Assembly: GCA_964621395.1 (NCBI GenBank)
Contig: CAZULS010000001.1
Span: 135,920 to 199,919, forward strand
From: an uncultured Candidatus Saccharibacteria bacterium
Lineage (GTDB): Bacteria; Patescibacteriota; Minisyncoccia; Phycocordibacterales; JACNGX01
Direction: 5' to 3'
DNA length: 64,000 bases
Shown here: positions 1-64,000 of the stretch, in pieces
How positions within the stretch are numbered: position 1 is the stretch's first letter
How the letters are laid out: the number at the start of each line of letters is the position of its first letter
Translations under genes and position numbers: made by a program
Notes under the pieces: model-generated
Databases searched by the model: none
What the model was told of the DNA's origin: nothing
Seen by the model: the letters and a program-made list of their open reading frames with translations, nothing else

Positions 1-178
1 CTGTTTTCTCTCTTTTGTTGTCAGTCCGTTTCTCCTCGAGAGAGAAAAAGAGGGGAGAGCGACCGAACTTCTTCCGGAAGAGCTCCAAACGAACATCGCC
101 CTAAGCTTTATTGTGTCATTTGTAGGATGGTGGAGCGCTGTGGTACTTTTGGTTATGTACATCTTTGGTTTTTAACCT

Positions 179-227
179 TGCGCGCACGAAAAAAGCAGCC
201 TTTTGGCTGCTTTTTTCGTGCGCGCAA
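179..227. terminator. 21-bp-stem perfect palindrome GCGCGCACGAAAAAAGCAGCC-TTTT-GGCTGCTTTTTTCGTGCGCGC; bidirectional rho-independent terminator
   Basis: Read directly: long GC-rich inverted repeat flanked by T/A runs immediately downstream of the minus-strand DUF378 ORF. Confidence 0.6.
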
Positions 228-232
228 CGCAA

Positions 233-454
233 TTACATCTGCATGGACGAACCAGCACCGTCTTTCTTGGAGAGCGCTACAACAATCATGTAAATTGCCG
301 CAAGCCCCACGATGATGTAGATAATGTCCGCAGCGACACCGCTTCCGAAGATTGCTGCCACGAGATCAAGATCAAACGCGCCGACAAGTCCCCAGTTAAT
401 GCCACCGATGACGGTAAGCACAAGAGCGATCCACTCCATGGCATTGCATTTCAT
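233..454 (-). CDS. Small membrane protein, DUF378-like (MKCNAMEWIALVLTVIGGINWGLVGAFDLDLVAAIFG...)
   Basis: C-terminal 73 aa of the 233..637 minus ORF match the conserved DUF378 pattern (IGGxNWGLVGxFxxDLVAAIFG, two TM helices). Start chosen at MKCNAM; the upstream part of the track ORF looks like read-through. Confidence 0.45.
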   Translation of the reverse strand: MKCNAMEWIALVLTVIGGINWGLVGAFDLDLVAAIFGSGVAADIIYIIVGLAAIYMIVVALSKKDGAGSSMQM

Positions 455-623
455 CATAGTGATATAAAACATGAAAACGAATAATGTTCGACCAACGTAC
501 AATCCCATTATACCAATATAAGACTCATATGACACGTAGGTGTGCATAACGAATATCTCCATACTCGTTTTTTTAACTGTTCTGGTGTAGAATACACCCA
601 TATGTATTATCTTTATTACCACT

Positions 624-1700
624 ATGATTGATATCACTTCTCTTACTCAATACTTTAGCCAGGGTTTTTGGCAATATGCTTGGGCGGGGAATACGCTTGG
701 CGAATATGTCATTGCCTGTATTGTCCTTGTCCTTGGGCTTATTGTGCTCAAATATGTGCAATGGTTTGTCTTGCGTATACTGAAGAAAGGAGCAAAGCAC
801 ACAAAGACAGACATCGATGACACGCTTGTCGATATTGTCGGCAGTATCAGACCACCCTTTTACTCTTTTCTTGCCTTGTATGTGGCCGTGCGTACACTCG
901 CGCTTTCAGATATCGTTGCACGTATCTTTACTGTCATTTTGATTGCGTGGATTGCCTATCAGGTGGTGCTTGCGCTTCAGATTCTGATTGATTATGTGAT
1001 TAAGAAAAAATTCGTTTCCGAAAGTGATGCGGGTGCGCAGGGCGCGGTATCGTTTATGAGCGGACTTTTCAAGGGGGTGCTCTGGGGCATTGCGCTGATT
1101 ATGGTGTTGGGGAATCTTGGTGTGGATGTGACCTCGCTCATCGCGGGCCTCGGTATTGGCGGTATTGCCATTGCATTTGCACTCCAGAATATTCTTTCCG
1201 ATCTCTTTAGCTCGTTCGTGATTCACTTTGACAAACCGTTTGTTATCGGTGATTTTATTATTGTCGGCGAACACATGGGCACGGTGGAGAAAATTGGCAT
1301 CAAAACAACACGCATCCGCGCGCTTCAGGGAGAAGAGATTGTGATTTCCAATCAGGAGCTCACATCCGCGCGCGTGCAGAATTTCAAAAAGATGGAGGAA
1401 CGACGCATTGTTTTTCATCTCGGTGTTACCTATGATACGGATCTGAAGGCGATGCAAGAGATCCCGGATATGGTGAAGAGTGTGATTGACCCTATTGAAG
1501 GCGCACGTTTTGATCGCTGTCATTTCCAAACATTTGCCGATTCAGCGCTTGTCTTTGAGACGGTGTATTATGTACATTCGGGAGATTATGCTCAATACAT
1601 GGACATTCAGCAGACTATGAACATGGCGATTTTGAAAAACTTTAATGATAAGGGAATTGATTTCGCCTTTCCGACACAGACGATTCATATTGAGAAGTAA
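624..1700 (+). CDS. mscS: Small-conductance mechanosensitive channel, MscS family
   Basis: 358 aa; N-terminal TM helices followed by the MscS beta-domain signature (GDFIIVGEHMGTVEKIGIKTTRIRALQGEEIVISNQEL); bidirectional terminator 1725-1775. Confidence 0.8.
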   Translation: MIDITSLTQYFSQGFWQYAWAGNTLGEYVIACIVLVLGLIVLKYVQWFVLRILKKGAKHTKTDIDDTLVDIVGSIRPPFYSFLALYVAVRTLALSDIVARIFTVILIAWIAYQVVLALQILIDYVIKKKFVSESDAGAQGAVSFMSGLFKGVLWGIALIMVLGNLGVDVTSLIAGLGIGGIAIAFALQNILSDLFSSFVIHFDKPFVIGDFIIVGEHMGTVEKIGIKTTRIRALQGEEIVISNQELTSARVQNFKKMEERRIVFHLGVTYDTDLKAMQEIPDMVKSVIDPIEGARFDRCHFQTFADSALVFETVYYVHSGDYAQYMDIQQTMNMAILKNFNDKGIDFAFPTQTIHIEK

Positions 1701-1778
1701 CGAGTTTCGAGACGGCGCGCTCACGCGCGCCGAGAAGAAAAAGCGGGGCGGCCTTTGGTCGCCCCGCTTTTTCCATAC

Positions 1779-2954
1779 CTACCCCTCAATCACATCAAGA
1801 AGCATGTCACGCAGTTCGGGAGCTAGATTTTCCATAAAGAAATCGGCACGTTCTTTGAGATTGCCGGAGAGATAGGTGGAAAGTGCCATGCCGGTATCGG
1901 TAAAGAGTGTGTGATTGATATGCAAAGGTGTGATGGCATTGAGCTCGCGTTCGGAAGTCGTGTCGCCTTCGGAGCTGGTGACCACAATGCCGGCAAGTGT
2001 GCCGGTTGTGATGTCTACAATACCGCCACCGGAAGATCCTTGCTGTGCGGCGATATTGCCCGACACGGCAAAGAGATCAGCCGTGTGTTCGCCGAATGTA
2101 TAGACATCCAACACATGAGTGACAGCGGTGACAGGCCAAAGCTCGCGACTCACGGCGGATCCGCTCAGAAATTCTGCCGGATAGCCGGCAACGAGCATGG
2201 GAAGCCCTTCGGGAATGTCGTCGTTTTTTGCTCGGAGGGAAAGAGCGGGGAAGGAAGAAGGCAGGGGATCATCGGTAATCGATTCGTTGATAAGAAGCAG
2301 GGCAACGTCATATTCACCCGTTCCCAGCGGTCTGTCTTGGACAATCGCCTCGGCGTTTCCGGCAATCCACGAAGAAGAAATAAAGAGCGGTACGGCATCG
2401 TAGGCACGCTCGGCAGGCGCTCCGGTGCGGACGATGCAATCCGTGTATCCGGTGCCGCCCTGTTCTTCTTCAAGGAGGAAATATTGAGCCACATGGGAAT
2501 TGGTAAGGACGATACCGCGAGAATCAATAATCATACCGCTTCCCGACGATGCGCTGATGCTGCTTCCGGTGTGGGTTGTGCAAAAGACGTTTACCAGAGC
2601 GGAACGCGCGGCGACATTGAGTACATCAGTGGGCTGGACATCCGGCGGTGGCGGAGTGCTTTCTTCCGGCTGTAATTGCTCATCTGTTGGGTCGGTGCTT
2701 GTGGCAGGCTCGGCGGCATGGGGAGTATCGTTTGCCGTATGCGGATGTTGTTGGGAGGGGGACTGCTGATATCGTTCGGAAGGAGACGGCGGTGTGTTGA
2801 GGGTGTGTTCGGAGCGTGGTGTTTCGGCTATGGGTCCTTTGGGAGGCGAGAAAGAATTGGTATCGGCAATACCGATAGATGCCAGAAGTTGCATTGTTGC
2901 GGCAATGACGATAACAAGAATTTCTTTTGCAATGTGGATAAGCTCTTCAAGCAT
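1779..2954 (-). CDS. Trypsin-like (S1 family) serine protease with N-terminal TM anchor and Pro/Ser/Thr-rich linker
   Basis: Catalytic triad context TNSHV ... YDVALL ... GSSGGGIV (GxSGG serine motif); N-terminal hydrophobic segment then low-complexity P/S/T-rich region. Confidence 0.7.
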   Translation of the reverse strand: MLEELIHIAKEILVIVIAATMQLLASIGIADTNSFSPPKGPIAETPRSEHTLNTPPSPSERYQQSPSQQHPHTANDTPHAAEPATSTDPTDEQLQPEESTPPPPDVQPTDVLNVAARSALVNVFCTTHTGSSISASSGSGMIIDSRGIVLTNSHVAQYFLLEEEQGGTGYTDCIVRTGAPAERAYDAVPLFISSSWIAGNAEAIVQDRPLGTGEYDVALLLINESITDDPLPSSFPALSLRAKNDDIPEGLPMLVAGYPAEFLSGSAVSRELWPVTAVTHVLDVYTFGEHTADLFAVSGNIAAQQGSSGGGIVDITTGTLAGIVVTSSEGDTTSERELNAITPLHINHTLFTDTGMALSTYLSGNLKERADFFMENLAPELRDMLLDVIEG

Positions 2955-3261
2955 GGCGCTATTATACGTTTTTTGCGTGAAATACGCGAATATTTGACAT
3001 ATTTATACATGCGTGATGTAGTCTTGACTTTTATTGAGGAGCGGTATAGAATGGGGGAGTAAATGTACAGCTTTCGGGCTGTCATTTTCATCAAAGGTCC
3101 CTTGGGCTTTTGCCCTCATATTTTTTGGCAGTAAGTATTTTAGGCTTACTTTATGGAAGATAATGTAATGAATCCGGTAGATGATCAGCAGAATGATGCT
3201 GCTCAGCCGGCAGAAGGAGAAACTCCTGAAGCTACTGAAGAGTCAGCTGAATAGTCTCCTC

Positions 3262-3298
3262 ACACAACCCGCCTCTGGCGGGTTGTGTGTTTTTTTGG
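3262..3298 (+). terminator. Rho-independent terminator CACACAACCCGCC-TCTG-GCGGGTTGTGTG + T7
   Basis: Perfect 13-bp stem followed by a T-run, immediately after a 33-aa acidic mini-ORF (3153..3254). Confidence 0.6.
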
Positions 3299-3451
3299 TA
3301 GGATAGTGCAACAAACGATAAACCCTAGAGCACGCAAGTGTGCTCGGGCGAAGCGATAAACGCGGCGGATGTCGCAAAGCGACATCCTCCGCGATGATAA
3401 ACTTTCTCTTCGTTGTCATTCCCGGCTTGAATGGGAATCCAAAGCCCTAAT

Positions 3452-3550
3452 CCAGCCCCACACTGATGTGTTTCAGGATAAAATAAACTGATCAGTAGAG
3501 ATACTACCGGATACAGAATTATGTCTCTGGACACATAAGTGTGGGGCTGG
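3452..3550. repeat. Family-E MITE-like element (TIR CCAGCCCCACAC ... GTGTGGGGCTGG), with a family-A GTCATTCC hairpin at 3414-3445
   Basis: Inverted termini read directly; related TIR-bounded copies at 16063-16168, 34975-35095, 49845-49965. Confidence 0.55.
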
Positions 3551-3591
3551 ACGGGCATGTCCTAAACCAGGCGTAGCCTGGTCGGACAAGA

Positions 3592-3662
3592 GCGGGTATA
3601 GTTTAGTGGTAGAATATCTGCCTTCCAAGCAGAGGACGGGAGTTCGATTCTCCCTACCCGCA
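3592..3662 (+). tRNA. tRNA-Gly (anticodon UCC)
   Basis: GCGGGTA acceptor stem pairs with TACCCGC; D-loop AGTTTAGTGGTAGAA; anticodon stem TCTGC/GCAGA with loop CTTCCAA giving anticodon TCC; T-arm GGGAGTTCGATTCTCCC; discriminator A; no encoded CCA. Confidence 0.9.
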
Positions 3663-4308
3663 CAGCCAAAGCGAACCGCCATGAAGGGGCGGTTTTCGCT
3701 TTGAGCTGTGCGGGTAGAATGCCACACCTCATACGCATATGGAGTTTTTGGAAGTATGGAATAATGCAAGAAAGTAAAGATGTGTGGGGACAATATCTCT
3801 TGTGAGGTGTGGCATGTGGAGAATCGAACCAAACACAACTTTCACTGATTATTTTGATTGGTTAATTAAATGTTAGAGATTTTTCTTAACGAGAAGTAGC
3901 TATTTTCGGTTATAAGTGAAAGTGGTGTTCGGCGCCCAAGAGTACTTAGCGGATTGCGAATACTTGGAGCAATACGCTTAGTAACTCTGGGACGATTCTC
4001 CCTACCCGCACCACTTCGCCGAGCACCACTTCCGAAAGGAAGTGGTGCTCGGCTTCGCGGCGTCCGTCCTGCATAGCTTTAGCGACGTAGGGCAAGCACC
4101 ACCAACAGCGTGTATATCATATAATCGCGAAGTGGCCCTGCAGAGCCTCGGCGACGTGGGGCATGTAAGACTGTGAGCCGCGCCTGCCTGCCGGCAGGCA
4201 GGTCCAGCAGCACTTTATAAAATACGAGCTCTCAGGCGAAGTATTTTACTTAGTAACTCTGGGACGATTCTCCCAAAATAAAAGCCGGCTTCTGCCGGCT
4301 TCTGCCCT

Positions 4309-4686
4309 CTATTTTCTGGGAGCAGGTATAGGGTACAAGGCTGCTAATTCGGGAGAAAATTGTGCTGACGAGACTGCCACCCAACCCCCCTCTTCAATAA
4401 TGAATCCAAGGATAGGTTTCGTATCGCCTTCTTTTCTGAATATTCCCACAGCCAAGTCACCGTCTCTCACATCTCCGCCTTGCCAGGCTCGTGTGAAGAA
4501 ACCCTCGAATTCTTTTTCGTAACCAAGCTCACATACTTTTTCCCATATAGACACGGCATGCCATCCGTGTATGTGGTAAGCTTCTGAGGGATTATTCAAA
4601 TCTCGGATAAATTTAACCCCTAAATGTGCGATGGCTAACATTTTTACTATCCTCCTAGATTGATTTTGTGTTTTATTATCCATCAT
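4309..4686 (-). CDS. Hypothetical protein (accessory islet next to tRNA-Gly)
   Basis: 125-aa ORF with no recognisable motif; start may be internal (MLAIAHLG). Confidence 0.3.
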   Translation of the reverse strand: MMDNKTQNQSRRIVKMLAIAHLGVKFIRDLNNPSEAYHIHGWHAVSIWEKVCELGYEKEFEGFFTRAWQGGDVRDGDLAVGIFRKEGDTKPILGFIIEEGGWVAVSSAQFSPELAALYPIPAPRK

Positions 4687-4698
4687 TTTTCCCCTTCC

Positions 4699-5070
4699 TT
4701 AATTTTTTACATATTTCCGTTCGTTCAGAAAATGGTTGGCCGCTGCCCCAATAAGCCAAATTGAGGGAAGTAATATTGCTGCAATGGTGGCAGTGAGAAT
4801 AGATACATAGGATTTCTCTGTAGTGGTTACAGTTATAAATATTATTCCAGACGCAACTATGCCCACATAGCTGGCATTCCTGAGTTGTTTTAAAGTTCCC
4901 GTTTTCATTTTGGGCATGAATACGAGCGAAAAGAGCATTGTGATGATATAGAGTATGATGATTTCCATTTTCCCTCCGTTTTTGTTCAAGTACAAGTTAC
5001 ATAAAGAAATATTTCCTGCCCGCATAATTGCACAAGTTTGACATCTGTTCAAAGAAGTGCTGCAAAACAT
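4699..5070 (-). CDS. Hypothetical small membrane protein
   Basis: 123-aa ORF; several hydrophobic helices (IIILYIITMLFSLVF, IVASGIIFITV, ILTATIAAILLPSIWLIGAAA); 13-bp gap to the upstream ORF. Confidence 0.3.
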   Translation of the reverse strand: MFCSTSLNRCQTCAIMRAGNISLCNLYLNKNGGKMEIIILYIITMLFSLVFMPKMKTGTLKQLRNASYVGIVASGIIFITVTTTEKSYVSILTATIAAILLPSIWLIGAAANHFLNERKYVKN

Positions 5071-5124
5071 TCATTTTATAAACAAATAGTTGAAAAATAG
5101 CACAAAGAGATGTATGGTTGAAAT

Positions 5125-5967
5125 ATGCTTTCATTCTATAAGGGAATTGAAAATGATATCATTGCTCATCTCACAGAAGGGCCGCTTCCGGCAAAAACAC
5201 TGGTGAAAACGATTGTCGCTGAGCGAGGAGTGACCGACCAGGGCGTGTATAAGGCGCTGAAATATCTTATCGACGGAGAGGTGGTGACGAAAGAAAAGCG
5301 GTCTGTTGGTTTATCGCATGCATGGGTGGAGCGCCTTGTTGCTTTTGCTGACGATGTGGCTCGAAAATATGAAATGAGTGACATGAACGATTTTCTCCGC
5401 CTCAACGACAAAGAGAAAGTATCATATACGTTTACTGAATATTTTAAATCCGATATCCATTGGGCACATATCTTTTTTCTCCTTGCCAAGCGGACTGATG
5501 CGCCGATTTTTCTCCTTTCTCCACACAATTGGTTTATTATTGCGCGTCCGGATACCGAGTCGGTTTTGTATGATTGGGCTAATCGTTCAAAACGGCATAT
5601 GTACACGCTCACAAAAGGTAATACCGCACTTGATCGTGCTGCACAAGCTACAATTGAAAGTGATTTTGTGCACTTTTATCACGATGAAGAGATGAGCACG
5701 CCGCTCAATCGCTTTGTAACAGTTATCGGTGATTTTATTTTTGAATTCATCATTCCGGAACGCATTGCCGACACAATGGAAGAATATTATGCAACATACA
5801 CCGAGTTTAATGAGGAAAGTATCGGTGCATTCCGCGCGCTCAGCGATACAAAGTGGCCGGCAAAATTTACCGTTGAAAAAAATGCGAAAAAAGCACTTAA
5901 ACTCCGCCGGCGCATAGCCAAAGATTTTTTCATTCCGGCAGACGTAAAGGAGAAGTGGCTGACCTGA
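5125..5967 (+). CDS. Hypothetical protein, possible N-terminal winged-helix domain
   Basis: 280-aa ORF; the N-terminal approx 70 aa have a wHTH-like pattern; no catalytic motif recognised. Confidence 0.3.
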   Translation: MLSFYKGIENDIIAHLTEGPLPAKTLVKTIVAERGVTDQGVYKALKYLIDGEVVTKEKRSVGLSHAWVERLVAFADDVARKYEMSDMNDFLRLNDKEKVSYTFTEYFKSDIHWAHIFFLLAKRTDAPIFLLSPHNWFIIARPDTESVLYDWANRSKRHMYTLTKGNTALDRAAQATIESDFVHFYHDEEMSTPLNRFVTVIGDFIFEFIIPERIADTMEEYYATYTEFNEESIGAFRALSDTKWPAKFTVEKNAKKALKLRRRIAKDFFIPADVKEKWLT

Positions 5968-6034
5968 GTATATATGTCAAGAAGTTATACACAGTGTGCT
6001 TGACTTTTTTACATAGTTCGCATAAAATGTCATT

Positions 6035-6742
6035 ATGACCAAGAACACACATAAAGAATTGATGTCCACTATCAAATCGTTGCGGACCGAGAAAGGATTC
6101 TCGCAGGAGCAGACAGCTTCTGCTATCGGCGTTTCGCGCCCGACCTATACAGCCATTGAAGCAGGTAAGCAAAAACTTGATGTTGAAGAGGCGAAAAAGC
6201 TCGCGGTGTTTTTAGGTATTGATGTTGAAGATATCGTGTATGAAGATGTGTCGAATTTGGAAAAGTATAAACACATGATTCTTGCATATCTTCGCGCAAA
6301 GGTGTCGGACGATGGAAAGGTGACAAAGACGAAACTTGCCAAACTCTTGTATCTGGCTGATTTTGCGTGGTATTACGATCACATGAAAAGTATGAGTGGT
6401 ATGCGATATCGTCGTTTACAGTATGGTCCGGTACCAGACATGTTTTTTCGCGCACTCGCGGAGCTTGAAGACAGTGGGAAGATTGTTGTGGAACGGAAAG
6501 ATATGGAGGAAAGAGAAATGTTTCTTATTAGCGAATCTGAGAGCAACAAGAACGATCCTCTTGAGAAGGTGGGAACTGATGAGGTTTCCCTTATTAAGAG
6601 CATCGCAAAAAAGTGGAAAGATAAAAAAACGCAAGATATTGTGACTTTCACACATAATCAATTGCCATATCGGATTTGTCGTGATAATGAGATTATCCCT
6701 TATGAGCTCATCACACAGGAGGATTCCGACCTGGTGTATTAG
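6035..6742 (+). CDS. Antitoxin candidate: N-terminal XRE-family HTH + C-terminal Panacea (DUF4065/SocA-like) domain
   Basis: HTH: LRTEKGFSQEQTASAIGVSRPTYTAIEAGKQKL. Panacea-like core: TKLAKLLYLADFAWYYDHMKSMSGMRYRRLQYGPVPDMFFRAL (KLLYLAD ... Y.YGPV pattern). Downstream ORF starts 4 nt after its stop. Confidence 0.55.
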   Translation: MTKNTHKELMSTIKSLRTEKGFSQEQTASAIGVSRPTYTAIEAGKQKLDVEEAKKLAVFLGIDVEDIVYEDVSNLEKYKHMILAYLRAKVSDDGKVTKTKLAKLLYLADFAWYYDHMKSMSGMRYRRLQYGPVPDMFFRALAELEDSGKIVVERKDMEEREMFLISESESNKNDPLEKVGTDEVSLIKSIAKKWKDKKTQDIVTFTHNQLPYRICRDNEIIPYELITQEDSDLVY

Positions 6743-6745
6743 GGT

Positions 6746-7150
6746 ATGCCAGGGACATGTTCTGTTACAATTGAATCTTTTGCGGAAAGTCATTATGTGA
6801 AGACGTTTGAAAAGAGGCACAAGTGGCACTGGGATGTAACTCGTCGCGCCATTATCGCCGAGCTTGAACGTATTGAAGCACTTCTTCTCACCGACAAGGC
6901 GGATTGTATTTGTGAGCAGGATGGTGTTGCCATTGTAAAAGTGGATTTCAAGGTGGCGGGAACAAAAGGGTCAGCAAAAAAGTCCGGTAACAGATGTATT
7001 GTTGCGTGGCATAAAGATAATGAAAAAGTCTCTATACTTTTGTTATACGGAAAGACAAATTTGCCAGGTAGAGGGAAAAATGAGACCGCGGTATGGAAAA
7101 AGATGGTGAGAGAGCAGTATCCCGAATATAGATATTTGCTAAAGAGCTAG
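6746..7150 (+). CDS. Toxin candidate partnered with the Panacea-domain antitoxin; weak RelE/ParE-superfamily-like C-terminus
   Basis: 134 aa; operonic with 6035..6742 (4-nt gap); C-terminal KSGNRCIVAWHKDNEKVSILLLYGK resembles the RelE/ParE beta-strand core (g.yR.iy.v ... v.il.i.h); otherwise unassigned. Confidence 0.35.
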   Translation: MPGTCSVTIESFAESHYVKTFEKRHKWHWDVTRRAIIAELERIEALLLTDKADCICEQDGVAIVKVDFKVAGTKGSAKKSGNRCIVAWHKDNEKVSILLLYGKTNLPGRGKNETAVWKKMVREQYPEYRYLLKS

Positions 7151-7282
7151 CACGCTTATTTTGCTTGCACCCGACCCGCAAATATGCTTAAATAGTGGGC
7201 ACAACGAAAGAAAGGGGATTTTGGCGTCTGGCTGGACTCTTTTTATTTTCTTTTTTATTTCTGACTTTTGATTTTCAGTCCT

Positions 7283-7372
7283 ATGGGAACTTCGTTAAAG
7301 AACAAACGCAAAAGTGTGAAGCGTCGTCGTCGCAAGAAAATGCGTCGTCAGAATCGCTTTAAGAACAAATAA
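7283..7372 (+). CDS. 29-aa highly basic peptide, possible bS22-like ribosomal protein (MGTSLKNKRKSVKRRRRKKMRRQNRFKNK)
   Basis: Not in ORF track (<60 aa). ATG 7283, TAA 7370-7372, immediately followed by terminator AAACCGCC-CTCGAG-GGCGGTTT + T-run (7375-7410). Composition and length resemble the ~30-aa actinobacterial/bacteroidete bS22. Confidence 0.35.
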   Translation: MGTSLKNKRKSVKRRRRKKMRRQNRFKNK

Positions 7373-7374
7373 CG

Positions 7375-7410
7375 CAAAACCGCCCTCGAGGCGGTTTTGC
7401 GTTATTTGTT
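7375..7410 (+). terminator. Rho-independent terminator after the basic mini-ORF
   Basis: AAACCGCCCTCGAGGCGGTTT hairpin + TTGCGTTATTTGTT. Confidence 0.6.
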
Positions 7411-7551
7411 CAGGAATATGAAAAACGAAATATGGAATATGGTGTACGGCGTAGCTTCGCTCTGTCGCACGCTCGAAACTCGAAACTTGACTCTCGAAAC
7501 TCAACGAAAAAACTCCGCGGTGCGGAGTTTTTTCGTAAGTGGGTGATGCGT

Positions 7552-7824
7552 TTATTTCACCGCATCCTTGAGGGCTTTCGCCGCACGGAACTTCGGTACG
7601 CGCTGCGCGGGAACCTGAACGGCTTCACCGGTGCGCGGATTGCGTGCCGTGCGTGCCGCACGCATCTTTGCCGAGAAGATGCCGAGACCCGCGATGGACA
7701 CTTCGTCGCCCGCCTTCAGCGTGTCAACGATTGCATCAAGCATTGCGTCTACGGCGCGTTCAGCGTCCGCTTTGGTGCTGCCGGTTTTTTCCGCAACAAC
7801 ATCAACGATAGCTGCTTTATTCAT
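7552..7824 (-). CDS. hup: HU family DNA-binding protein
   Basis: 90 aa from MNKAAIVDVVAEKTGSTKADAERAVDAMLDAIV ... GLGIFSAKMRAARTARNPRTGEAVQVPAQRVPKFRAAKALKDAV; canonical HU/IHF arm motif RNPRTGE. The track ORF 7552..7896 has a 24-aa N-terminal over-extension. Confidence 0.85.
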   Translation of the reverse strand: MNKAAIVDVVAEKTGSTKADAERAVDAMLDAIVDTLKAGDEVSIAGLGIFSAKMRAARTARNPRTGEAVQVPAQRVPKFRAAKALKDAVK

Positions 7825-8380
7825 GGGATGTATTTCAAGAGAATATCTCTTGTACGTTAGTCGGGTAAAATCGACCTCGTCGAGTATATTTTCCAATCAT
7901 CCTTGCGGACGTTATTGAGAAATAGACTCCTTTCAATCCCGGAAACGGGTTCGCTTCCTATAAAACATTATAAAACAATGCTTTTTACGGGGACAATCTT
8001 GACATGTGAATAAGATGTTGCATGAGTTTTGGGGACAGTGTTGAAAATAAAGGATAAATTGCAAATAATTCGTTTTTTGTGTTTACGCAACGTATATTTT
8101 AGGCAGAAATTGTCCACCACACACCACTTTTTATGAGCGAGCGTCTTGCGGTAGTGTATTTCACGAAACGAGCATCTTTTGTATCGTTGGTTTGCGCATT
8201 GTGAAAAGATGGTGTGCGGTACGCGCTAAAACAAAAACGCCCTGACGGGTCTTTGAAAAGGAGGCATACCACACACCACTTTATATTGGACAACGTGAGA
8301 AGGTTTTTCGTGTATATGTAACATAAGTATTTTTATGGTTATTTGAGTGTATTAAAAGATGGTGTGCGGTACGCGCGATA

Positions 8381-8412
8381 AAGAAAAGCCCTTTCGGGCT
8401 TTTCTTTATCGC
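8381..8412. terminator. 19-bp-stem perfect palindrome GCGCGATAAAGAAAAGCCC-TTTC-GGGCTTTTCTTTATCGCGC, bidirectional terminator downstream of rny
   Basis: Read directly; the stop of rny (8406) is embedded in the stem flank. Confidence 0.6.
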
Positions 8413-9968
8413 GCGTACTCTATAACCTTCGTCTCTCGTATCACATGAACCTTAATTTCTCCCGGATATTTGAGCTCTGTCTCTATCTGACGAGCGATTT
8501 TTTGTGCCAAATCTTTTGCCTGCATATCAGTAATTTTCTCCGGCGACACGAAAATGCGGATTTCCCGCCCCGCTTGGAGGGCAAAACATTTCTCCACGCC
8601 TTCAAACGACAAGGTAATCTTCTCCAAATCTTCCAAACGCTTCAAATATTGCTCAATGGAATCGCGCCGTGCGCCCGGACGTCCGCCTGAAATCGCGTCA
8701 GCCGTTTGCACAATAATAGACTCAAGTGTTTCATACGGATATTCTTCATGATGCGACTGCATTGCCTTCACGATTGCCTCATCAGCACCAAATTTCTGCA
8801 AAATACGGCGACCGATTTCCACGTGGGTGCCCTGCACCTCATGATCCACCGCCTTTCCGATATCGTGGAGAAGTGCGCCTGCTTTGGCAATAGGCACGCT
8901 TGCCCCGAGTTCCTCAGCAATCATGCCGGCAATATGCGCCATTTCCACGGAATGCTGAAGCACATTCTGCCCGTAGCTGGTGCGGAAGTGTAAACGCCCC
9001 AAAATGGCAATAATGCGCGGATCAAGATTGAGAATACCGCATTCATATGCCGCCTGCTCACCCTTATCTTTAATGATTTTACTGATTTCGTCTTTTGCCT
9101 TGACGATATAATCTTCAATCTTCGCCGGCTGGATGCGTCCGTCTAGAATGAGATTTTCAAGCGCAACGCGAGCAATCTGACGGCGAACCGGATCAAAGGA
9201 AGAAATGGTAATAGCGCCGGGCGTGTCATCAACGATCACATCCACGCCGGCGGCGCGCTCGAATGCTTTGATGTTGCGTCCTTCTTTTCCGATAATCTTT
9301 CCCTTTATTTCATCCGAGGGAAGGGTAATCGTTGTGGAGGTGATATCGGCATTGGTTGCATTGGCATAGCGCTGCACCGCCGTTGTGAGGATCTCTTGTG
9401 CGCGGCGGTCGAGTTTTTCGGTATTGGCGTTTTCAAGCTTCTGAATACGCACAAGCAAATCTTCTTCATATTGCGCCTCAGCACGCTTATACAATTCCTC
9501 GCGAGCTTCCTCGGAGGAAAGATTGCCAACACGCTCCAATTCTTTTTGCTGCTCTTCTACTGATTTCTCCACTGACTCGCGAATTCCCTTCACTTCCTCG
9601 ATGCGATGTTTCACTTCTTCAATCTGCTTGTCGATATCAAGCTGACGCTTATCCAGGAAGTCTTCTTTTTTCACCAAACGCTGTTCAAGTTCTTTGGCGT
9701 CTGCCTTCTTCTCCTTCGCCTCCTTCTCAGCGTCTCTTAACACGTGCTCCGCTTTTTTCTCCGCTTCGTGTGTGATTTTTGTTGCCGCTTCTTCCGCCGA
9801 AAGACGCATGCGTTTGATCTCAAGCTCCATGCTGCCCTTTTTCCCGAGGGAGATGATGAAACGCAGGAAATACCCGAGGGCGACTCCGACGAGCACGGCG
9901 CCTCCGGCTATCAAAAACATAAAAAGAGTAAAGCTCATACCTGCATGTTCCTCCGAACACGACAACAC
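8406..9968 (-). CDS. rny: Ribonuclease Y
   Basis: 520 aa; N-terminal TM, coiled-coil, KH domain (IIGKEGRNIKAFE) and HD domain (LLHDIGKAVDHE). Confidence 0.9.
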   Translation of the reverse strand: MLSCSEEHAGMSFTLFMFLIAGGAVLVGVALGYFLRFIISLGKKGSMELEIKRMRLSAEEAATKITHEAEKKAEHVLRDAEKEAKEKKADAKELEQRLVKKEDFLDKRQLDIDKQIEEVKHRIEEVKGIRESVEKSVEEQQKELERVGNLSSEEAREELYKRAEAQYEEDLLVRIQKLENANTEKLDRRAQEILTTAVQRYANATNADITSTTITLPSDEIKGKIIGKEGRNIKAFERAAGVDVIVDDTPGAITISSFDPVRRQIARVALENLILDGRIQPAKIEDYIVKAKDEISKIIKDKGEQAAYECGILNLDPRIIAILGRLHFRTSYGQNVLQHSVEMAHIAGMIAEELGASVPIAKAGALLHDIGKAVDHEVQGTHVEIGRRILQKFGADEAIVKAMQSHHEEYPYETLESIIVQTADAISGGRPGARRDSIEQYLKRLEDLEKITLSFEGVEKCFALQAGREIRIFVSPEKITDMQAKDLAQKIARQIETELKYPGEIKVHVIRETKVIEYAR

Positions 9969-10096
9969 AGGGCTTTCATTCAGGCGTACGACAAACTATG
10001 CGCGCATGGGTGTTATGCGACGCGAAAAGAAAAGACGAAAAGCGTTGAAACGAAAATCCAAAATCATACGTGTTCGTAATGGAAAGATAATTTCGA

Positions 10097-10285
10097 GAGC
10101 CTGTTCACGGTTCTCATGTCGTGCGTTAATGCATCATATACCGAGCGAAAATCGTGAAAAACGGTGATAGAGTACTATCGTACTTTGAGACGTTTTGAGC
10201 GATTTGCAGCCGGTATATGGTGCATTAAGCCGACAAGGATATATTGTTCTTCGTTTAATTCCGTTGAGAACTGTGAACAGGCTCT
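10097..10285. mobile_element. Family-C MITE (189 bp) with 19-bp TIRs GAGCCTGTTCACGGTTCTC / GAGAACTGTGAACAGGCTC
   Basis: Inverted termini read directly; near-identical internal sequence to the copy at 17903-18090 (opposite orientation) and the partial copy at 52690-52812. Confidence 0.7.
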
Positions 10286-10525
10286 AGGCCACACTGCCTA
10301 TCATGTATGCCGTGTAAGACAGTGTGGAGGACTAATAACCTATACCCTGAGTGTACTATGGAATGGCTAAAATGGCAAATATCTTGGGAGCTTATAGCTG
10401 GTAGCTTGTAGCTTATAGAAAAAAGGCGCGCTGACGCGCGCCTCTCTGGGGATATCCAAGACAATTGACCGTAAGCGCTTGTCGTGCTATGAATAATGCA
10501 GTTGTACTTGCATAACTAAAATTCA

Positions 10526-11329
10526 GTGAAAATGAAAAAAGATGATCGGTTACCGGGAAGGTTTACATTGTGCCGCTTCAGAGTTCTTGTATTTCTCGAG
10601 AATCATGGAGCAGGTTGGATACCTCTCCTTTTTGAGAAACCACAAGGGGCCATTGTATTTGGATATATTCCAGGCGCCTGTATTCTTGGTATTATAGGCG
10701 CTTGGAGTCTGTGGGCTCTTTTGGGTACGTTGGTTGCTGCAGGGGCAGGTATGTTTTGGAGTATCCATTTTCTGTACCAAAGACATCTTCTTTGGTATAA
10801 AAAATATCAGGAAGAATGGGCGCGTCGCTATGATATGATTCTCAGGGCGATTTCTCCGGAAGTTTATGATTCTTTTCAGGAAGATGGGGAGATACCCAAG
10901 GATTCGTTTTGTGCAATGAACATTCTTGCCAACTTGAAACCGAGACTATCAGCGGAGCTTTTGGGAGACTATGATGATTCAACAAAAATCAGGCTCTTGG
11001 AATCGTTTCAGAATGAAATAGGACGCACATATTTCAGACTCCCTCTTTTATTTATCGGATACGATGAAATAGTCAAAGTTATTGATTCGTTTACGAGTAG
11101 GAAGGTTTTTCTTAAACCAGAGGACTATGTCGGTGGAGATACCTCTCTTATTGATGCGATTTTAAAATGCCAAGATTACATGTTGGAGAAGAATGATGAG
11201 ACAATCAGTCAGATAAGAGAAACTTTTTCAAAGCATAAGGAAAACGATATCGATCAAATAGGTGTCATTAAAGCGTACTTTTCTGAAAGGGAGACAGCTC
11301 GTAGAAGACATGTGGAACAAGCCGGGTAA
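10526..11329 (+). CDS. Hypothetical membrane protein
   Basis: 267-aa ORF; two N-terminal hydrophobic helices (GAIVFGYIPGACILGIIGAWSLWALLGTLVAAGAGMFW); no recognised domain. Confidence 0.35.
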   Translation: MKMKKDDRLPGRFTLCRFRVLVFLENHGAGWIPLLFEKPQGAIVFGYIPGACILGIIGAWSLWALLGTLVAAGAGMFWSIHFLYQRHLLWYKKYQEEWARRYDMILRAISPEVYDSFQEDGEIPKDSFCAMNILANLKPRLSAELLGDYDDSTKIRLLESFQNEIGRTYFRLPLLFIGYDEIVKVIDSFTSRKVFLKPEDYVGGDTSLIDAILKCQDYMLEKNDETISQIRETFSKHKENDIDQIGVIKAYFSERETARRRHVEQAG

Positions 11330-11390
11330 TTCCGGCTTTTTTTGTGTCCTTTCTTTTCAAAGTCTTTTCATATATACTGTCCGTATCGGT

Positions 11391-11594
11391 ATGTATGAGA
11401 AGCTGAAGAATTATGCGACGAGGATTGATGCCGAGGCGGACGGCGCAGTGCTGAAAGTGCACGGTGTTCCCTACATATTGTCATCCGACGATGCCGGTGG
11501 CATGCGCCCCGATGTTGGGATGTCAACGGGAGGCGTGTGGCTGTCTGTTGATGAAAAAGACATCGACACGGCACGAACCATTCTCAATGTATAA
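11391..11594 (+). CDS. Small DUF2007-like protein
   Basis: 67 aa from MYEKLKNYATRIDAEADGAVLKVHGVPYILSSDDAGGMRPDVGMSTGGVWLSVDEKDIDTARTIL; resembles the DUF2007 fold pattern; a -10-like TATATACT lies 10 nt upstream. Confidence 0.35.
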   Translation: MYEKLKNYATRIDAEADGAVLKVHGVPYILSSDDAGGMRPDVGMSTGGVWLSVDEKDIDTARTILNV

Positions 11595-11636
11595 TTTTTT
11601 GTCTATTAATTTCCTAATTTTTTAATCTCCTAACCT

Positions 11637-12233
11637 ATGCTTATTCCCACAGTTATCGAAAAATCACAATTTGGTGAGCGCGCGTATGATATTTATTCGC
11701 GTTTGCTTAAGGAGCGTATTATCTTTTTGGCAGGACCGATTGATGATGCTGTTGCCAATACGGTGATTGCCCAGCTCCTGTTTCTTGAGTCTGAAGATCC
11801 AAAGAAAGACATCAGCTTGTATATCAATTCGCCGGGCGGGTATGTGCATGGAGGGTTGGCGATTTATGATACGATGCAGCACATTAAGCCGGCTGTCTCT
11901 ACGATTTGTGTCGGTATGGCCGCTTCTATGGCATCGGTGATTCTCTCAGGGGGCGAGAAAGGGAAGCGATTTGTATTGCCGCGCGCGGAAGTGATGATTC
12001 ATCAGCCGCTTGGTGGCGTGGAAGGACAGGCGAGTGATATTGAAATCTCCGCAAAGCATATTTTGAAACAGCGCGCGCTTCTGAATAAAGAGCTTGCGAA
12101 AAATACCGGCCAGACATTGGCGAAAATCGAAAAAGACGTAGAACGCGATTTCTTCATGGATGCCGAAGAAGCGAAGAAGTACGGCATTGTGGACGCGATT
12201 TTGAAAGAGAAGAATGGGAAGAAAGAACGATAA
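11637..12233 (+). CDS. clpP: ATP-dependent Clp protease proteolytic subunit
   Basis: 198 aa; [17 protein letters not shown], catalytic Ser context GMAASMAS, His in MIHQP; tandem TAATCTCCTAA motif immediately upstream of the ATG. Confidence 0.95.
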
Positions 12234-12272
12234 TGATAAACAGAAAACGATAAACGATAAACTAAACTAACA

Positions 12273-12304
12273 AGCGGCGCCTAATGGCGCCGCTTGTGTG
12301 TTGT
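12273..12304 (+). terminator. Terminator after clpP (GCGGCGCC-TAAT-GGCGCCGC + TGTGTGTT), preceded by ACGATAAAC tandem motif
   Basis: Read directly. Confidence 0.55.
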
Positions 12305-12335
12305 GTAAAAAAGGCACCGCGTAGCGGTGCTGAAC

Positions 12336-12644
12336 TTAGTCACTTCCATACGGAAAGTGCCCGAAAAATGCTTTGCTTTCCAGCCAAGACACAAGGAAGC
12401 GACAAAGTCTCTTGAGGATTCGGAAGACAATGAATCCTACTGAAAACCATATCCCTGAAATTTTTAATGTCTCCAAATGGTCACTACTTGTGCCGATAGT
12501 GAATACCACAAAAAATAGAGCAACAAGGAACGGTGCCCACGCGTAGGCGACATGTCTTTTCGGAACTATGTCGAAAAAGCAGTGATTCCATATTGGGATT
12601 GTGAAGAATCCCATCACGAAAGAGACGCACATAAGGATTGTCAT
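12336..12644 (-). CDS. Hypothetical small membrane protein
   Basis: 102-aa ORF with three hydrophobic segments; terminator hairpin GGCACCGC-GTAG-CGGTGC just downstream (12307-12334). Confidence 0.25.
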   Translation of the reverse strand: MTILMCVSFVMGFFTIPIWNHCFFDIVPKRHVAYAWAPFLVALFFVVFTIGTSSDHLETLKISGIWFSVGFIVFRILKRLCRFLVSWLESKAFFGHFPYGSD

Positions 12645-12779
12645 AGCATCCTCCTTTACAGGAAAAAGTTAAGAAATTTTTTCTATAGGCGAATATACTA
12701 CAAGGTACGTTATTTCGCAAGGGAAAGCGGCGCGGTCTTTGAGGACCGCGCCGCTTATTCTTTTTCAGGAATCAAACGA

Positions 12780-13928
12780 TTATTTCATCCCTTCCAAAAA
12801 GATAAAGACTGCATCGTTGGTGAGAATGGTTTCCACGTATACGCGCACGTTATCTTCTCCTGCATCTTTGTATTGTTCAAGAAGCGCTTTTGTTTCTTCC
12901 TCCAGGCGTTTTGCATCAGGTTGGATGTTTTCCGTGACGGCAATTTTGTTCAATACAAGCTGTGTCTTTGCGCGCTTTTCAGCGTCGGGGCGCCATTCTT
13001 TTCGCAAATCTTCACGCTCTTTTTTGATGTGCTTGAGGTATTCATCAAATTTGAGCCCCATGCGCGCGATATCGCTCTCAAATTGTGCCATCATGCGATC
13101 GAGTTCACCCTCAATCATCACTCCGGGAACCGACACCTTCGTTCCTTCGAGGATTGCATCCATAATAAGGCCACGATGTTTCTGTGCTTCACGGTGTGTT
13201 TTCTCGTGAAGCATATTGTCTTTGAGTTGTTTTTTGAAATCGTTCACATCTTTGAAATTACCCAAACCTTTGGCAATCTCATCAGTGAGCTCGATAGGGG
13301 TATTATCTTTCTTGGCCGACCGAGCGCCACTTTTATCTTCTTTTGAAAGAGGTGCTCGGTTTAGGCTCTTTTCTTCCTCATTCTTTTCACTTTCCTCGGA
13401 AGGAGATGTCTCAGCATCAGCCATGTCGGCCTCGGCAGCTCGTTGCTTCAAAATTTGCTGAATCGTCTCTTCTACTTCCGCATCGGAAACGCTTACCTTC
13501 TCTTTCTTTTCATTTGCTTCTTTGGCAGCTTTTTTATAATCAGGAAGAACAACCTCAGGCATCACCGCTACAGTAACAGAAAAACCGAGAGGGGAGCCGG
13601 CACCGATTTTGGTAATGGAAATTTCCGGACGGCCAATAATCTGAATGTCTTTGGCAAGAATAAGCTGCGGATAATGCGCCGCGATGGTGTCGCGAGCCAT
13701 CTCTTCCAAGATGCCCATATCGCCAATATGCTTTTTGAGCACATCTTCCGGCACATGACCCTTGCGAAAGCCATCAATGGATACGTGTTCGGAAAGCTTT
13801 TTCACGACACGTGCACGATGTTTTTCCATTTCATCAAAGGGAAGCTCGCCGAGAATGGTAACGGTGGAATCATCATTTTTGGTGACGGTAAATCCGTCGT
13901 AGAGTGTGTTTGTGTTTGTTTCTGACAT
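12780..13928 (-). CDS. tig: Trigger factor lacking the PPIase domain; carries an in-frame 57-bp palindromic insertion
   Basis: N-terminal ribosome-binding domain with GFRKGHVP signature and a C-terminal chaperone arm. The FKBP/PPIase module is replaced by an approx 44-aa acidic low-complexity linker that contains the palindromic element (13311-13367, encodes SLNRAPLSKEDKSGARSAK). Confidence 0.85.
   Translation of the reverse strand: MSETNTNTLYDGFTVTKNDDSTVTILGELPFDEMEKHRARVVKKLSEHVSIDGFRKGHVPEDVLKKHIGDMGILEEMARDTIAAHYPQLILAKDIQIIGRPEISITKIGAGSPLGFSVTVAVMPEVVLPDYKKAAKEANEKKEKVSVSDAEVEETIQQILKQRAAEADMADAETSPSEESEKNEEEKSLNRAPLSKEDKSGARSAKKDNTPIELTDEIAKGLGNFKDVNDFKKQLKDNMLHEKTHREAQKHRGLIMDAILEGTKVSVPGVMIEGELDRMMAQFESDIARMGLKFDEYLKHIKKEREDLRKEWRPDAEKRAKTQLVLNKIAVTENIQPDAKRLEEETKALLEQYKDAGEDNVRVYVETILTNDAVFIFLEGMK
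13311..13367 (-). repeat. 57-bp palindromic element in-frame inside tig (sense: AGCCTAAACCGAGCACC...GGCGCTCGGTCGGCCAAG)
   Basis: Same conserved termini (AGCCTAAAYCGAGC ... GCTCGRTCGGCCRAG) and identical length (57 bp = 19 codons) as the copy inside nusA; related shorter copies sit at recJ and rplE 3' ends. Confidence 0.7.
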
Positions 13929-14197
13929 AATATAGGAACCTGCCTCGCATTAAAACATGTTAATAAATATTCCACGTTTTCACGTGTCCATTCGACAGCT
14001 CTCGTAACAAAAATCCGGCTGCAACTTGTCGTTCAATTTAGTCGTGTGATAGCACGGCTAAATCTCCACGACGGTGTTTCGCTCGAATTTTTTTCACGAG
14101 AGCAAGTCGTTTAATACGAGGCAGATTCCCCCGAGTGTACCTCAAAAGAACAGAAAAGGCAAAAAACAATTACGTCACCCCTGATTGCGTCTTAGTC

Positions 14198-15028
14198 TTA
14201 CGAAGAATTTATTAACTCACTTATTCTCAAAGCAAAAAATTCTTTCGTAATGACTTTTATTCCCGCTTCATTAGTATGCCAATTGTCTTTTGAAAATTCT
14301 TTCGAAACCCTGTCGGTGTTTATTCTCACAAGTTCTGTTCCGGGAAAAGACATTTTTTGAAAATGTGCCCACCCGCGTCGTTGAGAGAACGGCGAGTTAA
14401 CCAGAATGATTTTTTGATGAGGGACGTCTGATTGCTCTAAAAGATTAAGAGACCGTTTTACATTATCAGGGACGGTGATTGACTGATCTTCGCTAATAAT
14501 ATCGTCTTCAGGAACTCCGTTCTGGACGGCAAATGTTTTCAACATATTCGCCTCAGCCTCTTGCACAATATCTTTCTCATAAAAGGGCGATTTGCCGCTT
14601 ACGAGTATGTAGGGTGCCAGACCTTGTTTGTATAACTCAATTGCTTTCTCCATGCGAAACGTTTTCTTTCCGCCAAAGACAAAAATAATATCAGCGTGCT
14701 CAAGAGAATCTTCCTCGGAAAGATAATCATATAGTGCGTTAAACAACACTTTGTTCTCCGGATTGGTATCTGAGAGAATCGCCTTGCTTAAGTTTTGAAA
14801 TAATTCAACAGTCTCATTAAAAAGACGTTCGTCAGCAAAATCTTCGAAAGTGAATTTATTTGTGAAAAAGTTATTTGGTAAATGATACGCTTGGAGAAGG
14901 TCGAGGACTGAGGAAAAGTCCGCATAGTGGGATAACTCTTTTTCTTTGGGGATGACTCGCTTGTCTTCGTACGCGAGAATATGACAGAGTTCATTATATG
15001 TTGGGAGTTGCGCGGGATTTGTTCGCAT
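14198..15028 (-). CDS. DUF218/YdcF-like (ElyC/SanA family) protein
   Basis: 276 aa; core IIFVFGG ... ILVSGK ... pattern of DUF218. Confidence 0.4.
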   Translation of the reverse strand: MRTNPAQLPTYNELCHILAYEDKRVIPKEKELSHYADFSSVLDLLQAYHLPNNFFTNKFTFEDFADERLFNETVELFQNLSKAILSDTNPENKVLFNALYDYLSEEDSLEHADIIFVFGGKKTFRMEKAIELYKQGLAPYILVSGKSPFYEKDIVQEAEANMLKTFAVQNGVPEDDIISEDQSITVPDNVKRSLNLLEQSDVPHQKIILVNSPFSQRRGWAHFQKMSFPGTELVRINTDRVSKEFSKDNWHTNEAGIKVITKEFFALRISELINSS

Positions 15029-15146
15029 AAATTATAGTATATGTGATTCTTGTTTCTTGTCCACATTTCTATTTTAAAAGGAAGGGTTGCATCCAAAAGA
15101 ATGGGGGAGTATAATGAGTGAGTACTCACTTTAATCACTCAGGCAT

Positions 15147-16034
15147 ATGCTCACAAAATTTTTCTCAGACCTTCTCATAAAATCGGGTAAGGCGCCGGTA
15201 TTCGACAACCCCGCCGACTATGGTCTTGAGTATGAAGATGTTACATTCACTACCGACGATGGTGTAGAACTTTCAGGATGGCTTATCAAAGGAGGGACCG
15301 ACAAGGTCATTATCCAGACGCACTTTGGTATTCAGTCTTCTCGCAGCGGTTTTACCCTCAAGGGCAAAAACCCCATGACCAGACTGCTCTGGAATGATGA
15401 TATTCATTTTCTCAAGCAAGCAAAATATCTGCAAGAAGCCGGATACTCGGTGCTCATGTATGATATGCGTAATCACGGCAAGAGCGACAGAGGGGTAAGT
15501 GAATGGATTCAATATGGCCTCGATGAACGCAAGGATGTACTTGCGGCGGTGGAATATATTTCCGGCAGGGAGGAATATCAAAATGCTGCCATAGGGCTTC
15601 TGAGCATCTGTATGGGTGCGGCAGCGACAACATTTGCCTACGGTATGGAAGAAAAAATGAGGCAGCATGCGAATGTAAAAGTCGTAGTCGCTATTCAACC
15701 ACTGACGTATGATCATTTTGTGCGGGTGCTTGGTCTCCCTGAGAACATGATTGCGCGGATCAATGCCTTCAATAAAGAAGAGCGAGGGGTTGATCTCACA
15801 GGGGATTCATTTTTGTCAAGCGCAAAGCATGTCACCGTCCCCACGCTTCTGGTGCAGAATCAAAATGATCCGATGACCAATATGGATATGGTGAAGCAAT
15901 ATTTCGAAGATCTTCCCGAAGAGAAAGAAATGCTCTGGCTTGACCTCAAGAAAAAACGCGGTGCGGCGTATGACTGGCTTACCAAAACACCGGAGCCGAT
16001 TCTCCGTTGGTTTGATGCTTATGTCCGTCCGTAG
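15147..16034 (+). CDS. Alpha/beta hydrolase-fold protein (possible Cys/Ser nucleophile LSICMGAA)
   Basis: 295 aa; HG oxyanion-like HFGIQSS, nucleophile elbow region GLLSICMGAAAT, C-terminal His; paralogous arrangement with the next ORF. Confidence 0.55.
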   Translation: MLTKFFSDLLIKSGKAPVFDNPADYGLEYEDVTFTTDDGVELSGWLIKGGTDKVIIQTHFGIQSSRSGFTLKGKNPMTRLLWNDDIHFLKQAKYLQEAGYSVLMYDMRNHGKSDRGVSEWIQYGLDERKDVLAAVEYISGREEYQNAAIGLLSICMGAAATTFAYGMEEKMRQHANVKVVVAIQPLTYDHFVRVLGLPENMIARINAFNKEERGVDLTGDSFLSSAKHVTVPTLLVQNQNDPMTNMDMVKQYFEDLPEEKEMLWLDLKKKRGAAYDWLTKTPEPILRWFDAYVRP

Positions 16035-16062
16035 CTAGAAACCATCTCATAGTACATGGTTT

Positions 16063-16168
16063 ATCCAGCCCCACTTTCACTGATTACCTCAACGTGTCCT
16101 TTCTCGTTAGAAATGAACATTAACGAAACATGGTAACAATACACAAATGAGTGAAAGTGGGGCTGGAT
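16063..16168. mobile_element. Family-E MITE (106 bp), TIR ATCCAGCCCCACTTTCACTGA / TGAGTGAAAGTGGGGCTGGAT
   Basis: Perfect 21-bp inverted termini read directly, in the spacer between the two hydrolase genes. Confidence 0.7.
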
Positions 16169-16262
16169 TGCCAAGCATCTACACGAAGTGTAAAGTATTA
16201 TTTTGAGCGGTTTAATATGAGATGGGTTCTAGTATCATTATCAGTATTATTTTTTAACGCGT

Positions 16263-17318
16263 ATGAATACACACAACAAAGTGCTGAAGATTGTGGGATA
16301 TGTCGCTGCCATTTGTATCATTCTTCTCGTCGCCTTTAATATCTACGGTCGAACACAGTACAATCCGTCGGGGTTACTCTCTGAAGCGGCTCCCAATCAA
16401 GAATTGCAGGTAGGGAAAAATACGGTTGAATATCTGAGTAATGGAGACAGCATTTCCGCATTCCTCTTTATCCCCGAGGATTATGTGCAGGGGGAGAAGC
16501 GTCCGGCAATTGTGGTGACACCTCCGCACACGGGTGTGAAAGAGCAGACAGCCGGCATGTATGCTGAAGAATTAAGCAAGAAAGGATATATCACGCTGGC
16601 ATTTGACCCGCGAGGATTTGGAGCAAGTGGAGGACACAGGGGATATTTGAGTTCTCCAAGGCAAATTGAAGACTTGGAGCGTTCCTTTGATTATCTCCTC
16701 ACACTTGAGCACATAGATGCCGAGCAGATGTTTAGCTTGGGTATGTGTGCGGGTTCGGGTGTGGCGGCCTATGAAGCGATGAACGATTCACGCATTCAGG
16801 CACTTGCCATTGTGAGCCCGTATCTGACAGGAGCAAGAGATAATGGAGGGGAATCACCATTCATAAAGAATGCAGTCTACGCGCTCCATGGTTTCCTCAA
16901 GACATATCATGCACTTACCGGAGGCGATGTCGTGCGATCGCTCGTTCCCACAACGGATGAAGAAGCGAAAGGGGCAAATGCGATAACCAAGGGCATGATG
17001 GAGTATTATTTACCGGGGACGCCCGGGGGTGTTCCGAACTGGAGCAATGATTTGAGCGCACTCTCAGTATTGCCGGTTATTGAATTCTCCATTTTTGATT
17101 ACCCTCGCGGATTCGACACAATCCCCACGCTTACGGTATACGGCTCGGAAGCGGTGAGCAAAGATGGGGCGATGATGTTCTATGACATGGTGGGAGGTCC
17201 GAAGGAGGAGCTTGTCCTTGAGGGTGCGGGACATTTTGAGCTGTATTGGATGCCGGAGTATGTTGGTCCGGCAGTTGAGAAGATCGATGAGTTCTTCAAG
17301 AAGTATGGTGCTCGATAA
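16263..17318 (+). CDS. Dienelactone-hydrolase-like alpha/beta hydrolase with N-terminal TM anchor
   Basis: 351 aa; GMCAGSG (GxCxG Cys nucleophile typical of the DLH family); TPPHTG; DPRGFGASGG. Confidence 0.6.
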   Translation: MNTHNKVLKIVGYVAAICIILLVAFNIYGRTQYNPSGLLSEAAPNQELQVGKNTVEYLSNGDSISAFLFIPEDYVQGEKRPAIVVTPPHTGVKEQTAGMYAEELSKKGYITLAFDPRGFGASGGHRGYLSSPRQIEDLERSFDYLLTLEHIDAEQMFSLGMCAGSGVAAYEAMNDSRIQALAIVSPYLTGARDNGGESPFIKNAVYALHGFLKTYHALTGGDVVRSLVPTTDEEAKGANAITKGMMEYYLPGTPGGVPNWSNDLSALSVLPVIEFSIFDYPRGFDTIPTLTVYGSEAVSKDGAMMFYDMVGGPKEELVLEGAGHFELYWMPEYVGPAVEKIDEFFKKYGAR

Positions 17319-17353
17319 AAGATACTGTAATAATAAATGTTTGCACAATATCT

Positions 17354-17902
17354 ATGACCAAAAAAGAGAAATTATTACAAACAGCACTGGAGCTATTTGC
17401 CACACAAGGCGTGGGCAATACCTCTACGGCTCAGATTACACAGGAAGCTGGTGTGGCTGAAGGGACACTCTTTGTGCATTTCAAAAACAAACAAGCACTT
17501 GTCGATGCTGTGTATACACACATTAAAGCGCATGAGGCGGAAGTGTTTGGAGAGGCAATTCATCAAGAAAAAAGCGCGGAGGCTAATGTTAAAGAACTGT
17601 CAAAGAGCATGGTCCGACATTTTGTGGAACACTACAATGAATTGTTGTTTATTGAGAACGTGAAGCACTTGGATTTGGTGTCGGAGAAAGCTGTGAAGGA
17701 AGCGCATACATCACTTACCGTACTTTTTGAAGTGTTTGCAACGTGGCAAAAGAGAGGAGAGATAAAGGCGGTTGATTTGAATGTACTTGGTGCCATGGTG
17801 TGGGCAATGATAGTATCGCTCACAGAATATTGTAAGAAGAATAACAAAAAAGTCACCGATATGTTGGTGGAGCCGATTTGGGATGCGGTCAAGTCTCACT
17901 AA
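17354..17902 (+). CDS. TetR/AcrR family transcriptional regulator
   Basis: 182 aa; N-terminal HTH LLQTALELFATQGVGNTSTAQITQEAGVAEGTLFVHFKNKQALVDAVY. Confidence 0.8.
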   Translation: MTKKEKLLQTALELFATQGVGNTSTAQITQEAGVAEGTLFVHFKNKQALVDAVYTHIKAHEAEVFGEAIHQEKSAEANVKELSKSMVRHFVEHYNELLFIENVKHLDLVSEKAVKEAHTSLTVLFEVFATWQKRGEIKAVDLNVLGAMVWAMIVSLTEYCKKNNKKVTDMLVEPIWDAVKSH

Positions 17903-18090
17903 GAGCCTGTTCATGGTTCTCAACGGAATTGAAAGAAAAAGAATAAATCCTTGTCGGCTTAATACACTGTTATACCGGCTGCAAATCGCTTAAAATGTCT
18001 TGAAGTACGAGAGTACTCCCGCGCCATTTTTCACGATTTTCGCTCGGTATAACAGTGCATTACGCACGACAAAGAACCATGAACAGGATC
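17903..18090. mobile_element. Family-C MITE (188 bp), TIR GAGCCTGTTCATGGTTCTC / AGAACCATGAACAGGATC; begins 1 nt after the TetR stop codon
   Basis: Near-identical to 10097-10285 in inverse orientation. Confidence 0.7.
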
Positions 18091-18104
18091 TAACATCGCC
18101 AAAT

Positions 18105-18140
18105 AAAAAACAACACCCGCATGCAGGTGTTGTTTTTTGG
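18105..18140. repeat. 36-bp hairpin AAAAAACAACACC-CGCATGCA-GGTGTTGTTTTTTGG (copy 1), flanks TA cassette
   Basis: Identical copy at 18765-18800; the two copies bracket the antitoxin-toxin pair. Confidence 0.7.
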
Positions 18141-18180
18141 TTTTGTTTCCTGTTAGTGCATTTCATGGTAAGATGATTAT

Positions 18181-18426
18181 ATGAGCAAAACAGAAAAACA
18201 GAAAAAAGAAGCGATGGTTCGTGTGCCTCTGTCGGCGTTCAGATCGCTTTCGCGGTATCCGCGGGAAAAGAAAATCGTCGTGGAAATTTCCACGGACGAT
18301 ATTGCGCGTGTCAACAAAGCGGAAACACTTGATGAAATTATCAACGAAGCACGTCTTGAATACGCGACCGGAGATTACACGACACACAGAACGGCGAAAA
18401 GTGTTATTGCCACGCTTGAAGCATAA
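18181..18426 (+). CDS. Type II antitoxin candidate (partner of downstream RelE/ParE toxin)
   Basis: 81-aa ORF ending 2 nt before the toxin ORF; typical upstream-antitoxin arrangement; family not assigned. Confidence 0.45.
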   Translation: MSKTEKQKKEAMVRVPLSAFRSLSRYPREKKIVVEISTDDIARVNKAETLDEIINEARLEYATGDYTTHRTAKSVIATLEA

Positions 18427-18428
18427 GT

Positions 18429-18698
18429 ATGATACACGTCAATGTTTCTCCGCGTTTCAAGCGGGCATATAAAAAGTTGCCGCGCCATATTAAAAACAGT
18501 TTTCAGAAACGTGTAGAAGTGTTTGCGGAAGATCCGTGGCATCCATCGCTCAAAACACACAGACTCAAGGGTGCGTATCAGGAGTGTCTGTCTTTCAGAC
18601 TTGATGACGGCTACCGAGTGCTTTTTGAATTCTCTTCCGCGCATGCCGTGGATCTCTTAGATGTCGGACCGCACGACTTATATCGTAAGCGACGGTAG
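18429..18698 (+). CDS. RelE/ParE-family type II toxin
   Basis: 89 aa; C-terminal LKGAYQECLSFRLDDGYRVLFEFSSAHAVDLLDVGPHDLY matches the RelE/ParE core. Confidence 0.65.
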   Translation: MIHVNVSPRFKRAYKKLPRHIKNSFQKRVEVFAEDPWHPSLKTHRLKGAYQECLSFRLDDGYRVLFEFSSAHAVDLLDVGPHDLYRKRR

Positions 18699-18764
18699 AA
18701 ATGTATCTGTGTTCCTATGGCTTGTTCCAAAGATAAGGTGTGTCCAGAACCAAACAGAAGGTAT

Positions 18765-18800
18765 AAAAAACAACACCCGCATGCAGGTGTTGTTTTTTGG
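18765..18800. repeat. 36-bp hairpin AAAAAACAACACCCGCATGCAGGTGTTGTTTTTTGG (copy 2)
   Basis: Identical to 18105-18140; also a plausible bidirectional terminator between the toxin (+) and the 18818 ORF (-). Confidence 0.7.
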
Positions 18801-18817
18801 TGAACTTGTTTTAATGT

Positions 18818-19180
18818 TTACGCTCCGAGTTCCGCTTCAATGGCATCGAGCTCCGCGTCGAGATTATCGAGGTCGGTTGTGTTGAGGTCTTCCTCAATGT
18901 CGGTGATGTCGGTTGACGTGCTCTGCTCTTCGGAAAGCGCCTCAAGTTGCGAGTCGGGAGCATTCAAGATATCTTCGACGGTAACGTCACCGGCTTCATA
19001 TTCACTCATACGTTCATCGATTTTTTGACCCCAGAAATAGAGTCCGCCGATGATAATCACAGCAACAATGAGAATGATACCGATTGCCGATCCCCATGAG
19101 CTCTTTTCTTCTGGAGCTGGTGTCGGAGGAGTGGTATTCTCTTGATTGAATTCTTGATTCATATTGGGTGTTGTCTCCAT
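18818..19180 (-). CDS. Hypothetical membrane-anchored acidic protein
   Basis: 120 aa; one TM helix (IGIILIVAVIIIGGLYFW) followed by an acidic, D/E/T-rich tail. Confidence 0.3.
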   Translation of the reverse strand: METTPNMNQEFNQENTTPPTPAPEEKSSWGSAIGIILIVAVIIIGGLYFWGQKIDERMSEYEAGDVTVEDILNAPDSQLEALSEEQSTSTDITDIEEDLNTTDLDNLDAELDAIEAELGA

Positions 19181-19358
19181 AGATGATTTGGTTATGAGAA
19201 TAATTATACCATCCCCGATTCACCACTGCAAAGCACTTTTTCATCATTTCGAGCGAAAAACGAGTTGGAGCCCGAAACGTATCGAGATACGTTAAGGGCG
19301 AAACCGGTTTTCTCGCCGAAATGCTGGAACAGTGCGCAGAAGTGAATTGGGGCTGGTA

Positions 19359-20414
19359 TTATTCCGTATCACCGGATGTATTGCCTTTAAGGTGTCGAAT
19401 GGCTTCTTTCAAATCGGCGCGAGCCTCTCGTACTTCCTCGGCCGCTGCGCGAATTGCTTCTTTCACGATTGTGATGGATTCACGCGGAGTCTCTGTGGCA
19501 AGTGCATCTGCGGAGAGTGTTGCAACATCAGCAAGATATTCAGCTGCCGCCTCAAGGTGGTCGCGAGCGGCGTCAACCGATGTCTGCGCATCTGATGTAT
19601 CAATACCTTCGGACTCAAGGATGGCAATGCGCTCTAGAGTGCGGTCGGCAAGCTTCGAGAGGCGGTCGATGGCTGCATTGATACGGTCAATCAAACGAGC
19701 GATATAGGCATCGATCCGGTCTTTGGCGTTCTCTTTCAATTCCTCTTTCTTTTCTTCCCAATTCTCTTTAATTTCACCGCGTTTTTCTTCCACTTTTGCG
19801 CGTACTTCATCCAAACGATTCTTCACGTCTTCCTTCTTCTCGGCGATATGCGTGCATCGTTCTTCAACGTCTGTGCAGGTTACTTCGTCGATTTTCACAC
19901 ATTCATTTGTGTGTGCGGCATCTGTTGTGGTTGTGGTGTCTTCGGAAAGCTCTTCACATTTTGCTTTGAGCTTCTCTTTTACTTCTTCACAAGTGGTGGT
20001 ATCGGAACACGCGGCAATAATCCAACGAGGGATTTCTGAGAGATGGTCATGAGCTTTTGTCTTGATGGCCTCAATACGGTCGGCATGTGATTCTTTTACG
20101 TCTTGCATGCGTTCTTTTGCCGCCTCAACGGCATTGTGCATGTGTTCGCGGTGGTTCTTTACTGCTTCTATCGGACGTACTTTTTGTACAGATGGAGTTC
20201 CATCGGGCTTTCCCGCATTTCCCGGAGTGTGTCCTCTCCCTGTCGACGGAACAGAGCCGTCTTCGGTAGAGATTGGCATGACCTGAGCCTGATCGGCATG
20301 TGTTTTTACAGCTCTGTTGGGTGCTCCGGCGGCATCGGTGGGTGGATATACCGCATGCGCGGTTGGCGCCACAAGAAGCGCGGCGAGTGTAAGTGTGATG
20401 AATGTATGTTTCAT
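19359..20414 (-). CDS. Secreted coiled-coil protein with Cys-containing segment (hypothetical)
   Basis: 351 aa; signal peptide MKHTFITLTLAALLVAPTAHA; long E/K-rich heptad-like region. Confidence 0.4.
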   Translation of the reverse strand: MKHTFITLTLAALLVAPTAHAVYPPTDAAGAPNRAVKTHADQAQVMPISTEDGSVPSTGRGHTPGNAGKPDGTPSVQKVRPIEAVKNHREHMHNAVEAAKERMQDVKESHADRIEAIKTKAHDHLSEIPRWIIAACSDTTTCEEVKEKLKAKCEELSEDTTTTTDAAHTNECVKIDEVTCTDVEERCTHIAEKKEDVKNRLDEVRAKVEEKRGEIKENWEEKKEELKENAKDRIDAYIARLIDRINAAIDRLSKLADRTLERIAILESEGIDTSDAQTSVDAARDHLEAAAEYLADVATLSADALATETPRESITIVKEAIRAAAEEVREARADLKEAIRHLKGNTSGDTE

Positions 20415-20451
20415 AGTATTGAATATATGTGTCTTCTGACAATTATGACAT

Positions 20452-20519
20452 TAGAACCAGTCCCATTGAAAACGTGAAAAAAGAAGATTACATTCACGTT
20501 TTCAATGGGACTGGTTCTA
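20452..20519. mobile_element. Family-D mini-MITE (68 bp): 27-bp perfect TIR TAGAACCAGTCCCATTGAAAACGTGAA / TTCACGTTTTCAATGGGACTGGTTCTA
   Basis: Read directly; the termini match the approx 200-bp family-D copies at 23871-24069 and 59423-59620. Confidence 0.7.
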
Positions 20520-20603
20520 GTATATCAGAAATCGGGAATCGTCCATAATCGGTGTGTATAGCCACGAAACATCCCCCTTCAGGGGGATTTTTCGTGGCAA
20601 GTA

Positions 20604-21134
20604 TTACTCACCGTATTTCTCGCGATACAAATCAAAGGAATGCTGTACTGCTTCCACGGCCGCTTCACGACCCTTCCATTCGTCCACTTCCACCTTCTTC
20701 TTCTCAAGATCTTTGTATACGGAGTAGAAATGTTTTGTCTCTGAGAGCAGGTGCGGTTCAAGGTCGGAGATGTCTTTAGTGTTCGCGAAGCGCGGATCCG
20801 TTACCGGTACCGCCAACACTTTCGCATCACCGTCACCATCGTCTTTCATGTCGAGTACTCCGATGACACGCGCTTCCACAAGTGCTCCCGGCACAATCTC
20901 TTCGTGCGCAAGCACAAGCACATCAAGCGGGTCGCCGTCTTCCCAGAGGCTGCGGGGCACAAAACCATAATTGGTCGGATAGTGCATGGGGGAGTAAAGC
21001 ACACGGTCAAATTGAATGAGCCCGGTGTCTTTGTCGAGTTCGTATTTTACGCGCGAGCGTTTTGGGATTTCAATGATTACATTGACTTCGTCGGGAGTGT
21101 TTTTCCCGGCGGAAACATCATGCCAGAGATTCAT
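20604..21134 (-). CDS. ppa: Inorganic pyrophosphatase
   Basis: 177 aa from MNLWHDVSAGKNTPDEVNVIIEIPKRSRVKYELDKDTG ... DPLDVLVL ... VIGVLDMKDDGDGDAKVL. The track ORF is extended 54 aa upstream into repeat sequence. Confidence 0.9.
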   Translation of the reverse strand: MNLWHDVSAGKNTPDEVNVIIEIPKRSRVKYELDKDTGLIQFDRVLYSPMHYPTNYGFVPRSLWEDGDPLDVLVLAHEEIVPGALVEARVIGVLDMKDDGDGDAKVLAVPVTDPRFANTKDISDLEPHLLSETKHFYSVYKDLEKKKVEVDEWKGREAAVEAVQHSFDLYREKYGE

Positions 21135-21284
21135 ATTTAATGAGAATGACGAATTAAGAATAATGAATGAAGAATATATGAAGCATAGCGCGAGAAAAGG
21201 TAGGGTGCAAGGGGTATGGACTCCAAATGTACGAATAGATACAAATCTACAAATGGTACGAATGGGCACAAATACTTCCTTTGT

Positions 21285-21369
21285 TGTCATTCCCAACTTG
21301 ATTGGGAATCTTCGTTGTTTTGTTTCTGAGAATTATTTGAGAAGATTCTGAATCAAGTTCAGAATGACA
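21285..21369. mobile_element. Family-A hairpin-ended MITE (GTCATTCCCAACTTGATTGGGAATC ... GATTCTGAATCAAGTTCAGAATGAC), with a solo half copy at 21395-21440
   Basis: Two terminal stem-loops with termini TGTCATTC / GAATGACA; the family recurs at least 12 times in the window. Confidence 0.65.
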
Positions 21370-22080
21370 AGTAACAACCCCTATAAGCCACATATCTGTC
21401 ATTCCCGACTCGATTGGGAATCTTCGTTGTTTTGTTTTCGAAAAAACAGAACCCCCGAACAAAATTGTCAGGGGTTCGAGGCTGCGCCAGCTTTTGAGCT
21501 TGCAGCCTTGCCTTATGGTAACCGAGTTATTCGCGCTGGTCAGCGAATATGGTGTGGTCGGCACCGGCGGCAGCTGAGGCAATAGTGGTATTTTTTTCTC
21601 CAAAAGGTTCAGCGGCATGGCCGAACGGAGGTGAGTGGGTACAAAGCTTTTTCATAAGCTTATCTCCTCATCTTTTTGAGTTAATCCGCAATCCTACAAT
21701 GGAACATGCGGAAAAAATGCTTACAGAAACACACTACCAAAGAACACATTGTCCCCTATATCCTGGTAAGATAAGACAAAGTTGGAACCAATCAATTGAC
21801 CCCTATTATATACCACTCAAAATATTTGTCAAGCGCATTTTGGGATTTTTTGTACAAAAAGCCAATTTCAACCTTATTTTCCAACATATTTCATGAAAAT
21901 AAAAAACACGGCGGAGCGCGAGCCCCGCCGTGTTTTCCTGGTAAACTGCTCGAAAGCTCGCCCTGTTTTCTTAATATGGCATGTCGTGAAATGTGGCTTA
22001 AACCATATTACCTTATCTTGCTAAAAAACAGCGGGGCTTTGAGCCCCGCCGTTTTCTTTTTGTGTGGTCTTTGTTATTTT

Positions 22081-23583
22081 TTACTGCTCTTTCTTCTCGT
22101 TGTCTTCGTCAGATTTTTCCTCATTAAGTTCTTCTTCCTCCGCGACAGCGTCTTCCACGTCTTCCGGTGATGTGCCTTCGGTGTCGTCGATGCTTTGTTC
22201 GCTTTCTTCGTCGTGCGCACCTTCCTCCTCTTCAGAGCCCATTTCTTCCACCGCTTCCTCAGAAACTGTTTCTTCGTTATCATTCATTGCGCTTTCGAGC
22301 GCGTCTTCAAGATTATGCTCTACCACCTCATCCTTGACCGATTGCGCTTCGGCGGAGTCTAGGTCGGCTTGCATTTCGTCGAGTACCTCATCTTCCGTGG
22401 TGCCGTCTTCGCCTTCGATATCGATATTCCATCCGGTGAGTTTCACTGCGAGACGCGCATTTTGTCCTCCCTTCCCGATAGCGAGTGAAAGCTGATCGGA
22501 CGGGACAATCACCTTTGCGTATTTACTCTCTTCATCCACTTCCGTATCAATCACCTTTGCGGGAGAGAGTGCGGCAGCAACAAATTCTGCAGGATTCTCG
22601 CTCCAAAGAATGATGTCGATTTTTTCTCCGGCGAGTTCGTTCATAATGGTGGACACACGCACACCGCGCTGACCGACACATGCGCCAATCGGATCGACCG
22701 AATCGTCTACCGAGTGCACGGCAATCTTCGAGCGATTGCCCGGTTCGCGCGCAATGGATTTAATTTCCACGGTTTCATTTGCCACTTCCGGTGCTTCCAC
22801 GGCAAAGAGTTCGCGAAGGAGTTCCGGATGGGTGCGCGACAGGCGAATGGAAACACCGCGCGGTGTTTCCATCACATCGTAGATATATGCCTTGATACGT
22901 GCACCCTGACGATAATGCTCGCCCGGGATTTGTTCTTCATACGGCATGATACCGGTTGCACGTGCAAGATCCACAAAGACATTGCCGCGCTCCACACGCT
23001 GCACGATACCGGAGACAACCTCGCCTTTGCGATCTGCGTATTCGTCTAAGACAGACTCTTTCTCCGCCTCGCGGATTTTCTGAATAATCACTTGCTTTGC
23101 TGTTTGGGCGGCGATGCGTCCATAGTCTTCTTTCGCTTCAAGCGGGAAGATCATCTCATCATCAAGAGACACGCCTTTCTTAATGCGTTGCGCGTCTTCA
23201 ATCATGATGTGGCGTTCCGGATTAAAGAGAGGGAGCACTTCTTCTTCGTCCTCGGCCGATCGAGCATCGCTTTCGCCCGCAGGCGAAAGCGATGCTCGAT
23301 TTAGGCTTCGCTTATCATTTTCCGGTACGGGAATTTCATCCTCATCCTCTTCAGACGGCATGCGCACGGTGGATTCGTCCACAACGATTTTCACCTGCTC
23401 AAAAGACACGCTGCCCGTTTCCGGATCAAACGCGGCGCGCACGATTTGGTCTTTTTTGCCGTAGTCTTTTTTGTATGCAGCGGCAACAGCCTGTTCAATG
23501 GCTTCCATGATTTTCTCGCGCGAAATCCCGCGCTCTTCTTCGAGCTGCGACAACGCGGAGTTGAATACTTTGATGTCAAACAT
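22081..23583 (-). CDS. nusA: Transcription termination/antitermination factor NusA with acidic C-terminal tail and an in-frame 57-bp palindromic insertion in the N-terminal domain
   Basis: 500 aa from MFDIKVFNSALSQLEEERGIS; S1 domain and two KH domains (GACVGQRGVRV, IGKGGQNARLA); approx 48 extra residues in the NTD relative to E. coli, containing the palindromic element (23251-23307, encodes SLNRASLSPAGESDARSAE). The track ORF start is over-extended. Confidence 0.9.
   Translation of the reverse strand: MFDIKVFNSALSQLEEERGISREKIMEAIEQAVAAAYKKDYGKKDQIVRAAFDPETGSVSFEQVKIVVDESTVRMPSEEDEDEIPVPENDKRSLNRASLSPAGESDARSAEDEEEVLPLFNPERHIMIEDAQRIKKGVSLDDEMIFPLEAKEDYGRIAAQTAKQVIIQKIREAEKESVLDEYADRKGEVVSGIVQRVERGNVFVDLARATGIMPYEEQIPGEHYRQGARIKAYIYDVMETPRGVSIRLSRTHPELLRELFAVEAPEVANETVEIKSIAREPGNRSKIAVHSVDDSVDPIGACVGQRGVRVSTIMNELAGEKIDIILWSENPAEFVAAALSPAKVIDTEVDEESKYAKVIVPSDQLSLAIGKGGQNARLAVKLTGWNIDIEGEDGTTEDEVLDEMQADLDSAEAQSVKDEVVEHNLEDALESAMNDNEETVSEEAVEEMGSEEEEGAHDEESEQSIDDTEGTSPEDVEDAVAEEEELNEEKSDEDNEKKEQ
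23251..23307 (-). repeat. 57-bp palindromic element in-frame inside nusA (sense: AGCCTAAATCGAGCATCGCTTTCGCCTGCGGGCGAAAGCGATGCTCGATCGGCCGAG)
   Basis: 17-bp perfect internal stem; conserved termini shared with the tig copy. Confidence 0.7.
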
Positions 23584-23870
23584 AATAGTAAGTGTTAGGA
23601 GATTAATGATTAGGAGACTAAAAGAATGCAATCTCTTATTTTTAATATTTAATTTCCTAATGGCTAATCTCCTTTTATTAAAAATACCGGTGCACAAAGC
23701 ATCGGTCATCGTGAATACAGTATATCGCATGCAAGAGAAAAGTCAAGCGAGATGTTCCCTCGCCTTCATTTGTCTATAACGAAATACGTATCATGCCGAG
23801 GTTATATGTTTTTATACACACGCATAACCGATATTTCAGGTGTGTGTCTGATATACTATATATGAATACA

Positions 23871-24069
23871 TAGAACCAGTCTCACTGAAAACGTGAAAAA
23901 AATAAGAAGATCGTATTCAAGAGCTTCGCTTGACAGTTCTCGCACCCACACCGCGGCTGCACCTTGTCGCTCAACCGCACCGCACGAGAAGTGCGGCACG
24001 GTCTCCGCGACATCGGTTCGCTCGCGGTGTGGGTGCGAGAACAAGCCATTTTCAGTGAGACTGGTTCTA
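23871..24069. mobile_element. Family-D MITE (approx 200 bp), TIR TAGAACCAGTCTCACTGAAAACG / CATTTTCAGTGAGACTGGTTCTA
   Basis: Internal sequence homologous to 59423-59620; lies between nusA and pilB. Confidence 0.7.
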
Positions 24070-24088
24070 GATAAAAATTTTATATTCC

Positions 24089-25843
24089 ATGCATGCCGAT
24101 GAAACACAATTGAAAACATTTATTGTTGATTCCGGACTTATTGCCGCAGACGATCTCCTTGCGGCGGAGAAGAAGGCCAAAAAAGGGAAAAAGGCGCTCA
24201 AGGAGGTAATTCTCTCTGAAGGGCTGCTTTCGGAAGACGATCTGAGACGAGTGGAGGCGCATGTCTTTGGTATTCCCTTTGTGAATCTGAAAAATCATAA
24301 GATTGATTTTGAACTCCTTTCACTTATTCCGGAACCGATTGCGCGACGTCACAATATTATCGCCTTCAAAAAAGGAGAGGGTTCTTTGGAGGTTGCCATG
24401 CTTGATACCGATGATCTGGCAGCTATTGATTTCATCAAAAAGAAGGTGGGACTGAAAATATTGCCGCGTATTACCGATACGGCATCAATTAAGTCGGCAC
24501 TGTTGCAGTATCAAAAAAACCTCAAGGCTGAATTTGGCGACATGATTAAGGAAGAAGCAGAGGTTCTGAAGGCGGTACCGGAAAGTAAAGAAGGAGAACA
24601 GCTTTCAGAGGGTGATTTGAAAAAACTCGCTGAAGATTTACCGGTGGTGAAAATTGTCGATTCGCTCTTGAAACATGCCATTGTGCAAAATGCCTCCGAT
24701 ATTCATATTGAGCCGCAGGAAAAGGAACTTCTCATTCGCTATCGTATCGATGGTATTCTCCACGATGCCATGGTGTTGCCGAAGGCTGCGGGTCCCGGTA
24801 TTGCCGCTCGCGTAAAAGTGCTTTCAGATCTCAAACTTGATGAAAAGCGCTTGCCGCAGGATGGCCGTTTTAAAATCATCCAGAATGAAGAGAAGGTGTC
24901 GTTTCGTGTGTCCACCATCCCGACCGCTTTTGGCGAAAAAACAGTGATGCGACTTCTCCGTGAGCGCTCAAGTGGCTTCACGCTCGAGACACTCGGTTTT
25001 CACGGGGTGGGTGAAGAGCGTATTCAAGAAGCAACACGGCAAAAGACCGGTATGATTCTTGTGACCGGACCGACAGGATCGGGAAAGACGACAACGCTCT
25101 ACACCATTCTTGATATTTTGAATACTCCGGAAGTAAATATTTCCACGGTAGAAGACCCGATTGAGTATCAGGTGCCGCGCATCAATCAGACACAAGTGCG
25201 GCCGGATATTGGTTTTACCTTTTCAAAAGGATTGCGTGCGCTCGTGCGTCAGGACCCGGACATCATTCTTGTGGGCGAGATTCGTGACACCGAAACGGCA
25301 AGTCTTGGTGTGAACGCTGCCCTTACCGGTCATTTGGTGCTTTCCACGCTCCACACCAATTCCGCCGGTGGCACCATTCCGCGTATGCTTGAGATGGACG
25401 TGGAATCTTTTCTCCTTGTCTCCACAGTGAATGTTATTATCGGGCAGCGACTCGTGAGAAAACTCTGCGACACGAAAGAAAAATATTTCTTGACCAAGAG
25501 TGAAATTACGCAGCTTGGCGAAGAAGCGAATCTTGATTTGGTGATGACATACCTCAAGGAGGAGAAGGTGGTCGATGCGAAGGCAACATGGGAAAAGATT
25601 CCGTTTTATAAGCCAAAGAAGAGTGCACAGAGTGAAAGTGGATATTCCGGACGTATCGGTATTCATGAAATCTTACGCATGTCTGATGGTATCCGCACTC
25701 TTGTCATGGCAGACGCGACAGCTCATGAGATTCAAGAGCAGGCGCGGAAAGAAGGTATGATGACAATGCTTGAAGACGGTATCTTTAAGGCGGCGGCAGG
25801 AACAACGAGTATTGAGGAAGTGCTTCGCGTTGTGTCGGAATAA
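24089..25843 (+). CDS. pilB: Type IV pilus assembly ATPase PilB (GspE family)
   Basis: 584 aa; N-terminal GSPII domain, Walker A GPTGSGKTT, Asp/His boxes. Confidence 0.9.
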   Translation: MHADETQLKTFIVDSGLIAADDLLAAEKKAKKGKKALKEVILSEGLLSEDDLRRVEAHVFGIPFVNLKNHKIDFELLSLIPEPIARRHNIIAFKKGEGSLEVAMLDTDDLAAIDFIKKKVGLKILPRITDTASIKSALLQYQKNLKAEFGDMIKEEAEVLKAVPESKEGEQLSEGDLKKLAEDLPVVKIVDSLLKHAIVQNASDIHIEPQEKELLIRYRIDGILHDAMVLPKAAGPGIAARVKVLSDLKLDEKRLPQDGRFKIIQNEEKVSFRVSTIPTAFGEKTVMRLLRERSSGFTLETLGFHGVGEERIQEATRQKTGMILVTGPTGSGKTTTLYTILDILNTPEVNISTVEDPIEYQVPRINQTQVRPDIGFTFSKGLRALVRQDPDIILVGEIRDTETASLGVNAALTGHLVLSTLHTNSAGGTIPRMLEMDVESFLLVSTVNVIIGQRLVRKLCDTKEKYFLTKSEITQLGEEANLDLVMTYLKEEKVVDAKATWEKIPFYKPKKSAQSESGYSGRIGIHEILRMSDGIRTLVMADATAHEIQEQARKEGMMTMLEDGIFKAAAGTTSIEEVLRVVSE

Positions 25844-25845
25844 AA

Positions 25846-26046
25846 CATTACGAATAACGAATAACGCGAATATACGAATACACAATCATACCATTCTTGA
25901 CTCACGTATATGTCTGTCGCTATACGCTGTACCGAAACACCACAAAGAAACAATATTGACGCTACATGTTAATCGTAAGTCCGAAGCAGAGAAGCGACCC
26001 ATTCGTATATTCGCATCATATTCGTAATTCGTAATTGTTCGTAACT
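25846..26046. mobile_element. Family-B ACGAAT-rich MITE (approx 200 bp), copy 1; TIR ATTACGAATAACGAATAACGCGAATATACGAATACACAAT ... ATTCGTATATTCGCATCATATTCGTAATTCGTAAT
   Basis: Four near-identical copies occupy every spacer of the pilus cluster; diverged or composite copies at 45279-45446, 53449-53645, 54254-54420, 56216-56322, 61812-61858. Confidence 0.75.
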
Positions 26047-26158
26047 AAAAACACACGAAGATCCTGAATCAAGTTCAGGATGACATCGAAAGTGGTTTAT
26101 ATGTCAAAAATCAGATTCGTATGTTCGTACCGATTCGTAATTCGTAATTTGTTTATCC

Positions 26159-27376
26159 ATGCAGTTTACCTATACCACCATTAATAAGGAAGGGGAGCGG
26201 GAAGAAGGGCGTGCCTATGCGTCTGACAAATTTGCGCTTTCAGCACTTCTGAAAAAAGAAGGGAAAACACTTGTCTCCGCCGAAGAGGTGAAGAAGGGAG
26301 TGTTTTCTTCGATGAAGAATATCGCTCTCTTTAAGCGTATCTCAATGGATGAAAAGATTATGTTTGCGCACAACCTCGCAGCCATGACGCGCGCAGGACT
26401 TTCTCTCTCGCGGACACTTTCCATTCTTGAGCGGCAAAGTACGAATACACGTTTTAAGGAAGTAATGAATGCTCTTGCCGAGACGATTAAAAAGGGAGGA
26501 ACATTGGCCGATGCACTGCGGGAATTTCCCACAGAGTTTTCGCCGCTCTTTGTCTCTATGGTGCATGCCGGTGAAGAATCGGGCGGCTTGGCTGATGCGC
26601 TCGAAGTGGTGGGAACACAAATGAAAAAGAATCATGAGCTTGTAAAGAAGGTAAAGGGTGCCATGATTTATCCGTCGATCGTGATTGGGGTGATGGTACT
26701 TGTCGGGATAGTGATGATTGTGAAGGTGGTGCCAACACTCACGGCGACATTTGTTGAACTCGATGTTGAGTTGCCTGCTGCGACAAAGATTTTGATCGCT
26801 GTCTCTGACGCACTGCGAGACCATTTCCTTCTTGTGCTCTCCGGGGGAGTACTTCTCATTCTTCTTTTTGTATACGCAATGAAAACACAACGCGGTCGGG
26901 AGATTAAAGATGCGCTGTTGCTCCGCATGCCTCTTATCGGTGGTTTTGTCCGAGAATTCAATGCCGCACGCACAGCACGCACACTCTCTTCTCTTCTCTC
27001 TTCAGGGGTTGATATCGTTCAGTCGCTTGTCATCACGCGTGATGTGATTCAAAACACGCAATTTAAGAACACAGTGAGCAGCGCTTCGGAACGTATCCAA
27101 AAAGGCATACTGCTTTCCGTGCTCTTTTCCGAGGAAAAGGCAGGTGCACTCTATCCGATTTTGTTTTCCGAAATGATTGCCGTGGGAGAGGAGACGGGAA
27201 AAGTATCTGATATGCTTGAAGAAGTGGCGCTGTATTATGAAGGTGAGGTGGAAGCGGCAACGAAAAATATGTCGACGATTGTTGAGCCGATTCTCATGCT
27301 CATTGTGGGTGTTGTGGTGGGATTTTTCGCTCTTGCCATGATTACACCGATGTATAGCGTCATGAGCGGAATATAA
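26159..27376 (+). CDS. pilC: Type IV pilus inner-membrane platform protein PilC (GspF family)
   Basis: 405 aa; two GspF repeats and three TM segments. Confidence 0.85.
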   Translation: MQFTYTTINKEGEREEGRAYASDKFALSALLKKEGKTLVSAEEVKKGVFSSMKNIALFKRISMDEKIMFAHNLAAMTRAGLSLSRTLSILERQSTNTRFKEVMNALAETIKKGGTLADALREFPTEFSPLFVSMVHAGEESGGLADALEVVGTQMKKNHELVKKVKGAMIYPSIVIGVMVLVGIVMIVKVVPTLTATFVELDVELPAATKILIAVSDALRDHFLLVLSGGVLLILLFVYAMKTQRGREIKDALLLRMPLIGGFVREFNAARTARTLSSLLSSGVDIVQSLVITRDVIQNTQFKNTVSSASERIQKGILLSVLFSEEKAGALYPILFSEMIAVGEETGKVSDMLEEVALYYEGEVEAATKNMSTIVEPILMLIVGVVVGFFALAMITPMYSVMSGI

Positions 27377-27566
27377 ATTACGAATGACGAATAACGCGAA
27401 TATACGAATACACAATCGTACCATTCTTGGCTTACGTATATGTCTGTTACTATACGTTGTACCGAAACACCATAAAGAAATATTATTAGTGCTAAATGCT
27501 AATCGTAAGCCCGAAGCAGAAAGAATACCCTTTCGTAGATTCGTATCATATTCGTAATTCGTAATA
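27377..27566. mobile_element. Family-B MITE, copy 2
   Basis: Starts 1 nt after the pilC stop; the right TIR ends 16 nt before the next ORF. Confidence 0.75.
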
Positions 27567-27632
27567 TAAAGAGAAGTATTTATGTCAGAAAACTTCCTCA
27601 AACCATATATAGCAAGACGAAAGGACAAAGGG

Positions 27633-29363
27633 ATGAATCTTTCCCGTGGGTTTACCTTCATCGATATTCTCATTGGCATGGCGCTGATGTTGATTGTGTT
27701 TGTTTCTCTCGTCGGCGTGTTTCGTATGAGTATCGGCGTCATCGTACAGAGCAAGGCGCGAGTGGGTGCCCTTGCGCTGGTCCAGGAACGAGTGGAATTT
27801 CTCCGAAGTCTTTCATACGACGAGGTGGCAACGGAGAATGGTATCCCCGAAGGATCTCTTAAGCAAGAAGAAGCAATTACGCTTAACGGTATTCTCTACG
27901 AAAGACGTACGTTTGTGCAATATGTGGACGCACCCCAAGACGGTACGGGAAATGATGATGAGAATAATGTCCCCACCGATTATAAGGTTGCCAAAGTGGA
28001 AGTTTCTTGGACGGTGAGCGGCGTTGAAAAGAGCGTGGCGGCTGTCACCAATGTGATGCCACCCGGTATTGAAACCAATGAAGGGGGTGGGACGCTCATC
28101 ATCGAAGTGTTTGACGCTCTTTCCTCGCCCGTACAAGGAGCGACGGTGCATATCGTAAACACAAACATTGCTCCGGCGGTAGACGTGGAGGTTTCTACCA
28201 ATGAGAATGGACGGGTGATGTTTCCGGGAAGTCCGTCGGCAAACGACTATGAAATGACTGTGACAAAAAACGGATATAATTCAGCACAAACACGCGATGT
28301 AACCGCCGAGTTGCCTGTGCCGCTTCCCGGGCATGTGTCTGTTTTGGAAGGAGAAACAACAGAGGTAAGCTTTGCCATCGACCTTTTGGGGAGTTTGCGC
28401 ATTGATACGTGGCTGCCCATATTGCCGTATGTGTGGGAAGATACAATGGATACAACAGCACAGATGCAGTTCTTCAACCAAATCGCGCTTTCCTTCGGCA
28501 GTGTGGCCCTGGGAGACAGTGGTCATGGATATTATACAAACGGATCAATCATGTCTGAGGACATAACGCATACGTATCTTGATTCTTGGGATGCGTTTTC
28601 CTGGAGCGACACAACGCCTCCCGGTACCACTATTCTGTACCATGTGTACGATGCCGATACGGATACGCGTATTCCCGATGTGGTGCTTCCGGGAAATGCG
28701 GCAGGATTTTCTTCTTCTCCGGTGTCGCTATCTCTCCTTGCGCCTGAAACATACACAACGCTTTCTGTGGAAGCTCTTTTTGAAACATCTGCAACGAGCA
28801 CAACACCCGCGCTTCATGAATGGAGTGTATCATATGAAGCCGGACCAATTCCCGTGGGAGACGTACCATTTTCTCTTTCAGGAACAAAGTCTATCGGTTT
28901 TGACGGCGAGGGAGAACCGGTACTTGCCTACGATACCAATCAGGTAACAGATGCAAACGGTAACATCGTCATCGATCTTCTGACGTGGGATACGTATACG
29001 GTTATCGTTGATGATGATGCGTCGGGATACGATGTACGGGCATTGTGTCCGGAGGCACCGTTTGGAGTTGATCCCGGTGAGAATGAAGAAGTGGATATCT
29101 ATCTTGCGCCCGATACACAGCACTCTCTTCGAGTGATTGTCTATACGACTGAGCCGGCACCGGCAGCAGGTGTGGATGTGGAGCTTTCACGGAGTGGATT
29201 TTCCGCGGAAGAAACAACCGACTCATGTGGACAGGCCTTTTTTGCAGATCTTGTCTCTTCAAGTAATTATGTTCTCAGTGTGGACGATTCTCCCTTTGGT
29301 ACTGGAACGGTGAGCGATGTGTCGGTGGATGGTGTGTCGTTTGAAGAGGTGTGGTTGGAGTAG
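27633..29363 (+). CDS. Large pilin-like protein with prepilin-type N-terminal cleavage/methylation domain
   Basis: Leader MNLSRG then FTFIDILIGMALMLIVFVSLVG (class III signal; Asp at +5 instead of Glu); 577 aa; C-terminal region with repeated beta-rich segments. The track ORF starts 17 codons earlier (27582). Confidence 0.6.
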   Translation: MNLSRGFTFIDILIGMALMLIVFVSLVGVFRMSIGVIVQSKARVGALALVQERVEFLRSLSYDEVATENGIPEGSLKQEEAITLNGILYERRTFVQYVDAPQDGTGNDDENNVPTDYKVAKVEVSWTVSGVEKSVAAVTNVMPPGIETNEGGGTLIIEVFDALSSPVQGATVHIVNTNIAPAVDVEVSTNENGRVMFPGSPSANDYEMTVTKNGYNSAQTRDVTAELPVPLPGHVSVLEGETTEVSFAIDLLGSLRIDTWLPILPYVWEDTMDTTAQMQFFNQIALSFGSVALGDSGHGYYTNGSIMSEDITHTYLDSWDAFSWSDTTPPGTTILYHVYDADTDTRIPDVVLPGNAAGFSSSPVSLSLLAPETYTTLSVEALFETSATSTTPALHEWSVSYEAGPIPVGDVPFSLSGTKSIGFDGEGEPVLAYDTNQVTDANGNIVIDLLTWDTYTVIVDDDASGYDVRALCPEAPFGVDPGENEEVDIYLAPDTQHSLRVIVYTTEPAPAAGVDVELSRSGFSAEETTDSCGQAFFADLVSSSNYVLSVDDSPFGTGTVSDVSVDGVSFEEVWLE

Positions 29364-29366
29364 CAA

Positions 29367-29557
29367 AATTACGAATGACAAATAACGCGAATATACGAAT
29401 ACACAATCGTACCGATAGAAGTTCTTATATTCGTATTATCACAATCTATTGTAATGGGAGATCACAAAGAATATATACGTGTCATATGATAAACGTAAGC
29501 CCGAAGCAGAAAGAACACCCATTCGTAGATTCGTATTATATTCGTAATTCGTAATAT
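29367..29557. mobile_element. Family-B MITE, copy 3
   Basis: As above. Confidence 0.75.
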
Positions 29558-29611
29558 TAAGAAGAATACATGTTTCATCATTCCAAACAATTGAAAAAAG
29601 AAAGACGACGG

Positions 29612-30217
29612 ATGAATGTATCGCGTGTTTCCGGTATCTCCATCGTAGAAATGGTTGTATCAATTGCAATGGCAACATTTGCCATTGTTGCTATCGGCTC
29701 GTTTACCATATCGTTTTATCGCACTAATGCCTACGGTATCGAACAATCGTTTGCCATCCATTCTGCCCGTAAAGGTATCGACCTTATGGTGCGTGACATC
29801 CGTGAAGCAACCTATTCTGACGAGGGGAGTTTCCCTGTGGTATCAATCGCACCGTATGCAATGGTTGTGTACAGTGATGTTGATCGTGATGATTCAGTAG
29901 AGCGCATCAGTTTTTCGCTTGAGGGTACAAACCTTATCCGAGGAAAAGCTGAGAGTGCAGGCGATCCGCCGGTATATCCGGGAGAGAACGATGAAGAGTA
30001 TAGCGTTTCCGATTCCGTCCGCAACGAAACGTATGGAACACCGATATTTCAATATTATGATGAATCAGGAAATGAAATTACCGACTACGACGCTGTGACC
30101 GATGTGGTGTTTGTGACCGTGAATGTGTTGGTGAATATTAATCCGAGTCGTTTGCCGCGTGATTTTTCTTTGCGTTCCAGTGCGTCATTGCGAAATACGC
30201 GTGTCGGTACGGAGTAG
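29612..30217 (+). CDS. Pilin-like protein (prepilin-type N-terminal domain)
   Basis: Leader MNVSRVSG then ISIVEMVVSIAMATFAIVAIG (G | hydrophobic helix with Glu at +5); approx 201 aa mature. The track ORF begins 14 codons earlier. Confidence 0.6.
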   Translation: MNVSRVSGISIVEMVVSIAMATFAIVAIGSFTISFYRTNAYGIEQSFAIHSARKGIDLMVRDIREATYSDEGSFPVVSIAPYAMVVYSDVDRDDSVERISFSLEGTNLIRGKAESAGDPPVYPGENDEEYSVSDSVRNETYGTPIFQYYDESGNEITDYDAVTDVVFVTVNVLVNINPSRLPRDFSLRSSASLRNTRVGTE

Positions 30218-30220
30218 CAG

Positions 30221-30408
30221 AATTACGAATGACGAATAACGCGAATATACGAATACACAATCTACCATTCTTGGCTCACGTATATGTCTGTCGCTATACG
30301 CTGTACCGAAACACCACAAAGAAATATCTTGGCATAAGACGACAGCCACAAGCCCGAAGCAGAAAGAATACCCATTCGTAGATTCGTATCATATTCGTAA
30401 TTCGTAAC
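30221..30408. mobile_element. Family-B MITE, copy 4; right end carries TATAAT 9 nt upstream of the next ATG
   Basis: As above; sequence ...TTCGTAACTGTAGTATAATAGAAACAATATG. Confidence 0.75.
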
Positions 30409-30428
30409 TGTAGTATAATAGAAACAAT

Positions 30429-31832
30429 ATGAACGATGTACATTCCTCTCGCGGATATATGATGATTATGGTGCTGGTGTTTGGCGCCGTGTTTATTACA
30501 CTCATGGGTGGTTTGTCGGGGTTTGTGTTGATGCAAAAGAACGTTACTGAGAAAAAAGAGTATGCCGAACAGGCGCTTCAAATTGCCGAAGCGGGACTCG
30601 AATATTACCGATGGTTTCTTTCCCACAACCCGGGTGATACAACAGACGGGACCGGAGAACCCGGTCCCTATGAGCACATCTATGCCGATCCGGAAGGAGG
30701 AGATATTGGAACGTTTTCTCTCAATATCGCAGGGACTGTCTCATGCAGTGAAATTACCTCCATTGATATTTATTCAACGGGATGGGTTGATGCTGATCCT
30801 GATGTGACGCGAACGGTATACGGCAAATATACTCGTCCGTCTGTCGCCGAATATGCGTATGTCTTAAATGATAATGTATGGGCGGGAAGCGACCGACAGA
30901 TTTATGGTCCGTATCATTCCAATCTTGGTATTCGCATGGACGGAACCAATCACTCTATTGTGACATCAGGCGTGGAAGAGTGGCGATGTACGAGCAGCTT
31001 TGGCTGCTCTCCTTCGCGGGATGAGAGCGGAGTATTTGGTGACGGACCCAATACCGAACTATGGGACTTTCCCGCGGAGACGGTTGATTTTGTGGGCATC
31101 TCCGTTGACCTGGTGCATATGAAAGATCGCGCGCAAAACGGAGGCGGTTTGTATTTTCCCAAAGTATCAAATTGGCGAAACCGTGAGGGATACCGCGTGA
31201 TTTTTCGGGAGAGCGGCACCATTGATGTCTATGAGGTGACGAGCACGCGGAGGGTATGGAGTGAGCCGGTCGGACGCGCCACGGAAGATAATTACGAAAG
31301 AATTCATTCGCAGCACTATGTGGGGAATTATGACATACCGGAGGAGTGCAGTTTACTGTTTTTCGAAGATAATCTGTGGGTGGAAGGAGAGGTGGAAGGA
31401 AGAGTAACGCTTGTATCCGCCAACGTGACTGATCCGGGAACCGATACCAACGTGTACCTCATTGATGATATTACCTATGCAGATACCCAGAGCGGGTTGA
31501 CGCTTCTCGGTGAGCACTCGGTCTTGATTGCGTACGATGTGCCGTATAATCTTGAACTTCGCGGTATTTTCATCGCACAAATGGGATCGTTCGGGCGGAA
31601 TTATTACAATCCATGGTGGTTGTCGCTCTCTAAGCGAGGAGTGCTTGAAATGACCGGCAGCATCGTATCCAACGGACGCGTGGGAACAAAGTGGACGTCT
31701 TGGGGATCCCATGTATCGGGCTTTGCACAGCGATATAACTCCTATGATCGACAGCTTGCGGGGGATCCGCCACCGTTTACGCCGTATATGGACGATGAGT
31801 ATCGTTTTGTCGAGTGGCGACAGGAGGAATAA
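30429..31832 (+). CDS. PilX-like pilus assembly / minor pilin protein
   Basis: 467 aa; N-terminal TM helix then QALQIAEAGLEYYRWFL, matching the PilX N-terminal domain pattern (A..AEAG). Confidence 0.5.
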   Translation: MNDVHSSRGYMMIMVLVFGAVFITLMGGLSGFVLMQKNVTEKKEYAEQALQIAEAGLEYYRWFLSHNPGDTTDGTGEPGPYEHIYADPEGGDIGTFSLNIAGTVSCSEITSIDIYSTGWVDADPDVTRTVYGKYTRPSVAEYAYVLNDNVWAGSDRQIYGPYHSNLGIRMDGTNHSIVTSGVEEWRCTSSFGCSPSRDESGVFGDGPNTELWDFPAETVDFVGISVDLVHMKDRAQNGGGLYFPKVSNWRNREGYRVIFRESGTIDVYEVTSTRRVWSEPVGRATEDNYERIHSQHYVGNYDIPEECSLLFFEDNLWVEGEVEGRVTLVSANVTDPGTDTNVYLIDDITYADTQSGLTLLGEHSVLIAYDVPYNLELRGIFIAQMGSFGRNYYNPWWLSLSKRGVLEMTGSIVSNGRVGTKWTSWGSHVSGFAQRYNSYDRQLAGDPPPFTPYMDDEYRFVEWRQEE

Positions 31833-31920
31833 TGGTTGCTGGTCCTAGTTGGCGCGGCTTTCGCCGCGCCTTTTCCAATGTCCCCTGGTATTCCGCTTAT
31901 GTATGGGGGATAATATATGT

Positions 31921-32997
31921 ATGATGTCTACCCCACACATGGTGCGTCGCATTATATACGGTGCTTTTGTACTAATCATCGGATGTGTATTCTTGGTTCC
32001 GATTGCATACGCAAACCCTCATCAAAATATAGATGATGGAGGAACAGGTTCAGGTACCAACGGCTACGTCCTCCTCGAACCCAGTATTCTCGTTCAAGGA
32101 GGAGGCAAATCCGCAAGTCCCGCCGACTATCTCGAAAACATCTTCTACTTTATGATCGGCACAGCCGGTGTCTTGGCAGTCCTTGTATTTGCCATTGGCG
32201 GTATTCAGTTTATGGTCTCAGGTGCCACTCCTTCTGCAAAGAAGGAAGGACAAGAAAAAATGACTGCCGCCATCTTCGGACTCATCCTCGCTCTCGGCAC
32301 CTGGCTTATTTTAAACACTATCAATCCGGATTTGGTGAAGAAGTTTGACTTGAAGCTTGATACGGTGACGGTGACGGGGAGTGGGGGAACGGGAAGCGGA
32401 ACGAGCACTCCGGGGAACCTTCCCTCAAATCTTCCCATAGGATGTTCGAATTATAAGAATGCTTTTATCAATGCGGCAAACACTGCAAAAATTGACGCGT
32501 GTCTTCTCTATGCGGTTGCATCACAGGAGTCGGGCTGTAATCCCGGTTTGGTAAGTAAGGCGGGTGCATGTGGCATTATGCAAATGCTTCCCTCAACAGC
32601 AAATGCCTCATGCAACTGGCTCAAGACAAATCCCGAAGCAAGTATTCTCAGGGCGGCTTTTTATCTGAAAAGCAATGCAAACGGATTGCATGCATATGAC
32701 AGTATGTTTGATATCGGTAATGCATATGGTCAATCAGGAAAAACAGTGCAAGTTGGTGGCTTTATATATGATACGGGGAACGATGATCTCATTGCATCGT
32801 ACAATGCCGGAAATGGTACGGTATCAACAAATGGTCGAGGACCATTTTCCCTCTCCCAAGATTGTCCAAAATCAACATATGGGACGAACATCCCCGCATG
32901 GCAATGTCATATCAATCCGGGAGGATTTGATGAAACACAAAATTATGTTCGTCGCGTGCAGTCATATCAGGATATGTGTAATCTGAAAGGGTTGTAA
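31921..32997 (+). CDS. Fusion protein: signal peptide + VirB2/TrbC-like two-helix hairpin + lytic transglycosylase (SLT) domain
   Basis: Hairpin IFYFMIGTAGVLAVLVFAIGGIQFMVSG-ATPSAKKEGQEKM-TAAIFGLILALGTWLILNTI; SLT motif AVASQESGCNPGLVSKAGACGIMQMLPSTA (ES ... GLMQ ... TA). Start placed at MMSTPHMVRR because the track start (31849) overlaps a terminator hairpin. Confidence 0.55.
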   Translation: MMSTPHMVRRIIYGAFVLIIGCVFLVPIAYANPHQNIDDGGTGSGTNGYVLLEPSILVQGGGKSASPADYLENIFYFMIGTAGVLAVLVFAIGGIQFMVSGATPSAKKEGQEKMTAAIFGLILALGTWLILNTINPDLVKKFDLKLDTVTVTGSGGTGSGTSTPGNLPSNLPIGCSNYKNAFINAANTAKIDACLLYAVASQESGCNPGLVSKAGACGIMQMLPSTANASCNWLKTNPEASILRAAFYLKSNANGLHAYDSMFDIGNAYGQSGKTVQVGGFIYDTGNDDLIASYNAGNGTVSTNGRGPFSLSQDCPKSTYGTNIPAWQCHINPGGFDETQNYVRRVQSYQDMCNLKGL

Positions 32998-33018
32998 GTG
33001 TGATATAATTGAGAGAAG

Positions 33019-34053
33019 ATGATTCAGAGAATGCAACGTAATATGTGGGACGTGGGTATTCTTTTGGCAATCGTGTCGTGCGCGGTTGTTGTTTTTGGGG
33101 AGCCCACACTCGCGTATAGTCCTGAAGGAACCGGCTACGCCCTCCTCGAACCCAGTATTCTCGTTCAAGGAGGAGGCAAATCCGCAAGTCCCGCCGACTA
33201 TCTCGAAAACATCTTCTACTTTATGATCGGCACAGCCGGTGTCTTGGCAGTCCTTGTATTTGCCATTGGCGGTATTCAGTTTATGGTCTCAGGTGCCACT
33301 CCTTCTGCAAAGAAGGAAGGACAAGAAAAAATGACTGCCGCCATCTTCGGACTCATCCTCGCTCTCGGCACCTGGCTTATTTTAAACACTATCAATCCGG
33401 ATTTGGTGAAGAAGTTTGACTTGAAGCTTGATACGGTGACGGTGACGGGGAGTGGGGGAACGGGAAGTACATATGATGGGAAGTTGAATGAAATTACCAT
33501 AACAAGAGAAGATGGAACAACCTACACGTTTAGGGGAATACAAGACGCATATCAAAGCTCACCTGGATTGCAGCTCGTGGGGGAGGATGGAAAGTATCTT
33601 CCCGAGAAAATAACAAAGGAAGAGGCAATGCGATATACGCTTATGAAAGATAGTGATATTGTGATTACGAGTACAACAGGAAGTTCAAAGCCATGTACCT
33701 ATCCCGGACAAACGGGATGTACGGATCTCTATGGCATGAAAGCCGCGACAATAGAAGAAATAAAATATATTGATGAAAAAACAAAGGGTCAAGTTTTGGT
33801 GACGGGCGGCACGGAACATGGGCCACATGCTATCGGAGCGTATAGTCATGGAAGTGGACATAAGGTGGACATTGATGATACATCGAATGTGACTGATTAT
33901 GTGGAGAATAATTTTATTCGAAGAAAAGATTTAGATAGAGAAGGAACACATGCTTCTCGCGCATACGAAAATCCTGACACGGAAGCCATCTGGCATCATG
34001 AGTATAAGAAGAAAACGCATTTTGATGTAGTGGTGTATCCCGAGAGACCTTAA
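33019..34053 (+). CDS. Paralog: same VirB2/TrbC-like hairpin N-terminus (approx 330 bp identical DNA) + LAS/M15-like peptidase C-terminal domain
   Basis: Residues approx 40-150 are identical to the preceding gene; C-terminal GTEHGPHAIGAYSHGSGHKVDIDD resembles the VanY/M15 motif SxHxxGxAxDI. Confidence 0.5.
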   Translation: MIQRMQRNMWDVGILLAIVSCAVVVFGEPTLAYSPEGTGYALLEPSILVQGGGKSASPADYLENIFYFMIGTAGVLAVLVFAIGGIQFMVSGATPSAKKEGQEKMTAAIFGLILALGTWLILNTINPDLVKKFDLKLDTVTVTGSGGTGSTYDGKLNEITITREDGTTYTFRGIQDAYQSSPGLQLVGEDGKYLPEKITKEEAMRYTLMKDSDIVITSTTGSSKPCTYPGQTGCTDLYGMKAATIEEIKYIDEKTKGQVLVTGGTEHGPHAIGAYSHGSGHKVDIDDTSNVTDYVENNFIRRKDLDREGTHASRAYENPDTEAIWHHEYKKKTHFDVVVYPERP

Positions 34054-34055
34054 AA

Positions 34056-34100
34056 AGCACATAAACACGCGGCGCCGAAGGCGCCGCGTGTTTATGTGCT
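34056..34100 (+). terminator. 21-bp-stem terminator AGCACATAAACACGCGGCGCC-GAA-GGCGCCGCGTGTTTATGTGCT
   Basis: Read directly; starts 3 nt after the stop of 33019..34053. Confidence 0.6.
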
Positions 34101-34118
34101 TCATGCTATAATACCCCT

Positions 34119-34901
34119 ATGAAAAAGAAAGCAGAAAAAAACCGTACGCTCATTGTTGCCAATTGGAAAATGAATCCGGCAACGCTTGCCGATGCGAAAA
34201 AGCTCGCCATGAAGTCACAGTCTCTTGGAAAAGGCCTCAAAAAGACCGTACTCATCGTGTGTCCGCCGTTTCCTTTCTTGGGTGACGTTGCAGCACCGAG
34301 CGCAAAAGGATATGCGTATGGCTCACAGGATATTTCGAGTGAGTCACTCGGATCACATACGGGAGATGTTGCCGCAATCCAAGTGGCATCACTCAAAGCT
34401 TTATATACAATCGTGGGTCATTCCGAGCGTCGCGAAATGGGAGAAAGCGATGAGGATGTAGCGGCAAAGGTGCGCGCGGCCCTTTCGGCAAAACTCACTC
34501 CGATTGTATGTGTTGGTGAAAAAGAGCGCGATGATGAAGCGAAATATCTTCTCACATTACGCGAGCAGATTCACAATTCCCTTGAAGGAGTATCGTCGCG
34601 TGATTTCGGTAACATTATCATTGCCTACGAACCAATATGGGCCGTCGGTGGATCAATTGCCGATACTCCCGATGATACAGCCGAGACAATTCTCTTTATA
34701 AAGAGAACACTCATGGAGCTTACGAGTGAGAAGACAGCTCTGTCTATTCCGATTTTGTACGGCGGTTCGGTTGATGATAAAAACGCAGCAGGATTTCTTG
34801 CCAAAGAAGAGATTGACGGACTGCTTGTCGGACGCGCAAGCAGGGATCCTAAAAAGCTCGCTGCGATTATCGACGCTTCAGAAAGAAGGGATGTTGCGTA
34901 A
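34119..34901 (+). CDS. tpiA: Triosephosphate isomerase
   Basis: IVANWKMN, VGHSERRE, AYEPIWAVGGS, YGGSV signatures. Confidence 0.9.
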   Translation: MKKKAEKNRTLIVANWKMNPATLADAKKLAMKSQSLGKGLKKTVLIVCPPFPFLGDVAAPSAKGYAYGSQDISSESLGSHTGDVAAIQVASLKALYTIVGHSERREMGESDEDVAAKVRAALSAKLTPIVCVGEKERDDEAKYLLTLREQIHNSLEGVSSRDFGNIIIAYEPIWAVGGSIADTPDDTAETILFIKRTLMELTSEKTALSIPILYGGSVDDKNAAGFLAKEEIDGLLVGRASRDPKKLAAIIDASERRDVA

Positions 34902-34902
34902 T

Positions 34903-35099
34903 CTATTTTGTTGTCATCCCGCACTTGATGCGGGATCTTCCCGAATTACCTTTAGAAACAAGACAGCGAAGATTCCGGGTCACCAGAGCCCCACTTTCAC
35001 CAATGCTGTATATGATAAAACATCTTCCACCCTTTCTTCTATCGTCTACGACCTCTTCATGTACTCAGTGAAAGTGAAGCTCGGCAGGAGCCCGGAATG
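34903..35099. mobile_element. Composite family-A/family-E repeat filling the tpiA-pgk spacer
   Basis: GTCATCCCGCACTTGATGCGGGATC hairpin, then CCAGAGCCCCACTTTCACC ... CAGTGAAAGTGAAGCTCGGCAGGAGCCCGGAATGACA; near-duplicate of 49620-49968. Confidence 0.65.
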
Positions 35100-36257
35100 A
35101 CATATACATTTATGAAATCATCACTCCCACAACTGAGTACTTTGAATGCAAATATGCTTCGCGGGAAGTATGTGCTTGTTCGTGCTGGGGTGAATGTGCC
35201 GCTTGTGAATGGAAAAGTGGCGGATGGTTTTCGTATTAAAAAAGCACTCCAAACGATTCACTTTCTCAAAAAGGCGGGGGCTCGTGTCATTGTGATTGCT
35301 CATATCGGACGTGACCCTAAGGAATCGCTTCTTCCTGTTGTACGCTACATGAACACCAAGACACGCATCGGATTTGCTTCGGATGTCTTTGGCCCGGCCA
35401 CTGAAAAGATGATTGCCAATATGAAAAACGGCACTGCCCTTCTTCTGGAAAACCTTCGTCAGCATGAGGAAGAAAAAGGGAATAACGTTGCCTTTGCAAA
35501 GCGTTTGGCGTCGTATGCGGATCTATATGTGAATGATGCCTTCTCTGTCTCTCACCGCGGACATGCTTCTATTGTCTCCATACCGAAATATCTTCCTTCG
35601 TATATCGGATTGTCATTCGAGGAGGAACACGGAGAACTTATGCGTATGCGTGAGCCAAAAGAGCCATTCGTGCTTGTGTTGGGCGGGGCGAAAATAAAAA
35701 CAAAGATGCCACTCTTGTCTCTCTATGCGAAAAAAGGAGACACGGTGTGTGTCGGCGGTGCAATTGCTAACACCTTGCTCAAAGCGCGAGGATATGAAAT
35801 CGGAAAGTCTGTTGCCGATGATACGAAAGAGCTTTCAGCTTTGGCGAAGAAAAAGAATATTCTCTTGCCGGTTGATGTTGTGGTGGAAACGGCAAAAAAA
35901 GAGCGCATCGTGCGGGATGTGGGTGATATACGGAAAACGGATACCATTTTTGATATTGGTCCGGAGACGGTACGCACGTGGGAAGAAGTGTTGTCACATG
36001 CGAAATCAATTGTGGCAAATGGTCCTTTGGGGTGGTATGAAAAAGGGTATACGAAGGGAACGAAAGATATATTGAAGGTTATTGCACAAGGCAGTGCGCG
36101 GAGTGTGGTTGGTGGTGGCGATACGGTGGCGCTCGTACGAAGTGCAAAGATGGCTCAAGACATCACATTTCTCTCAACCGCCGGCGGCGCCATGCTTGAT
36201 TTCCTTGCTGATGGGAGTCTGCCCGGGATTAAGGCGATAATAGAAGTTAGGAATTAG
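35097..36257 (+). CDS. pgk: Phosphoglycerate kinase
   Basis: 386 aa; N-terminal RAGVNVPL ... hinge and C-terminal nucleotide-binding motifs; SD AGGAG 7 nt upstream. Confidence 0.9.
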   Translation: MTYTFMKSSLPQLSTLNANMLRGKYVLVRAGVNVPLVNGKVADGFRIKKALQTIHFLKKAGARVIVIAHIGRDPKESLLPVVRYMNTKTRIGFASDVFGPATEKMIANMKNGTALLLENLRQHEEEKGNNVAFAKRLASYADLYVNDAFSVSHRGHASIVSIPKYLPSYIGLSFEEEHGELMRMREPKEPFVLVLGGAKIKTKMPLLSLYAKKGDTVCVGGAIANTLLKARGYEIGKSVADDTKELSALAKKKNILLPVDVVVETAKKERIVRDVGDIRKTDTIFDIGPETVRTWEEVLSHAKSIVANGPLGWYEKGYTKGTKDILKVIAQGSARSVVGGGDTVALVRSAKMAQDITFLSTAGGAMLDFLADGSLPGIKAIIEVRN

Positions 36258-36706
36258 AAAATAGGATACAAAGTCGGCGCTCCGCGCCGACTTTGTGTAT
36301 AAAAAAGGCCCCGCGTAACGGGGCTATTGAAGAAAGTATCCTACACTAATAGCGAGTATCGTTAATGCACTCATGACGAGCGTGAATACTTTTGTTGTCA
36401 TCCGCTTACGTTCCTGGGAAGAAAAGTGTGGCAAGAAATCCCAGAGTTCTTTCCGGTAATTATGATAATGAGACATCGGAAAAATATTTTAGGTGTTGAG
36501 AAAAGGACGAGTATTGTTTTTAATCATATCCTTATGAAAAGAAAAGTCAAAATGGGGATAAATAGAAACGATAAACTTTGAACGACCATAAAGCACAACA
36601 AGTTGTGTTCGGGCACAGTAAACGATAAATAAAAATACAAAAGCGCGGCTTCGCCGCGCTTTTGCTATGAAAAATTAATTATATAATTAATTACATAATT
36701 AACCTT

Positions 36707-37108
36707 TTACACAATCGCCCGCAACTTCTCTCCCATCTCTTTGAGATCTTCGGGAGTCGCTTTCTTGCCATGCCACAGCCTATGTCCGTCGTCTGAAAAG
36801 CGCGGAATGATGTGAACGTGCAAGTGAAACACCACTTGCCCGGCTGCTTCTTCATTATTGATGGCAATATTGACACCATCGGCACCGGTCACTTTCTGTA
36901 TCTTCGGTGCAAGAGTATGTACCGTTTTCATGACATGTGAGAATGTATCGGCATCGATATCGAAGATATTGGTTGCATGTATTTTCGGAATCACCAATGT
37001 GTGCCCAGAATTAACGGGAGCAATATCCAAAAATGCGAGCGTATGCTCGTCTTCATATATTTTTTCCGCCGGAATATCCCCGGCGACGATGGAGCAGAAA
37101 AGACACAT
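36707..37108 (-). CDS. HIT family (histidine triad) hydrolase
   Basis: 133 aa; HLHVHIIPR histidine triad. Confidence 0.85.
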   Translation of the reverse strand: MCLFCSIVAGDIPAEKIYEDEHTLAFLDIAPVNSGHTLVIPKIHATNIFDIDADTFSHVMKTVHTLAPKIQKVTGADGVNIAINNEEAAGQVVFHLHVHIIPRFSDDGHRLWHGKKATPEDLKEMGEKLRAIV

Positions 37109-37298
37109 GGGAATAGAATTAAGAATGAAGAGTTACGAATTAAGAATATATACAGTGTAGGGGAAAAACGGGGGTGGTGCAATATATCAGGAGATTAAAA
37201 GTTAGGAAATTAAAAGTTAAACAAAATTATTTTCCACTTTCTGTATCCTAAAAGCTCAAAGCTATAAGCTATAAGCTCGGCATGCTATACTTCTCCCT

Positions 37299-39035
37299 AT
37301 GCCTCAAAAGACTTATCGTATGGCTGATGTGCCCGGTAATGATGCGCGGGAAGCGCTCAGCGCATATTCGCCTCTTGTGCAGACACTTCTTGTGCGTCGC
37401 GGTATTTTCACCGCTGAAGATGCTGAGCACTTTCTTTTTCCCGATTGGGAACGCGACACATCCGACCCATTCCTCCTCACTGATATGGAAAAAGCGGTTG
37501 CGCGTACTTTCGCTGCAATGGATGCTGGTGAGCACATTGTGATTTACGGCGACTATGATGCCGATGGCATTCCGGCAAGTGTTATCCTTCACGATCTCTT
37601 CGTGAAAATACAGTATCCGCATTTCTCCAATTACATGCCTCATCGACACAATGAAGGGTTTGGACTTAATACCGAGGCGATTGAAGAGTTTGGAAGTCGC
37701 CAAGTGAAACTCATCATCACCGTTGATTGCGGTATTACCGACAATGCACACATCGCCCGCGCCAAAGAGCTCGGCATGGATGTGATTGTTACCGATCATC
37801 ACCTTCCTGGAGAAACACTTCCCGATGCGTGTGCTGTGATTGACCCCAAGAGAGAAGACGACATGTATCCCGATGACATGCTGTGCGGTGCCGGTCTTGC
37901 TTTCAAGCTTGCCCACGCACTTCTCATGCGCGGACGAGAGAGTGGTCGCTTTGATGTCCCGGAGGAATGGGAAAAGTGGCTTCTTGATATGGCGGGTGTG
38001 GCAACGATTGCCGATATGGTACCGCTTGTGAAAGAAAATCGCGCCCTTGCACACTTTGGATTGAAGGTGATTCGGAAGGGTGTGCGCCCGGGTATTCGTG
38101 CGCTGTGTAAGGTCGCGAAGTGTGCGTATGAAACGATAGATGAGGGAGATGTGGGTTTTACCATCGGTCCGCGTATTAATGCCGCAAGCAGAATGGATCA
38201 TCCCGATGTGGCATTTCGGCTTCTTTCCGCTATCAATCGCAGCGACGCGGAAGAAGCAGCTGCGTATCTGGAGAGTTTAAATAATGAACGAAAGACACTT
38301 GTCGCCGTAATGATGCGACAGGCACATAAAAAAATTGATGCCGAGGCACTTCCTAATGTGATTGTGCTCGGGGATCCTTCGTGGCGTGTGGGTGTGCTCG
38401 GCATTGCTGCCAATAAACTCATGGAAGAATATGGCCGACCGGTTTTTCTTTGGGGGCGTGAAGGCGCGGAAAAGATTCGCGGCTCGGCGCGCTCCGACGG
38501 CAGCGTGGATGTCACGGAGCTCATGCGCGCACTTCCCGAAGGAGTATTACCGGAAGCAGGCGGACATGCCGAGGCGGGCGGATTTGAAGTGTCATTTGAT
38601 GCGGTGCACACCTTGGGTGAAGAGCTCAATAAAGCATACGGAGAGGTGCGCCGCGATATCCTCGAAGAGGAAGCGGTGATTGATGCCGTGCTTTCCTTAG
38701 ACGACGTCAATGAGCGAACGTTTCATGATATGAATCAGCTCGCACCCTTTGGCATGGGAAATCCCAAGCCCCTCTTTTGGTTTCGTGACGTGACGATTTC
38801 TGACGTGTCCGTCTTTGGCAAAGGCAAAGAGCATCTCAAGCTGACGTTTCACAATGCGCGCGGTGGTGCAATAGAGGCGATTGCCTTTTTCACGCTCCCC
38901 GATGCGTATGGAGAAGAGCTTACTGCCGGCATGACCATCAACATGATTGCCACAATGGAACAATCATTCTTCCGCAGTCGTCCCGAACTCCGCTTGCGGA
39001 TAGAGGATGTAAAAATACAAGAGACAAATGCCTAA
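37299..39035 (+). CDS. recJ: Single-stranded-DNA-specific exonuclease RecJ; C-terminal Ala-stop supplied by palindromic element
   Basis: 578 aa; DHH motifs (IYGDYDADG, TVDCGITD, VTDHH) and DHHA1 domain. The last codons ...AAT GCC TAA are the start of the element GCCTAAAGCACGACGAATCGTGCTCGGCCACGG (39030-39062). Confidence 0.9.
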   Translation: MPQKTYRMADVPGNDAREALSAYSPLVQTLLVRRGIFTAEDAEHFLFPDWERDTSDPFLLTDMEKAVARTFAAMDAGEHIVIYGDYDADGIPASVILHDLFVKIQYPHFSNYMPHRHNEGFGLNTEAIEEFGSRQVKLIITVDCGITDNAHIARAKELGMDVIVTDHHLPGETLPDACAVIDPKREDDMYPDDMLCGAGLAFKLAHALLMRGRESGRFDVPEEWEKWLLDMAGVATIADMVPLVKENRALAHFGLKVIRKGVRPGIRALCKVAKCAYETIDEGDVGFTIGPRINAASRMDHPDVAFRLLSAINRSDAEEAAAYLESLNNERKTLVAVMMRQAHKKIDAEALPNVIVLGDPSWRVGVLGIAANKLMEEYGRPVFLWGREGAEKIRGSARSDGSVDVTELMRALPEGVLPEAGGHAEAGGFEVSFDAVHTLGEELNKAYGEVRRDILEEEAVIDAVLSLDDVNERTFHDMNQLAPFGMGNPKPLFWFRDVTISDVSVFGKGKEHLKLTFHNARGGAIEAIAFFTLPDAYGEELTAGMTINMIATMEQSFFRSRPELRLRIEDVKIQETNA

Positions 39036-39062
39036 AGCACGACGAATCGTGCTCGGCCACGG
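39030..39062 (+). repeat. 33-bp palindromic element GCCTAAAGCAC-GACGAAT-CGTGCTCGGCCACGG overlapping the recJ stop codon
   Basis: Same termini as the in-frame copies in tig and nusA; twin copy at the rplE stop (63451-63483). Confidence 0.7.
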
Positions 39063-39369
39063 AAAAATAACAAACAAAAGATGAAAAGAGATTACTTTCC
39101 ACTGTCACCAAGCACCAAACTTATGACTGAGTTGTGGCGGAGAATGTTGAGAAATAAAATTACTGAGAATGACATAATGATTTCCTAAACACACAGGTTT
39201 GGTGCTCGGTCTCGCTGGAGTTGGCGGAGAAGTATGCAGAGATTGAGACATTAAAAGACGATAAAAACAACAAAACCGCTCCCTTACGGGAGCGGTTTTG
39301 TTTGACATTGATGCGGTGGTGGGGTAGATTTGGGGGAGTTATGTTCTCGATAATCAAAAGGATAGTCCC

Positions 39370-39849
39370 ATGAAGAATGAACAAAAAGATCTCAGAGGTC
39401 AATTTCAAGAGCTTTGTGAGAGCGCGTGTCGCGGAAGAGTATATCCACCTCATTTAGCGGGGTGGTATGCGTTGCGATGGGCCGCACAGTACCGTCTCGG
39501 ATATGGATATCGTGATGAAGCACGCGAAATCCTTTCTCTGCTTATTCGTATATTTAAAAAGGGTCGGGAAAAGATTGATCCTGAATTCCGAGATTCGTTC
39601 ACGAAGGAATCGCCTTTTGAAGTAATAACAGCAGAGATAAATTGCATGGAAAGAATTGAAGGGGCAATTAAATCAGGGTGCTGTGATGCTTGGATACTTT
39701 CTATTTTTCACGAATGGTATCTTGCACGGATAAGACCGTATCTTTCCTTTGAATTTAAGGAAGAACTCACTGCTCCAATCGTGAAACAGTGGAGATTGGG
39801 ACAGGAAGGAAACGCCCTTTTGCCATTTTTGGCATATGCATCGTCGTAA
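39370..39849 (+). CDS. Hypothetical protein
   Basis: 159-aa ORF; Cys/His-containing; no family recognised. Confidence 0.3.
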   Translation: MKNEQKDLRGQFQELCESACRGRVYPPHLAGWYALRWAAQYRLGYGYRDEAREILSLLIRIFKKGREKIDPEFRDSFTKESPFEVITAEINCMERIEGAIKSGCCDAWILSIFHEWYLARIRPYLSFEFKEELTAPIVKQWRLGQEGNALLPFLAYASS

Positions 39850-39939
39850 GGCGGTGCTTTTTATACTTATTTCATATTTCGTTTTTTCTTTGGCCGAGCA
39901 TGATGTATCATGCTGTAGGCATAATTCGTATCATGCGGT

Positions 39940-40392
39940 ATGATAAAAGCCATGACTACAGAAAAAACGGATGCCGATATTGTGATGTCGACGGATGGTG
40001 GCGCGCGGGGGAATCCGGGAATTGCCGGTGCCGGTGTGCATATCGTTGATGGCGCAGGGAATGAGGTGACGAGTGTGTCGGCATATCTTGGTGAGCGGAC
40101 CAATAATTGGGCGGAATACCAAGCAATCATTCTCGGCTTGGAGAAACTTCATGCGCTGTATGGTGAGGCACTTACCAACATGAAGGTTGTGGTGCGCATG
40201 GATAGCGAACTCATTGTGCGACAATTAAACGGTGTTTATAAAGTGAAGAATGCGGATCTCAAAGAACAGTATGCAAAGGCGCGTGAACTCTTGAGCGGAC
40301 TGAAGCATATCGATATTGTGCATGTGCGTCGCGAATATAATAAAGAAGCAGATGCTTTGGCGAATGAGGCGATGGACAAAGGGAGTGTGTAA
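39940..40392 (+). CDS. rnhA: Ribonuclease H (RNase HI-like)
   Basis: STDGGARGNPG, EYQAIILGL, and the C-terminal ADALAN segment of the RNase H fold. Confidence 0.8.
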   Translation: MIKAMTTEKTDADIVMSTDGGARGNPGIAGAGVHIVDGAGNEVTSVSAYLGERTNNWAEYQAIILGLEKLHALYGEALTNMKVVVRMDSELIVRQLNGVYKVKNADLKEQYAKARELLSGLKHIDIVHVRREYNKEADALANEAMDKGSV

Positions 40393-40402
40393 CACTCCCT
40401 TT

Positions 40403-40513
40403 GTCATTCCGTACTTGATGCGGAATCTCCGTTATATTGTTTCTTGGGATTGTTTGCGAAGATCCCGCATTGCATCCGATCGTTTGCGATATAGGATCAA
40501 GTGCGGGATGACA
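40403..40513. mobile_element. Family-A hairpin-ended MITE (GTCATTCCGTACTTGATGCGGAATC ... GATCAAGTGCGGGATGACA)
   Basis: Starts 11 nt after the RNase H stop. Confidence 0.65.
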
Positions 40514-40562
40514 GGATATTACTTTTCTCTCAACTCTCCTCTCTCTACTCTTAACTCGTGTT

Positions 40563-42059
40563 ATGCACCCATCCCATATCTTAAACGCAATCATGATTGG
40601 TCTTATTGCCGGTGTGGGATTGCGTTCGTTTTTTGTATGGGGGAATGAGGTCGCGATATTTCTCGCTGTGCTTTCTTTGGCTGTGGCGGCTGTAGCCTAT
40701 CTCTATGGGGAGAAAGAGCGGCTGGTTGGAGCCACACTTGCCATTGTGTTGGCAAGCGCCGCCCTCGGTATATGGCGATACAATGTGCTCGATACGTGCG
40801 AGGCGCGTTTTGCCGAATCCGAAAAAGAAATATCCGCGCGAGTGTATGTGGCGGATGAGCCGGATATACGCGAATCTTCCACTCGTCTCACGCTTGAGAT
40901 TTTGGGCGGCACATCAGCGTGTCCGAAGCGCGAGCGAATCTTGGCGTATGTTGATCACTATCCTTCGTACACATACGGTGATGAACTTTTGATTTCGGGA
41001 CGGATCACTTTTCCCGAACGTTTTGAAGCTGATGATACCGGTCGTATTTTCGACTACCCCGCATTTTTAAAAAAGAGTGGCATTGCATATCAGATGTTTC
41101 GGCCCGAGATTGAAAAGGTGGGCGAAAGGAAGGGGAATGTGATCGTCGGTACGCTTTTTTCAATCAAGCACACGCTTCTTAAAAGTATGGGTCGGATATT
41201 GCCCGAGCCCGAAGCGTCGTTTGCCGGAGGCCTCATCGTGGGCGCGAAAGAATCACTTGGCGAAGAGCTTCTGGAGAAATTTCGAATGACGGGTGTGATG
41301 CATATTGTTGTCCTCTCCGGATACAATATCACCATTGTTGCCGAAGCGATTCTCGCGCTCTTCTCCTCACTCTCGCCGGCACTTGCATCACTCTTTGGCG
41401 CGCTCGGCATTATTCTTTTTGCACTTCTTACCGGCGCGGGAGCAACGGTCGTACGCGCATCGCTTATGGCGCTGTTGGTCATTCTCGCACGGCGTGTTGG
41501 CAGAGGATACGACATCACCCGAGCGCTGTATGTGGCGGCGTTTTTCATGATTCTGCACAATCCTTTCATTTTGGCATTTGATCCTTCCTTCCAGCTTTCA
41601 TTCCTTGCCACATTCGGACTCATTGTGGTGGCGCCTTTGGTGGAACCCTACCTTTTCCGTATACCCACATTCTTGGGGCTACGTGAAATTGCCGCGGCAA
41701 CAATTGCTACGCAGATCTTTGTCCTCCCGCTTATTCTGTATCTCATGGGTGACTTGTCACTTGTGGCGGTGCCGGCAAATCTTCTCGTCCTCATCGCTGT
41801 GCCCGGGGCAATGTTCTTTGGCTTCTTGGCTGCTCTTGGCGGACTTATCCACCCGCTCCTCGGCACTCTCATGGCAGTGCCGGCATTTGGCCTCCTTGCC
41901 TACATGCTCGGTGTGGTAAACATCTTTGGCGACCTTCCATTTGCATCTCTTCACATCCCGGCATTCCCATTTTGGATTGTGATTTGTGTGTATGCCGTGT
42001 ATGGAATGGTCATTACGAAACTCCGCACGTATCGAGAGGCAACGATTGACCGTGAGTAG
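40563..42059 (+). CDS. comEC: ComEC/Rec2 DNA internalization channel, N-terminal (DUF4131) + competence membrane domain
   Basis: 498 aa polytopic membrane protein; the MBL domain is encoded separately at 42543..43415. Confidence 0.75.
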   Translation: MHPSHILNAIMIGLIAGVGLRSFFVWGNEVAIFLAVLSLAVAAVAYLYGEKERLVGATLAIVLASAALGIWRYNVLDTCEARFAESEKEISARVYVADEPDIRESSTRLTLEILGGTSACPKRERILAYVDHYPSYTYGDELLISGRITFPERFEADDTGRIFDYPAFLKKSGIAYQMFRPEIEKVGERKGNVIVGTLFSIKHTLLKSMGRILPEPEASFAGGLIVGAKESLGEELLEKFRMTGVMHIVVLSGYNITIVAEAILALFSSLSPALASLFGALGIILFALLTGAGATVVRASLMALLVILARRVGRGYDITRALYVAAFFMILHNPFILAFDPSFQLSFLATFGLIVVAPLVEPYLFRIPTFLGLREIAAATIATQIFVLPLILYLMGDLSLVAVPANLLVLIAVPGAMFFGFLAALGGLIHPLLGTLMAVPAFGLLAYMLGVVNIFGDLPFASLHIPAFPFWIVICVYAVYGMVITKLRTYREATIDRE

Positions 42060-42112
42060 GGAATGGTGTAAGTTTGAGGAAGAAGTGCTCCAATAATATA
42101 AATTGAAGTCTC

Positions 42113-42481
42113 ATGGATAAAAAACTTTATATGTACCTGCCTCTTTTAGGAGAGAAAAGTGTACAAGCGATGGTTAGAATGTCGGACTATGTCTTTCATA
42201 GTACATGGCATCAAGGGAACATATACATTTATTCTCCAGAGGATGGACAAACACACTTCTTTTGTCCTGCGCCACGGTTGTATCCCTCAAAAGATGAAAT
42301 TGGGTGTAGTGGCACCGAACAGCTGCCCCTTTGGCGCGTATATGTTGGCGGAGGAGAAGGTTGTGTGGGAAGTATCTGCACAACGTGTGGTGCGGTTATT
42401 CTGACCCCGGGCGCAAAGAAAGCGAAAGTGTATGTACCAAAAGAAAAGAAAATGTTTCGCCTTCCCGATTTGAGGGATTGA
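42113..42481 (+). CDS. Hypothetical Cys-rich small protein between the two ComEC parts
   Basis: 122-aa ORF with CPAP...C...C..C pattern; unassigned. Confidence 0.25.
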   Translation: MDKKLYMYLPLLGEKSVQAMVRMSDYVFHSTWHQGNIYIYSPEDGQTHFFCPAPRLYPSKDEIGCSGTEQLPLWRVYVGGGEGCVGSICTTCGAVILTPGAKKAKVYVPKEKKMFRLPDLRD

Positions 42482-42542
42482 GAAACATGTGGCAAAGAAA
42501 GAGCGGACCCCGAGCCCGCTTTTTTAGTGTACAATTATACGC

Positions 42543-43415
42543 ATGAAAGCTCTTGTATGGATACGCAAACACGGCGAGATTGTGCTTATCGGTCTTTTGC
42601 TTGTGTTGGTACTTTCTCTCATGTGGATGATTATTGCTCGGGAGGGCGATGTGCTGCGCGTGTCATTCTTGGATGTAGGGCAGGGCGATGCAATTTTTAT
42701 TGAATACGAAGATACGCAAATACTCATTGATGGCGGACGCGGTGGAAAGGTGCTCTCTGCGCTTGGGGATGTGATGCCTTTCTGGGACCGCTCAATCGAT
42801 ATGCTCATTGCCACTCACTCCGATGCCGATCACATTGGCGGATTGCCGGAAGTGCTTGAGCGATTTGCCGTGGGTGCCGTGATTGAATCCGGAAGCGTGT
42901 CGGATACCGGTGTGTACGATGCATTTGTTGGAAGTGTGGAGAAAGAAGGATGCGCACATGACGTGTTTCGCTCCGGGCATATACTCACTCTTTCGGATGA
43001 GACATATCTCGAATTCTTATTTCCTGATAGAGCAAGGAGCGAGGTCGCGAAATGGGAAGCCAATACCGCGTCACTCGTGGTGCGCTTGGTTCACGGAGAA
43101 ACATCGTTTCTTCTCACGGGGGATGTGCCGTCGTCCGTGGAAATGTATCTCACCGGTATCTATGGCAATGGACTCAAGAGTGATATTTTAAAAGCCGGGC
43201 ATCATGGCTCGGACACCTCATCTGCCGCGGCATTTCTTGCGGCGGCAGACCCGGAAGCAGTGGTGATTTCTGCCGGATGTGATAATTCGTATGGTCATCC
43301 CGATAAGGAGGTGATGAATCGGATCGAGGCGCTAGGAGCTGAGCCACTGGAAACGTGCGAAGAGGGGACGATTATATTTGAGAGCGATGGAGAACATATT
43401 AAGAGGGTAAGGTGA
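42543..43415 (+). CDS. ComEC C-terminal metallo-beta-lactamase domain protein (separate ORF, N-terminal TM)
   Basis: HSDADHIGG (HxHxDH), TGD, AGHHGS, GHPD motifs of the ComEC/ComA MBL domain. Confidence 0.75.
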   Translation: MKALVWIRKHGEIVLIGLLLVLVLSLMWMIIAREGDVLRVSFLDVGQGDAIFIEYEDTQILIDGGRGGKVLSALGDVMPFWDRSIDMLIATHSDADHIGGLPEVLERFAVGAVIESGSVSDTGVYDAFVGSVEKEGCAHDVFRSGHILTLSDETYLEFLFPDRARSEVAKWEANTASLVVRLVHGETSFLLTGDVPSSVEMYLTGIYGNGLKSDILKAGHHGSDTSSAAAFLAAADPEAVVISAGCDNSYGHPDKEVMNRIEALGAEPLETCEEGTIIFESDGEHIKRVR

Positions 43416-43603
43416 TATGCTCATCTCACGGCATATTTTATTCCCCAAACTCTTTTTTGTAGTCGAGCACCACTTTCACTTATTACTTACATTGGTCGAT
43501 ATGAAAAAATAGGTGGACATCATCTAAATTATCAAAGAAGGTATTAGTGGAAGTGGTGCTTGGCGATGGGAAAGATGTGCGAAGAGTGCGATAGTCGCGC
43601 CAC

Positions 43604-43736
43604 TGTCATTCCGTGCTTGACACGGAATCTAAAAACCAAGGTTGAGCTTTGGTATGTATACCAAAGCTCAACCTTGGTTTTCGAATAACACTCAGAAACA
43701 ATATAGCGGAGATCCCGCATCAAGTGCGGGATGACA
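43604..43736. mobile_element. Family-A MITE containing a 23-bp perfect palindrome (AAACCAAGGTTGAGCTTTGGTAT-GT-ATACCAAAGCTCAACCTTGGTTT, 43631-43678)
   Basis: Read directly. Confidence 0.65.
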
Positions 43737-43797
43737 AATAACAAAAAACCGCGGCGCCTACTGCGCCGCGGTTTTTATGTTCTCTATAATGCGGAGT

Positions 43798-44001
43798 TTA
43801 GACTTTTGCCTCCAAATGCTTATTTGCTTTGAGACAACGAGTACAGATCTTTACGCGAGATCCGTCTGCCTTTCTCGCCCACTGCAAATTCGGCTGACGG
43901 CGCTTTTTGCCTGTCGGATTAAATTTGGTTGCACGCGTCTTGTTGGAATATCCCTGAGCGACGAGCGATCCCTTTCCACATATTTCACATGTTGTAGCCA
44001 T
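43798..44001 (-). CDS. rpmB: 50S ribosomal protein bL28
   Basis: 67 aa MATTCEICGKGSLVAQGYS...; terminator 43744-43776 downstream. Confidence 0.9.
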   Translation of the reverse strand: MATTCEICGKGSLVAQGYSNKTRATKFNPTGKKRRQPNLQWARKADGSRVKICTRCLKANKHLEAKV

Positions 44002-44141
44002 AGTGCCCAGAATAGTAGCAAAAGAGGGTTATGTTGTCAATTATGCTTGGATGAATTGACATCTCTATGTATTTGTGTATATTTAAATACATAGAAATGT
44101 GTTCTTTTACCCCTTAATTTTGAAAGAAATAATTTAAAATC

Positions 44142-44570
44142 ATGCAAGAAAGAACATCAAACGTACCTGAAGTAGATCTAACAGCGATTATGACAGCCCT
44201 CAGAAGATACGGATGGGAGCGAGTCGACTATCTCTATAACTCCGACTATTCGGAATGCGAAATCTCTGGTTTCTTGTGGACAACGAGAGAGAAAAAGAAA
44301 AAAAGGTTGTATGGTATAACGATAAACGTTGTGGATGAAGGAGACACGTTAACCTTGTCGCTCATTACGACAGACAGAAAGGGAGATACTGTGCGGACAG
44401 GGAAGAAATGCACTTCCTGGGGGACTTTTTTAAAGATGATCAAGGTTCCCAGTGCCTGTTTCAAAGACGTGCTTCTAAATGTTCCTGGAGTTGACAACAA
44501 GGGAAGGAATTACAGAAACGTAACAAAAAATTCGAAGGCATGGAAGGAGGGGTATCGTATTTCATGTTGA
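44142..44570 (+). CDS. Hypothetical protein
   Basis: 142-aa ORF, lysine-rich; no recognised domain. Confidence 0.3.
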   Translation: MQERTSNVPEVDLTAIMTALRRYGWERVDYLYNSDYSECEISGFLWTTREKKKKRLYGITINVVDEGDTLTLSLITTDRKGDTVRTGKKCTSWGTFLKMIKVPSACFKDVLLNVPGVDNKGRNYRNVTKNSKAWKEGYRISC

Positions 44571-44657
44571 ATGACAGGGTGTCTTTATTGCACGGCAGAG
44601 ATGTCGTGCTTTTTCTTTTTCTCCATTCCTTCTCAACCCATGGTATACTATCTCTAA

Positions 44658-45278
44658 ATGATATCAGGAATTGAAATTATATTTGGTATTGCTGTTTTGA
44701 TTATGTCGGTGATTGCTCATGAGGTGTCGCACGGATATGCCGCCGCGCTTTTGGGAGATCCGACGGCACGTTTGGCAGGGCGATTGTCGCTCAATCCGGT
44801 GAAGCACATTGATCCGGTGGGTTCTATTGTCGTGCCCCTCCTTTCTTACATGCTCGGTGGATTTATTTTCGGATGGGCAAAGCCGGTGCCGTATAATCCG
44901 TATAATCTGAAAAATCAGCGTTTTGGTCCGGCGATTGTTGCTGCGGCAGGGCCGGCTATGAATATTGCCATTGCCATTATCTTTGGTATGTTGGTGCGTT
45001 TTGCCGCTCCGCTCGGTATCGCCAATGAGGCATTTTATTCACTGGCAATTATGATTGTCTTTATTAATGTGCTTTTGGCGCTTTTCAATCTTATCCCTAT
45101 CCCGCCGCTTGATGGCTCCAAAATACTCTCCGCATTTCTCCCCGGCAGATATCTCTCTTTCATGGCATCGCTTGAGCAATACTCCTTCTTTGCTGTTATT
45201 ATCTTCATCCTTCTCTTCTGGCAATCTATTGTGCCGGTGGTATACGGCATTACGTGGTTTTTGGTGGGAGGCGCTTAG
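44658..45278 (+). CDS. Site-2 protease family (peptidase M50) membrane metalloprotease
   Basis: HEVSHGYAA (HExxH) in the first TM helix; LNPVKHIDPVGS downstream motif. Confidence 0.75.
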   Translation: MISGIEIIFGIAVLIMSVIAHEVSHGYAAALLGDPTARLAGRLSLNPVKHIDPVGSIVVPLLSYMLGGFIFGWAKPVPYNPYNLKNQRFGPAIVAAAGPAMNIAIAIIFGMLVRFAAPLGIANEAFYSLAIMIVFINVLLALFNLIPIPPLDGSKILSAFLPGRYLSFMASLEQYSFFAVIIFILLFWQSIVPVVYGITWFLVGGA

Positions 45279-45446
45279 GGGTACGAAGTACGAATGAGTA
45301 CGAACATACGAAGACAGCTCGCAGTGAGCTACTTGTTGTCATCCAAAAAACACACGAAGATTCCGCATCAAGTGCGGAATGACAGCAAAAAAGAGTTATA
45401 TGCTGAAAGTCAGACTCGTATGTTCGTATATGTTTGTAGTTCGTAC
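45279..45446. mobile_element. Composite family-B variant (GTACGAA TIRs) enclosing a family-A hairpin
   Basis: GGGTACGAAGTACGAATGAGTACGAACATACGAAG ... CGTATGTTCGTATATGTTTGTAGTTCGTACCC with internal GATTCCGCATCAAGTGCGGAATGACA; sister copy at 53449-53645. Confidence 0.6.
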
Positions 45447-45503
45447 CCGGCGTAGGCGCGCTTGCGTTTTTTTCCCGCATAGTGTATAGTGCTGTGCACA
45501 TAT

Positions 45504-45911
45504 ATGCCGACAATCAATCAACTCGTGAAGAAGGGTCGCAAGAAAGTGGAGCGGAAGAATAAAACCGTGGCGCTTTCGCGTGGATTCAACTCCATTGAAA
45601 ACAAGCCGACCTCATTTCCGTCACCGTTTAAGCGCGGTGTGTGTACCAAGGTAACAACCGCAACGCCGAAGAAGCCAAACTCCGCTCTTCGAAAGATTGC
45701 CCGTGTACGTCTTACCAATGGTAATGAGGTGACCGCCTACATCCCCGGCGAAGGACACAATCTTCAAGAACACTCCGTGGTGCTCCTTCGTGGTGGTCGT
45801 GTGAAGGACCTTACCGGTGTGCGGTATACGGTTGTTCGTGGTGTGCTTGATGCCGGTGGTGTTGATAAGCGTAAGAAGACCCGCAGCCGCTACGGTGTGA
45901 AGAAGTCGTAA
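45504..45911 (+). CDS. rpsL: 30S ribosomal protein uS12
   Basis: [14 protein letters not shown] ... [10 protein letters not shown] ... conserved uS12. Confidence 0.95.
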
Positions 45912-45935
45912 TCATTTTTGTTTTCATTTACTTGT

Positions 45936-46406
45936 ATGCGTCATCCGATCAAAAAACGTCCAGAACCGCAGCCTGATTACCGCTACAATTCGGTAAAGGT
46001 AACGAAGTTCATCAATATGCTTATGCGGGGCGGAAAGAAGAGCGTGGCTGAGCGCGTGGTATACGATGCCTTTGATTCCATCAAAAAGCGCGATGAGAAT
46101 GCAAATCCGCTTGAAGTCTTTGAAGCAGCGATTAAGAATGTCGGCCCTTCCATGGAAGTGCGCTCACGTCGTGTGGGTGGTGCCAATTATCAGGTGCCGC
46201 GTCCGGTACAGCCGAATCGTCGCTTGGCTCTGACATTCCGTTGGATTCTCGAAATTGCCCGTAAGAAAAGTGGTAAAGCGATGTCTGAGCGTTTGGCAGA
46301 CGAACTCCTTGCGGCAGCGAAAGGCGAAGGCGATGCAATCGCAAAACGCGACAACATGCACAAGATGGCAGAAGCTAATAAGGCATTTGCTCACTTTGCA
46401 AACTAA
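45936..46406 (+). CDS. rpsG: 30S ribosomal protein uS7
   Basis: [39 protein letters not shown] ...; start moved to MRHP. Confidence 0.95.
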
Positions 46407-46433
46407 CGATAAACGATAAACTCATAAACGATA

Positions 46434-46466
46434 AAAAAGCGCGGGCTAACGCCCGCGCTTTTTTGT
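46434..46466 (+). terminator. Terminator after rpsG (AAAAAAGCGCGGGC-TAAC-GCCCGCGCTTTTTT), preceded by three ACGATAAAC motifs
   Basis: Read directly; it implies rpsG and fusA are transcriptionally uncoupled here. Confidence 0.6.
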
Positions 46467-46487
46467 ATGCCAAAAGCCTTCATTTCG

Positions 46488-46555
46488 TGTCATTCCCAAA
46501 AATATTAAGGTTAAACCTTAATATTGTGATGTCATTCCGAGCTTGACCCGAAATC
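46488..46555. mobile_element. Family-A hairpin repeat pair
   Basis: GTGTCATTCCC ... GTCATTCCGAGCTTGACCCGAAATC. Confidence 0.55.
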
Positions 46556-46647
46556 TAGTTTATAGCTAGGACGGACCTAGCTACGGCCAGCGCTTTTCGC
46601 ACCTTGCATACTACACAAAAAAAGCGGGTCGCTATGGACCCTGCTTA

Positions 46648-47070
46648 TTACGATGGGACAAGTATGCCATTACGTTCAATCTCATCCATTTCCTCCATGA
46701 CTTTTTCAAGCTGAATTTCTTTGTCCTGTCCGAATTCTTTGGTGCTTATACCTTTCCATAGCCATTCCGTTGCGTTTTGGATTTTTTGAAGTCCTTCGAT
46801 TCTTATTTCACGAGATTGTTCAACTCGTTTAAGCTCTATGCGAGTGACCCTTGTAAAGGAGTGGTATGAATTATGCAAAGAATCGTGATTGGCATCTTTG
46901 AAATCAATCATGATATACAGATAGTAGTCAAAACGCCCTTCTGCGAAGACAGGATCGACTTTTTCTGCCCTAATCTCGATTTCATTTTCGGCTGGGTGGA
47001 AGATTTCTTTTTTCGAAACCAAGCACCACTCGTGCTTTTTCAGCAATCTGTAGAGTTCACGAGTATTCAT
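46648..47070 (-). CDS. Hypothetical protein inserted on the opposite strand between rpsG and fusA (weak HicA-like N-terminus)
   Basis: 140-aa ORF; N-terminus MNTRELYRLLKKHEWCLVSKK resembles HicA/YcfA-type toxins but lacks the GSH motif; flanked by family-A hairpins at 46488-46555 and 47296-47323. Confidence 0.35.
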   Translation of the reverse strand: MNTRELYRLLKKHEWCLVSKKEIFHPAENEIEIRAEKVDPVFAEGRFDYYLYIMIDFKDANHDSLHNSYHSFTRVTRIELKRVEQSREIRIEGLQKIQNATEWLWKGISTKEFGQDKEIQLEKVMEEMDEIERNGILVPS

Positions 47071-47367
47071 GAGTTTTTGATTGTTTTGTTTTTGAGAATA
47101 TAACTTTTAGAGCGTTTACTGGTATTACTATACATTCGTCAGAAATTTTAGCAAGCCCCGCATGTACCTTTAGGTACATGCGGGGCAGTGGAATTGTCGC
47201 TTTTTGCTTGCAAAAAGCCCATCACTCCAGTATAGTATGCCCACTAGCCAGCACGGCTTTTTGTTTTTGAGAGTTGTCGTTAGGGTGTACTCCTTAAGAT
47301 TCCCGATCAAGTCGGGAATGACAACATATCTTTTATCGTTATTATTTAATCGTTTATCATTCATTAT

Positions 47368-49518
47368 ATGCAGCGAGATTATCCATTGGAGAAAGTGCGC
47401 AATTTCGGTATTATCGCCCACATCGACGCGGGGAAGACCACCGTTTCAGAGCGTATTCTCTTTTATACCGGCGTCTCACACAAAATCGGTGAGGTGCACG
47501 AAGGTGAGGCGGTCATGGACTGGATGGAACAGGAACGCGAGCGCGGTATCACCATTACGTCCGCGGCGACAACCTGTTTCTGGGTGCCGACACACGACGA
47601 TGCCTCTGATGCTTCCAAGAAATATCGATTCAATATTATCGACACTCCGGGGCACGTCGACTTTACCGTGGAGGTGGAGCGATCCCTTAAGGTGCTCGAC
47701 GGTGGTGTTGTCGTCTTCGACGGCGTTGCCGGCGTAGAGCCTCAGTCTGAGACCGTGTGGCGCCAGGCAGATAAATACAAAGTGCCGCGCATGTGTTTCA
47801 TCAACAAGCTCGATCGTACCGGCGCTTCTTTTGAGCGTTCATACAAGTCGATTTTGGATCGTCTGACCAAAAAGGCGGTTCGTTTCCAGATTCCGATGGG
47901 TGAAGAGGAGTACCACCAAGGCGTGGTAGACCTTCTCAAGATGAAAGCATACTTCTTCGAGGGTGAGATGGGTAATACCGTGCGCGAAGATGAGATTCCG
48001 GCAGAATATAAAGACGACGCCGAAACATATCACAATGAGCTCATCGAAGCGGTGGTACAGCACGATGAAGAAGCAATGAATCGTTTCCTCGAAGGGGAGA
48101 CAATTTCCGTGGAAGAGCTTCAAAAAATCGCGCGTAAGGCGGTGATTGCAAACGAACTCGTACCGGTCTTCACAGGTACGGCACTCAAAAACAAAGGCGT
48201 GCAGCTTCTCCTAAACGCGGTGGTAGATTATCTGCCGTCTCCGCTTGATGTTCCGGCAATTTCCGGAGAAAATCCCAAGACGGGTGGAAAGGAAGAGCGT
48301 CATTCTTCCGACGACGAGCCGTTTGCAGCGCTTGCCTTCAAGCTCGCTGTGGATCCGTTTGTTGGTCAGCTCACATTCTTCCGCGTGTATTCCGGAACAC
48401 TCGAAGCCGGATCATATGTGTACAATGCCCGCACGGGAAATAAAGAGCGCGTGGGCCGTATTTTGCGCATGCACTCCAATGATCGCGAAGAGGTGAAGAA
48501 GGTGTATGCCGGTGAAATCGCGGCGGCTGTTGGTTTGAAAGACGTGCGCACGGGAGACACCTTGTGTGATGAAGGGCATCCGGTGCTTCTGGAAGGAATT
48601 GAATTCCCTGAGCCGGTAGTGTCGCTCAAGATTGAGCCGAAGACCAAAGCCGATCAGGAGAAGATGGGCATTGCGCTTTCTCGTTTGGCGCAGGAAGACC
48701 CGACATTTAAGGTTTCCACCGATCAGGAAACGCTTGAGACAATCGTTTCAGGTATGGGTGAGCTTCACCTCGACATTATCGTGGATCGTATGAAGCGCGA
48801 ATTTAAGGTGGAGGCAAATGTGGGTCAGCCGCAGGTGGCATATCGCGAAACAATCACCGCACCGTCGGAATCTGAAGTGAAATACATCAAGCAGACGGGT
48901 GGTCGCGGTCAGTATGGTCATGTGAAGATTCGCATGAAGCCCATTGAGAAACTCTCCGAAGAAGAGATTGCGGATTTGCCCAAGACAGTGAAGCGTTCGG
49001 AAGGATTCGAATTCGTAAATTCAATCAAGGGAGGGGTTATTCCGCAGGAATATATTCCGGCTTGTGAGAAAGGATTTAAGGAAGCGATGGAGAAGGGTAT
49101 TGTTGCCGGCTTCCCCTTGGCGGATGTGTCGGTAGAGCTGTATGATGGTTCGTACCATGAAGTGGACTCCTCTGAAGTTGCCTTCAAGATCGCGTCCTCA
49201 CAGGCATTTCAGGAAGCTGCGCAGAAAGCAAAGCCGGTGGTCCTTGAGCCGATGATGAAGGTGGAAGTGGTGACTCCCGATCAATTCATGGGAGACATTA
49301 CCGGAAACCTCTCTTCCAAGCGCGGACAAGTGGAAGGCACCGAAGACCGCGGTATGAACAAGGTGGTGCGTGCCGCCGTGCCTCTTTCGGAGATGTTTGG
49401 GTACATGACCCAGCTTCGAAGCATGACCGAAGGTCGCGCAAGCTTCACGATGGAATTTGCGGAATACGCAATCGTACCGCAGAATATCGCGGATGAGATT
49501 GTGGCGAAAAGGAAGTAA
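47368..49518 (+). CDS. fusA: Elongation factor G
   Basis: 716 aa; [22 protein letters not shown]-domain motifs. Confidence 0.95.
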
Positions 49519-49619
49519 AAAGAGGAGATTAGGAGATTAAAGATTAAAAAATTAAAAAAACTATAAACGGTAAACGATACACTAAAAGTCGCCCTGACGG
49601 GCGACTTTTAGTTTGCTTA

Positions 49620-49968
49620 CATGTACTGCTTGTCATCCTGTTTAATTTTCCCTCTGCCATCTCGCACCACCACTGTCATCCCGTCCAACCCCACATTGGT
49701 GAGCACGGAAATGTATATATTCAACCCAGCAACAATGCCACTGGCGAGTGCCATGTACTTTTCAGAATCATACATGTGGGGCTGGAATGCGGGATCTCCC
49801 CGAATAACCTCTGGGAAAAATATGTCGAAGATTCCCAATCACCAGAGCCCCACTTTCACCAACATAGTCTGTAATAAAACATTTTTCGTTTCTTCTTCTA
49901 TCGTTCACGGCTTCTTAATGTATTCAGTGAAAGTCGAGCTCGGCAGGAGTTGGGAATGACAAAAAATA
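49620..49968. mobile_element. Composite family-A/family-E repeat block downstream of fusA
   Basis: Contains TGTCATCC hairpin halves, GTGGGGCTGG, and CCAGAGCCCCACTTTCACC ... CAGTGAAAGTCGAGCTCGGCAGGAGTTGGGAATGACA (near-duplicate of 34903-35099). Confidence 0.6.
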
Positions 49969-50074
49969 GGGTAAAGAAAAGGCGGCGCGGTCCTAAAGGA
50001 CCGCGCCGCTTTGCGTGGTGGGGTAATAAAAAAGCCCCGAAAATCTCGGGGCCTTTAGAGTAGCTTCGTGTAAC

Positions 50075-51100
50075 TTAATACGAACTACCTGCGTGTTTCA
50101 TCTCTCCCGCCTTTGCAAACTCAAGAGTTGCCGACAAATCATCGGGTTCAAGTATGTTTGCAAGAAGGTCCTGCATAACACAGTAACCCTTCCATACATC
50201 CTCGATGGTGTCGAATTGGTGCTGTGTCCAGTCATACCGGAGGAGTGTTTCCATGACTTTGACCCATGTTGCCAGCACTTCATTGGCATCGGCATTTTCT
50301 ACCACTCCGGAGTGTTTGACCGCAGTAAGGCCATGCATGAGTTCCATTACACCGGCGAGATTTCTCTCGTTTCCGACGCTGTGCATTGAGATGTTGAGAC
50401 CACAACCGCCGATAAATCCACCGGCATTCCTGACTTCAAAATTACGCCCGTAAAATCCGCCCTCACAGGCGAAATTCGGTGTGAGACCGAATTTGTAACG
50501 GACAAAGAGATTACAGAACGCATGAAGCATGGGAAGAACAGGCAGTTCTGCTCCTCGTCCCATAATGCCGCCAGAAATCGAACGATTGCCAACCTTTATG
50601 CTCCTTACGTTTCCGTTGCCATCATCCGTTACTTCCACAGACAGAACAGGTTTCTCCAGGAGTGGTGCCTTCGACGGCACATGCGGTTCAAAGTCGAGAG
50701 GAGGAGGCTCCATTTCTCCCCCGGTTTTTTCGTAGATATCTTTCAGCAGCCAGTAATCAAGCGTGCTGATTGAATCTCCCCACTCTCGTCCACCAGGGAA
50801 TTTTACATGACAGCTTCCAAGACAGGTGTCTTGGACAACGCCAACTTTTCCATTTATCATGACACGTGTACCGCGCCAATCAAAATGGTATTCGTACTTA
50901 TCAAACAGAGGCATAAAGACCACTGTTTTTTGTACGGAAAGTTCGACATTGTCCGGACCGAACAATTCATCTTTCCGGTAGAAACAATTTTCACACACAG
51001 TACCGATGGTCGGATTTTCACCGGCCCATTTTTTGCTAATGGAACTGCCGCAAACAGGGCACTTCCCCTGTACAAGAGTTACGTTTTTCATGATGTACAC
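50075..51100 (-). CDS. Hypothetical protein with N-terminal zinc-ribbon (CPVCGSS ... CENC), inserted antisense between fusA and tuf
   Basis: 341-aa ORF; two CxxC pairs at the N-terminus; Gly-rich central region (NAGGFIGGCGLN); unassigned. Two terminator hairpins (49978-50014, 50030-50056) downstream on its strand. Confidence 0.4.
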   Translation of the reverse strand: MYIMKNVTLVQGKCPVCGSSISKKWAGENPTIGTVCENCFYRKDELFGPDNVELSVQKTVVFMPLFDKYEYHFDWRGTRVMINGKVGVVQDTCLGSCHVKFPGGREWGDSISTLDYWLLKDIYEKTGGEMEPPPLDFEPHVPSKAPLLEKPVLSVEVTDDGNGNVRSIKVGNRSISGGIMGRGAELPVLPMLHAFCNLFVRYKFGLTPNFACEGGFYGRNFEVRNAGGFIGGCGLNISMHSVGNERNLAGVMELMHGLTAVKHSGVVENADANEVLATWVKVMETLLRYDWTQHQFDTIEDVWKGYCVMQDLLANILEPDDLSATLEFAKAGEMKHAGSSY

Positions 51101-51453
51101 GTTTTCTTTTTGGTGAGAAAAAATATGGTTTCAAATAAAATAACTGCTCGTTTCAGTCTATCATACCATATGTAATATGTCAATACCAGCACCCGCTCCT
51201 TTTTCCTATCCTATAAGCCATAAGCTAAAAGCTATAAGCTCAATTGCGCTTGCGCAAATTCGGCGGCTCTGGTAGGATAGTGGCACCGCATGGCGGGCTT
51301 GTTTTTTCTTGTATGTATTTTTTTGTTTCTAAAAAGCAGAAAAGTATATCATCCAAGTCCATCACGCATTTTATTTATTATCAGGTATAGCTGTTTCTTT
51401 TCGGGCAATGCTCTCGCTTCGAGAAGGAACAGGTATCCAATTCATTCAAACGT

Positions 51454-52647
51454 ATGGCTGATACATTTGATCGCAGCAAGCCGCATGTGAATGTGGGTAC
51501 CCTCGGTCACGTTGACCACGGGAAGACCACATTGACTGCCGGCATCTTGAATGCCCTCGACCTCGCAGGACAGAAGGTCCGCAAAGAGGATGTGAGCGCA
51601 ATCGACAACGCGCCGGAAGAGCGCGAACGTGGTATTACCATTTCGCTCCACCACAGCGAATACGAAACAGAAGCACGTCACTACGCGCACATCGATGCGC
51701 CGGGACACGCCGACTACATTAAAAACATGATCACCGGTGCCGCACAGATGGACGGTGCAATCCTTGTGGTTGCAGCAACCGATGGTGTGATGCCGCAAAC
51801 TCGTGAGCACGTACTCCTTGCAAAGCAGGTGGGCCTTACTCACATGATCGTCTTCATCAACAAGGTAGACATGGTTGATGATGCTGATTTGGTTGAGCTC
51901 GTGGAAGAAGAAATCCGCGAAGTGCTTACCCAGCAGGGCTTTGATGGTGCAAACGCGCCGGTTATCAAGGGCTCCGGCCTTAAAGCAGCGGAAGCAACAT
52001 CTGTTGACGATGAATACGTACAGAAGATTCTTGAGCTCATGAATGCTCTTGATACGTACATTCCGCTTCCGGAACGTCAGACTGACAAGCCGTTCCTTAT
52101 GCCGATTGAGGACATCTTCTCAATTGAAGGACGTGGTACTGTCTGCACCGGTCGTATTGAACGCGGACAGATCAAGGTCGGAGAAGAGGTTGAAATCGTG
52201 GGTATTAAAGATACCGTAAAGACAACCGTGACCGGTATTGAGATGTTTAACAAATCGCTTGAGCAGGGCGAAGCCGGCGACAACGCGGGAATTCTCCTTC
52301 GCGGTACCAAAAAAGAAGATATTCACCGCGGTCAGGTGCTTGCTGCACCGGCAAGTGTTACCCCGCACACCGAATTCGAAGCGGAGGTATACATTCTTAA
52401 GAAAGAGGAAGGTGGTCGTCACACTCCGTTCTTCTCCGGATACAAGCCGCAGTTCTATGTCGGTACAACGGATGTGACCGGCGACGTGACTCTGGCAGAA
52501 GGCGTTGAAATGGTGATGCCGGGCGATACCGTTACCTTCAAAGTGAAGCTTGTAGCACCTGTTGCTCTTGAAGATCAGCAGCGCTTCGCAATCCGCGAAG
52601 GCGGTAAGACCGTTGGTGCCGGTGTGGTAACCAAGGTTATTGCCTAG
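51454..52647 (+). CDS. tuf: Elongation factor Tu
   Basis: 397 aa; [22 protein letters not shown] motifs. Confidence 0.95.
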
Positions 52648-52689
52648 AGCTTGATTACGATTCCCACCGCAAGGTAGGAAGAGTAGAAG

Positions 52690-52812
52690 CTTGTCGGCTG
52701 ACACGTTCGTATGCCGGCTGCAAATCGCTCAAAGCGTCTTGAAGTACGACAGTACTCCCGCGACACTTTTCACGATTTTCGCTCGACATACGGACGTGTC
52801 ACGCACGACATG
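52690..52812. repeat. Partial family-C MITE copy (internal region, no TIRs) downstream of tuf
   Basis: CTTGTCGGCTGACACGTTCGTATGCCGGCTGCAAATCGCTCAAAGCGTCTTGAAGTACGACAGTACTCCCGCG ... aligns with the interior of 17903-18090. Confidence 0.55.
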
Positions 52813-52926
52813 TTAATCGTAACCAAGCTCACAATTCATGTTTGCGTCGCGGTGGAAATCGTGACCAAACTTATTCTCCGGACACCCCTTCTCGAAAGGT
52901 AGGGGCACGTCCGCCCGCTCTGTTCT

Positions 52927-53277
52927 ATGACAGCAACCGAAACACAAAAGAAGAAACGTTCTGAAACGAGCGCGCCGAAACTTCGTATCAAAGTGCGTGC
53001 GTATGAGAACAAAGTGCTTGATGCATCGGTAAAGCAGATTATCGACACGGCGATTCGCTATGATGCGGATATTGCCGGACCGACACCCTTGCCGACATCG
53101 ACAAAGAAGTACACCGTCAATCGCTCCACGTTCGTTCACAAAGACGCGCGAGAGCAGTTCGAAATGCGAGTGCATAAGCGTTTGATCGATATCCTCAATC
53201 CGACCCCTAAGGTCGTTGAGGCATTGACCAATCTCTCACTCCCTTCGGGCGTCAGCGTGGATGTACGCATGATGTAA
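52927..53277 (+). CDS. rpsJ: 30S ribosomal protein uS10 (with short N-terminal extension)
   Basis: LRIKVRAYENKVLDASVKQIIDTA ... GPTPLPT ... conserved uS10. Confidence 0.9.
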   Translation: MTATETQKKKRSETSAPKLRIKVRAYENKVLDASVKQIIDTAIRYDADIAGPTPLPTSTKKYTVNRSTFVHKDAREQFEMRVHKRLIDILNPTPKVVEALTNLSLPSGVSVDVRMM

Positions 53278-53448
53278 TTGAGCAGTATTGCTCGGGTTCG
53301 CGCATTCAATTTGCCCAGCGAAGTGAATGCGCTCTACCCGATCAATGCAAGAAGCGGCGACGGCGGCGCGCAAAGCGCCCCGCCGCAACAACGCGAATCA
53401 TGACATGAATAGATATGTCACGAGCCGCATGTTTTTTGTATTGCATAA

Positions 53449-53645
53449 GGGTACGAACTACGAACATATACGAACATACGGAGACAGTGTCTCGCGACAT
53501 AATATAATTATATCGTCATTCCGCACTTGATGCGGAATCTAGGAGACTCTGTATCTGGATTCCTGGTCAAGCCAGGAATGACAGCAAAAGAGAGTTTCCT
53601 GCTGAAAGTCAGATTCGTATGTTCGTACAAATTCGTAGTTCGTAA
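53449..53645. mobile_element. Composite family-B variant enclosing family-A hairpins, between rpsJ and the inserted minus-strand ORF
   Basis: GGGTACGAACTACGAACATATACGAACATACGGAG ... GTCATTCCGCACTTGATGCGGAATC ... CCAGGAATGACA ... GATTCGTATGTTCGTACAAATTCGTAGTTCGTAAC. Confidence 0.6.
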
Positions 53646-53710
53646 CAGTTCATAACACAAAAAAACCGCACAGCGGCATATGACGAATCATATACATGTG
53701 CGGTCGGGTT

Positions 53711-54037
53711 TCAGAGACCTGTCTCCCTTTTTGCTTTTTTGCCCCACGGCCAAAGAAAGCCGTGAAATCCATAAAAGCCAAAGTCCACAAGCGCCGCAAT
53801 GAGTCCAATGGGACCCGAGAAGAGACGAATAAATTCAGATGCTTCCCACCATAAATTATTCTCTTTCTTGACTGTTTCCACGGCTTTTTTCAAACGATTG
53901 TCATTTGGAAAAGAAGAAGTTAAGTCATCAAGAAAAGTTTTTCTTCTTACAGAACTTGCAAAAGAGAATCCTGCTCCCAATACACCACAGGCCAGCCATA
54001 GTAAGAGGAGAAGTATCGAAAACAATGTTATATTCAT
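53711..54037 (-). CDS. Hypothetical small membrane protein inserted antisense between rpsJ and rplC
   Basis: 108-aa ORF; N-terminal TM/signal (ITLFSILLLLLWLACGVLGAGF) and C-terminal hydrophobic segment. Confidence 0.35.
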   Translation of the reverse strand: MNITLFSILLLLLWLACGVLGAGFSFASSVRRKTFLDDLTSSFPNDNRLKKAVETVKKENNLWWEASEFIRLFSGPIGLIAALVDFGFYGFHGFLWPWGKKAKRETGL

Positions 54038-54253
54038 CGGAGTAAATTTTTTGTGTTCAAAAGTTCAAAAAACGCCAAGCTAATTCTAACAGTAATATAT
54101 TTCCTATTTAGAGTCAAACATATTTTTTGTCTCTCATCCCAAATTACCCAATTCCTATTTTCTACCGTGACCGAGCATGACTTGTCATGCTGTAGGCACT
54201 CCTAGTTTCCAATCCACCCAGTTGACTTTTCAAATCAAAAAAGGTAGTATCTG

Positions 54254-54420
54254 GAAACGTATAATTCCGAATTACGAATGCACGCGAATATACGAATGAG
54301 TGAAATAGCGGATGTGCCTTCGAAGTATCCTCGGAACATATATAACAATAAGAAGAGAAATATAAAAATGCACGATATATTGAGTATTCGTATATTCGTA
54401 ATAAATTCGTAATTCGTAAC
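54254..54420. mobile_element. Family-B MITE variant directly upstream of rplC (right TIR ends 3 nt before the ATG)
   Basis: ATTACGAATGCACGCGAATATACGAATGAG ... GTATTCGTATATTCGTAATAAATTCGTAATTCGTAAC. Confidence 0.65.
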
Positions 54421-54423
54421 TTT

Positions 54424-55035
54424 ATGAAATTCATCCTCGGCACAAAAGAAGAGATGACACAGATTTTCCAGGAAGATGGACGTGTCGTACCGGTAACAGC
54501 AATCGCTGCCGGTCCTGTTGTGGTGACACAAGTGAAGAATGCTGATACCGATGGATACAGTGCTGTGCAGGTTGGCTTTGGTACACAGAAAGAATCTCGC
54601 TTGGGCAAGTCTGTTCTTGGGCACACCAAAGATCTTGGTGCATTTAAAACACTTCGCGAATTCCGCCTGGAGGATACGGCAGACATGGAAAAAGGGAAGA
54701 CTATCGACGTGTCTATCTTTGAGCCGGGTGAGGAAATCGAAGTGAGCGGAATTTCGAAAGGAAAAGGTTTCCAAGGTGTGGTGAAGCGTCATGGCTTCAA
54801 AGGCGGTCCTCGTTCACACGGTCAGAAGCACTCTGAGCGTAAGCCGGGTTCTATCGGATCAACCGGTCCGCAGCGCGTGCTCAAAGGCTTGCGCATGGCA
54901 GGACGCATGGGTTCGGATCGCGTAACGGTGAAGAATCTTTCAGTGGTTGCCGTCGACGCGGAAAAAGGGCTCCTCTTTGTGAAAGGTGCCGTTCCCGGAC
55001 GTCGCGGCACATTGCTCGAAGTCCGCACCGCCTAA
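54424..55035 (+). CDS. rplC: 50S ribosomal protein uL3
   Basis: Conserved uL3 N-terminus and KGKGFQGVVKRHGF motif. Confidence 0.95.
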   Translation: MKFILGTKEEMTQIFQEDGRVVPVTAIAAGPVVVTQVKNADTDGYSAVQVGFGTQKESRLGKSVLGHTKDLGAFKTLREFRLEDTADMEKGKTIDVSIFEPGEEIEVSGISKGKGFQGVVKRHGFKGGPRSHGQKHSERKPGSIGSTGPQRVLKGLRMAGRMGSDRVTVKNLSVVAVDAEKGLLFVKGAVPGRRGTLLEVRTA

Positions 55036-55089
55036 GAGCGCACGGAGTGCGCGTTAATCTCCTAACCTTTAACTTCCTAATCTCCTAAT

Positions 55090-55758
55090 ATGGAATCACC
55101 CATCTACAACGAACAAGGAAAAGAAACAGGCAAGCTCACACTTCCTAAGGAAATCTTTGGTTTGCCGAAAAATGACGACCTCGTGCACCAGGTGGTTGTA
55201 TCGATGCAGTCAAATGCACGCACCAATGTGGCGCATGCAAAAGACAGAAGCGAAGTACGAGGCGGTGGTCGCAAGCCCTGGAAGCAGAAGGGTACCGGTC
55301 GTGCGCGTCATGGTTCGCGCCGTTCACCGATTTGGATTGGTGGTGGCGTTACCCACGGACCTTCCAATGAAAAGAATTTCGATAAGAAAATCAATCGCAA
55401 GATGGCACGCAAGGCGCTCCATACGGTGCTTTCCGGTAAGATGAAAGACGGTGAGGTGATGTTTGTTGACATCTTCTCCACTGAAGAGCCGAAAGCTTCA
55501 TGGGCAAAGGGTGTTCTTCAAGCACTCGGAAGCGTGAAAGGATATGAGGCGATTGCGGAGCGCAAGAACAATGCCGTGCTCATTGCCGTGGGCGAGAAAA
55601 ACGATGCAGTATTCAAGAGCTTTGGAAACTTCGGCAACGTTGCCATCATGGAAGCACGCAATGTAAATCCTGTGGAAGCTCTTTCATACAAGCACATCGT
55701 ATTTGTGGGCCCCGAGGTATGTGTTGCACACCTTACTCGTGAAAAAGGAAATGAATAA
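55090..55758 (+). CDS. rplD: 50S ribosomal protein uL4
   Basis: RGGGRKPWKQKGTGRARHGS signature; TAATCTCCTAA tandem motif directly upstream. Confidence 0.9.
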   Translation: MESPIYNEQGKETGKLTLPKEIFGLPKNDDLVHQVVVSMQSNARTNVAHAKDRSEVRGGGRKPWKQKGTGRARHGSRRSPIWIGGGVTHGPSNEKNFDKKINRKMARKALHTVLSGKMKDGEVMFVDIFSTEEPKASWAKGVLQALGSVKGYEAIAERKNNAVLIAVGEKNDAVFKSFGNFGNVAIMEARNVNPVEALSYKHIVFVGPEVCVAHLTREKGNE

Positions 55759-55776
55759 TTCAGATTCTCGTTAACT

Positions 55777-56211
55777 ATGAGCATTCTCTCTTCCAAAACA
55801 AAAGAGTCTCAGTCGAAAAAGACGACCGACCAAGGGTCTAAGGCAAAAGCTCCGGCAAAGCCGAAAGCAAAAGCTGCATCAAAGAGTGCGCAGCCCAAGC
55901 CTAAGTCACAGAAAGCTGCGACCGCTCCCAAGAAAGGTGCATATGCACACGTGCTTCTTGCACCGCGTATTACAGAGAAGGCAGCTCTTTCAAGCGAACG
56001 TGGCGCGTATGTCTTTACGGTTGCACCAGAGGCGACAAAGGTTGATGTGAAGAAGGCGTTTTTCCAGGTATACGGTATTCTGCCGAGAAAAATCACCATG
56101 ACCCGCATCCCGAAGAAGAACACGTTCATTCGCGGAAGAAAGGGTACGAAAGGTGGTGGTAAGAAAGCGGTTGTATATCTTCCCGAAGGACAGAAGATTG
56201 AAATTGTGTAA
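55777..56211 (+). CDS. rplW: 50S ribosomal protein uL23 with approx 50-aa K/A-rich N-terminal extension
   Basis: The C-terminal 90 aa match uL23 (LLAPRITEKA ... VDVKKAFFQVYGI ...). Confidence 0.85.
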   Translation: MSILSSKTKESQSKKTTDQGSKAKAPAKPKAKAASKSAQPKPKSQKAATAPKKGAYAHVLLAPRITEKAALSSERGAYVFTVAPEATKVDVKKAFFQVYGILPRKITMTRIPKKNTFIRGRKGTKGGGKKAVVYLPEGQKIEIV

Positions 56212-56215
56212 ATCA

Positions 56216-56322
56216 TCGAATTACAAATGAAATACGAATATACGAATTACAAATATATGTGTTAATGATAATAAAGAGCATGATTTGTAATTTGTATATT
56301 TGTATCAATTCGTAATTTGTTT
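56216..56322. mobile_element. Miniature family-B derivative (ACGAAT/ACAAAT-rich, approx 107 bp) between rplW and rplB
   Basis: CGAATTACAAATGAAATACGAATATACGAATTACAAATA ... TATTTGTATCAATTCGTAATTTG. Confidence 0.5.
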
Positions 56323-56328
56323 ATAGCC

Positions 56329-57168
56329 ATGAAAAAATATAAGCCGACAACAGCATCTCGCAGACACATGAGCACGGTGACCTACCGAGGCGTGCTTTCC
56401 GGCGACAAGCCACACAAACCGCTTGTGAAAGGAAAGAAGCGTTCTGTTGGTCGTAACAATGCCGGACGTATCACCACTCGTCATAAGGGAGGCGGTCACA
56501 AGCGTTTGCAGCGTGATATCGATTTTACATACGATAAGAAAAACATTATCGCGCGCGTGGAGACGATTGAATACGATCCAAACCGCTCAGGTTTCATTGC
56601 TCTCGTGTGTTATCGTGATGGTGAACGTCGCTATATCCTTGCTCCGCAGAGTGTTGTGGTGGGAGATGAATTCGTGGTATCCGAAGAGGCGGAAGTGAAG
56701 GTGGGAAATCGCATGCCCCTTGGTAAGATTCCTGCCGGTACGTTTGTATATAATGTTGAATTAAAGCCGGGTGCCGGCGCACGCTTGGCACGCTCCGCCG
56801 GATCATTCCTTGAAGTGGTTGCAAACGACGAAGGCTACACCCAGGTGAAGATGCCGTCGGGAGAAATTCGCAAGATTATCGCCACCGCATGGGCGTCAAT
56901 CGGTGAAGTATCCAATCAAGAGCACAAGCTTGTGACTATTGGAAAAGCGGGTCGTAGCCGCTGGATGGGTAAGCGCCCGACGGTGCGTGGTACGGCCATG
57001 AACCCTGTTGATCACCCCCATGGTGGTGGTGAAGGACGCCAAGGACGCGGACGCCGTCGCGCAACCTCTAAATGGGGTAAGGAGACCGGAAAGGGACACA
57101 AGACACGTCGTGCAAAGAAATATTCAAACAATCTCATCGTTTCTCGCAGAAAGAGCAAAAAGAAGTAA
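56329..57168 (+). CDS. rplB: 50S ribosomal protein uL2
   Basis: MKKYKPTTASRRHMS ... GGGEGRQGRGRRRA conserved uL2; start moved 4 codons into the track ORF. Confidence 0.95.
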   Translation: MKKYKPTTASRRHMSTVTYRGVLSGDKPHKPLVKGKKRSVGRNNAGRITTRHKGGGHKRLQRDIDFTYDKKNIIARVETIEYDPNRSGFIALVCYRDGERRYILAPQSVVVGDEFVVSEEAEVKVGNRMPLGKIPAGTFVYNVELKPGAGARLARSAGSFLEVVANDEGYTQVKMPSGEIRKIIATAWASIGEVSNQEHKLVTIGKAGRSRWMGKRPTVRGTAMNPVDHPHGGGEGRQGRGRRRATSKWGKETGKGHKTRRAKKYSNNLIVSRRKSKKK

Positions 57169-57204
57169 AAAAACGATAAACGATAAACTTTTCAACGATA
57201 AAAC

Positions 57205-57243
57205 AAAAAGCCGCGCAGCTCTCAAAGGATGCGCGGCTTTTGC
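57205..57243 (+). terminator. Terminator after rplB (AAAAAGCCGCGCAGC-TCTCAAAGGA-TGCGCGGCTTTTGCC), preceded by ACGATAAAC motifs
   Basis: Read directly. Confidence 0.55.
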
Positions 57244-57332
57244 CCCCCCTCACACTTTTTCCTCAAAATATGTTATATTGGGAAACACTCATTTTTAATT
57301 TCCTAATATTTAACTTCTAATCTCCTACCACA

Positions 57333-58436
57333 ATGACCGACGACCCTTCCCCTAGTGCACGCTTCATGTTCGCCCTCTATGGCGGGCTTATTGTTCTTTT
57401 TGGCATTCTCTTCTCTGTTGATACCAACATCGCCCTTGTTGCACTTCTCGTGCTGTTTTCGGGACTTTTTTCCGGTCTTACCATTGGTATTCTCGGGCTT
57501 TCTCCCGAAGATCTCAAAATTGAAGCCGATTTGGGCTCGCGCTTGGCAAAGAAGATTCTTCCGGTGCGGCAGAAGGGGAATCTCATTCTCTCCACATTGC
57601 TCGTCTCCAATGTTATCGTCAACTCCGTTCTCTCTATTTTTCTTTCCGACGTCGCTTCAGGTGTTATCGGCGGTATTATCGCCATTGCGCTCATTACCGT
57701 CTTCGGTGAAATTTTGCCGCAATCAATCGCAATCAAGCATGGTCTTAAAATGGGATATATGTCGCTGCCGCTTTTGTATGTGGTGATGACCGTGCTGTAT
57801 CCGATTACTCGCCCTGTGGCATGGGCGCTCGACAAAGCAATCGGTAAGGAATTGCCGGCAATCTATTCCAAGCGCAAACTCTCAAAGATTCTTGAGCACG
57901 TGGAGGACCAGGGAATTATCGATGAAGATGAAGAACAGATTCTTCTCGGCGGCGTGTCGTTTTCGGAGAAATATGTTGGCGATGTAATGACACCAATCGA
58001 CAAGGTCTTTCTCTTGCCCGACACCACACTTCTTTCGGGAGAAAAACTTCGGGAAATATATGAAAGCGGACACTCACGTATCCCTATCTACGATGAAAAT
58101 ATTCACGATATTGTCGGTATGTTGTATGTGAAGAAGCTTATTGCCATTAATCCCGACGACAATACACCGGTTGTAGATGTGATGAGTGACGATGTGCCCA
58201 AGGTGATGGCGAGCGAGCATCTCGATGCGGTTTTGAATAAGTTTAAGCTCAAAAAGAAGCACCTGTTTGCGGTGTATGCCACCGATTCCGACGCCGCCGG
58301 CATCATCACGCTCGAAGACATTATGGAAGAAATCCTCCAAGACGAGATTGTAGACGAGACGGATTTTAAGGAACGAGTTGAGAGTAAAAGAGGGAAGAGT
58401 CGAGAGCGTGGTTATTCGAGTACAGTGAAGAAATAG
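57333..58436 (+). CDS. CNNM/CorC-family transporter (DUF21 transmembrane domain + CBS pair), inserted between rplB and rpsS
   Basis: 367 aa; four N-terminal TM helices (DUF21), then CBS pair (DVMTPIDKVFLL ... IVGMLYVKKL ... AGIITLEDIMEEIL); TAATCTCCTAC motif upstream. Confidence 0.8.
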   Translation: MTDDPSPSARFMFALYGGLIVLFGILFSVDTNIALVALLVLFSGLFSGLTIGILGLSPEDLKIEADLGSRLAKKILPVRQKGNLILSTLLVSNVIVNSVLSIFLSDVASGVIGGIIAIALITVFGEILPQSIAIKHGLKMGYMSLPLLYVVMTVLYPITRPVAWALDKAIGKELPAIYSKRKLSKILEHVEDQGIIDEDEEQILLGGVSFSEKYVGDVMTPIDKVFLLPDTTLLSGEKLREIYESGHSRIPIYDENIHDIVGMLYVKKLIAINPDDNTPVVDVMSDDVPKVMASEHLDAVLNKFKLKKKHLFAVYATDSDAAGIITLEDIMEEILQDEIVDETDFKERVESKRGKSRERGYSSTVKK

Positions 58437-58547
58437 ACAAGTTTCGAGTATCGAGTATCGAGTTGCGAGAGTCGCGCGCTACCGCGCGCGACGATACAAA
58501 CTAAAAAACTCAAAAGCGCGACTTACGCCGCGCTTTTGGAATTGTAC

Positions 58548-58576
58548 TTGACACAAAATCCATATCGTGATAGCAT
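58548..58576 (+). promoter_or_regulatory. Near-consensus sigma70-type promoter TTGACA-N17-TAGCAT
   Basis: TTGACAcaaaatccatatcgtgaTAGCAT read directly, downstream of two terminator hairpins and approx 70 nt upstream of the 58647 mini-ORF and rpsS. Confidence 0.5.
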
Positions 58577-58646
58577 ACTATGCGTAGTGGTTATTTTGTA
58601 AAAGACGATCAAAATCGTTTATTCTATAAAAAGAAAACGAAAGAAA

Positions 58647-58856
58647 ATGAAAAACAGCGCTTTTGTGATCTGGATGATAGGGTACCCCATGTATCATATC
58701 CTCGCTGACTATCTCCATTTTCTTATGGAGAAGCCCATCGAAGATCCGACGAATTGGGGACTTGTCATTATTTTTGCATTTTGGGTTTTTGTCGGCTGGT
58801 TGGTTTATGAGCCGAAAGAAAGCAAGAAAGTCGAAAATAAAGAAAATGAGGACTGA
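58647..58856 (+). CDS. Hypothetical small membrane protein
   Basis: 69-aa ORF with two hydrophobic helices. Confidence 0.3.
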   Translation: MKNSAFVIWMIGYPMYHILADYLHFLMEKPIEDPTNWGLVIIFAFWVFVGWLVYEPKESKKVENKENED

Positions 58857-59086
58857 CCTGTTCTGTTTATCTTTATCCCAAAAAGCTGCCTTCCGGGGCA
58901 GCTTTTTATGTGGAATTGGTTTTTGTGTTTCGCGCGGCGTGATTCTTCATTCATAATTCTTAATTCTCAGCCGCGAATGGTTCTCTGCCGTGCTCGCACG
59001 GCAGAGAACCATTCGCGGCTGTTGACTTCTCCCCGGCTATCTGCTAGGATACTGCAACGAGTGTGTGCTCGACTTTTGTTTTATAT

Positions 59087-59425
59087 ATGACACGATCGCT
59101 GAAGAAAGGTCCGTATGTGGACGAAAAATTGCTCAAGAAAATCGCCGGAAAGAAGCCGGCGGATGTTGGCGTGATTACAACATGGGCACGCGCAAGCCAA
59201 ATTTCTCCGGAAATGGTAGGTTTCAAGTTTGGTGTGCACAATGGCCGTAAACACATTGAGGTGTTGATATCCGAAGACATGGTAGGACATCGTTTGGGTG
59301 AATTCTCCCCGACAAAGACCTTCCATCGTCACGGTGGTAAGATGCAGAAAGAGCTTGAGCAGAAGAAGAAAGAAGCGGAAATCGCTGCAGCAAAAGCCGC
59401 TAAGGCCGCTGCCGACAGTAAGTAG
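59087..59425 (+). CDS. rpsS: 30S ribosomal protein uS19 with K/A-rich C-terminal extension; stop codon TAG is the first triplet of a family-D MITE
   Basis: [19 protein letters not shown] ... [17 protein letters not shown] conserved; the track ORF starts 8 codons upstream. Confidence 0.9.
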
Positions 59426-59620
59426 AACCTGTCTCACTGAAAAATATATGATAACCACAACTCTTCATTCATAAGCTGCGCTTGGCAGCTCTCGCACCCA
59501 CATTGCGGCTGTGCCTCGTCTCTCAACCTCACCGTACGACAGTACGCTTCGGTCTCCGAGACGTCGGCTCACTCGCAATGTGGGCACGAGAACAAGCCAT
59601 TTTCGGTGAGAAAGGTTCTA
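59423..59620. mobile_element. Family-D MITE between rpsS and rplV (TAGAACCTGTCTCACTGAAAAA ... CATTTTCGGTGAGAAAGGTTCTA)
   Basis: Internal sequence homologous to 23871-24069; the 5' TAG doubles as the rpsS stop. Confidence 0.7.
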
Positions 59621-59639
59621 ACACATTATCACGACTATT

Positions 59640-60110
59640 ATGGAAGCGTATCTCAAAAATTATCGTCAATCACCTCGAAAAGTGCGTTTGCTCGCTGATT
59701 TGGTGCGTGGAAAGAGCGTAGAACGTGCACTTTCTGAATTGTCGTTTATGCCGAAGCGCGCTGCTGGTCCTATGAAAAAGCTGATTGAGTCGGCTGTGGC
59801 TAATGCAGAGCACAATTTCAATGCGAAAAAGGAGGGTTTTGTCGTGAAGGAAATTACCGTTGATAGCGGTGTAACCTTGAAAAGATGGCGTCCGCGAGCA
59901 TTTGGTCGCGCATCGTCGATTCATAAGCATACAAGCAATGTCTTTGTTCGTCTTGCAGCTGCCGAGTCGGTAAAAGACGAGGATAAAAAGGCAGAGGCTC
60001 CCAAAAAAGCGAAGAAGCCTAAATCACAGCAAGCTGTGACCGGCCAAGAGAGCCTAAACCGTGCAAAAGGCACGGTCGGCCAAAAGGAGGCAGCTGCGGC
60101 AGCAGCGTAA
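59640..60110 (+). CDS. rplV: 50S ribosomal protein uL22 with C-terminal K/A-rich extension
   Basis: MEAYLKNYRQSPRKVRLLADLVRGKSVERAL ... conserved uL22. Confidence 0.9.
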   Translation: MEAYLKNYRQSPRKVRLLADLVRGKSVERALSELSFMPKRAAGPMKKLIESAVANAEHNFNAKKEGFVVKEITVDSGVTLKRWRPRAFGRASSIHKHTSNVFVRLAAAESVKDEDKKAEAPKKAKKPKSQQAVTGQESLNRAKGTVGQKEAAAAAA

Positions 60111-60170
60111 AGAGCCACGTAGCGGCGACCCTTAATCTCCTAATTTCCTAACTTACTAATCTCCTAACAT

Positions 60171-60872
60171 ATGTCTCATACCGTACATCCATATTCCCAT
60201 AGAGTTGGCGTTATCCGTGATTGGAAATCACGCTGGTTTGCGGGTGGCAAAGATTATGTTGATGCACTTCGTGGCGATGTACTCCTGCGCGAATACCTTG
60301 TGAAGCGTTTGCGTGGTATGTACGTATCGGGCATTGATATTGAACGTAATAAAAACGAAATGCGTGTGGTGATTCACACATCTCGCCCCGGTCTTATCAT
60401 CGGTCGTTCCGGTGAACACATGACCAAGCTTCGCGCTGAGGTTGATAAAGAAATGCGCCGTTTGCGCATCAAAAAGCCCGAATCTCTCAAGCTCGATGTG
60501 GAGGAAGTGCGCGTGCCGGAGGCTGATGCTGCTATTGTGGCGGCCATGATTGCCGAAGGTCTTGAGCGTCGCTTGCCGTTTCGTCGTGTGATGAAGCAGA
60601 CGATGGATAAAGTGATGGCAAATCGCGAAGTGAAAGGTGCACGTATTGTGCTCTCAGGGCGCTTAGGTGGTGCAGAAATGAGCCGTAAAGAAGAGCTTAA
60701 AAAGGGTGGTATTCCGCTTCAGACATTCCGCGCAGACATTGATTTTGCTCGCGAACGCGCGCACCTTCCCTACGGTGATCTCGGTATTAAGGTATGGATT
60801 TATCGCGGTGAAGTGTTTGCTGATGAAGCGAAAAAGAATGCGAAGAAGGATATTAAGGATTCTTCAAAATAA
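60171..60872 (+). CDS. rpsC: 30S ribosomal protein uS3
   Basis: KH and C-terminal domains conserved (GHTVHPYSHRVGV ... GRLGGAEMSR); two TAATCTCCTAA motifs upstream. Confidence 0.95.
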   Translation: MSHTVHPYSHRVGVIRDWKSRWFAGGKDYVDALRGDVLLREYLVKRLRGMYVSGIDIERNKNEMRVVIHTSRPGLIIGRSGEHMTKLRAEVDKEMRRLRIKKPESLKLDVEEVRVPEADAAIVAAMIAEGLERRLPFRRVMKQTMDKVMANREVKGARIVLSGRLGGAEMSRKEELKKGGIPLQTFRADIDFARERAHLPYGDLGIKVWIYRGEVFADEAKKNAKKDIKDSSK

Positions 60873-60884
60873 CCCCAAATCATT

Positions 60885-61310
60885 ATGTTGTTTCCGAAAA
60901 AAGTAAAATATCGCAAGTGGCAGACAAACCGCAAGCACCCTGAGAAACTCGCACGTCCTGATACGCGCGGTATTACCCTTGCCTTTGGTTCATTTGGTTT
61001 GAAGGCCGAGACTCAAGGTCGCATCACATCGAATCAGATTGAAGCGGCTCGTCGTGCACTCACTCGTTCTATCGGTAAAACAGGAAAGGTGTGGATTCGT
61101 ATTTTCCCTGATCGTCCGGTAACGGCAAAAGCAGCCGAAGTGGGAATGGGAAAGGGAAAAGGTGACCTCAAAGGATATGTGATGGAGGCACGTCCCGGAC
61201 GCATGCTCTTCGAGGTTGACGGAGTGACGGAAGAAGCAGCGCGCCTTGGCATGCACAAAGCGGGAGCGAAGCTTCCGGTGAAGACGAAGTTTATCATCCG
61301 CGAGCATTAA
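60885..61310 (+). CDS. rplP: 50S ribosomal protein uL16
   Basis: MLFPKKVKYRKWQ ... conserved uL16. Confidence 0.95.
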   Translation: MLFPKKVKYRKWQTNRKHPEKLARPDTRGITLAFGSFGLKAETQGRITSNQIEAARRALTRSIGKTGKVWIRIFPDRPVTAKAAEVGMGKGKGDLKGYVMEARPGRMLFEVDGVTEEAARLGMHKAGAKLPVKTKFIIREH

Positions 61311-61349
61311 ACTTGCAATTTCCTTATCGAAAGGTATACTTCCAAAATT

Positions 61350-61556
61350 ATGGCTCATTCCTTCGCACAAAAGAAAACAGCAGAGCTCAAAGCTCTTCTT
61401 CTGGAAAAGAAAGAGGCATTGCGTGCCAACCGTTTTGATATTGCCGGAAGTAAAGGTTCCAATGTGAAAGAGAATCGCAATCTCCGTAAGGATATTGCAC
61501 GCATTGAAACGGTTCTCGCTTCACAAAAAAGCGAAGAAGAGGTAACCACACAATAA
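61350..61556 (+). CDS. rpmC: 50S ribosomal protein uL29
   Basis: 68 aa; ELKALLLEKKEALRANRFDIA pattern. Confidence 0.85.
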   Translation: MAHSFAQKKTAELKALLLEKKEALRANRFDIAGSKGSNVKENRNLRKDIARIETVLASQKSEEEVTTQ

Positions 61557-61565
61557 TATTTTCAT

Positions 61566-61811
61566 ATGGCAGATACTACACAAAAAATAATCAAGCGCCT
61601 GGAGGGAACTGTTGTTTCAGATGCAATGGACAAGACAGTGACCGTTCTCGTGGACCGCTTTGTAAAGCACCCGAAATACGGCAAGTTTTACACGCGTTCG
61701 AAGAAGTACAAGGCACATGACCCGGAGAATGCTCATAAGAAAGGGGATCGTGTGACCATCGAATCGTGTCGCCCGATTTCAAAAGACAAAGCATTCCGCG
61801 TCGTTGAGTAA
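61566..61811 (+). CDS. rpsQ: 30S ribosomal protein uS17
   Basis: [44 protein letters not shown] ... [16 protein letters not shown]. Confidence 0.9.
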
Positions 61812-61966
61812 ATTACGAATTACGAATAACGCGAATATACGAATACACAATACAGTTTCTGAGAACAATTATCCTGTCATTCATACAAAAGCGGAGATCC
61901 CGCATCACCCACGCCCCAGTTTTCAAGAAAGAGGAAAACTGAGCGGGGCAAGAGTGCGGGATGACA
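61812..61966. mobile_element. Family-B left half (AATTACGAATTACGAATAACGCGAATATACGAATACACAAT) + family-A hairpin (TGTCATTC ... GTGCGGGATGACAG) inserted between rpsQ and rplN
   Basis: Read directly; followed by AAGCTCAAAGCTATAAGCTAT motif (61997-62025). Confidence 0.6.
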
Positions 61967-62034
61967 GAGGACAGAAGGAGAGCCGCGTAGCGGCGATTCC
62001 TAAAAGCTCAAAGCTATAAGCTATTACCCAAACC

Positions 62035-62406
62035 ATGATTCAGCCTGAAACACAAGTAAAGATTGCCGACAACTCCGGTGCAAAGATCGGAAAAGTCTTC
62101 AAGATTCTCGGCGGAACACGTCGAAGATATGCACGCATTGGTGATGTGGTGATTTTGTCGGTGAAATCGGCTGAGCCGCGCAAGGCGGTGAAGAAGAAAG
62201 ATGTGGTACAGGCCGTGGTGGTGCGTCAGCGTCAGCCGCTCCGACGCAAAGACGGTTCATACATTCGCTTCGACGAGAACGCGGTTGTGATTCTCGAAAA
62301 AGGAAAGCAAGAGCCGAAAGGAGGTCGTGTGTTTGGTCCGATTCCGCGTGAACTCGCAGAGCGTGGCTATCAGAAGATTATTTCTCTCGCACCCGAGGTG
62401 CTTTAA
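62035..62406 (+). CDS. rplN: 50S ribosomal protein uL14
   Basis: [27 protein letters not shown] conserved. Confidence 0.95.
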
Positions 62407-62408
62407 AT

Positions 62409-62714
62409 ATGAAAATCAAGAAAGGAGATACCATTGTAGTGATTGCCGGTGCCGATAAAGGAAAGGAAGGAAAGGTGGCCGAAGCACTCCCCGCGCAGAG
62501 TCGTGTGGTTGTTGATGGTGTGAATATGCGCAAGCGCCACAGCAAGGCGCGAAAGAGTGGCGAAAAGGGTCAGATTGTTGAATATGCTGCGCCGCTTCAT
62601 GTGTCCAATGTGGCGCTCAAGGATCCGAAGACTGGAAAGCCGACACGCACGGGTGTGAAGATGGAAGGGAAGAAGAAAGTGCGTATTGCGCGAAAGAGCG
62701 GTAGCACAGTTTAA
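62409..62714 (+). CDS. rplX: 50S ribosomal protein uL24
   Basis: MKIKKGDTIVVIAGADKGKEGKV KOW motif. Confidence 0.9.
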   Translation: MKIKKGDTIVVIAGADKGKEGKVAEALPAQSRVVVDGVNMRKRHSKARKSGEKGQIVEYAAPLHVSNVALKDPKTGKPTRTGVKMEGKKKVRIARKSGSTV

Positions 62715-62910
62715 TTCAAGAACCTCTCTCAGTAAAAATGGCTTACGTCCGTGCTCTCCGTTCGAGCGAGACGCCGGCGCGGAGTACGAAGCATACTGAG
62801 ATATGGTGAGGACGAGCGACAAGTCGCAGCCGAATGGAGAGTGCGGAAGTTGCCAAGTTATTGAATATCATTTTATTATTACGTTTTTTACTGAGATAGG
62901 TTCTGATACT

Positions 62911-63456
62911 ATGGAAACGATTGCAGACAAATTGAAGAGTACACGTGAAGCGCTCGGCGAGCGTTTTGGATACACAAATATGTTTCAGGCACCGCGCCTT
63001 GAGAAGATTGTTGTCTCAACCGGCGTTGGCTCCACTATCGATAAAGAGAAGCTCAAACTCGTACCTGAGCGTTTGGCACTCATTACCGGCCAGAAGCCGT
63101 CGGCACGCGCAGCAAAGAAGTCTATTGCGTCCTTTAAGGTGCGCGAAGGAAGTGTTGTTGGTCATAGTGTTACTCTTCGTGGCGCACGCATGCGCGGTTT
63201 CCTCGAGAAGCTCATTCACGTGGCGCTTCCGCGTACCCGCGACTTCGGTGGTATTTCGCCGAAAGCAATTGATGATATGGGCAACCTCACCATCGGCATC
63301 AAGGAACACACGATTTTCCCGGAAACATCCGATGAAGAATTGAAAAATGTCTTTGGCATGGCTATCACGCTCGTCTCCACGGCGAAAAACAAAGAAGAAG
63401 CACTCGCATTCTTCACCCACCTCGGTGTTCCGTTTAGAAAAGAGGAGAAAGCCTAA
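62911..63456 (+). CDS. rplE: 50S ribosomal protein uL5; terminal Ala-stop supplied by palindromic element
   Basis: 181 aa from METIADKLKSTREALGERFGYTNMFQAPRLEKIVVSTGVG; the track ORF is extended 36 codons upstream. The final codons GCC TAA begin the element GCCTAAAGCACAACAAGTCGTGCTCGGCCACGG. Confidence 0.9.
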   Translation: METIADKLKSTREALGERFGYTNMFQAPRLEKIVVSTGVGSTIDKEKLKLVPERLALITGQKPSARAAKKSIASFKVREGSVVGHSVTLRGARMRGFLEKLIHVALPRTRDFGGISPKAIDDMGNLTIGIKEHTIFPETSDEELKNVFGMAITLVSTAKNKEEALAFFTHLGVPFRKEEKA

Positions 63457-63483
63457 AGCACAACAAGTCGTGCTCGGCCACGG
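63451..63483 (+). repeat. 33-bp palindromic element overlapping the rplE stop; further copy at 63649-63680
   Basis: GCCTAAAGCAC-AACAAGT-CGTGCTCGGCCACGG; CCCAAAGCACAACAAGTCGCGCTCGGCCGCG. Confidence 0.7.
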
Positions 63484-63505
63484 TAAAGATTAGGAGATTA
63501 AACAT

Positions 63506-63538
63506 TAAAAAAGCGCGGGCATACGCCCGCGCTTTTTA
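63506..63538 (+). terminator. Terminator after rplE (AAAAAAGCGCGGGC-ATAC-GCCCGCGCTTTTT)
   Basis: Read directly; near-identical to the rpsG terminator stem. Confidence 0.6.
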
Positions 63539-63808
63539 CACTTTCACATACCGCGTCGCGCGACCGATTTCATAGGGGTAAAAATCGAATATATAACACT
63601 ATACTGTATATAACAGATTATGGTGGATTATAGCGGATAACGCAAGCAGCCCAAAGCACAACAAGTCGCGCTCGGCCGCGATAGAGATTAGGATAAAAAG
63701 AAATCCCGCCGAAGTTAAGCTTTGGCAATTCCGCCAAAGCTTAACTTCGGCGGGACACAACTTCTTCATGCTGTAAAGAATATGGAATATGGAAAAAACG
63801 CAAACCAC

Positions 63809-63886
63809 TGTCATTCCGCACTTGATGCGGAATCTTCATTGTTTTGTTTCTTTTTGTTAAGATTCTGAGTCGAGCTCAGAATGACA
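63809..63886. mobile_element. Family-A hairpin-ended MITE (TGTCATTCCGCACTTGATGCGGAATC ... GATTCTGAGTCGAGCTCAGAATGACA)
   Basis: Read directly. Confidence 0.65.
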
Positions 63887-64000
63887 GTTTTTTGGATCCA
63901 GGATGACGGAAATTTTTATGCTCGCGCTTTTGTATTGCAACAATGAACAATAAATAAACGACCGCTGGAATGCGGTCGTTTTTGGCGAAAAAAGAAAAGA

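What the first reader, a model, noticed from the sequence alone, without database searches (positions are those of the whole stretch)
13311..13367. RPE-like palindromic element family inserted in-frame in tig and nusA and donating stop codons to recJ and rplE
A GC-rich palindrome with conserved termini (sense AGCCTAAAYCGAGC ... GCTCGRTCGGCCRAG) occurs as exactly 57 bp (19 codons) inside the coding sequence of trigger factor (13311-13367) and NusA (23251-23307). In both it is read in the frame that avoids its internal TAA, encoding S-L-N-R-A-(P/S)-L-S ... A-R-S-A within surface linker regions. A 33-bp form of the same element (GCCTAAAGCAC ... GTGCTCGGCCACGG) sits at the 3' ends of recJ (39030-39062) and rplE (63451-63483), where its GCC-TAA supplies the terminal Ala and the stop codon. 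Further copies are intergenic (63649-63680; diverged 3324-3350, 4018-4053). Same length, same termini and a different compensatory hairpin interior argue for a mobile palindromic element that is tolerated in-frame in essential genes, analogous to Rickettsia palindromic elements. I have not seen this described outside a few obligate-symbiont lineages.
Basis: seen in the sequence. Interest (0 to 1): 0.9.

Follow-up and report, generated by a model that had tools for sequence, protein, structure and literature searches.

The report
Short hairpin repeats inside bacterial genes
A tiny-genome bacterium (Patescibacteria) carries about 14 copies of a 30-57-base hairpin repeat in 64 kb, several of them translated in frame inside essential genes; this extends a known type of selfish palindromic DNA (REP/RPE-like) to a phylum where I found no report of it.

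Summary
The unit is GCCTAAA, a variable stem-loop, then TCGGCC(GA/AAG). Strict scanning finds 7 copies against 0.5 expected by chance. A covariance model raises this to about 14 copies in 64 kb.

In-frame copies lie in tig, nusA (two sites), rplV (two tandem copies) and rplW. Copies at or near stop codons lie at recJ and rplE. The rest sit in 3' UTRs or intergenic DNA, one of them abutting tRNA-Gly.

The tig and nusA inserts are missing or decayed in close relatives. The family is absent from 1.3 Mb of other Paceibacteria DNA.

The rplE stop codon was captured by a 20-bp deletion. In a relative the element lies 10 nt after rplE's own stop.

Related Paceibacteria carry tail-to-tail doublets of the same unit, in frame in murD, gatB, fmt and rluD. 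The gatB doublet shows a clean 57-nt presence/absence difference.

Best reading: a REP/REPIN-like non-autonomous palindromic repeat that survives in frame in disordered protein segments. It lacks the GTAG/CGTC tags of classical REPs, and no transposase was seen. I rate it a new variant of a known kind, of moderate interest.

The parts
13311..13367 (-). Long-form unit (57 nt, imperfect stem of about 14 bp), in frame in the trigger factor linker. Encodes SLNRAPLSKEDKSGARSA.
   Evidence: The copy is absent from the 93%-identical ortholog P0001/L003 and decayed in L001.
23251..23307 (-). Long-form unit (57 nt, perfect 18-19 bp stem), in frame in a loop of the NusA N-terminal domain. Encodes SLNRASLSPAGESDARSA.
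   Evidence: Absent in relatives with 82-86% identical NusA. The loop is predicted disordered, with pLDDT below 50 for residues 82-115.
22331..22368 (-). Decayed in-frame unit in the NusA C-terminal acidic tail (CCTAGACTCCGCCGAAGCGCAATCGGTC, read as DLDSAEAQSVK).
   Evidence: Weak covariance-model hit of 10.9 bits. Relatives carry intact or decayed copies with the same stem in the tail: L109 has ILNSAEAESDE and L001 has SLHSTEAESAE twice.
60016..60048 (+). Short unit in frame in the C-terminal extension of L22 (rplV). Read in the CCT-AAA frame as KPKSQQAVTGQE.
   Evidence: 49.4 bits. The L22 family model ends at residue 104 of 156.
60051..60084 (+). Second tandem short unit in frame in the L22 tail. 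Read in the AGC-CTA-AAC frame as SLNRAKGTVGQK.
   Evidence: 33 bits.
55895..55934 (+). Decayed in-frame unit in the N-terminal extension of L23 (rplW). Same type and frame as the first rplV copy (KPKSQKAATAPKK).
   Evidence: (16.2 bits). The Pfam L23 domain starts at residue 59.
39029..39062 (+). Short unit (B subfamily, stem GCACGA/TCGTGC) overlapping the recJ 3' end. Its GCC-TAA supplies the last Ala codon and the stop.
   Evidence: 53.3 bits.
63450..63483 (+). Short unit (B subfamily) overlapping the rplE 3' end. Its TAA serves as the stop because of a 20-bp deletion.
   Evidence: 54.1 bits.
63648..63680 (+). Intergenic B unit. It is part of a local duplicate of about 46 bp of the rplE copy and its downstream flank, and shares the same stem mismatch.
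   Evidence: 44.7 bits.
39889..39921 (-). Intergenic B2 unit (GCCTACA, stem GCATGAT/ATCATGC) between ORF 39370-39849 and rnhA. It is the only copy antisense to both neighbouring genes.
   Evidence: 46.8 bits.
54163..54201 (-). B2 unit (GCCTACA-GCATGA...TCATGC-TCGGTC) in the insert between rpsJ and rplC. It lies upstream of, and sense to, the - strand ORF 53711-54037.
   Evidence: (43.6 bits; this copy was not in the training set).
36582..36620 (+). Degenerate B unit in the 3' region of pgk, about 20 nt upstream of an intrinsic terminator.
   Evidence: (29.5 bits).
3319..3355 (+). Degenerate B unit (CCCTAGA-GCAC...GTGC-TCGGGC) upstream of tRNA-Gly. Absent from the orthologous spacer in L001.
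   Evidence: (25.1 bits).
3556..3592 (+). A-like unit (TCCTAAA-CCAGGC-GTA-GCCTGG-TCGGAC-AAGA) ending at the first base of tRNA-Gly. Absent in L001, although the tRNA there is identical.
   Evidence: (20 bits).
4018..4053 (.). Perfect 15-16 bp hairpin with a GAAA loop. Its arms are 13/15 identical to those of the tig copy, but the GCCTAAA and TCGGCC termini are missing. Probable diverged long-form relative.
   Evidence: (11 bits only).

Best explanation
**What it is.** This is a family of REP-like, non-autonomous palindromic repeats.
- The unit is 5'-GCC-TAAA-[stem, loop, stem']-T/C-CGGCC-(GA/AAG)-3'.
- As a single strand it folds into a hairpin closed by GCC/GGC. It has a conserved asymmetric internal loop (UAA opposite C).
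- The stem sequence differs between subfamilies but stays complementary.

**How it spreads and persists.**
- Copies have spread within one Paceibacteria lineage. The mechanism is probably a trans-acting enzyme that recognises the folded single strand, as RAYT/Y1 transposases do for REPs. This step is inferred, not shown.
- Most B-subfamily copies sit in sense orientation in transcribed 3' regions, near stop codons or ahead of the terminator; one lies upstream of a small ORF and one is antisense to both neighbours.
- A-subfamily copies landed inside genes of this compact genome. They survived only under three conditions: a length that is a multiple of three, a reading frame that avoids the unit's TAA, and a host segment that is disordered. 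The host segments are the trigger factor linker, the NusA N-terminal-domain loop and acidic tail, and the L22 and L23 extensions.
- There the copies are translated as short hydrophilic peptides. They then decay or are deleted.
- Stop-codon "donation" arises when a small deletion fuses an ORF to a downstream copy.

**Relatives.** Other Paceibacteria carry the same unit as tail-to-tail doublets. The two units share the palindromic tail TCGGCCGA, which gives terminal inverted repeats GCCTAAA...TTTAGGC. These doublets are likewise in frame in conserved enzymes.
For: **Family is real.**
- 7 strict copies against 0.5 expected.
- Covariance-model hits on copies outside the training set have E-values from 1e-8 to 1e-2.
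- Hairpins fold with z-scores from -4 to -6.9.
- Compensatory stem changes: 31 cells against 10.1 +/- 2.5 in shuffles, with slid-partner controls near zero.

**Subfamilies share diagnostic changes.**
- B1 has GCACGA/TCGTGC.
- B2 has GCCTACA with GCATGA/TCATGC.
- The long forms share CGAGCAYC..CTTYC.

**Restricted to one lineage.** No convincing copy in 1.32 Mb from 84 other Paceibacteria loci.

**Presence/absence among close relatives.**
- tig.
- nusA.
- tRNA-Gly leader.
- gatB doublet: exactly 57 nt between genes that are 92% identical.

**Orthologous copies decay without compensation.**
- rplE copy: window against L085.
- tig copy: window against L001.

**In-frame constraint.**
- All 11 independent intragenic copies use stop-free frames.
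- The doublet inserts are 54, 57, 60 and 66 nt long.

**Host segment and known behaviour.**
- The NusA insert lies in a predicted disordered loop.
- The doublet architecture was verified by reverse-complementing the right half.
- Intragenic REP dimers encoding 20-30 aa are known behaviour for such repeats (PMC3733652).
Against: - No transposase or RAYT was found among the 57 window ORFs scanned.
- No clear target-site duplication was found. Empty and filled sites differ by extra substitutions at the junction.
- The units lack the GTAG/CGTC tag of classical REPs.
- Orientation is sense in all 8 intragenic or stop-codon copies. Stop codons do not explain this, because the antisense orientation also has 2 of 3 frames open.
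- The murD doublet is 59/60 identical between species whose flanking gene sequence is only 65-78% identical. A simple neutral old insertion does not predict this.
- The nusA copy is a perfect palindrome, while apparently homologous decayed copies sit at the same site in the distant L005 and L106.
Confidence: 0.7

Rival explanations
1. The unit is a functional RNA (or single-stranded DNA) motif. It would be a protein-binding, mRNA-stabilising or processing hairpin kept by selection in transcripts, rather than merely selfish DNA.
For: - About 12 of 14 copies are sense to local transcription, including all 8 intragenic or stop-codon copies.
- The asymmetric internal loop is conserved and the stems covary.
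- Most B copies sit in transcribed 3' regions near stop codons or ahead of terminators.
- The murD doublet is 98% conserved against about 70% for its flanks.
Against: - Orthologous copies decay or are deleted in close relatives with no compensation.
- Copies sit in unrelated genes and in a tRNA leader.
- There is no Rfam match.
- The second hairpin of the doublets differs completely between sites.
- This reading is not exclusive of the selfish-repeat explanation.
Confidence: 0.17
2. The encoded peptide (S/G-L-N-R-A...) is the selected entity. It would be a short functional linker or tail module spread between proteins.
For: - The same frame (GLNRA..GRT..VLG) is used at 5 of 5 independent doublet sites.
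- The same frame is used in tig, nusA and the second rplV copy.
Against: - At least 7 copies are non-coding.
- A second frame (KPKSQ) is used in rplV and rplW.
- The peptides decay quickly in relatives.
- The NusA insert is predicted disordered.
- A word-indexed search with concatenated peptides returned nothing with E <= 10.
Confidence: 0.04
3. The palindromes arise locally and independently, through template-switch or hairpin-repair mutagenesis in purine-rich linkers, and are not a family related by descent.
For: - Stems differ between copies while remaining perfect.
- The same sites in tig and nusA are hit repeatedly.
Against: - The 7-nt and 6-nt termini and the internal loop are identical across 14 copies, and across different candidate phyla.
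- The subfamily structure also argues for descent.
Confidence: 0.04

Closest known systems
REP / REPIN elements (repetitive extragenic palindromes of Proteobacteria and others, including intragenic REPs; Di Nocera et al. 2013, PMC3733652)
   Same: - Imperfect palindromes of 20-40 nt, interspersed and present in many copies.
- Mostly just downstream of ORFs and transcribed.
- Singletons occur alongside inverted (tail-to-tail) dimers.
- Subfamilies differ by compensated stem changes.
- Some copies lie in frame inside genes and encode 20-30 aa.
   Different: - No GTAG or CGTC terminal tag.
- No associated RAYT seen.
- The host is a Patescibacterium.
- Intragenic and stop-codon copies make up about half of the copies seen in the window.
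- Orientation is strongly biased to the sense strand.
- Doublet units overlap by a shared 8-nt palindromic tail.
Rickettsia palindromic elements (RPE; Ogata et al. 2000, as summarised in PMC10969869)
   Same: - Palindromic repeats inserted in frame in unrelated housekeeping genes of a reduced genome.
- Translated as extra peptide segments.
- Old copies deteriorate.
   Different: - RPEs are about 100-150 bp, whereas these units are 30-57 nt.
- No sequence relationship was tested or is expected.
- Different phylum.
Bacterial MITEs (Correia, ERIC, BOX, QMITE; review PMC10969869)
   Same: - Non-autonomous and hairpin-forming.
- Can create in-frame fusions.
- The doublets have 7-9 bp terminal inverted repeats.
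   Different: - Much shorter than typical MITEs.
- GC-rich rather than AT-rich.
- No clear target-site duplication.
- No parent insertion sequence identified.

Membership tests
REP (GTAG/CGTC-tagged superfamilies) | Short (about 20-40 bp) imperfect palindrome repeated many times in the genome | tested here: met
   Units of 29-35 nt (long form 53-57 nt). About 14 copies in 64 kb.
REP (GTAG/CGTC-tagged superfamilies) | Conserved GTAG or CGTC tetranucleotide at one end (PMC3733652) | tested here: not met
   The termini are GCCTAAA and TCGGCC(GA). Neither strand of the consensus carries GTAG or CGTC (alignments).
REP (GTAG/CGTC-tagged superfamilies) | Association with a RAYT (Y1/HUH transposase) gene flanked by the repeats | not testable with these tools
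   No transposase domain was found in the 57 window ORFs scanned. The rest of the genome was not available.
REP (GTAG/CGTC-tagged superfamilies) | Preferential location downstream of ORFs, transcribed, with singletons plus inverted dimers | tested here: met
   Several B copies lie near stop codons or between stop codon and terminator. Tail-to-tail doublets occur in relatives.
Rickettsia palindromic elements | Palindromic repeat inserted in frame in protein-coding genes | tested here: met
   tig, nusA (two sites), rplV (two copies) and rplW in the window. murD, gatB, fmt and rluD in relatives.
Rickettsia palindromic elements | Element length of about 100-150 bp in the defined RPE-1 to RPE-10 sequence families | tested here: not met
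   Units are 30-57 nt and doublets 54-66 nt. The RPE size is taken from PMC10969869.
MITE | Terminal inverted repeats | tested here: inconclusive
   Doublets have GCCTAAA(A)C and GTTTTAGGC as terminal inverted repeats. The single units in the window have only a 4-of-6 match between their ends.
MITE | Target-site duplication flanking the insertion | tested here: inconclusive
   GGC or TTAGGC-like repeats flank the doublets, and AAG flanks the tig copy. The empty-against-filled comparison for gatB shows extra substitutions at the junction.
Intrinsic terminator | GC-rich hairpin followed by a run of U | tested here: not met
   In the sense strand the hairpin is followed by UCGGCC. Genuine terminators lie 20-25 nt further downstream.
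Any Rfam RNA family | Match to a curated covariance model | tested here: not met
   Only tRNA-Gly reached the gathering score in the window. Nothing credible appeared at the E-value threshold on a doublet.

The most novel reading that the evidence does not exclude
The elements may not be passive junk. They could be a homing-like hairpin element that encodes no enzyme and is coupled to transcription.
- It would insert repeatedly at the same codon of conserved genes in different Paceibacteria. The murD doublet is 98% identical between genes that are only about 70% identical. The tig and nusA sites are hit or renewed repeatedly.
- It would always insert in the sense orientation and in one frame.
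- This would imply either a new insertion mechanism (into the non-template strand, or through an RNA intermediate) or an RNA-level function.
- As a side effect, it would be a major source of new linker and tail peptides in the ribosomal and housekeeping proteins of these bacteria.
Probability: 0.15. Interest if true: 0.8.

Novelty: new variant of a known kind. Interest (0 to 1): 0.5.

Why it matters
Patescibacteria have very small, gene-dense genomes and are usually described as poor in repeats. This window shows a proliferating hairpin repeat that makes up parts of essential proteins: trigger factor, NusA, L22 and L23 here, and MurD, GatB, Fmt and RluD in relatives.

- **Genome interpretation.** It explains some of the lineage-specific insertions and extensions seen in proteins of these bacteria. 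It also gives ready-made markers for strain-level population genetics.
- **Annotation.** It warns annotators that some stop codons and tails come from a repeat.
- **Open mechanism.** The sense-only orientation, and the extreme conservation of one doublet relative to its host gene, make a testable case for an unusual insertion mechanism or an RNA-level role.

The general phenomenon, in-frame REP/RPE-type palindromes, is already known.

Tried and rejected
- **Rfam.** The gathering threshold on the window, and the E-value threshold on 3000-4400 and on a doublet, gave only tRNA-Gly and noise.
- **Integron attC idea.** GCCTAAA resembles the RYYYAAC core of attC sites (from memory). I rejected this because the 3' end is not the complementary GTTRRRY.
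- **Hammerhead or other ribozyme idea for the doublet junction GGCCGAAC.** A 12-bit Hammerhead_II hit with E = 4 is noise.
- **Terminator idea.** There is no U-run after the hairpin, and real terminators lie downstream.
- **"3' extension" of B copies (ACGGTAAAGATTAGGA).** This turned out to be generic 3'-UTR motifs of this genome, namely (AAACGAT)n and GATTAGGAGATTAAA. It is not part of the element.
- **Peptide-based database search.**
  - A concatenated query returned nothing with E <= 10, so the last homology search was wasted.
- **Viral contigs.** No match for either subfamily pattern.
- **Exact-protein look-ups to reach orthologs of the rplV tail and the recJ end in close relatives.** These returned only the window's own organism, or nothing.
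- **Transposase search.** Pfam or NCBIfam scans of 57 window ORFs found none.
- **Target-site duplication.** None could be defined for tig, nusA or gatB.
Full report
**1. The observation**

NCBIfam confirms trigger factor (12780-13928, -), NusA (22081-23583/23730, -), RecJ (37299-39035, +), L5 (62803-63456, +) and L22 (59640-60110, +).

- The tig and nusA elements are each 57 nt, or 19 codons. They are translated as SLNRAPLSKEDKSGARSA and SLNRASLSPAGESDARSA.
- recJ and rplE end in GCC-TAA, which lies within a 33-nt copy.
- The window comes from a Patescibacterium of the class Paceibacteria, near "Yonathbacteria". This follows from the tig and NusA homologs and from named genome contigs.
- Logan assemblies of runs SRR8146440/1 contain pieces 100% identical to the window.

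**2. Anatomy and census**

The unit is A-GCC-TAAA-[stem, loop, stem']-T/C-CGGCC-(GA/AAG).

- As a single strand it folds into a variable stem closed by GCC/GGC, with a conserved asymmetric internal loop. The z-scores are -4 to -6.9.
- A strict scan found 7 copies against 0.5 in shuffles.
- A covariance model built from seven short copies recovered copies that were not in its training set:
  - 54163-54201 (-), 43.6 bits.
  - 36582-36620 (+), 29.5 bits.
  - 3319-3355 (+), 25.1 bits.
  - 3556-3592 (+), 20 bits, ending at the first base of tRNA-Gly.
  - Weak decayed copies in rplW (55895-55934) and in the NusA C-terminal tail (22331-22368).

The total is about 14 copies in 64 kb. Across 17 aligned copies, 96% of stem cells pair. 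There are 31 compensatory cells against 10.1 +/- 2.5 in shuffles, and almost none when the partner columns are slid. The caveat is that this alignment was fitted to the model.

**3. Subfamilies**

| Subfamily | Stem | Where the copies are |
|---|---|---|
| B1 | GCACGA/TCGTGC | recJ, rplE, 63648, 36582, 3319 |
| B2 | GCCTACA with GCATGA/TCATGC | 39889, 54163 |
| A | YCGWGC, CTCCGC, TCACAGC | intragenic copies |
| Long form | sharing CGAGCAYC..CTTYC | tig, nusA, 4018 |

The B copies are all non-coding or lie at stop codons. Shared diagnostic and compensated changes of this kind are what a repeat family related by descent shows.

The copy at 63648 is a local duplicate of about 46 bp of the rplE copy. 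It carries the same stem mismatch.

**4. Comparative evidence**

- **tig.**
  - The 93%-identical ortholog (P0001/L003) lacks the segment. So do P0005 and P0006.
  - P0002, P0003 (L001) and P0004 carry decayed versions at the same place. L001 keeps ...CTCAGTCGGCCAAAG.
  - On a tree built from the rest of the protein, carriers and non-carriers are interleaved. The two most distant empty alleles resemble each other.
  - The history therefore involves repeated gain, loss or allelic exchange. It is not a single event.
- **nusA.**
  - Relatives at 82-86% identity lack the insert.
  - The more distant L005 has a decayed stretch of 48 nt of the same length at the same site. L106 may have one too.
  - The NusA acidic tail carries further copies at two sites in different relatives.
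- **rplE.**
  - In L085 (91-97% identical) the unit lies 10 nt downstream of rplE's own TAA.
  - In the window a 20-bp deletion fuses the ORF to the unit's TAA. The window copy also has an uncompensated G-to-A change in the stem.
- **tRNA-Gly leader.** L001 has an identical tRNA but neither upstream copy.
- **Other Paceibacteria.** 1.32 Mb from 84 other Paceibacteria loci contain no convincing copy.

**5. A wider family**

One metagenome scan for A-type units returned 13 loci.

- Twelve of them, representing five independent sites, carry a two-hairpin element: GCCTAAA-HP1-TCGGCCGA-AC-HP2-GTTTTAGGC.
- Reverse-complementing the right half shows that it is a second unit in inverted orientation. 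The two units share the palindromic tail TCGGCCGA. The element is therefore a tail-to-tail doublet with terminal inverted repeats.
- All five sites lie inside conserved genes, in the same orientation and frame (G-LNRA..GRT...VLG). The genes are rluD, fmt, murD, gatB and one of unknown function.
- The insert lengths are 54, 57, 60 and 66 nt.
- The hosts are Zambryskibacteria, Vogelbacteria and other Paceibacterota.
- A GatB allele (P0230/L113) that is 92% identical at the DNA level lacks exactly 57 nt, or 19 aa. The three codons next to the junction also differ.
- The murD doublet is 59/60 identical between two species whose flanking gene sequence is 65-78% identical.

**6. Interpretation**

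The data fit a REP/REPIN-like selfish palindromic repeat.

- Supporting features are short imperfect palindromes, many copies, subfamilies, singletons and inverted dimers, a preference for transcribed 3' regions, presence/absence among close relatives, and decay of old copies.
- In-frame survival is a filter. All 11 independent intragenic copies use one of the two frames without a stop, and their lengths are multiples of three.
- The NusA insert lies within a loop that AlphaFold2 predicts as disordered (pLDDT below 50 for residues 82-115).
- Intragenic REPs and dimers encoding 20-30 aa are documented (PMC3733652). In-frame MITE or RPE insertions are reviewed in PMC10969869.
- The family fails the GTAG/CGTC tag test.
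- No transposase was found in the window.
- The mobilisation step (recognition of the folded single strand by a trans-acting enzyme) is therefore inference by analogy.

**7. What does not fit neatly**

- **Orientation.** All 8 intragenic or stop-codon copies are sense (two-sided binomial, about 0.008). About 12 of 14 copies are sense to local transcription.
  - The antisense orientation also has two open frames, so stop codons do not explain the bias.
  - One possible reason (inference): in antisense orientation the mRNA would contain a GC hairpin followed by UUUAGG, which resembles a terminator.
- **murD.** The 98% conservation of the murD doublet suggests either recent site-specific insertion or strong constraint.
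- **nusA.** The window's nusA copy is a perfect palindrome at a site that holds decayed copies in distant relatives.

These points keep an RNA-level function, or a homing-like mechanism, open as minority readings.

**8. Literature**

Full-text searches found no paper that combines Patescibacteria/CPR terms with REP, MITE or palindromic-repeat terms. The library is limited to open-access papers and bioRxiv.

**9. Verdict**

The closest mechanistic analogy is REP/REPIN.
- Novelty: a new variant of a known kind. It is an untagged REP-like family in Patescibacteria, with an unusually high share of translated copies and a related doublet form in several candidate phyla.
- Interest: moderate, 0.5.

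Noticed in passing
window 12245-12261, 46404-46435, 49558-49581, 57171-57202, 36566-36575, 36620-36629: Tandem heptads (AAACGAT)n sit between stop codons and intrinsic terminators of several + strand genes (clpP, rpsG, fusA, rplB, pgk). AAACGATAAA with at most 1 mismatch occurs 24 times, against 7.9 expected. This looks like a genome-specific 3'-UTR motif of unknown role.
   Followed up: partly
window 4184-4201; L089 4566-4583; L077 4854-4871: A second, unrelated perfect 18-nt palindrome (CTGCCTGCCGGCAGGCAG) is shared by three different Paceibacteria. In the Vogelbacteria gatB gene it lies within a polymorphic in-frame 21-nt indel (GGDLPAGRQ present or absent among alleles that are at least 97% identical). 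This hints at a second in-frame palindrome family.
   Followed up: partly
window 3985-4013 and 4245-4270 (tRNA-Gly gene at 3592-3663): Two partial copies of the 3' part of tRNA-Gly (...gggacgattctccctacccgcacca) lie downstream of the intact tRNA. They bracket a gene-poor stretch. This looks like att-site remnants of an element that integrated at the tRNA.
   Followed up: no
window 53278-54423 and 57333-58436: The S10 ribosomal-protein operon is interrupted twice. A 1.1-kb insert with a - strand small membrane-like ORF (53711-54037) lies between rpsJ and rplC. A CNNM/CBS-domain gene lies between rplB and rpsS.
   Followed up: no
window 63484-64000: rplE is followed by an intrinsic terminator (63508-63537) and several long hairpins, not by rpsN/rpsH. 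The spc operon therefore appears to be broken here.
   Followed up: no
window 49519-49545 and 63487-63503: The motif GATTAGGAGATTAAA recurs just after the fusA and rplE stop regions. It looks like a Shine-Dalgarno sequence, but no ORF follows it.
   Followed up: no
window 12780-13928: The trigger factor has only the N- and C-terminal Pfam domains (precomputed for all close homologs). An acidic low-complexity linker stands where the PPIase domain is in E. coli. The element sits in that linker.
   Followed up: partly
window 6035-6742: An HTH plus SocA/Panacea-domain protein (antitoxin-like) lies next to small ORFs with no known domain. This may be a toxin-antitoxin module.
   Followed up: no
L113 against L089 (gatB junction): The three codons upstream of the 57-nt doublet differ (DST against NEV) between the empty and filled alleles. 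The rest of the gene differs almost only at synonymous sites. This local burst of change at the insertion junction is unexplained.
   Followed up: partly

Follow-up and report, generated by a model that had tools for sequence, protein, structure and literature searches.

The chromosomal locus described here lies within a 64-kb stretch of DNA, hereafter referred to as the window, and all coordinates given in the text are positions within this window. The region belongs to the core chromosome and carries the genes for EF-Tu, L2, NusA, trigger factor, ClpP and RNase Y, along with type IV pilus genes. Within it, a predicted toxin-antitoxin (TA) operon is located between a gene for a TetR-family regulator and a converging gene for a small membrane protein, and it is flanked on both sides by a copy of a 39-bp hairpin-forming repeat, termed R. 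The following features make up the locus:

17354-17902, plus strand: gene for a TetR-family regulator, the left neighbor (Pfam TetR_N, 1.9e-15)
17903-18090: MITE of 188 bp with 17-bp terminal inverted repeats (GAGCCTGTTCATGGTTC / GAACCATGAACAGGATC)
18094-18102: native 9-bp spacer catcgccaa, leading from the TetR stop codon to the terminator (counterpart cattgccaa in the relative L045)
18103-18141: left copy of R, the duplicated target; a palindrome of 13+8+13 nt with 2 additional nt on the 5' side and 3 on the 3' side
18142-18762, plus strand: insert of 621 bp, consisting of a 39-bp leader, the TA operon and a 64-bp tail
18166-18174, plus strand: candidate extended -10 element (TGgTAAGAT), with the antitoxin ATG following after 6 nt
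18181-18426, plus strand: antitoxin gene (81 aa)
18429-18698, plus strand: toxin gene (89 aa), RelE/YoeB-like, RelE/ParE superfamily
18763-18801: right copy of R, orthologous in position to the one terminator that the relatives possess
18818-19180, minus strand: gene for a single-pass membrane protein (120 aa), the right neighbor, converging on the TA operon

The insert contains two open reading frames only, those of the antitoxin and the toxin. The first-pass annotation of this DNA, which had recognized a TA pair bracketed by hairpins, was therefore correct on this point, and no other gene is present within the insert. The toxin passes the Pfam model PF15781 (ParE-like_toxin) with 31.6 bits at a cutoff of 28, while its scores against the NCBIfam models for YoeB and RelE stay below the respective cutoffs. 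Its AlphaFold model (pLDDT 88.6) has the RelE (1wmi and 4fxe), YoeB (7v6w) and YafQ (4mmj) toxins as its top Foldseek matches, with TM scores between 0.72 and 0.75 and E values of about 1e-5. The protein resembles these mRNA interferases in its predicted fold, in its C-terminal His and Tyr residues (H82 and Y85, both nearly invariant when homologues are compared), and in the possession of a small upstream partner gene that ends 2 bp before the toxin start and is read in the same orientation. It differs from them in its low sequence identity to solved toxins (10-25%) and in the fact that its antitoxin matches no curated family. A total of 39 homologues of the toxin were found, mostly on metagenome contigs of the Patescibacteria type. 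Judged from the structural model, the insert is a predicted type II TA operon whose toxin possesses a RelE-type RNase fold. A role of the toxin as a ParE-type gyrase poison was considered and rejected, as the Foldseek matches are mostly RelE, YoeB and YafQ RNases. With such a fold, DNA breakage by the toxin is an unlikely cause of the insertion.

The 81-aa protein gave no match in Pfam, in NCBIfam or among PDB sequences. When compared with the upstream partners of the toxin homologues, it is 90% identical to that of L041, 69% to that of L032 and 41% to that of L038, and a C-terminal motif is conserved. By this sequence comparison, it is the predicted antitoxin, a conserved upstream partner of this toxin family that stands outside the curated families. 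The closest relative of the insert at the DNA level is again L041, a 545-bp contig from ERZ23486792 that is 85.7% identical over positions 18179-18717. The consensus promoter scan called no promoter at 18166-18174; if the candidate extended -10 element present there is used, the TA mRNA would possibly be leaderless or nearly so. [quoted passage not shown]

The TetR gene is identical on the Logan contig L001 and 95% identical on L045. The first-pass annotation had placed a MITE at 17903-18090, immediately upstream of the bracketed TA pair, an assignment corroborated by the terminal inverted repeats, by a TAA target duplication (17900-17902, the stop codon of the TetR gene, and 18091-18093), and by further copies of the element in the window (at about 10098-10287 and 52678-52830). 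The features of a transposon- or MITE-type insertion are absent from the TA insert, which has no meaningful inverted repeats at its ends and is accompanied by a 39-bp duplication. Both an inverted repeat and a short target duplication are present in the adjoining 188-bp element, and the MITE is a separate insertion that is independent of the TA insert. A 3-nt GGT coincidence and a weak 10-nt complementarity at the ends of the insert were inspected as potential microhomology and were judged to be due to chance.

Read base by base, the segments 18103-18141 and 18763-18801 are identical in 39 of 39 positions (ATAAAAAACAACACCCGCATGCAGGTGTTGTTTTTTGGT). The identical 36-bp hairpins described earlier on both sides of the TA pair are hence real, and their identity reaches even further than was originally stated. 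Each copy of R contains perfect 13-bp inverted arms around an 8-nt center, with a run of six A residues before and a run of six T residues after, so that a palindrome of 34 bp is embedded in the 39-bp repeat. As RNA, R is predicted to fold with -17.5 kcal/mol (z = -3.3 versus shuffles). The window contains exactly two copies of the 36-mer (18105-18140 and 18765-18800), and no third copy was detected in it with up to three mismatches allowed; shuffled sequences let one expect none. In 386 kb of DNA, comprising the window and the fetched loci, R is the sole exact direct repeat of at least 20 bp that is spaced by 100-6000 bp and has a long stem. No second event of this type was found in these 386 kb, and nothing points, therefore, to a dedicated mechanism.

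The exact core 24-mer of R has no match in metagenome contigs and none in viral contigs. A pattern representing the stem alone gave 30 matches in genome contigs, each of them single-copy and each with a different loop; one of these, in L025, represents the orthologous locus as revealed by BLAST of the flanks, and the other loops and genomes are unrelated. R was consequently rejected as a repeat family, with two copies in the window and no match of its core in metagenome or viral contigs. The first-pass annotation had considered that the hairpin might turn out to be a common terminator found at many gene ends; within the window and in the metagenome and viral collections, the exact hairpin is not a common repeat.

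The hairpin does have a history at this very site. Orthologues of the membrane protein with 79-99% sequence identity are encoded in five lineages that lack the TA genes (L045, L046, L025, L047/L048 and L049), and a single hairpin always follows the gene, 20-35 nt past its stop codon; in the window, the corresponding distance is 17 nt. A second metagenome scan, run with the membrane protein, yielded a NIOZ contig that had already been found and, apart from it, a single distant relative. The stem of R has 13-14 pairs and a T-run on each strand. Across six lineages there are 15 consensus pairs, four of which keep their pairing via changes on both sides. Based on these sequence features, the hairpin is a predicted bidirectional intrinsic terminator that is resident at the site and belongs to the membrane-protein gene. 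In the present arrangement, the left copy of R would end the TetR transcription unit, and the right copy would end both the TA operon on the plus strand and the converging membrane-protein gene on the minus strand.

The first-pass annotation had proposed that related strains be compared for an empty site with a single hairpin, and such a site is present in L045 (Logan SRR20820740). Its identity to the window is 95.3% across 875 bp of the left flank and 94.9% across 448 bp of the right flank. The contig shows, in this order, the TAA of the TetR gene, the sequence cattgccaa, one 39-bp hairpin and the stop codon of the membrane-protein gene, and it contains neither the MITE nor the TA genes; its MITE-free site reads cacTAAcattgcc, and the hairpin lies 9 nt from the TetR stop codon. 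The insert is also absent from L046, L025, L047 and L049, and the right flank of R is homologous to that of L045, L025, L046 and L047. The DNA found beside the terminator varies among the relatives: L049 has nothing there, L025 a pilin-like gene, L047 a gene for a 155-aa protein and L046 a DUF218 gene, while L045 and the window share hydrolases plus the TetR gene at this site.

Both outer junctions of the repeat pair in the window (ccaa/ATAAAA on the left and TTGGT/ga on the right, the slash marking the joint) match L045, with three substitutions of which none affects a junction base; only the two inner junctions are new. The loop of the hairpin reads CCCGCATGCGGG in the outgroup L046, CCCTCATGCGGG in L045 and CCCGCATGCAGG in both copies of the window, and, as aligned, both window copies of R carry a change that is specific to the window lineage. 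These alignments show an insertion relative to the empty site, with native outer junctions, in which the duplicated segment is the resident, lineage-specific one. The perfect identity of the two copies is, taken by itself, only weak evidence for a recent event, as 39 bp would remain identical by chance at 5% divergence with a probability of p ~0.14.

In our view, the probable explanation is that the TA operon was inserted at a terminator shared by two transcription units, with formation of a long target duplication, and that the hairpin is the host's own and was copied in the course of the insertion. According to this scenario, a 621-bp operon with its putative promoter would have entered an intergenic region of about 60 bp in a Parcubacteria-type (CPR) chromosome and would have landed exactly at the terminator common to the TetR operon and the converging membrane-protein gene. 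The duplicated DNA would be 39 bp of resident sequence, made up of the full 34-bp palindrome and its immediate flanks of 2 and 3 nt, and the product would have the structure X-R-[TA]-R-Y. Each of the two strands may have been opened at one base of the palindrome, some 39 bp from the opening in the other strand, either through nicking of the duplex or a cruciform guided by structure or symmetry, or through breaks on two sister copies. The incoming DNA, probably acquired via transformation, would then have been joined in and the gaps filled. Afterwards, the presumably autoregulated TA operon would be insulated from transcriptional read-through on both sides, and this insulation may explain why the insertion was tolerated. 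The two 39-bp repeats should also permit a precise loss of the cassette through recombination or slippage, which would restore the empty site.

The insertion with long target duplication has to be weighed against the idea that the hairpin arrived together with the TA genes. The first-pass annotation had suggested that the module was mobilized together with the hairpin, in a cassette-like insertion or through recombination between hairpin copies; the empty site in L045 upholds the inserted unit, but the mobilization of the hairpin along with it is not borne out. Under such a reading, a circular or excised 660-bp cassette bearing a hairpin would have integrated at the chromosomal hairpin, in a site-specific or Campbell-type manner; the hairpin would then play the part of an att-, lox- or attC-like site, and excision and further movement of the cassette would be possible. 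The topology attL-cargo-attR is exactly what is seen, and a Campbell-type integration through 39 bp of homology would yield a formally identical final structure. The 13-8-13 arrangement of R, with inverted arms and a spacer, is that of the core sites of loxP and FRT and resembles dif as well, although a terminator hairpin has this geometry just as well. TA modules are common cargo of integrons and dif modules, and integron cassettes are small, promoter-poor and excisable as circles, often carry TA genes, and have imperfect palindromes at their boundaries, which recombine in the folded, hairpin form.

The evidence from the relatives nevertheless renders a hairpin-bearing cassette improbable. 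The hairpin is a conserved resident terminator in five TA-free lineages, its outer junctions are native, and both copies contain the derived loop base of the resident sequence, so that a hairpin brought in from outside would need to share this base by descent. No other R is present in the window, and its core is unmatched in the metagenome and viral collections. TA modules homologous to the one studied here have no such sites: no flanking repeats were found at about 10 loci representing three contexts, and searches of plasmids and viral contigs for the TA cassette gave no match. Pfam scans of about 27 window ORFs (about half of those in the window) revealed only housekeeping and type IV pilus genes; no integrase, transposase or recombinase, and thus neither IntI nor a cognate recombinase of a lox, FRT or dif module, was among them. 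An attC site spans some 57-141 bp, has the organization R''-L''...L'-R' with a GTTRRRY core, and occurs in cassette arrays served by the IntI integrase. R is far shorter (34-39 bp), lacks the R''/L''/L'/R' organization, the GTTRRRY core and extrahelical bases, exists in two copies only rather than in an array, and has orthologous palindromes in relatives that are free of the cassette. Further sites, as one would expect for a lox-, FRT- or dif-type module, are likewise missing from the window.

We also regard as unlikely, to about the same degree, a homology-facilitated illegitimate recombination during transformation, in which a fragment with the arrangement TA-R-Y, donated by a close relative, was anchored through the homology of its R-Y portion, while its heterologous left end underwent illegitimate joining directly behind the R of the recipient. 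The site beside the terminator is a recurrent insertion hotspot whose contents differ among the lineages, the window carries type IV pilus genes, and the T-rich inner left junction (TTTTTTGGT/TTTGTTT) could offer microhomology. The TA-R-Y arrangement required of the donor is, however, found in none of the fetched relatives, the R of the donor must have been identical over 39 bp, and the position of the joint exactly at the edge of the palindrome, together with the near-symmetrical boundaries, is left to coincidence.

It is very doubtful that the arrangement R-TA-R is the older state and that L045 carries a scar, that is, a secondary deletion caused by recombination between hairpins. Two direct repeats of 39 bp can mediate a precise deletion, and the identity of the R copies is statistically not decisive, but L046, L025, L047 and L049 also possess one hairpin and no TA pair, L045 is devoid of the MITE as well, and the derived base of the window copies is absent from both L045 and L046. 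A deletion in L045 would, moreover, alter the timing only and would still require the same initial insertion with duplication. An assembly artefact, in which a TA segment from elsewhere or from a small circle was threaded in via the 39-bp repeat, is scarcely credible: the window is probably metagenome-assembled, and the exact toxin and antitoxin proteins are missing from the gene index (in which short contigs may be unindexed) while the flanking genes are on record, but a contig assembled independently (k=31) from SRR8146440, a sample with the same strain, matches the window at 100% identity and breaks off precisely at 18772, as expected for a branch in the graph if two continuations follow the repeat, the L045 contig passes through its one hairpin without interruption, and ordinary reads span 39 bp, so that both inner junctions are needed in the reads for the assembled path.

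Returning to an insertion with long target duplication, the best fit among known systems is the class of long target duplications described for restriction-modification (RM) systems, which insert with duplications of more than 30 bp, without mobility genes, and mostly in species with natural competence (Nobusato et al. 2000, Gene 259:99; Furuta, Abe and Kobayashi 2010, NAR 38:2428, PMC2853133). The TA insertion shares with this class a small addiction-type unit, direct repeats longer than 30 bp, an insert that is smaller than 20 kb and has neither mobile-element genes (transposase, integrase or others) nor terminal inverted repeats, and a related genome with one repeat at the empty site. The repeats of this class do not form genome-wide families; R has two copies in the 64-kb window, and its core is unmatched in metagenome and viral contigs. 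It should be noted, however, that the cargo is a type II TA operon, and the locus therefore represents a variant rather than a strict member of the class; the cause proposed for the RM insertions, DNA breakage by the restriction enzyme, is inapplicable to a RelE/YoeB-like RNase. The present case also differs in its host, a member of the CPR/Patescibacteria, and in the nature of the duplicated target, which corresponds to exactly one whole intrinsic-terminator palindrome. Terminators, hairpins and palindromes are not mentioned in the main text of the study by Furuta et al. (PMC2853133), and our literature search found no paper on the duplication of terminators at gene insertions.

Naked TA pairs between core genes have been described in E. 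coli, where ccdO157 resides between folA and apaH and mazEF between relA and mazG, and the mechanism by which such loci were integrated has been called 'unelucidated' (Fraikin et al. 2020, PMC7167474). The locus in the window resembles these examples in that its TA pair is strain-variable and occupies a plastic position with differing inserts between core genes. It differs in that the empty site and both junctions are known here with single-base precision and reveal a target duplication of 39 bp.

The coincidence of the duplicated target with one complete terminator palindrome allows a more far-reaching proposal, in which terminator palindromes serve as structure-specific landing pads for naked addiction modules; as a general rule, we consider this speculative and rather unlikely to hold. 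The strands would be opened at the bases of an extruded hairpin or cruciform by an activity that either belongs to the host or accompanies the incoming DNA, this DNA would be captured with a geometry like that of Cas1-Cas2 at a CRISPR repeat, and the entire terminator would be duplicated. The product would be a TA cassette that is insulated from the outset and excisable via R-R recombination. In the Cas1-Cas2/casposon systems, staggered attacks on opposite strands at either end of a palindromic stretch some 30-37 bp long are followed by gap filling, and the repeat is thereby duplicated. This geometry of CRISPR repeat duplication is the closest mechanistic analogy to the TA insertion, yet it is an analogy only: the insert measures 621 bp instead of about 30, casposon inverted repeats and an array are lacking, and no Cas1 gene was noticed within the window.

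The entry of TA systems into chromosomes is an acknowledged open question, and the locus analyzed here is a natural case of it that is resolved to the base: it offers an empty site, both junctions and outgroups by which the change can be polarized, and the scanned ORFs included no mobility gene. Although it concerns a single event, it indicates that a TA operon can arrive via the long-target-duplication route that has so far been documented for RM systems. Because the toxin looks like an RNase and not like a DNA-cutting enzyme, this route may not depend on a cargo that cuts DNA. The exact correspondence of the target with one terminator palindrome leads to the hypothesis of a structure-guided opening of the DNA at terminators, and the functional consequence of such an event would be that the incoming TA operon gains a terminator on each side. 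If terminators should prove to be landing pads in general, they would provide a missing route for the entry of TA systems, and perhaps of RM systems, into chromosomes without the aid of a transposase or integrase, and this would extend to the CPR with their streamlined genomes that depend on competence.

The toxin-antitoxin gene pair lies between two identical copies of a hairpin, in the following arrangement (window positions):

Upstream of the TetR side: two alpha/beta hydrolase genes
17354-17902: TetR regulator gene, upstream of the pair
17903-18090: MITE of 188 bp adjoining the TetR stop codon; its terminal inverted repeats measure 17 bp, and TAA is duplicated
18103-18141: left hairpin copy
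18181-18426: antitoxin ORF, 81 aa
18429-18698: toxin ORF, 89 aa
18763-18801: right hairpin copy
18818-19180, minus strand: gene for a single-pass membrane protein of 120 aa, downstream and converging on the toxin-antitoxin operon
Next after the membrane-protein gene: coiled-coil protein gene, 351 aa

The first-pass annotation had described identical 36-bp hairpins bracketing the pair, and this is borne out: the 36-mer AAAAAACAACACCCGCATGCAGGTGTTGTTTTTTGG occurs exactly twice in the window (18105-18140 and 18765-18800), with no further copy at up to three mismatches and none expected by chance. Compared base by base, the identity extends to 39 bp, not 36; this repeat (R) comprises a 34-bp palindrome plus two nucleotides on one side and three on the other. 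Each copy has perfect 13-bp inverted arms around an 8-nt centre, with a run of six A ahead and of six T behind, folds as RNA with an energy of -17.5 kcal/mol (z = -3.3), and is terminator-like by consensus scan. Other copies, which the first-pass annotation had suggested looking for, were sought, and R does not look like a dispersed repeat: the window holds two copies only, even when the stem alone is required, and metagenome and viral collections contain nothing that matches the 24-nt core exactly. Across the window and the fetched loci (386 kb in all), R is the sole exact direct repeat of at least 20 bp, spaced 100-6000 bp apart, that contains a long stem. With unrelated loops, the stem AAAACAACACC/GGTGTTGTTTT is present in single copy, as an ordinary terminator-like hairpin, in each of 30 unrelated genomes (L002-L031, from a stem-only search), many of them Patescibacteria, and also at a second gene end of the related locus L047 (15227-15257); this recurrence across species is probably convergent. 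By its sequence, the hairpin itself appears to be an ordinary bidirectional terminator. A second case of near-identical terminators at unrelated sites is provided by GC-rich terminator-like hairpins of the type AAAGCGGCGCGGTC...GACCGCGCCGCTTT, 84-90% alike, at three distant gene ends of the window (1735-1772, 12719-12763, 49973-50012) and at the trigger-factor gene end of the related loci L046 (3734-3786) and L047 (10320-10360).

A related strain with a single-hairpin empty site, the comparison proposed in the first-pass annotation, was found when a search with the TetR protein led to a 93%-identical homologue on a Logan contig of SRR20820740 (L045). Alignment of this contig to the window gives 95.3% identity across the 875 bp that end at the TetR stop codon, and 94.9% across 448 bp that run from the right hairpin into the membrane-protein gene. 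Its intergenic region consists of cacTAA with the TetR stop, the 9-bp spacer (here cattgccaa) corresponding to the one left of the window's left R, one hairpin, ATAAAAAACAACACCCTCATGCGGGTGTTGTTTTTTGGT, and, by alignment, the flank of the right R, gagtatttttta; the MITE and the toxin-antitoxin genes are absent from it. Because spacer, single hairpin and flank match the outer junctions of the window, the latter reads as X-R-621 bp-R-Y (X, TetR side; Y, membrane-protein side) versus X-R-Y in the relative, and both outer junctions are native.

A single hairpin right after the membrane-protein gene is likewise found in L025 (Parcubacteria MAG NIOZ-UU136), which is syntenic with window 9061-21135 at ~80% nucleotide identity (BLAST of the locus) and carries, beyond the hairpin, a pilin-like gene where the window has 13932-18764. 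Loci of three further lineages, fetched through membrane-protein homologues, are arranged as follows:

L046: membrane protein 92% identical; one hairpin, followed in turn by DUF218 and trigger factor
L047/L048: membrane protein 84% identical; one hairpin, followed in turn by a 155-aa gene of unassigned function and trigger factor
L049: membrane protein 79% identical; one hairpin, then trigger factor directly

Since a 15-pair consensus stem is kept across six lineages, four pairs of it through changes on both sides, the hairpin, by its position and structure, would be the conserved terminator of the membrane-protein gene, and the segment just past it is a recurrent site of gene gain. The interval from the trigger-factor gene to this terminator (window 13932-18764) is a nested hotspot: it is void of genes in L049, and holds a pilin-like gene in L025, the 155-aa gene in L047, DUF218 in L046, at least the second hydrolase and TetR in L045 (where the contig end is reached), and DUF218, two hydrolases, TetR, the MITE and the toxin-antitoxin pair in the window.

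With five single-hairpin lineages, parsimony points to R-TA-R as the derived state. Both window copies have the hairpin loop CCCGCATGCAGG, where L046 has CCCGCATGCGGG and L045 has CCCTCATGCGGG; they therefore have in common a substitution peculiar to the window lineage. The duplicated sequence is the resident one, which was copied, or else homogenised, once this lineage had separated from L045. By itself, the identity of the copies argues weakly for a recent event: at 5% divergence, 39 bp would stay identical with p ~0.14. These comparisons show that a toxin-antitoxin operon, from promoter to tail, entered the locus and that 39 bp of resident DNA were duplicated in the process.

The 621 bp between the R copies hold the two ORFs, are unremarkable in composition, lack terminal inverted repeats, and have no match among plasmids and viral contigs; no terminator lies in their 64-bp tail. 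Six bases ahead of the ATG, the sequence shows a weak candidate extended -10 element (TGgTAAGAT, 18166-18174), which the consensus promoter scan did not call. The toxin exceeds the Pfam threshold for ParE-like_toxin (RelE/ParE superfamily); its 39 homologues, 51-85% identical, come mainly from Patescibacteria-type metagenome contigs. Its AlphaFold model, built from the homologue alignment, is confident (pLDDT 88.6), with the mRNA interferases RelE, YoeB and YafQ as closest structural matches (TM 0.72-0.75); since H82 and Y85 near the C-terminus are also nearly invariant, fold and motif suggest a RelE/YoeB-like RNase rather than a ParE-type gyrase poison. The antitoxin matches no curated family or solved structure by sequence, and on other contigs it is the conserved upstream partner of the same toxin family. 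The pair is an ordinary RelE/ParE superfamily member with an unclassified antitoxin.

About 27 window ORFs were scanned; they comprise housekeeping genes (EF-Tu, ribosomal protein L2, NusA, trigger factor, ClpP, RNase Y, PGK, TIM) and type IV pilus genes, and no integrase or transposase was seen among them. The MITE belongs to a family of ~190 bp with 17-bp terminal inverted repeats (17903-18090, ~10098-10287 and 52678-52830 in the window; 2556-2749 in the TARA Oceans relative L047). The copy at 17903, where the TetR stop codon TAA is duplicated, is missing from L045, and that at ~10098-10287 from the syntenic L025 and L047; as the family is also present in L047, it appears to have been recently active across the clade. 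The last 19 bp of tRNA-Gly(TCC) (3592-3663) recur exactly 330 bp downstream (3993-4011) and in part ~270 bp further (4265-4274), and 26 bp are exactly repeated between 3977-4002 and 4249-4274. The pattern resembles att-type scars left by small elements that integrated at the tRNA, with no integrase found in the adjoining scanned ORFs. A further toxin-antitoxin-type module is likely at 6035-7150, where an HTH_3 and SocA/Panacea-domain antitoxin-like protein (6035-6742) is followed by a 134-aa ORF (6746-7150). Every intergenic gap among the type IV pilus genes (T2SSE/T2SSF region, 25836-30430) carries a ~200-bp composite repeat rich in ACGAATA/TTCGTA motifs (four copies, 68-100% identical), and adjacent paralogous T4SS_pilin-domain genes (31849-32997, also with an SLT domain, and 33019-34053) share 327 bp at 100% identity (32070-32396 and 33141-33467), which suggests recent gene conversion or partial duplication. 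A REP-like family of short hairpins, TGTCATTCCGCACTTGATGCGGAATC and its complement, has at least 9-15 intergenic copies on both strands between 3408 and 63886 (e.g., 21279-21444, 40396-40449, 43686-43738, 45345-45394, 63803-63886), and L043, a distant relative reached through the membrane protein, contains a tandem array of 114-bp period (1696-2100).

The near-symmetrical duplication boundaries at the palindrome base would fit an opening of two strands, or of two sister copies, at the hairpin or cruciform ends, after which incoming DNA may have been joined in and the gaps filled; as an analogy, the resulting geometry resembles repeat duplication during CRISPR spacer integration. Type IV pilus genes in the window would make it plausible that this group takes up DNA by transformation. 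Homology-facilitated illegitimate recombination with a TA-R-Y donor is a possible alternative, although such a donor was not seen. A cassette that brought a hairpin along and recombined into the site, whether site-specifically or in Campbell fashion, predicts the same topology, and the 13-8-13 geometry is that of lox and FRT sites; this explanation, and with it the first-pass proposal that the hairpin was mobilised together with the module, is nevertheless disfavoured, as the hairpin is a single resident terminator in relatives devoid of the pair, both copies carry the window-lineage loop base, the window has no third copy of R, and flanking repeats are absent around homologous modules of other genomes. 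An assembly artefact is unlikely: contigs of an independent k=31 assembly of SRR8146440 are 100% identical to the window, and one stops exactly at 18772, where a de Bruijn graph must branch if the 39-mer has two continuations, whereas the L045 contig continues through its one hairpin. An ancient R-TA-R with later deletion in L045 is contradicted by the outgroups and by the derived base common to both copies.

Restriction-modification systems, mostly of competent bacteria, provide the described cases of insertion with long target duplication, whose mechanism is as yet unknown and which is defined by a single repeat copy at the empty site, more than 30 bp of duplication, a small insert and the lack of mobility genes (PMC2853133). 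By sequence, the insertion of the toxin-antitoxin pair would fall within this published operational definition; it shares the junction type of its restriction-modification counterparts but differs in its cargo and in a target that is exactly one terminator palindrome; the main text of that paper mentions neither terminators, hairpins nor palindromes (PMC2853133). Our literature search found no report of such an insertion at a terminator for toxin-antitoxin modules, which is not proof of novelty, and a recent review calls the integration of these systems into genomes "unelucidated" (PMC7167474). The pair and the hairpin are each ordinary, and it is the structure of the junctions that sets the locus apart. 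This one event, clearly resolved, renders a hypothesis testable without demonstrating a new mechanism.

As for the consequences of an insertion that duplicated the terminator, we suggest that the left R copy serves TetR, and the right one both the toxin-antitoxin operon and the converging gene, so that every transcription unit would retain a terminator. With R on both sides, the autoregulated operon would therefore be insulated at either end, and the two repeats may allow precise loss of the cassette.

Follow-up and report, generated by a model that had tools for sequence, protein, structure and literature searches.

Palindromic intergenic repeats in the spacers of a type IV pilus gene cluster

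The pilus gene cluster and its spacer elements

The window (the whole stretch of DNA that was analysed, 64 000 nucleotides) contains a type IV pilus cluster in which genes for a PilB-type ATPase, a PilC-type platform protein and prepilin-like proteins lie together. The genes and the features of their spacers are as follows.

24089..25843, + strand: pilB-type ATPase gene, 584 aa (Pfam T2SSE, 2.6e-122, and MshEN)
25847..26035, + strand: family-B element e1, 189 nt, 3 nt past the pilB stop codon
26047..26150, + strand: second module of the pilB–pilC spacer, GATCCTGAATCAAGTTCAGGATGACA hairpin plus A-type right arm (4 x TTCGTA)
26159..27376, + strand: pilC-type platform protein gene, 405 aa (Pfam T2SSF, 1.6e-51; homologues)
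27377..27565, + strand: family-B element e2, 189 nt, abutting the pilC TAA
27582..29363, + strand: 593-aa pilin-like gene (Pfam CarboxypepD_reg; syntenic in relatives)
29368..29555, + strand: family-B element e3, 188 nt, with a variant centre
29570..30217, + strand: 215-aa prepilin-like gene (alignment; homologues named PilW/PulG by JGI)
30222..30408, + strand: family-B element e4, 187 nt
30414..30419, + strand: TATAAT box, 9 nt before the ATG of the 467-aa gene, in unique flank outside the repeat
30429..31832, + strand: 467-aa PilX-like gene (75% identity to relatives in alignment)

The 215-aa protein carries a G|ISIVE prepilin motif; the last 5–6 codons of its gene are unlike those of relatives.

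Four family-B elements of 187–189 nt each, co-oriented and all on the + strand, occupy the spacers between the pilB, pilC, 593-aa, 215-aa and 467-aa genes, in that order. The presence of repeated elements in these spacers, put forward in a first-pass annotation of this DNA, was confirmed: the four copies are 77–90% identical to one another over the whole element and the matches to their arms lie far above those in shuffled sequence, the 40-nt left arm having five matches in the window at one mismatch or fewer (0 expected from shuffles) and the 34-nt right arm five at three mismatches or fewer (0 expected). Identity is 38–40/40 over the left 40 nt, 32–34/36 over the right 36 nt and 74–96/113 in the centres, that of e3 differing from the others. 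The closest relatives of each pilus copy are the other pilus copies. An assembly artefact was ruled out: substitutions are particular to each copy, the flanks are unique, and relatives have the same gene order.

The elements run from ATTACGAAT on the left to ATTCGTAAT on the right. Each arm is an array of four or five TACGAAT boxes with a conserved spacing of 7, 10–11 and 7–8 nt and, on direct reading of the sequences, this spacing is common to subfamilies A, B and mini-C. The terminal inverted repeats had been described as ~40 bp long; they are present, but the arms pair over only ~33–35 nt with one 2-nt indel, 28–31 of 32–33 positions being aligned. The elements are small (under ~500 bp) and non-coding, indels between the copies arguing against a conserved ORF (without a formal reading-frame analysis). 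No Rfam family was matched by the elements at the gathering threshold or at E ≤ 1, and a BLAST search with e2 gave no match in phage and plasmid collections.

The left ends lie 0–4 nt past stop codons, so that the adjacency described earlier holds, the range being slightly wider than the 1–4 nt then given. A native purine-rich, ribosome-binding-like stretch (AAAGAGAAG) follows e2. The left flanks of e3 and e4 are alike at 10/11 nt, stop codon included (GGAGTAGCA(A/G)A), and the repeat match between these two copies (96% over 52 nt) starts 11 nt to the left of the arm; the right flanks of e2 and e3 beyond the arm agree at only ~6/8 nt, which is suggestive at most. The earlier picture of one element per spacer applies to e2–e4; the 315-nt pilB–pilC spacer is a composite of e1, a hairpin module and the right arm of another subfamily, the second module ending ~8 nt 5' of the pilC ATG and being 77% identical to positions 45346–45445.

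Related arms, empty sites and turnover

Several palindromic families of repeated DNA make up ~7% of the 64-kb window, and subfamilies A, B and C are found at many gene junctions, ribosomal protein operons included. The related arms and elements outside the pilus cluster are listed below.

21228..21280, + strand: solo C-type left arm, adjoining hairpin modules
45277..45446, + strand: A-type element (GGGTACGAAGTACGAA...GTTCGTACCC) between an M50 peptidase gene and rpsL
53447..53647, + strand: A-type element in a 535-nt spacer between two minus-strand ORFs, with no adjoining start codon
54262..54419, + strand: diverged arm-type element, right arm ending 4 nt before the rplC ATG
56213..56322, + strand: mini-C-type element (TACAAAT/TACGAAT boxes) between rplW and rplB
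61812..61851, + strand: solo family-B left arm directly after the rpsQ stop codon

The copies before rplC and rplB had been taken for the same element as that of the pilus cluster; they are shorter, diverged and of other subfamilies, the mini-C element before rplB being 77.5% identical to the spacer between pilC and the 594 gene in the related genome L005. In a census of arm clusters almost all were intergenic, with left arms starting 2–10 nt past stop codons and right arms ending 5–23 nt ahead of start codons; the A-type copy at 53447 is the free-standing case. Eight of nine B-type copies are oriented with transcription, which a purely neutral model does not predict.

Five family-B copies were found in the window and three in the NIOZ-UU136 MAG. 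When the genome and metagenome collections were searched with a 20-mer of the left arm, only one related MAG was returned, with the same two contigs both times and intergenic copies only. A 17-mer of the right arm gave 17 matches in viral contigs, about the chance number by a rough estimate and mostly in unrelated contexts, bar one or two isolated mini-hairpins. In the window and the fetched loci, no transposase or recombinase gene was found, nor any longer element with these arms as its ends.

Syntenic pilus clusters are present in the related genomes L005, L013 and L008, their PilC being 82–90% identical to that of the window. The spacer orthologous to that of e3 measures 2–3 nt in these three genomes and that of e4 5–8 nt; e3 and e4 are thus insertions specific to the lineage, in an operon that was once compact. 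The order of the pilus genes is the same in five related genomes, whether the repeats are present or absent, and the pilB–pilC junction of L005 holds a full A-type element. The insertion of e1–e4 is recent; beforehand, the genes for the 593-aa protein, the pilin and the PilX-like protein lay only 2–8 nt apart. A search with the 215-aa pilin for strain-level relatives gave a next match of only 66% identity, and hence no strain-level empty site for e3 or e4.

The ribosomal protein junctions vary in the same manner. The rpmC–rpsQ spacer is 9 nt long in the window and holds an arm-type element in NIOZ-UU136. At rpsQ–rplN the window has a B arm with a nested module, L002 the B arm only, and a contig (L014) of a strain 97% identical to the window a complete mini-C element in place of the B arm, so that related elements differ by presence, absence or replacement even at this distance. 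Occupancy of orthologous junctions ranges from 2 nt to 206 nt, with different subfamilies at the same site, and the sequences compared indicate that junction contents turn over between species and even between strains. Contigs L014–L016 end at or near repeats. L011 and L012 have few arms or none, and a Yonathbacteria MAG with only ~61% PilC identity carries an A-type left arm almost identical to that of the window. The solo B left arm after rpsQ is conserved at 39/40 positions at the same junction in NIOZ-UU136, whereas the coding DNA beside such arms is only ~88% identical between the two species; this hints at a constraint beyond simple parasitism.

The empty spacers in relatives and the turnover between strains support the earlier description of inserted, repeated, non-coding DNA with inverted-repeat ends. 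The label MITE, also given earlier, fits in part: the elements are small and non-coding, they have inverted repeats and their copies are dispersed and polymorphic for presence, but no autonomous partner was found, and e3, e4 and the L002 rpmC–rpsQ insertion, the only three testable pairs of filled and empty sites, show no target-site duplication. At these sites the spacer has been replaced, not interrupted, and in two of the three cases the last codons have been replaced as well.

Interpretation of the repeats

The best reading of e1–e4 is a new repeat family of the MITE, BOX or Correia kind, with the selfish-type behaviour of the intergenic repeats of other bacteria. They probably represent a lineage-specific family of non-coding palindromic intergenic repeats, belonging to a Parcubacteria clade near Candidatus Yonathbacteria, that was inserted into a compact pil operon and is tolerated in its spacers without serving as promoters. 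The TACGAAT boxes would be putative binding sites of a DNA enzyme acting in trans, a transposase or recombinase whose gene lies elsewhere. Within the operon the elements may have spread locally by being copied together with some flank, through recombination or gene conversion, rather than by clean cut-and-paste. Only insertions in the few nucleotides that separate a stop codon from the following start would persist, which would explain why the ends hug both codons. The elements would be transcribed through within the pil mRNA, where they are expected to form a long hairpin.

Alternatively, the TACGAAT arms may be the recognition sites of a novel Parcubacteria recombination system that swaps spacer cassettes precisely between stop and start codons, in which case a cassette could come with a stop codon and a translation-initiation region of its own. 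This is unlikely on present evidence. It would nevertheless account for the missing target duplications and the flank shared by e3 and e4, for the exchange of one subfamily for another, with exact boundaries, at rpsQ–rplN in near-identical strains, and for near-identical arms across genomes whose PilC is only ~60% identical.

Somewhat less probable still is a hairpin selected by the host at the RNA level, as an RNase III-type processing or stabilizing stem or as a means of preserving translational coupling through the proximity of stop and start. The predicted hairpins are long (−38.6 to −48.7 kcal/mol, with z-scores of −2.5 to −4.3 for e2–e4), the base of the stem lies 0–4 nt from the stop codon and 12–20 nt from the start codon, and RNase III cuts the stems of Correia elements (PMC10969869); the orientation of most B copies with transcription is also consistent with this function. 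However, the mismatches between the arms comprise 25 sense-wobble and 24 antisense-wobble cases. G–U is therefore not in excess over A–C on the sense strand, and this balance argues that the arms are kept symmetric as DNA and not for the sake of pairing in RNA. The 29 conserved arm pairs are all invariant and thus lend no covariation support. Family B folds better as antisense than as sense RNA (−62.8 versus −44.7 kcal/mol), an advantage which arises because the sense strand is C-rich and G-poor and which is gone with DNA parameters. Moreover, solo arms are conserved although they are unable to pair, and the relatives do without e3 and e4. In the centre, apparent compensatory pairs were rejected as an artefact of aligning the non-homologous centre of e3.

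The first-pass annotation had favoured a domesticated, portable promoter and terminator cassette, in which the left arm and stem terminate transcription and the right arm supplies −35 and −10 boxes for separate transcripts with short leaders. This is an attractive story, but it was left unsupported by the analysis and is improbable. In its favour, TAATAT forms the end of the right arm in both e2 and e3, at 14 and 12 nt from the ATG, sigma-70-like promoters occur in Correia elements and in several other bacterial MITEs (PMC10969869, PMC2649163), and elements are located within ribosomal protein operons, in which a terminator and nothing more would do harm. Yet in a sigma-70 scan (at least 9/12) combined with a terminator scan of positions 23700–34200 no right arm passed and no terminator was found at any element; the promoter-like matches in the region numbered 12, against 17 expected from shuffles, and TTCGTA-N16-TAATAT scored only 7/12. 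The stems are not followed by a T-run. The distance from the right arm to the ATG takes values of 4, 10–11, 13–14, 16, 20 and 123 nt, a range incompatible with the fixed −10-N6–9-ATG layout of the clade.

That the right ends supply promoter boxes, as had been said, is not supported. The sole good TATAAT, before the 467-aa gene, lies outside e4, and it is ancestral because relatives without the element (L005, L013 and L008) carry TTTATAAT 4–7 nt before the ATG. The elements are not the source of the pilus-gene promoters, and the −10 box before the 467-aa gene predates the insertion. The further suggestion of individually promoted, nearly leaderless genes gains some support as a property of the clade, in which −10 boxes near start codons are favoured, but is independent of the element: −10-like hexamers end 6–9 nt before the ATG in 19/127 genes, against a background, judged by eye, of 1–2 per offset or ~5 expected over the four offsets.

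It is very unlikely that the elements are clade-wide cis-regulatory arrays in which the TACGAAT boxes mark gene boundaries as sites for a host DNA- or RNA-binding factor. Such a function would fit the box spacing shared by the subfamilies, the left arm that is near-invariant in eight copies from two species, the A-type arm retained in the distant Yonathbacteria MAG and the conserved solo B arm after rpsQ. It fits poorly with the variability of orthologous junctions and with the genomes in which the arms are absent or rare, and conserved ends are predicted equally by an active mobile family.

An integron-like array, with the repeats as attC-type sites separating mobile gene cassettes, resembles the locus in its co-oriented alternation of genes and imperfect palindromes placed right after stop codons but was effectively refuted by the conserved gene order of this core operon, found also in relatives without repeats, and by the missing RYYYAAC/GTTRRRY core sites at the element ends, single-stranded DNA folding with no bottom-strand advantage and the lack of an integrase domain in neighbouring ORFs being further points against it.

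The genomes of candidate-phyla-radiation bacteria are tiny and gene-dense, and literature searches gave no account of MITE-like repeats in this group. Under the preferred reading, that of an inserted and tolerated repeat family, palindromic families interrupt the type IV pilus and ribosomal protein operons, which are as a rule tightly coupled, and differ between near-identical strains. Such repeats break short-read assemblies and mark strain-level variation. The lineage would seem to tolerate the uncoupling of operon genes, possibly because many of its genes carry their own −10 box just before the ATG.

Comparison with known systems

Chromosomal integron attC arrays (for example the repeats of Vibrio cholerae) share with the present locus near-identical imperfect palindromes after stop codons and co-oriented genes. 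Here, in contrast, a conserved core operon takes the place of cassettes, and neither attC core sites nor an integrase were found.

The REP and BIME sequences of enterobacteria and pseudomonads are intergenic palindromes within or at the ends of operons; they leave no target duplication and are thought to be handled by a trans-acting enzyme. The elements described here are likewise intergenic palindromes in operons with no target duplication. REP units are single hairpins of 20–40 nt with a GTAG-type head and are mobilized by RAYT, an IS200/IS605-type transposase, whereas here arms of 33–40 nt stand ~110 nt apart, each with 4–5 direct heptamer boxes, and fold arm-to-arm over that distance rather than locally as single hairpins. 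No RAYT gene was found in the available sequence (the window and the fetched loci).

The Correia elements of Neisseria (CREE/NEMIS) are palindromic, non-coding repeats of ~100–150 nt with inverted-repeat ends, which often lie beside genes, are co-transcribed with long RNA stems and vary in presence between strains (PMC2649163, PMC10969869). The family of e1–e4 is similarly palindromic, non-coding, gene-adjacent and variable between strains. Correia elements, which are confined to Neisseria, have a TA target duplication, an IHF site and defined terminal −35 and −10 boxes. The present elements differ in showing no TA or other target duplication and no promoter consensus in the arms (sigma-70 scan), and in their arms, which are arrays of a repeated heptamer with no sequence similarity to the 26-bp inverted repeat of Neisseria.

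The BOX elements of Streptococcus pneumoniae, together with RUP and SPRITE, are modular, with end modules that complement each other and a middle that varies; some copies are nested or composite, several unrelated families share one small genome, and the elements are judged to be parasitic, yet likely to influence genes on the same transcript (PMC3049150). The present repeats differ from BOX in sequence and phylum, in their middles, which are unrelated sequences or other hairpin modules where BOX has tandem boxB units, and in their strong local amplification within one operon. Like BOX, they consist of two complementary arms around a variable centre, form nested and composite copies and belong to several coexisting families.

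Repeats between the pilus genes

The spacers of the type IV pilus cluster are occupied by four palindromic repeats of ~190 nt (e1–e4, subfamily B), each consisting of a left arm, a variable centre and a right arm.

Pilus genes and repeats in order (window positions; e1–e4 all lie in the same orientation)
pilB: T2SSE ATPase gene
e1: 25847–26035
pilC: T2SSF platform protein gene
e2: 27377–27565
593-aa protein gene: CarboxypepD_reg domain
e3: 29368–29555; centre differs from the other copies
215-aa prepilin-like protein gene: G|ISIVE motif
e4: 30222–30408
467-aa PilX-like protein gene: last gene of the set split by elements

The first-pass annotation had reported such repeats at 25844–30410, and this observation was confirmed. 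The 40-nt left arm, ATTACGAAT[N]ACGAATAACGCGAATATACGAATACACAAT, gave five matches in the window at ≤1 mismatch (none in 100 shuffles) and the 34-nt right arm gave five at ≤3 mismatches (0 expected). Whole elements are 77–90% identical in pairs; the arms are almost constant (left 38–40/40, right 32–34/36) and the centre varies more. The elements do adjoin the preceding stop codon, at 0–4 nt rather than the reported 1–4 nt, and the terminal repeats are inverted, but they pair over ~33–35 nt with a 2-nt indel instead of ~40 bp. The 315-nt pilB–pilC spacer is composite and contains e1, a small hairpin module and the right arm of another subfamily. For the pilin gene, the source annotation uses an internal ATG at 29612 (201 aa); alignment with relatives favours the upstream ATG at 29570, 13–14 nt past e3, which yields an unusually long leader peptide of 22 residues.

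Each arm is an array of 4–5 TACGAA(T) boxes (TACAAA(T) in subfamily C). As read from the sequences, the boxes, counted from the outer end, are spaced 7, 10–11 and 7–8 nt apart in subfamilies A, B and mini-C (short C-type), the arms of which read GGGTACGAAGTACGAA..., ATTACGAAT... and TCGAATTACAAAT..., respectively. In a regex census of the window and the relatives' loci, arm clusters were nearly all intergenic, with left arms starting 2–10 nt past a stop codon and right arms finishing 5–23 nt before a start codon. An A copy in a long spacer (53447–53647) has no adjoining start codon, so that closeness to codons is as expected of insertions surviving only in very short spacers. The copies upstream of rplC (54262–54419) and rplB (56213–56322), previously taken for the same element, are shorter, diverged relatives. 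The B left arm is invariant at 38 positions in eight copies from two species, and the A-type left arm upstream of pilB in a Yonathbacteria MAG (L012) is nearly identical to that of the window, with PilC only ~61% identical. Between the arms of the A-type element of L012 (7545–7790) lies a long stretch rich in purines, made up of degenerate AAGAAT/GGAATTAAGAAT repeats.

Orthologous junctions and spread of the copies

The closest named relatives of the PilC protein are from Parcubacteria and Candidatus Yonathbacteria MAGs. Syntenic pilus clusters were compared from the NIOZ-UU136 MAG (L005; PilC 90% identical), JGI contigs L013 and L010 (88%), TARA scaffold L008 (82%) and Yonathbacteria MAGs L011 and L012 (60–66%); pilus gene order is identical in all of them.

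Spacer lengths at the e3 and e4 junctions
593-aa gene to pilin gene: 2–3 nt in L005, L013 and L008; 206 nt in the window (e3)
Pilin gene to PilX-like gene: 5–8 nt in L005, L013 and L008; 211 nt in the window (e4)

These lengths are decisive: because the stop and start positions around both junctions are otherwise conserved, e3 and e4 are insertions into a tightly packed operon. The pilB–pilC and pilC–593-aa junctions hold arm-type sequence in all four close genomes, varying in subfamily and size (27 to 338 nt). The 9-nt rpmC–rpsQ spacer of the window has as its counterpart an arm-type element in NIOZ-UU136, where the rpmC reading frame terminates at a TAA within the arm. Between rpsQ and rplN, a solo B left arm is accompanied by a nested module in the window and stands alone in NIOZ-UU136, and a near-identical strain (L014; rplN 97% identical to the window) has a complete mini-C element, all within the same boundaries (same TAA, same GAGCCGCGTAGCGGCG).

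No target-site duplication was found at any site with an empty counterpart; the spacer was replaced, as were the final codons of the gene before it at e4 and in the NIOZ-UU136 ribosomal protein locus (L002). Directly left of the arm, e3 and e4 share GGAGTAGCA(A/G)A including the TAG stop codon (96% over 52 nt). This flank is native to the 593-aa gene, since its homologues in the relatives end ...LE*, and foreign to the pilin gene; the window pilin ends in RVGTE versus RYRDL in the relatives, diverging exactly past a shared CGGTAC. The shared flank points to copying that took flanking sequence along, and by such recombination or gene conversion the elements may have been copied along the operon. 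This fits the occurrence of one subfamily at neighbouring junctions of a genome (B, B, B, B in the window; C, C in L013). Among the ORFs searched in the window and the relatives' loci, none showed a transposase or recombinase domain.

Promoters and pairing

The repeats had been proposed to act as domesticated promoter/terminator cassettes. A sigma-70 scan of 23700–34200 gave 12 sites versus 17 expected, with none in any right arm, and no terminator-like site in this region coincided with an element. The best arm-derived combination, TTCGTA-N16-TAATAT, reaches 7/12 matches, and right arms stop anywhere between 4 nt (rplC copy) and 123 nt (e1) short of the ATG. The TATAAT at 30414–30419, which had been credited to the repeat, lies in unique flank. 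Its counterpart in the element-free L005, L013 and L008, TTTATAAT, overlaps the pilin stop codon 4–7 nt before the ATG; the box predates the insertion of e4 and was kept downstream of it. The elements do not supply the pilus gene promoters; the earlier interpretation is partly supported, the inserted repeats standing and the promoter cassettes failing.

Individually promoted, near-leaderless genes, also part of that proposal, look instead like a general trait of this clade: −10-like hexamers end 6–9 nt before the ATG in 19 of 127 genes of the window and relatives' loci, against a background estimated by eye at 1–2 per offset (~5 over four offsets). At the triose-phosphate isomerase gene (34054–34118), a conserved GC-rich terminator hairpin is followed by TGnTATAAT-N6-ATG, a textbook leaderless-type promoter layout, in the window, L005 and L008, the close genomes with an informative junction. 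Individual promoters may explain why the clade tolerates insertions that uncouple an operon.

For sense transcripts of e1–e4, folding predicts long stems (−38.6 to −48.7 kcal/mol; z-scores −2.5 to −4.3 for e2–e4). Of the arm–arm mismatches, 25 would be G-U in sense RNA and 24 only in antisense RNA, and 29 arm pairs show no variation within family B. Antisense RNA of family B folds better than sense, a difference that disappears under DNA parameters and is a composition effect. Together these results give no positive evidence of pairing kept for mRNA, and arm symmetry looks like a DNA-level property.

Other repeats and known systems

Further repeats in the window
Unrelated ~200-nt family with inverted-repeat ends TAGAACCAGTCTCACTGAAAA...TTTTCAGTGAGACTGGTTCTA: 23871–24069, 59423–59620, 62717–62911
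190-nt repeat, three copies: 10096–10285, 17902–18091, 52679–52830
TIM–PGK insert, still another family: 34902–35102, 49787–49961
Hairpin module GTCATTCC-N-TTGA-N-GGAATC, ~15 copies in both orientations: 21279–21422, 26057–26085, 34906–34937, 40396–40427, 43598–43736, 45356–45384, 46524–46555, 47295–47323, 53508–53585, 63803–63886
336-nt duplication in adjacent 382-aa and 344-aa genes, both encoding a T4SS_pilin domain: 32061–32396, 33132–33467

One copy of the ~200-nt family lies directly upstream of the pilB ATG, and a variant between rplX and rplE is missing from L014 (97%-identical strain), which has a 12-nt spacer instead. The 190-nt repeat also occurs once in the TARA relative (L008 7476–7667; 76–87% identity). 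The TIM–PGK spacer is long in the window (195 nt) and L005 (251 nt) and almost absent in L008 and L013 (2 nt each). The hairpin module is often found inside or beside arm-type elements. The 336-nt duplication, with 100% identity reported over 300 nt, suggests recent gene conversion or duplication. Intra-window repeats cover ~6.9% of the 64 kb (4,410 nt) and are nearly all intergenic, the coding share (~670 nt) coming from the 336-nt duplication; such cover is unusual for a small, gene-dense Parcubacteria genome.

The arm-type repeats are best described as a new family within a known class of elements, from a phylum without prior description of such elements; literature searches turned up no account of them from Patescibacteria or Parcubacteria. 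A more novel reading is improbable, being kept open by the missing target duplication, the flank-carrying copying and the strongly conserved solo arms. An integron attC array would have the same layout as the pilus cluster with its repeats and is ruled out, since gene order is conserved and core sites are missing. The closest analogues are Neisseria Correia elements (PMC2649163, PMC10969869), pneumococcal BOX repeats, modular in build (PMC3049150), and REP/BIME elements. The arm-type family does not qualify as any of them, having neither the TA duplication and end promoters of Correia elements, nor boxB units, nor the short GTAG-headed hairpins of REP/BIME; it resembles all three in being palindromic and intergenic, of similar size, polymorphic between strains and prone to nesting.
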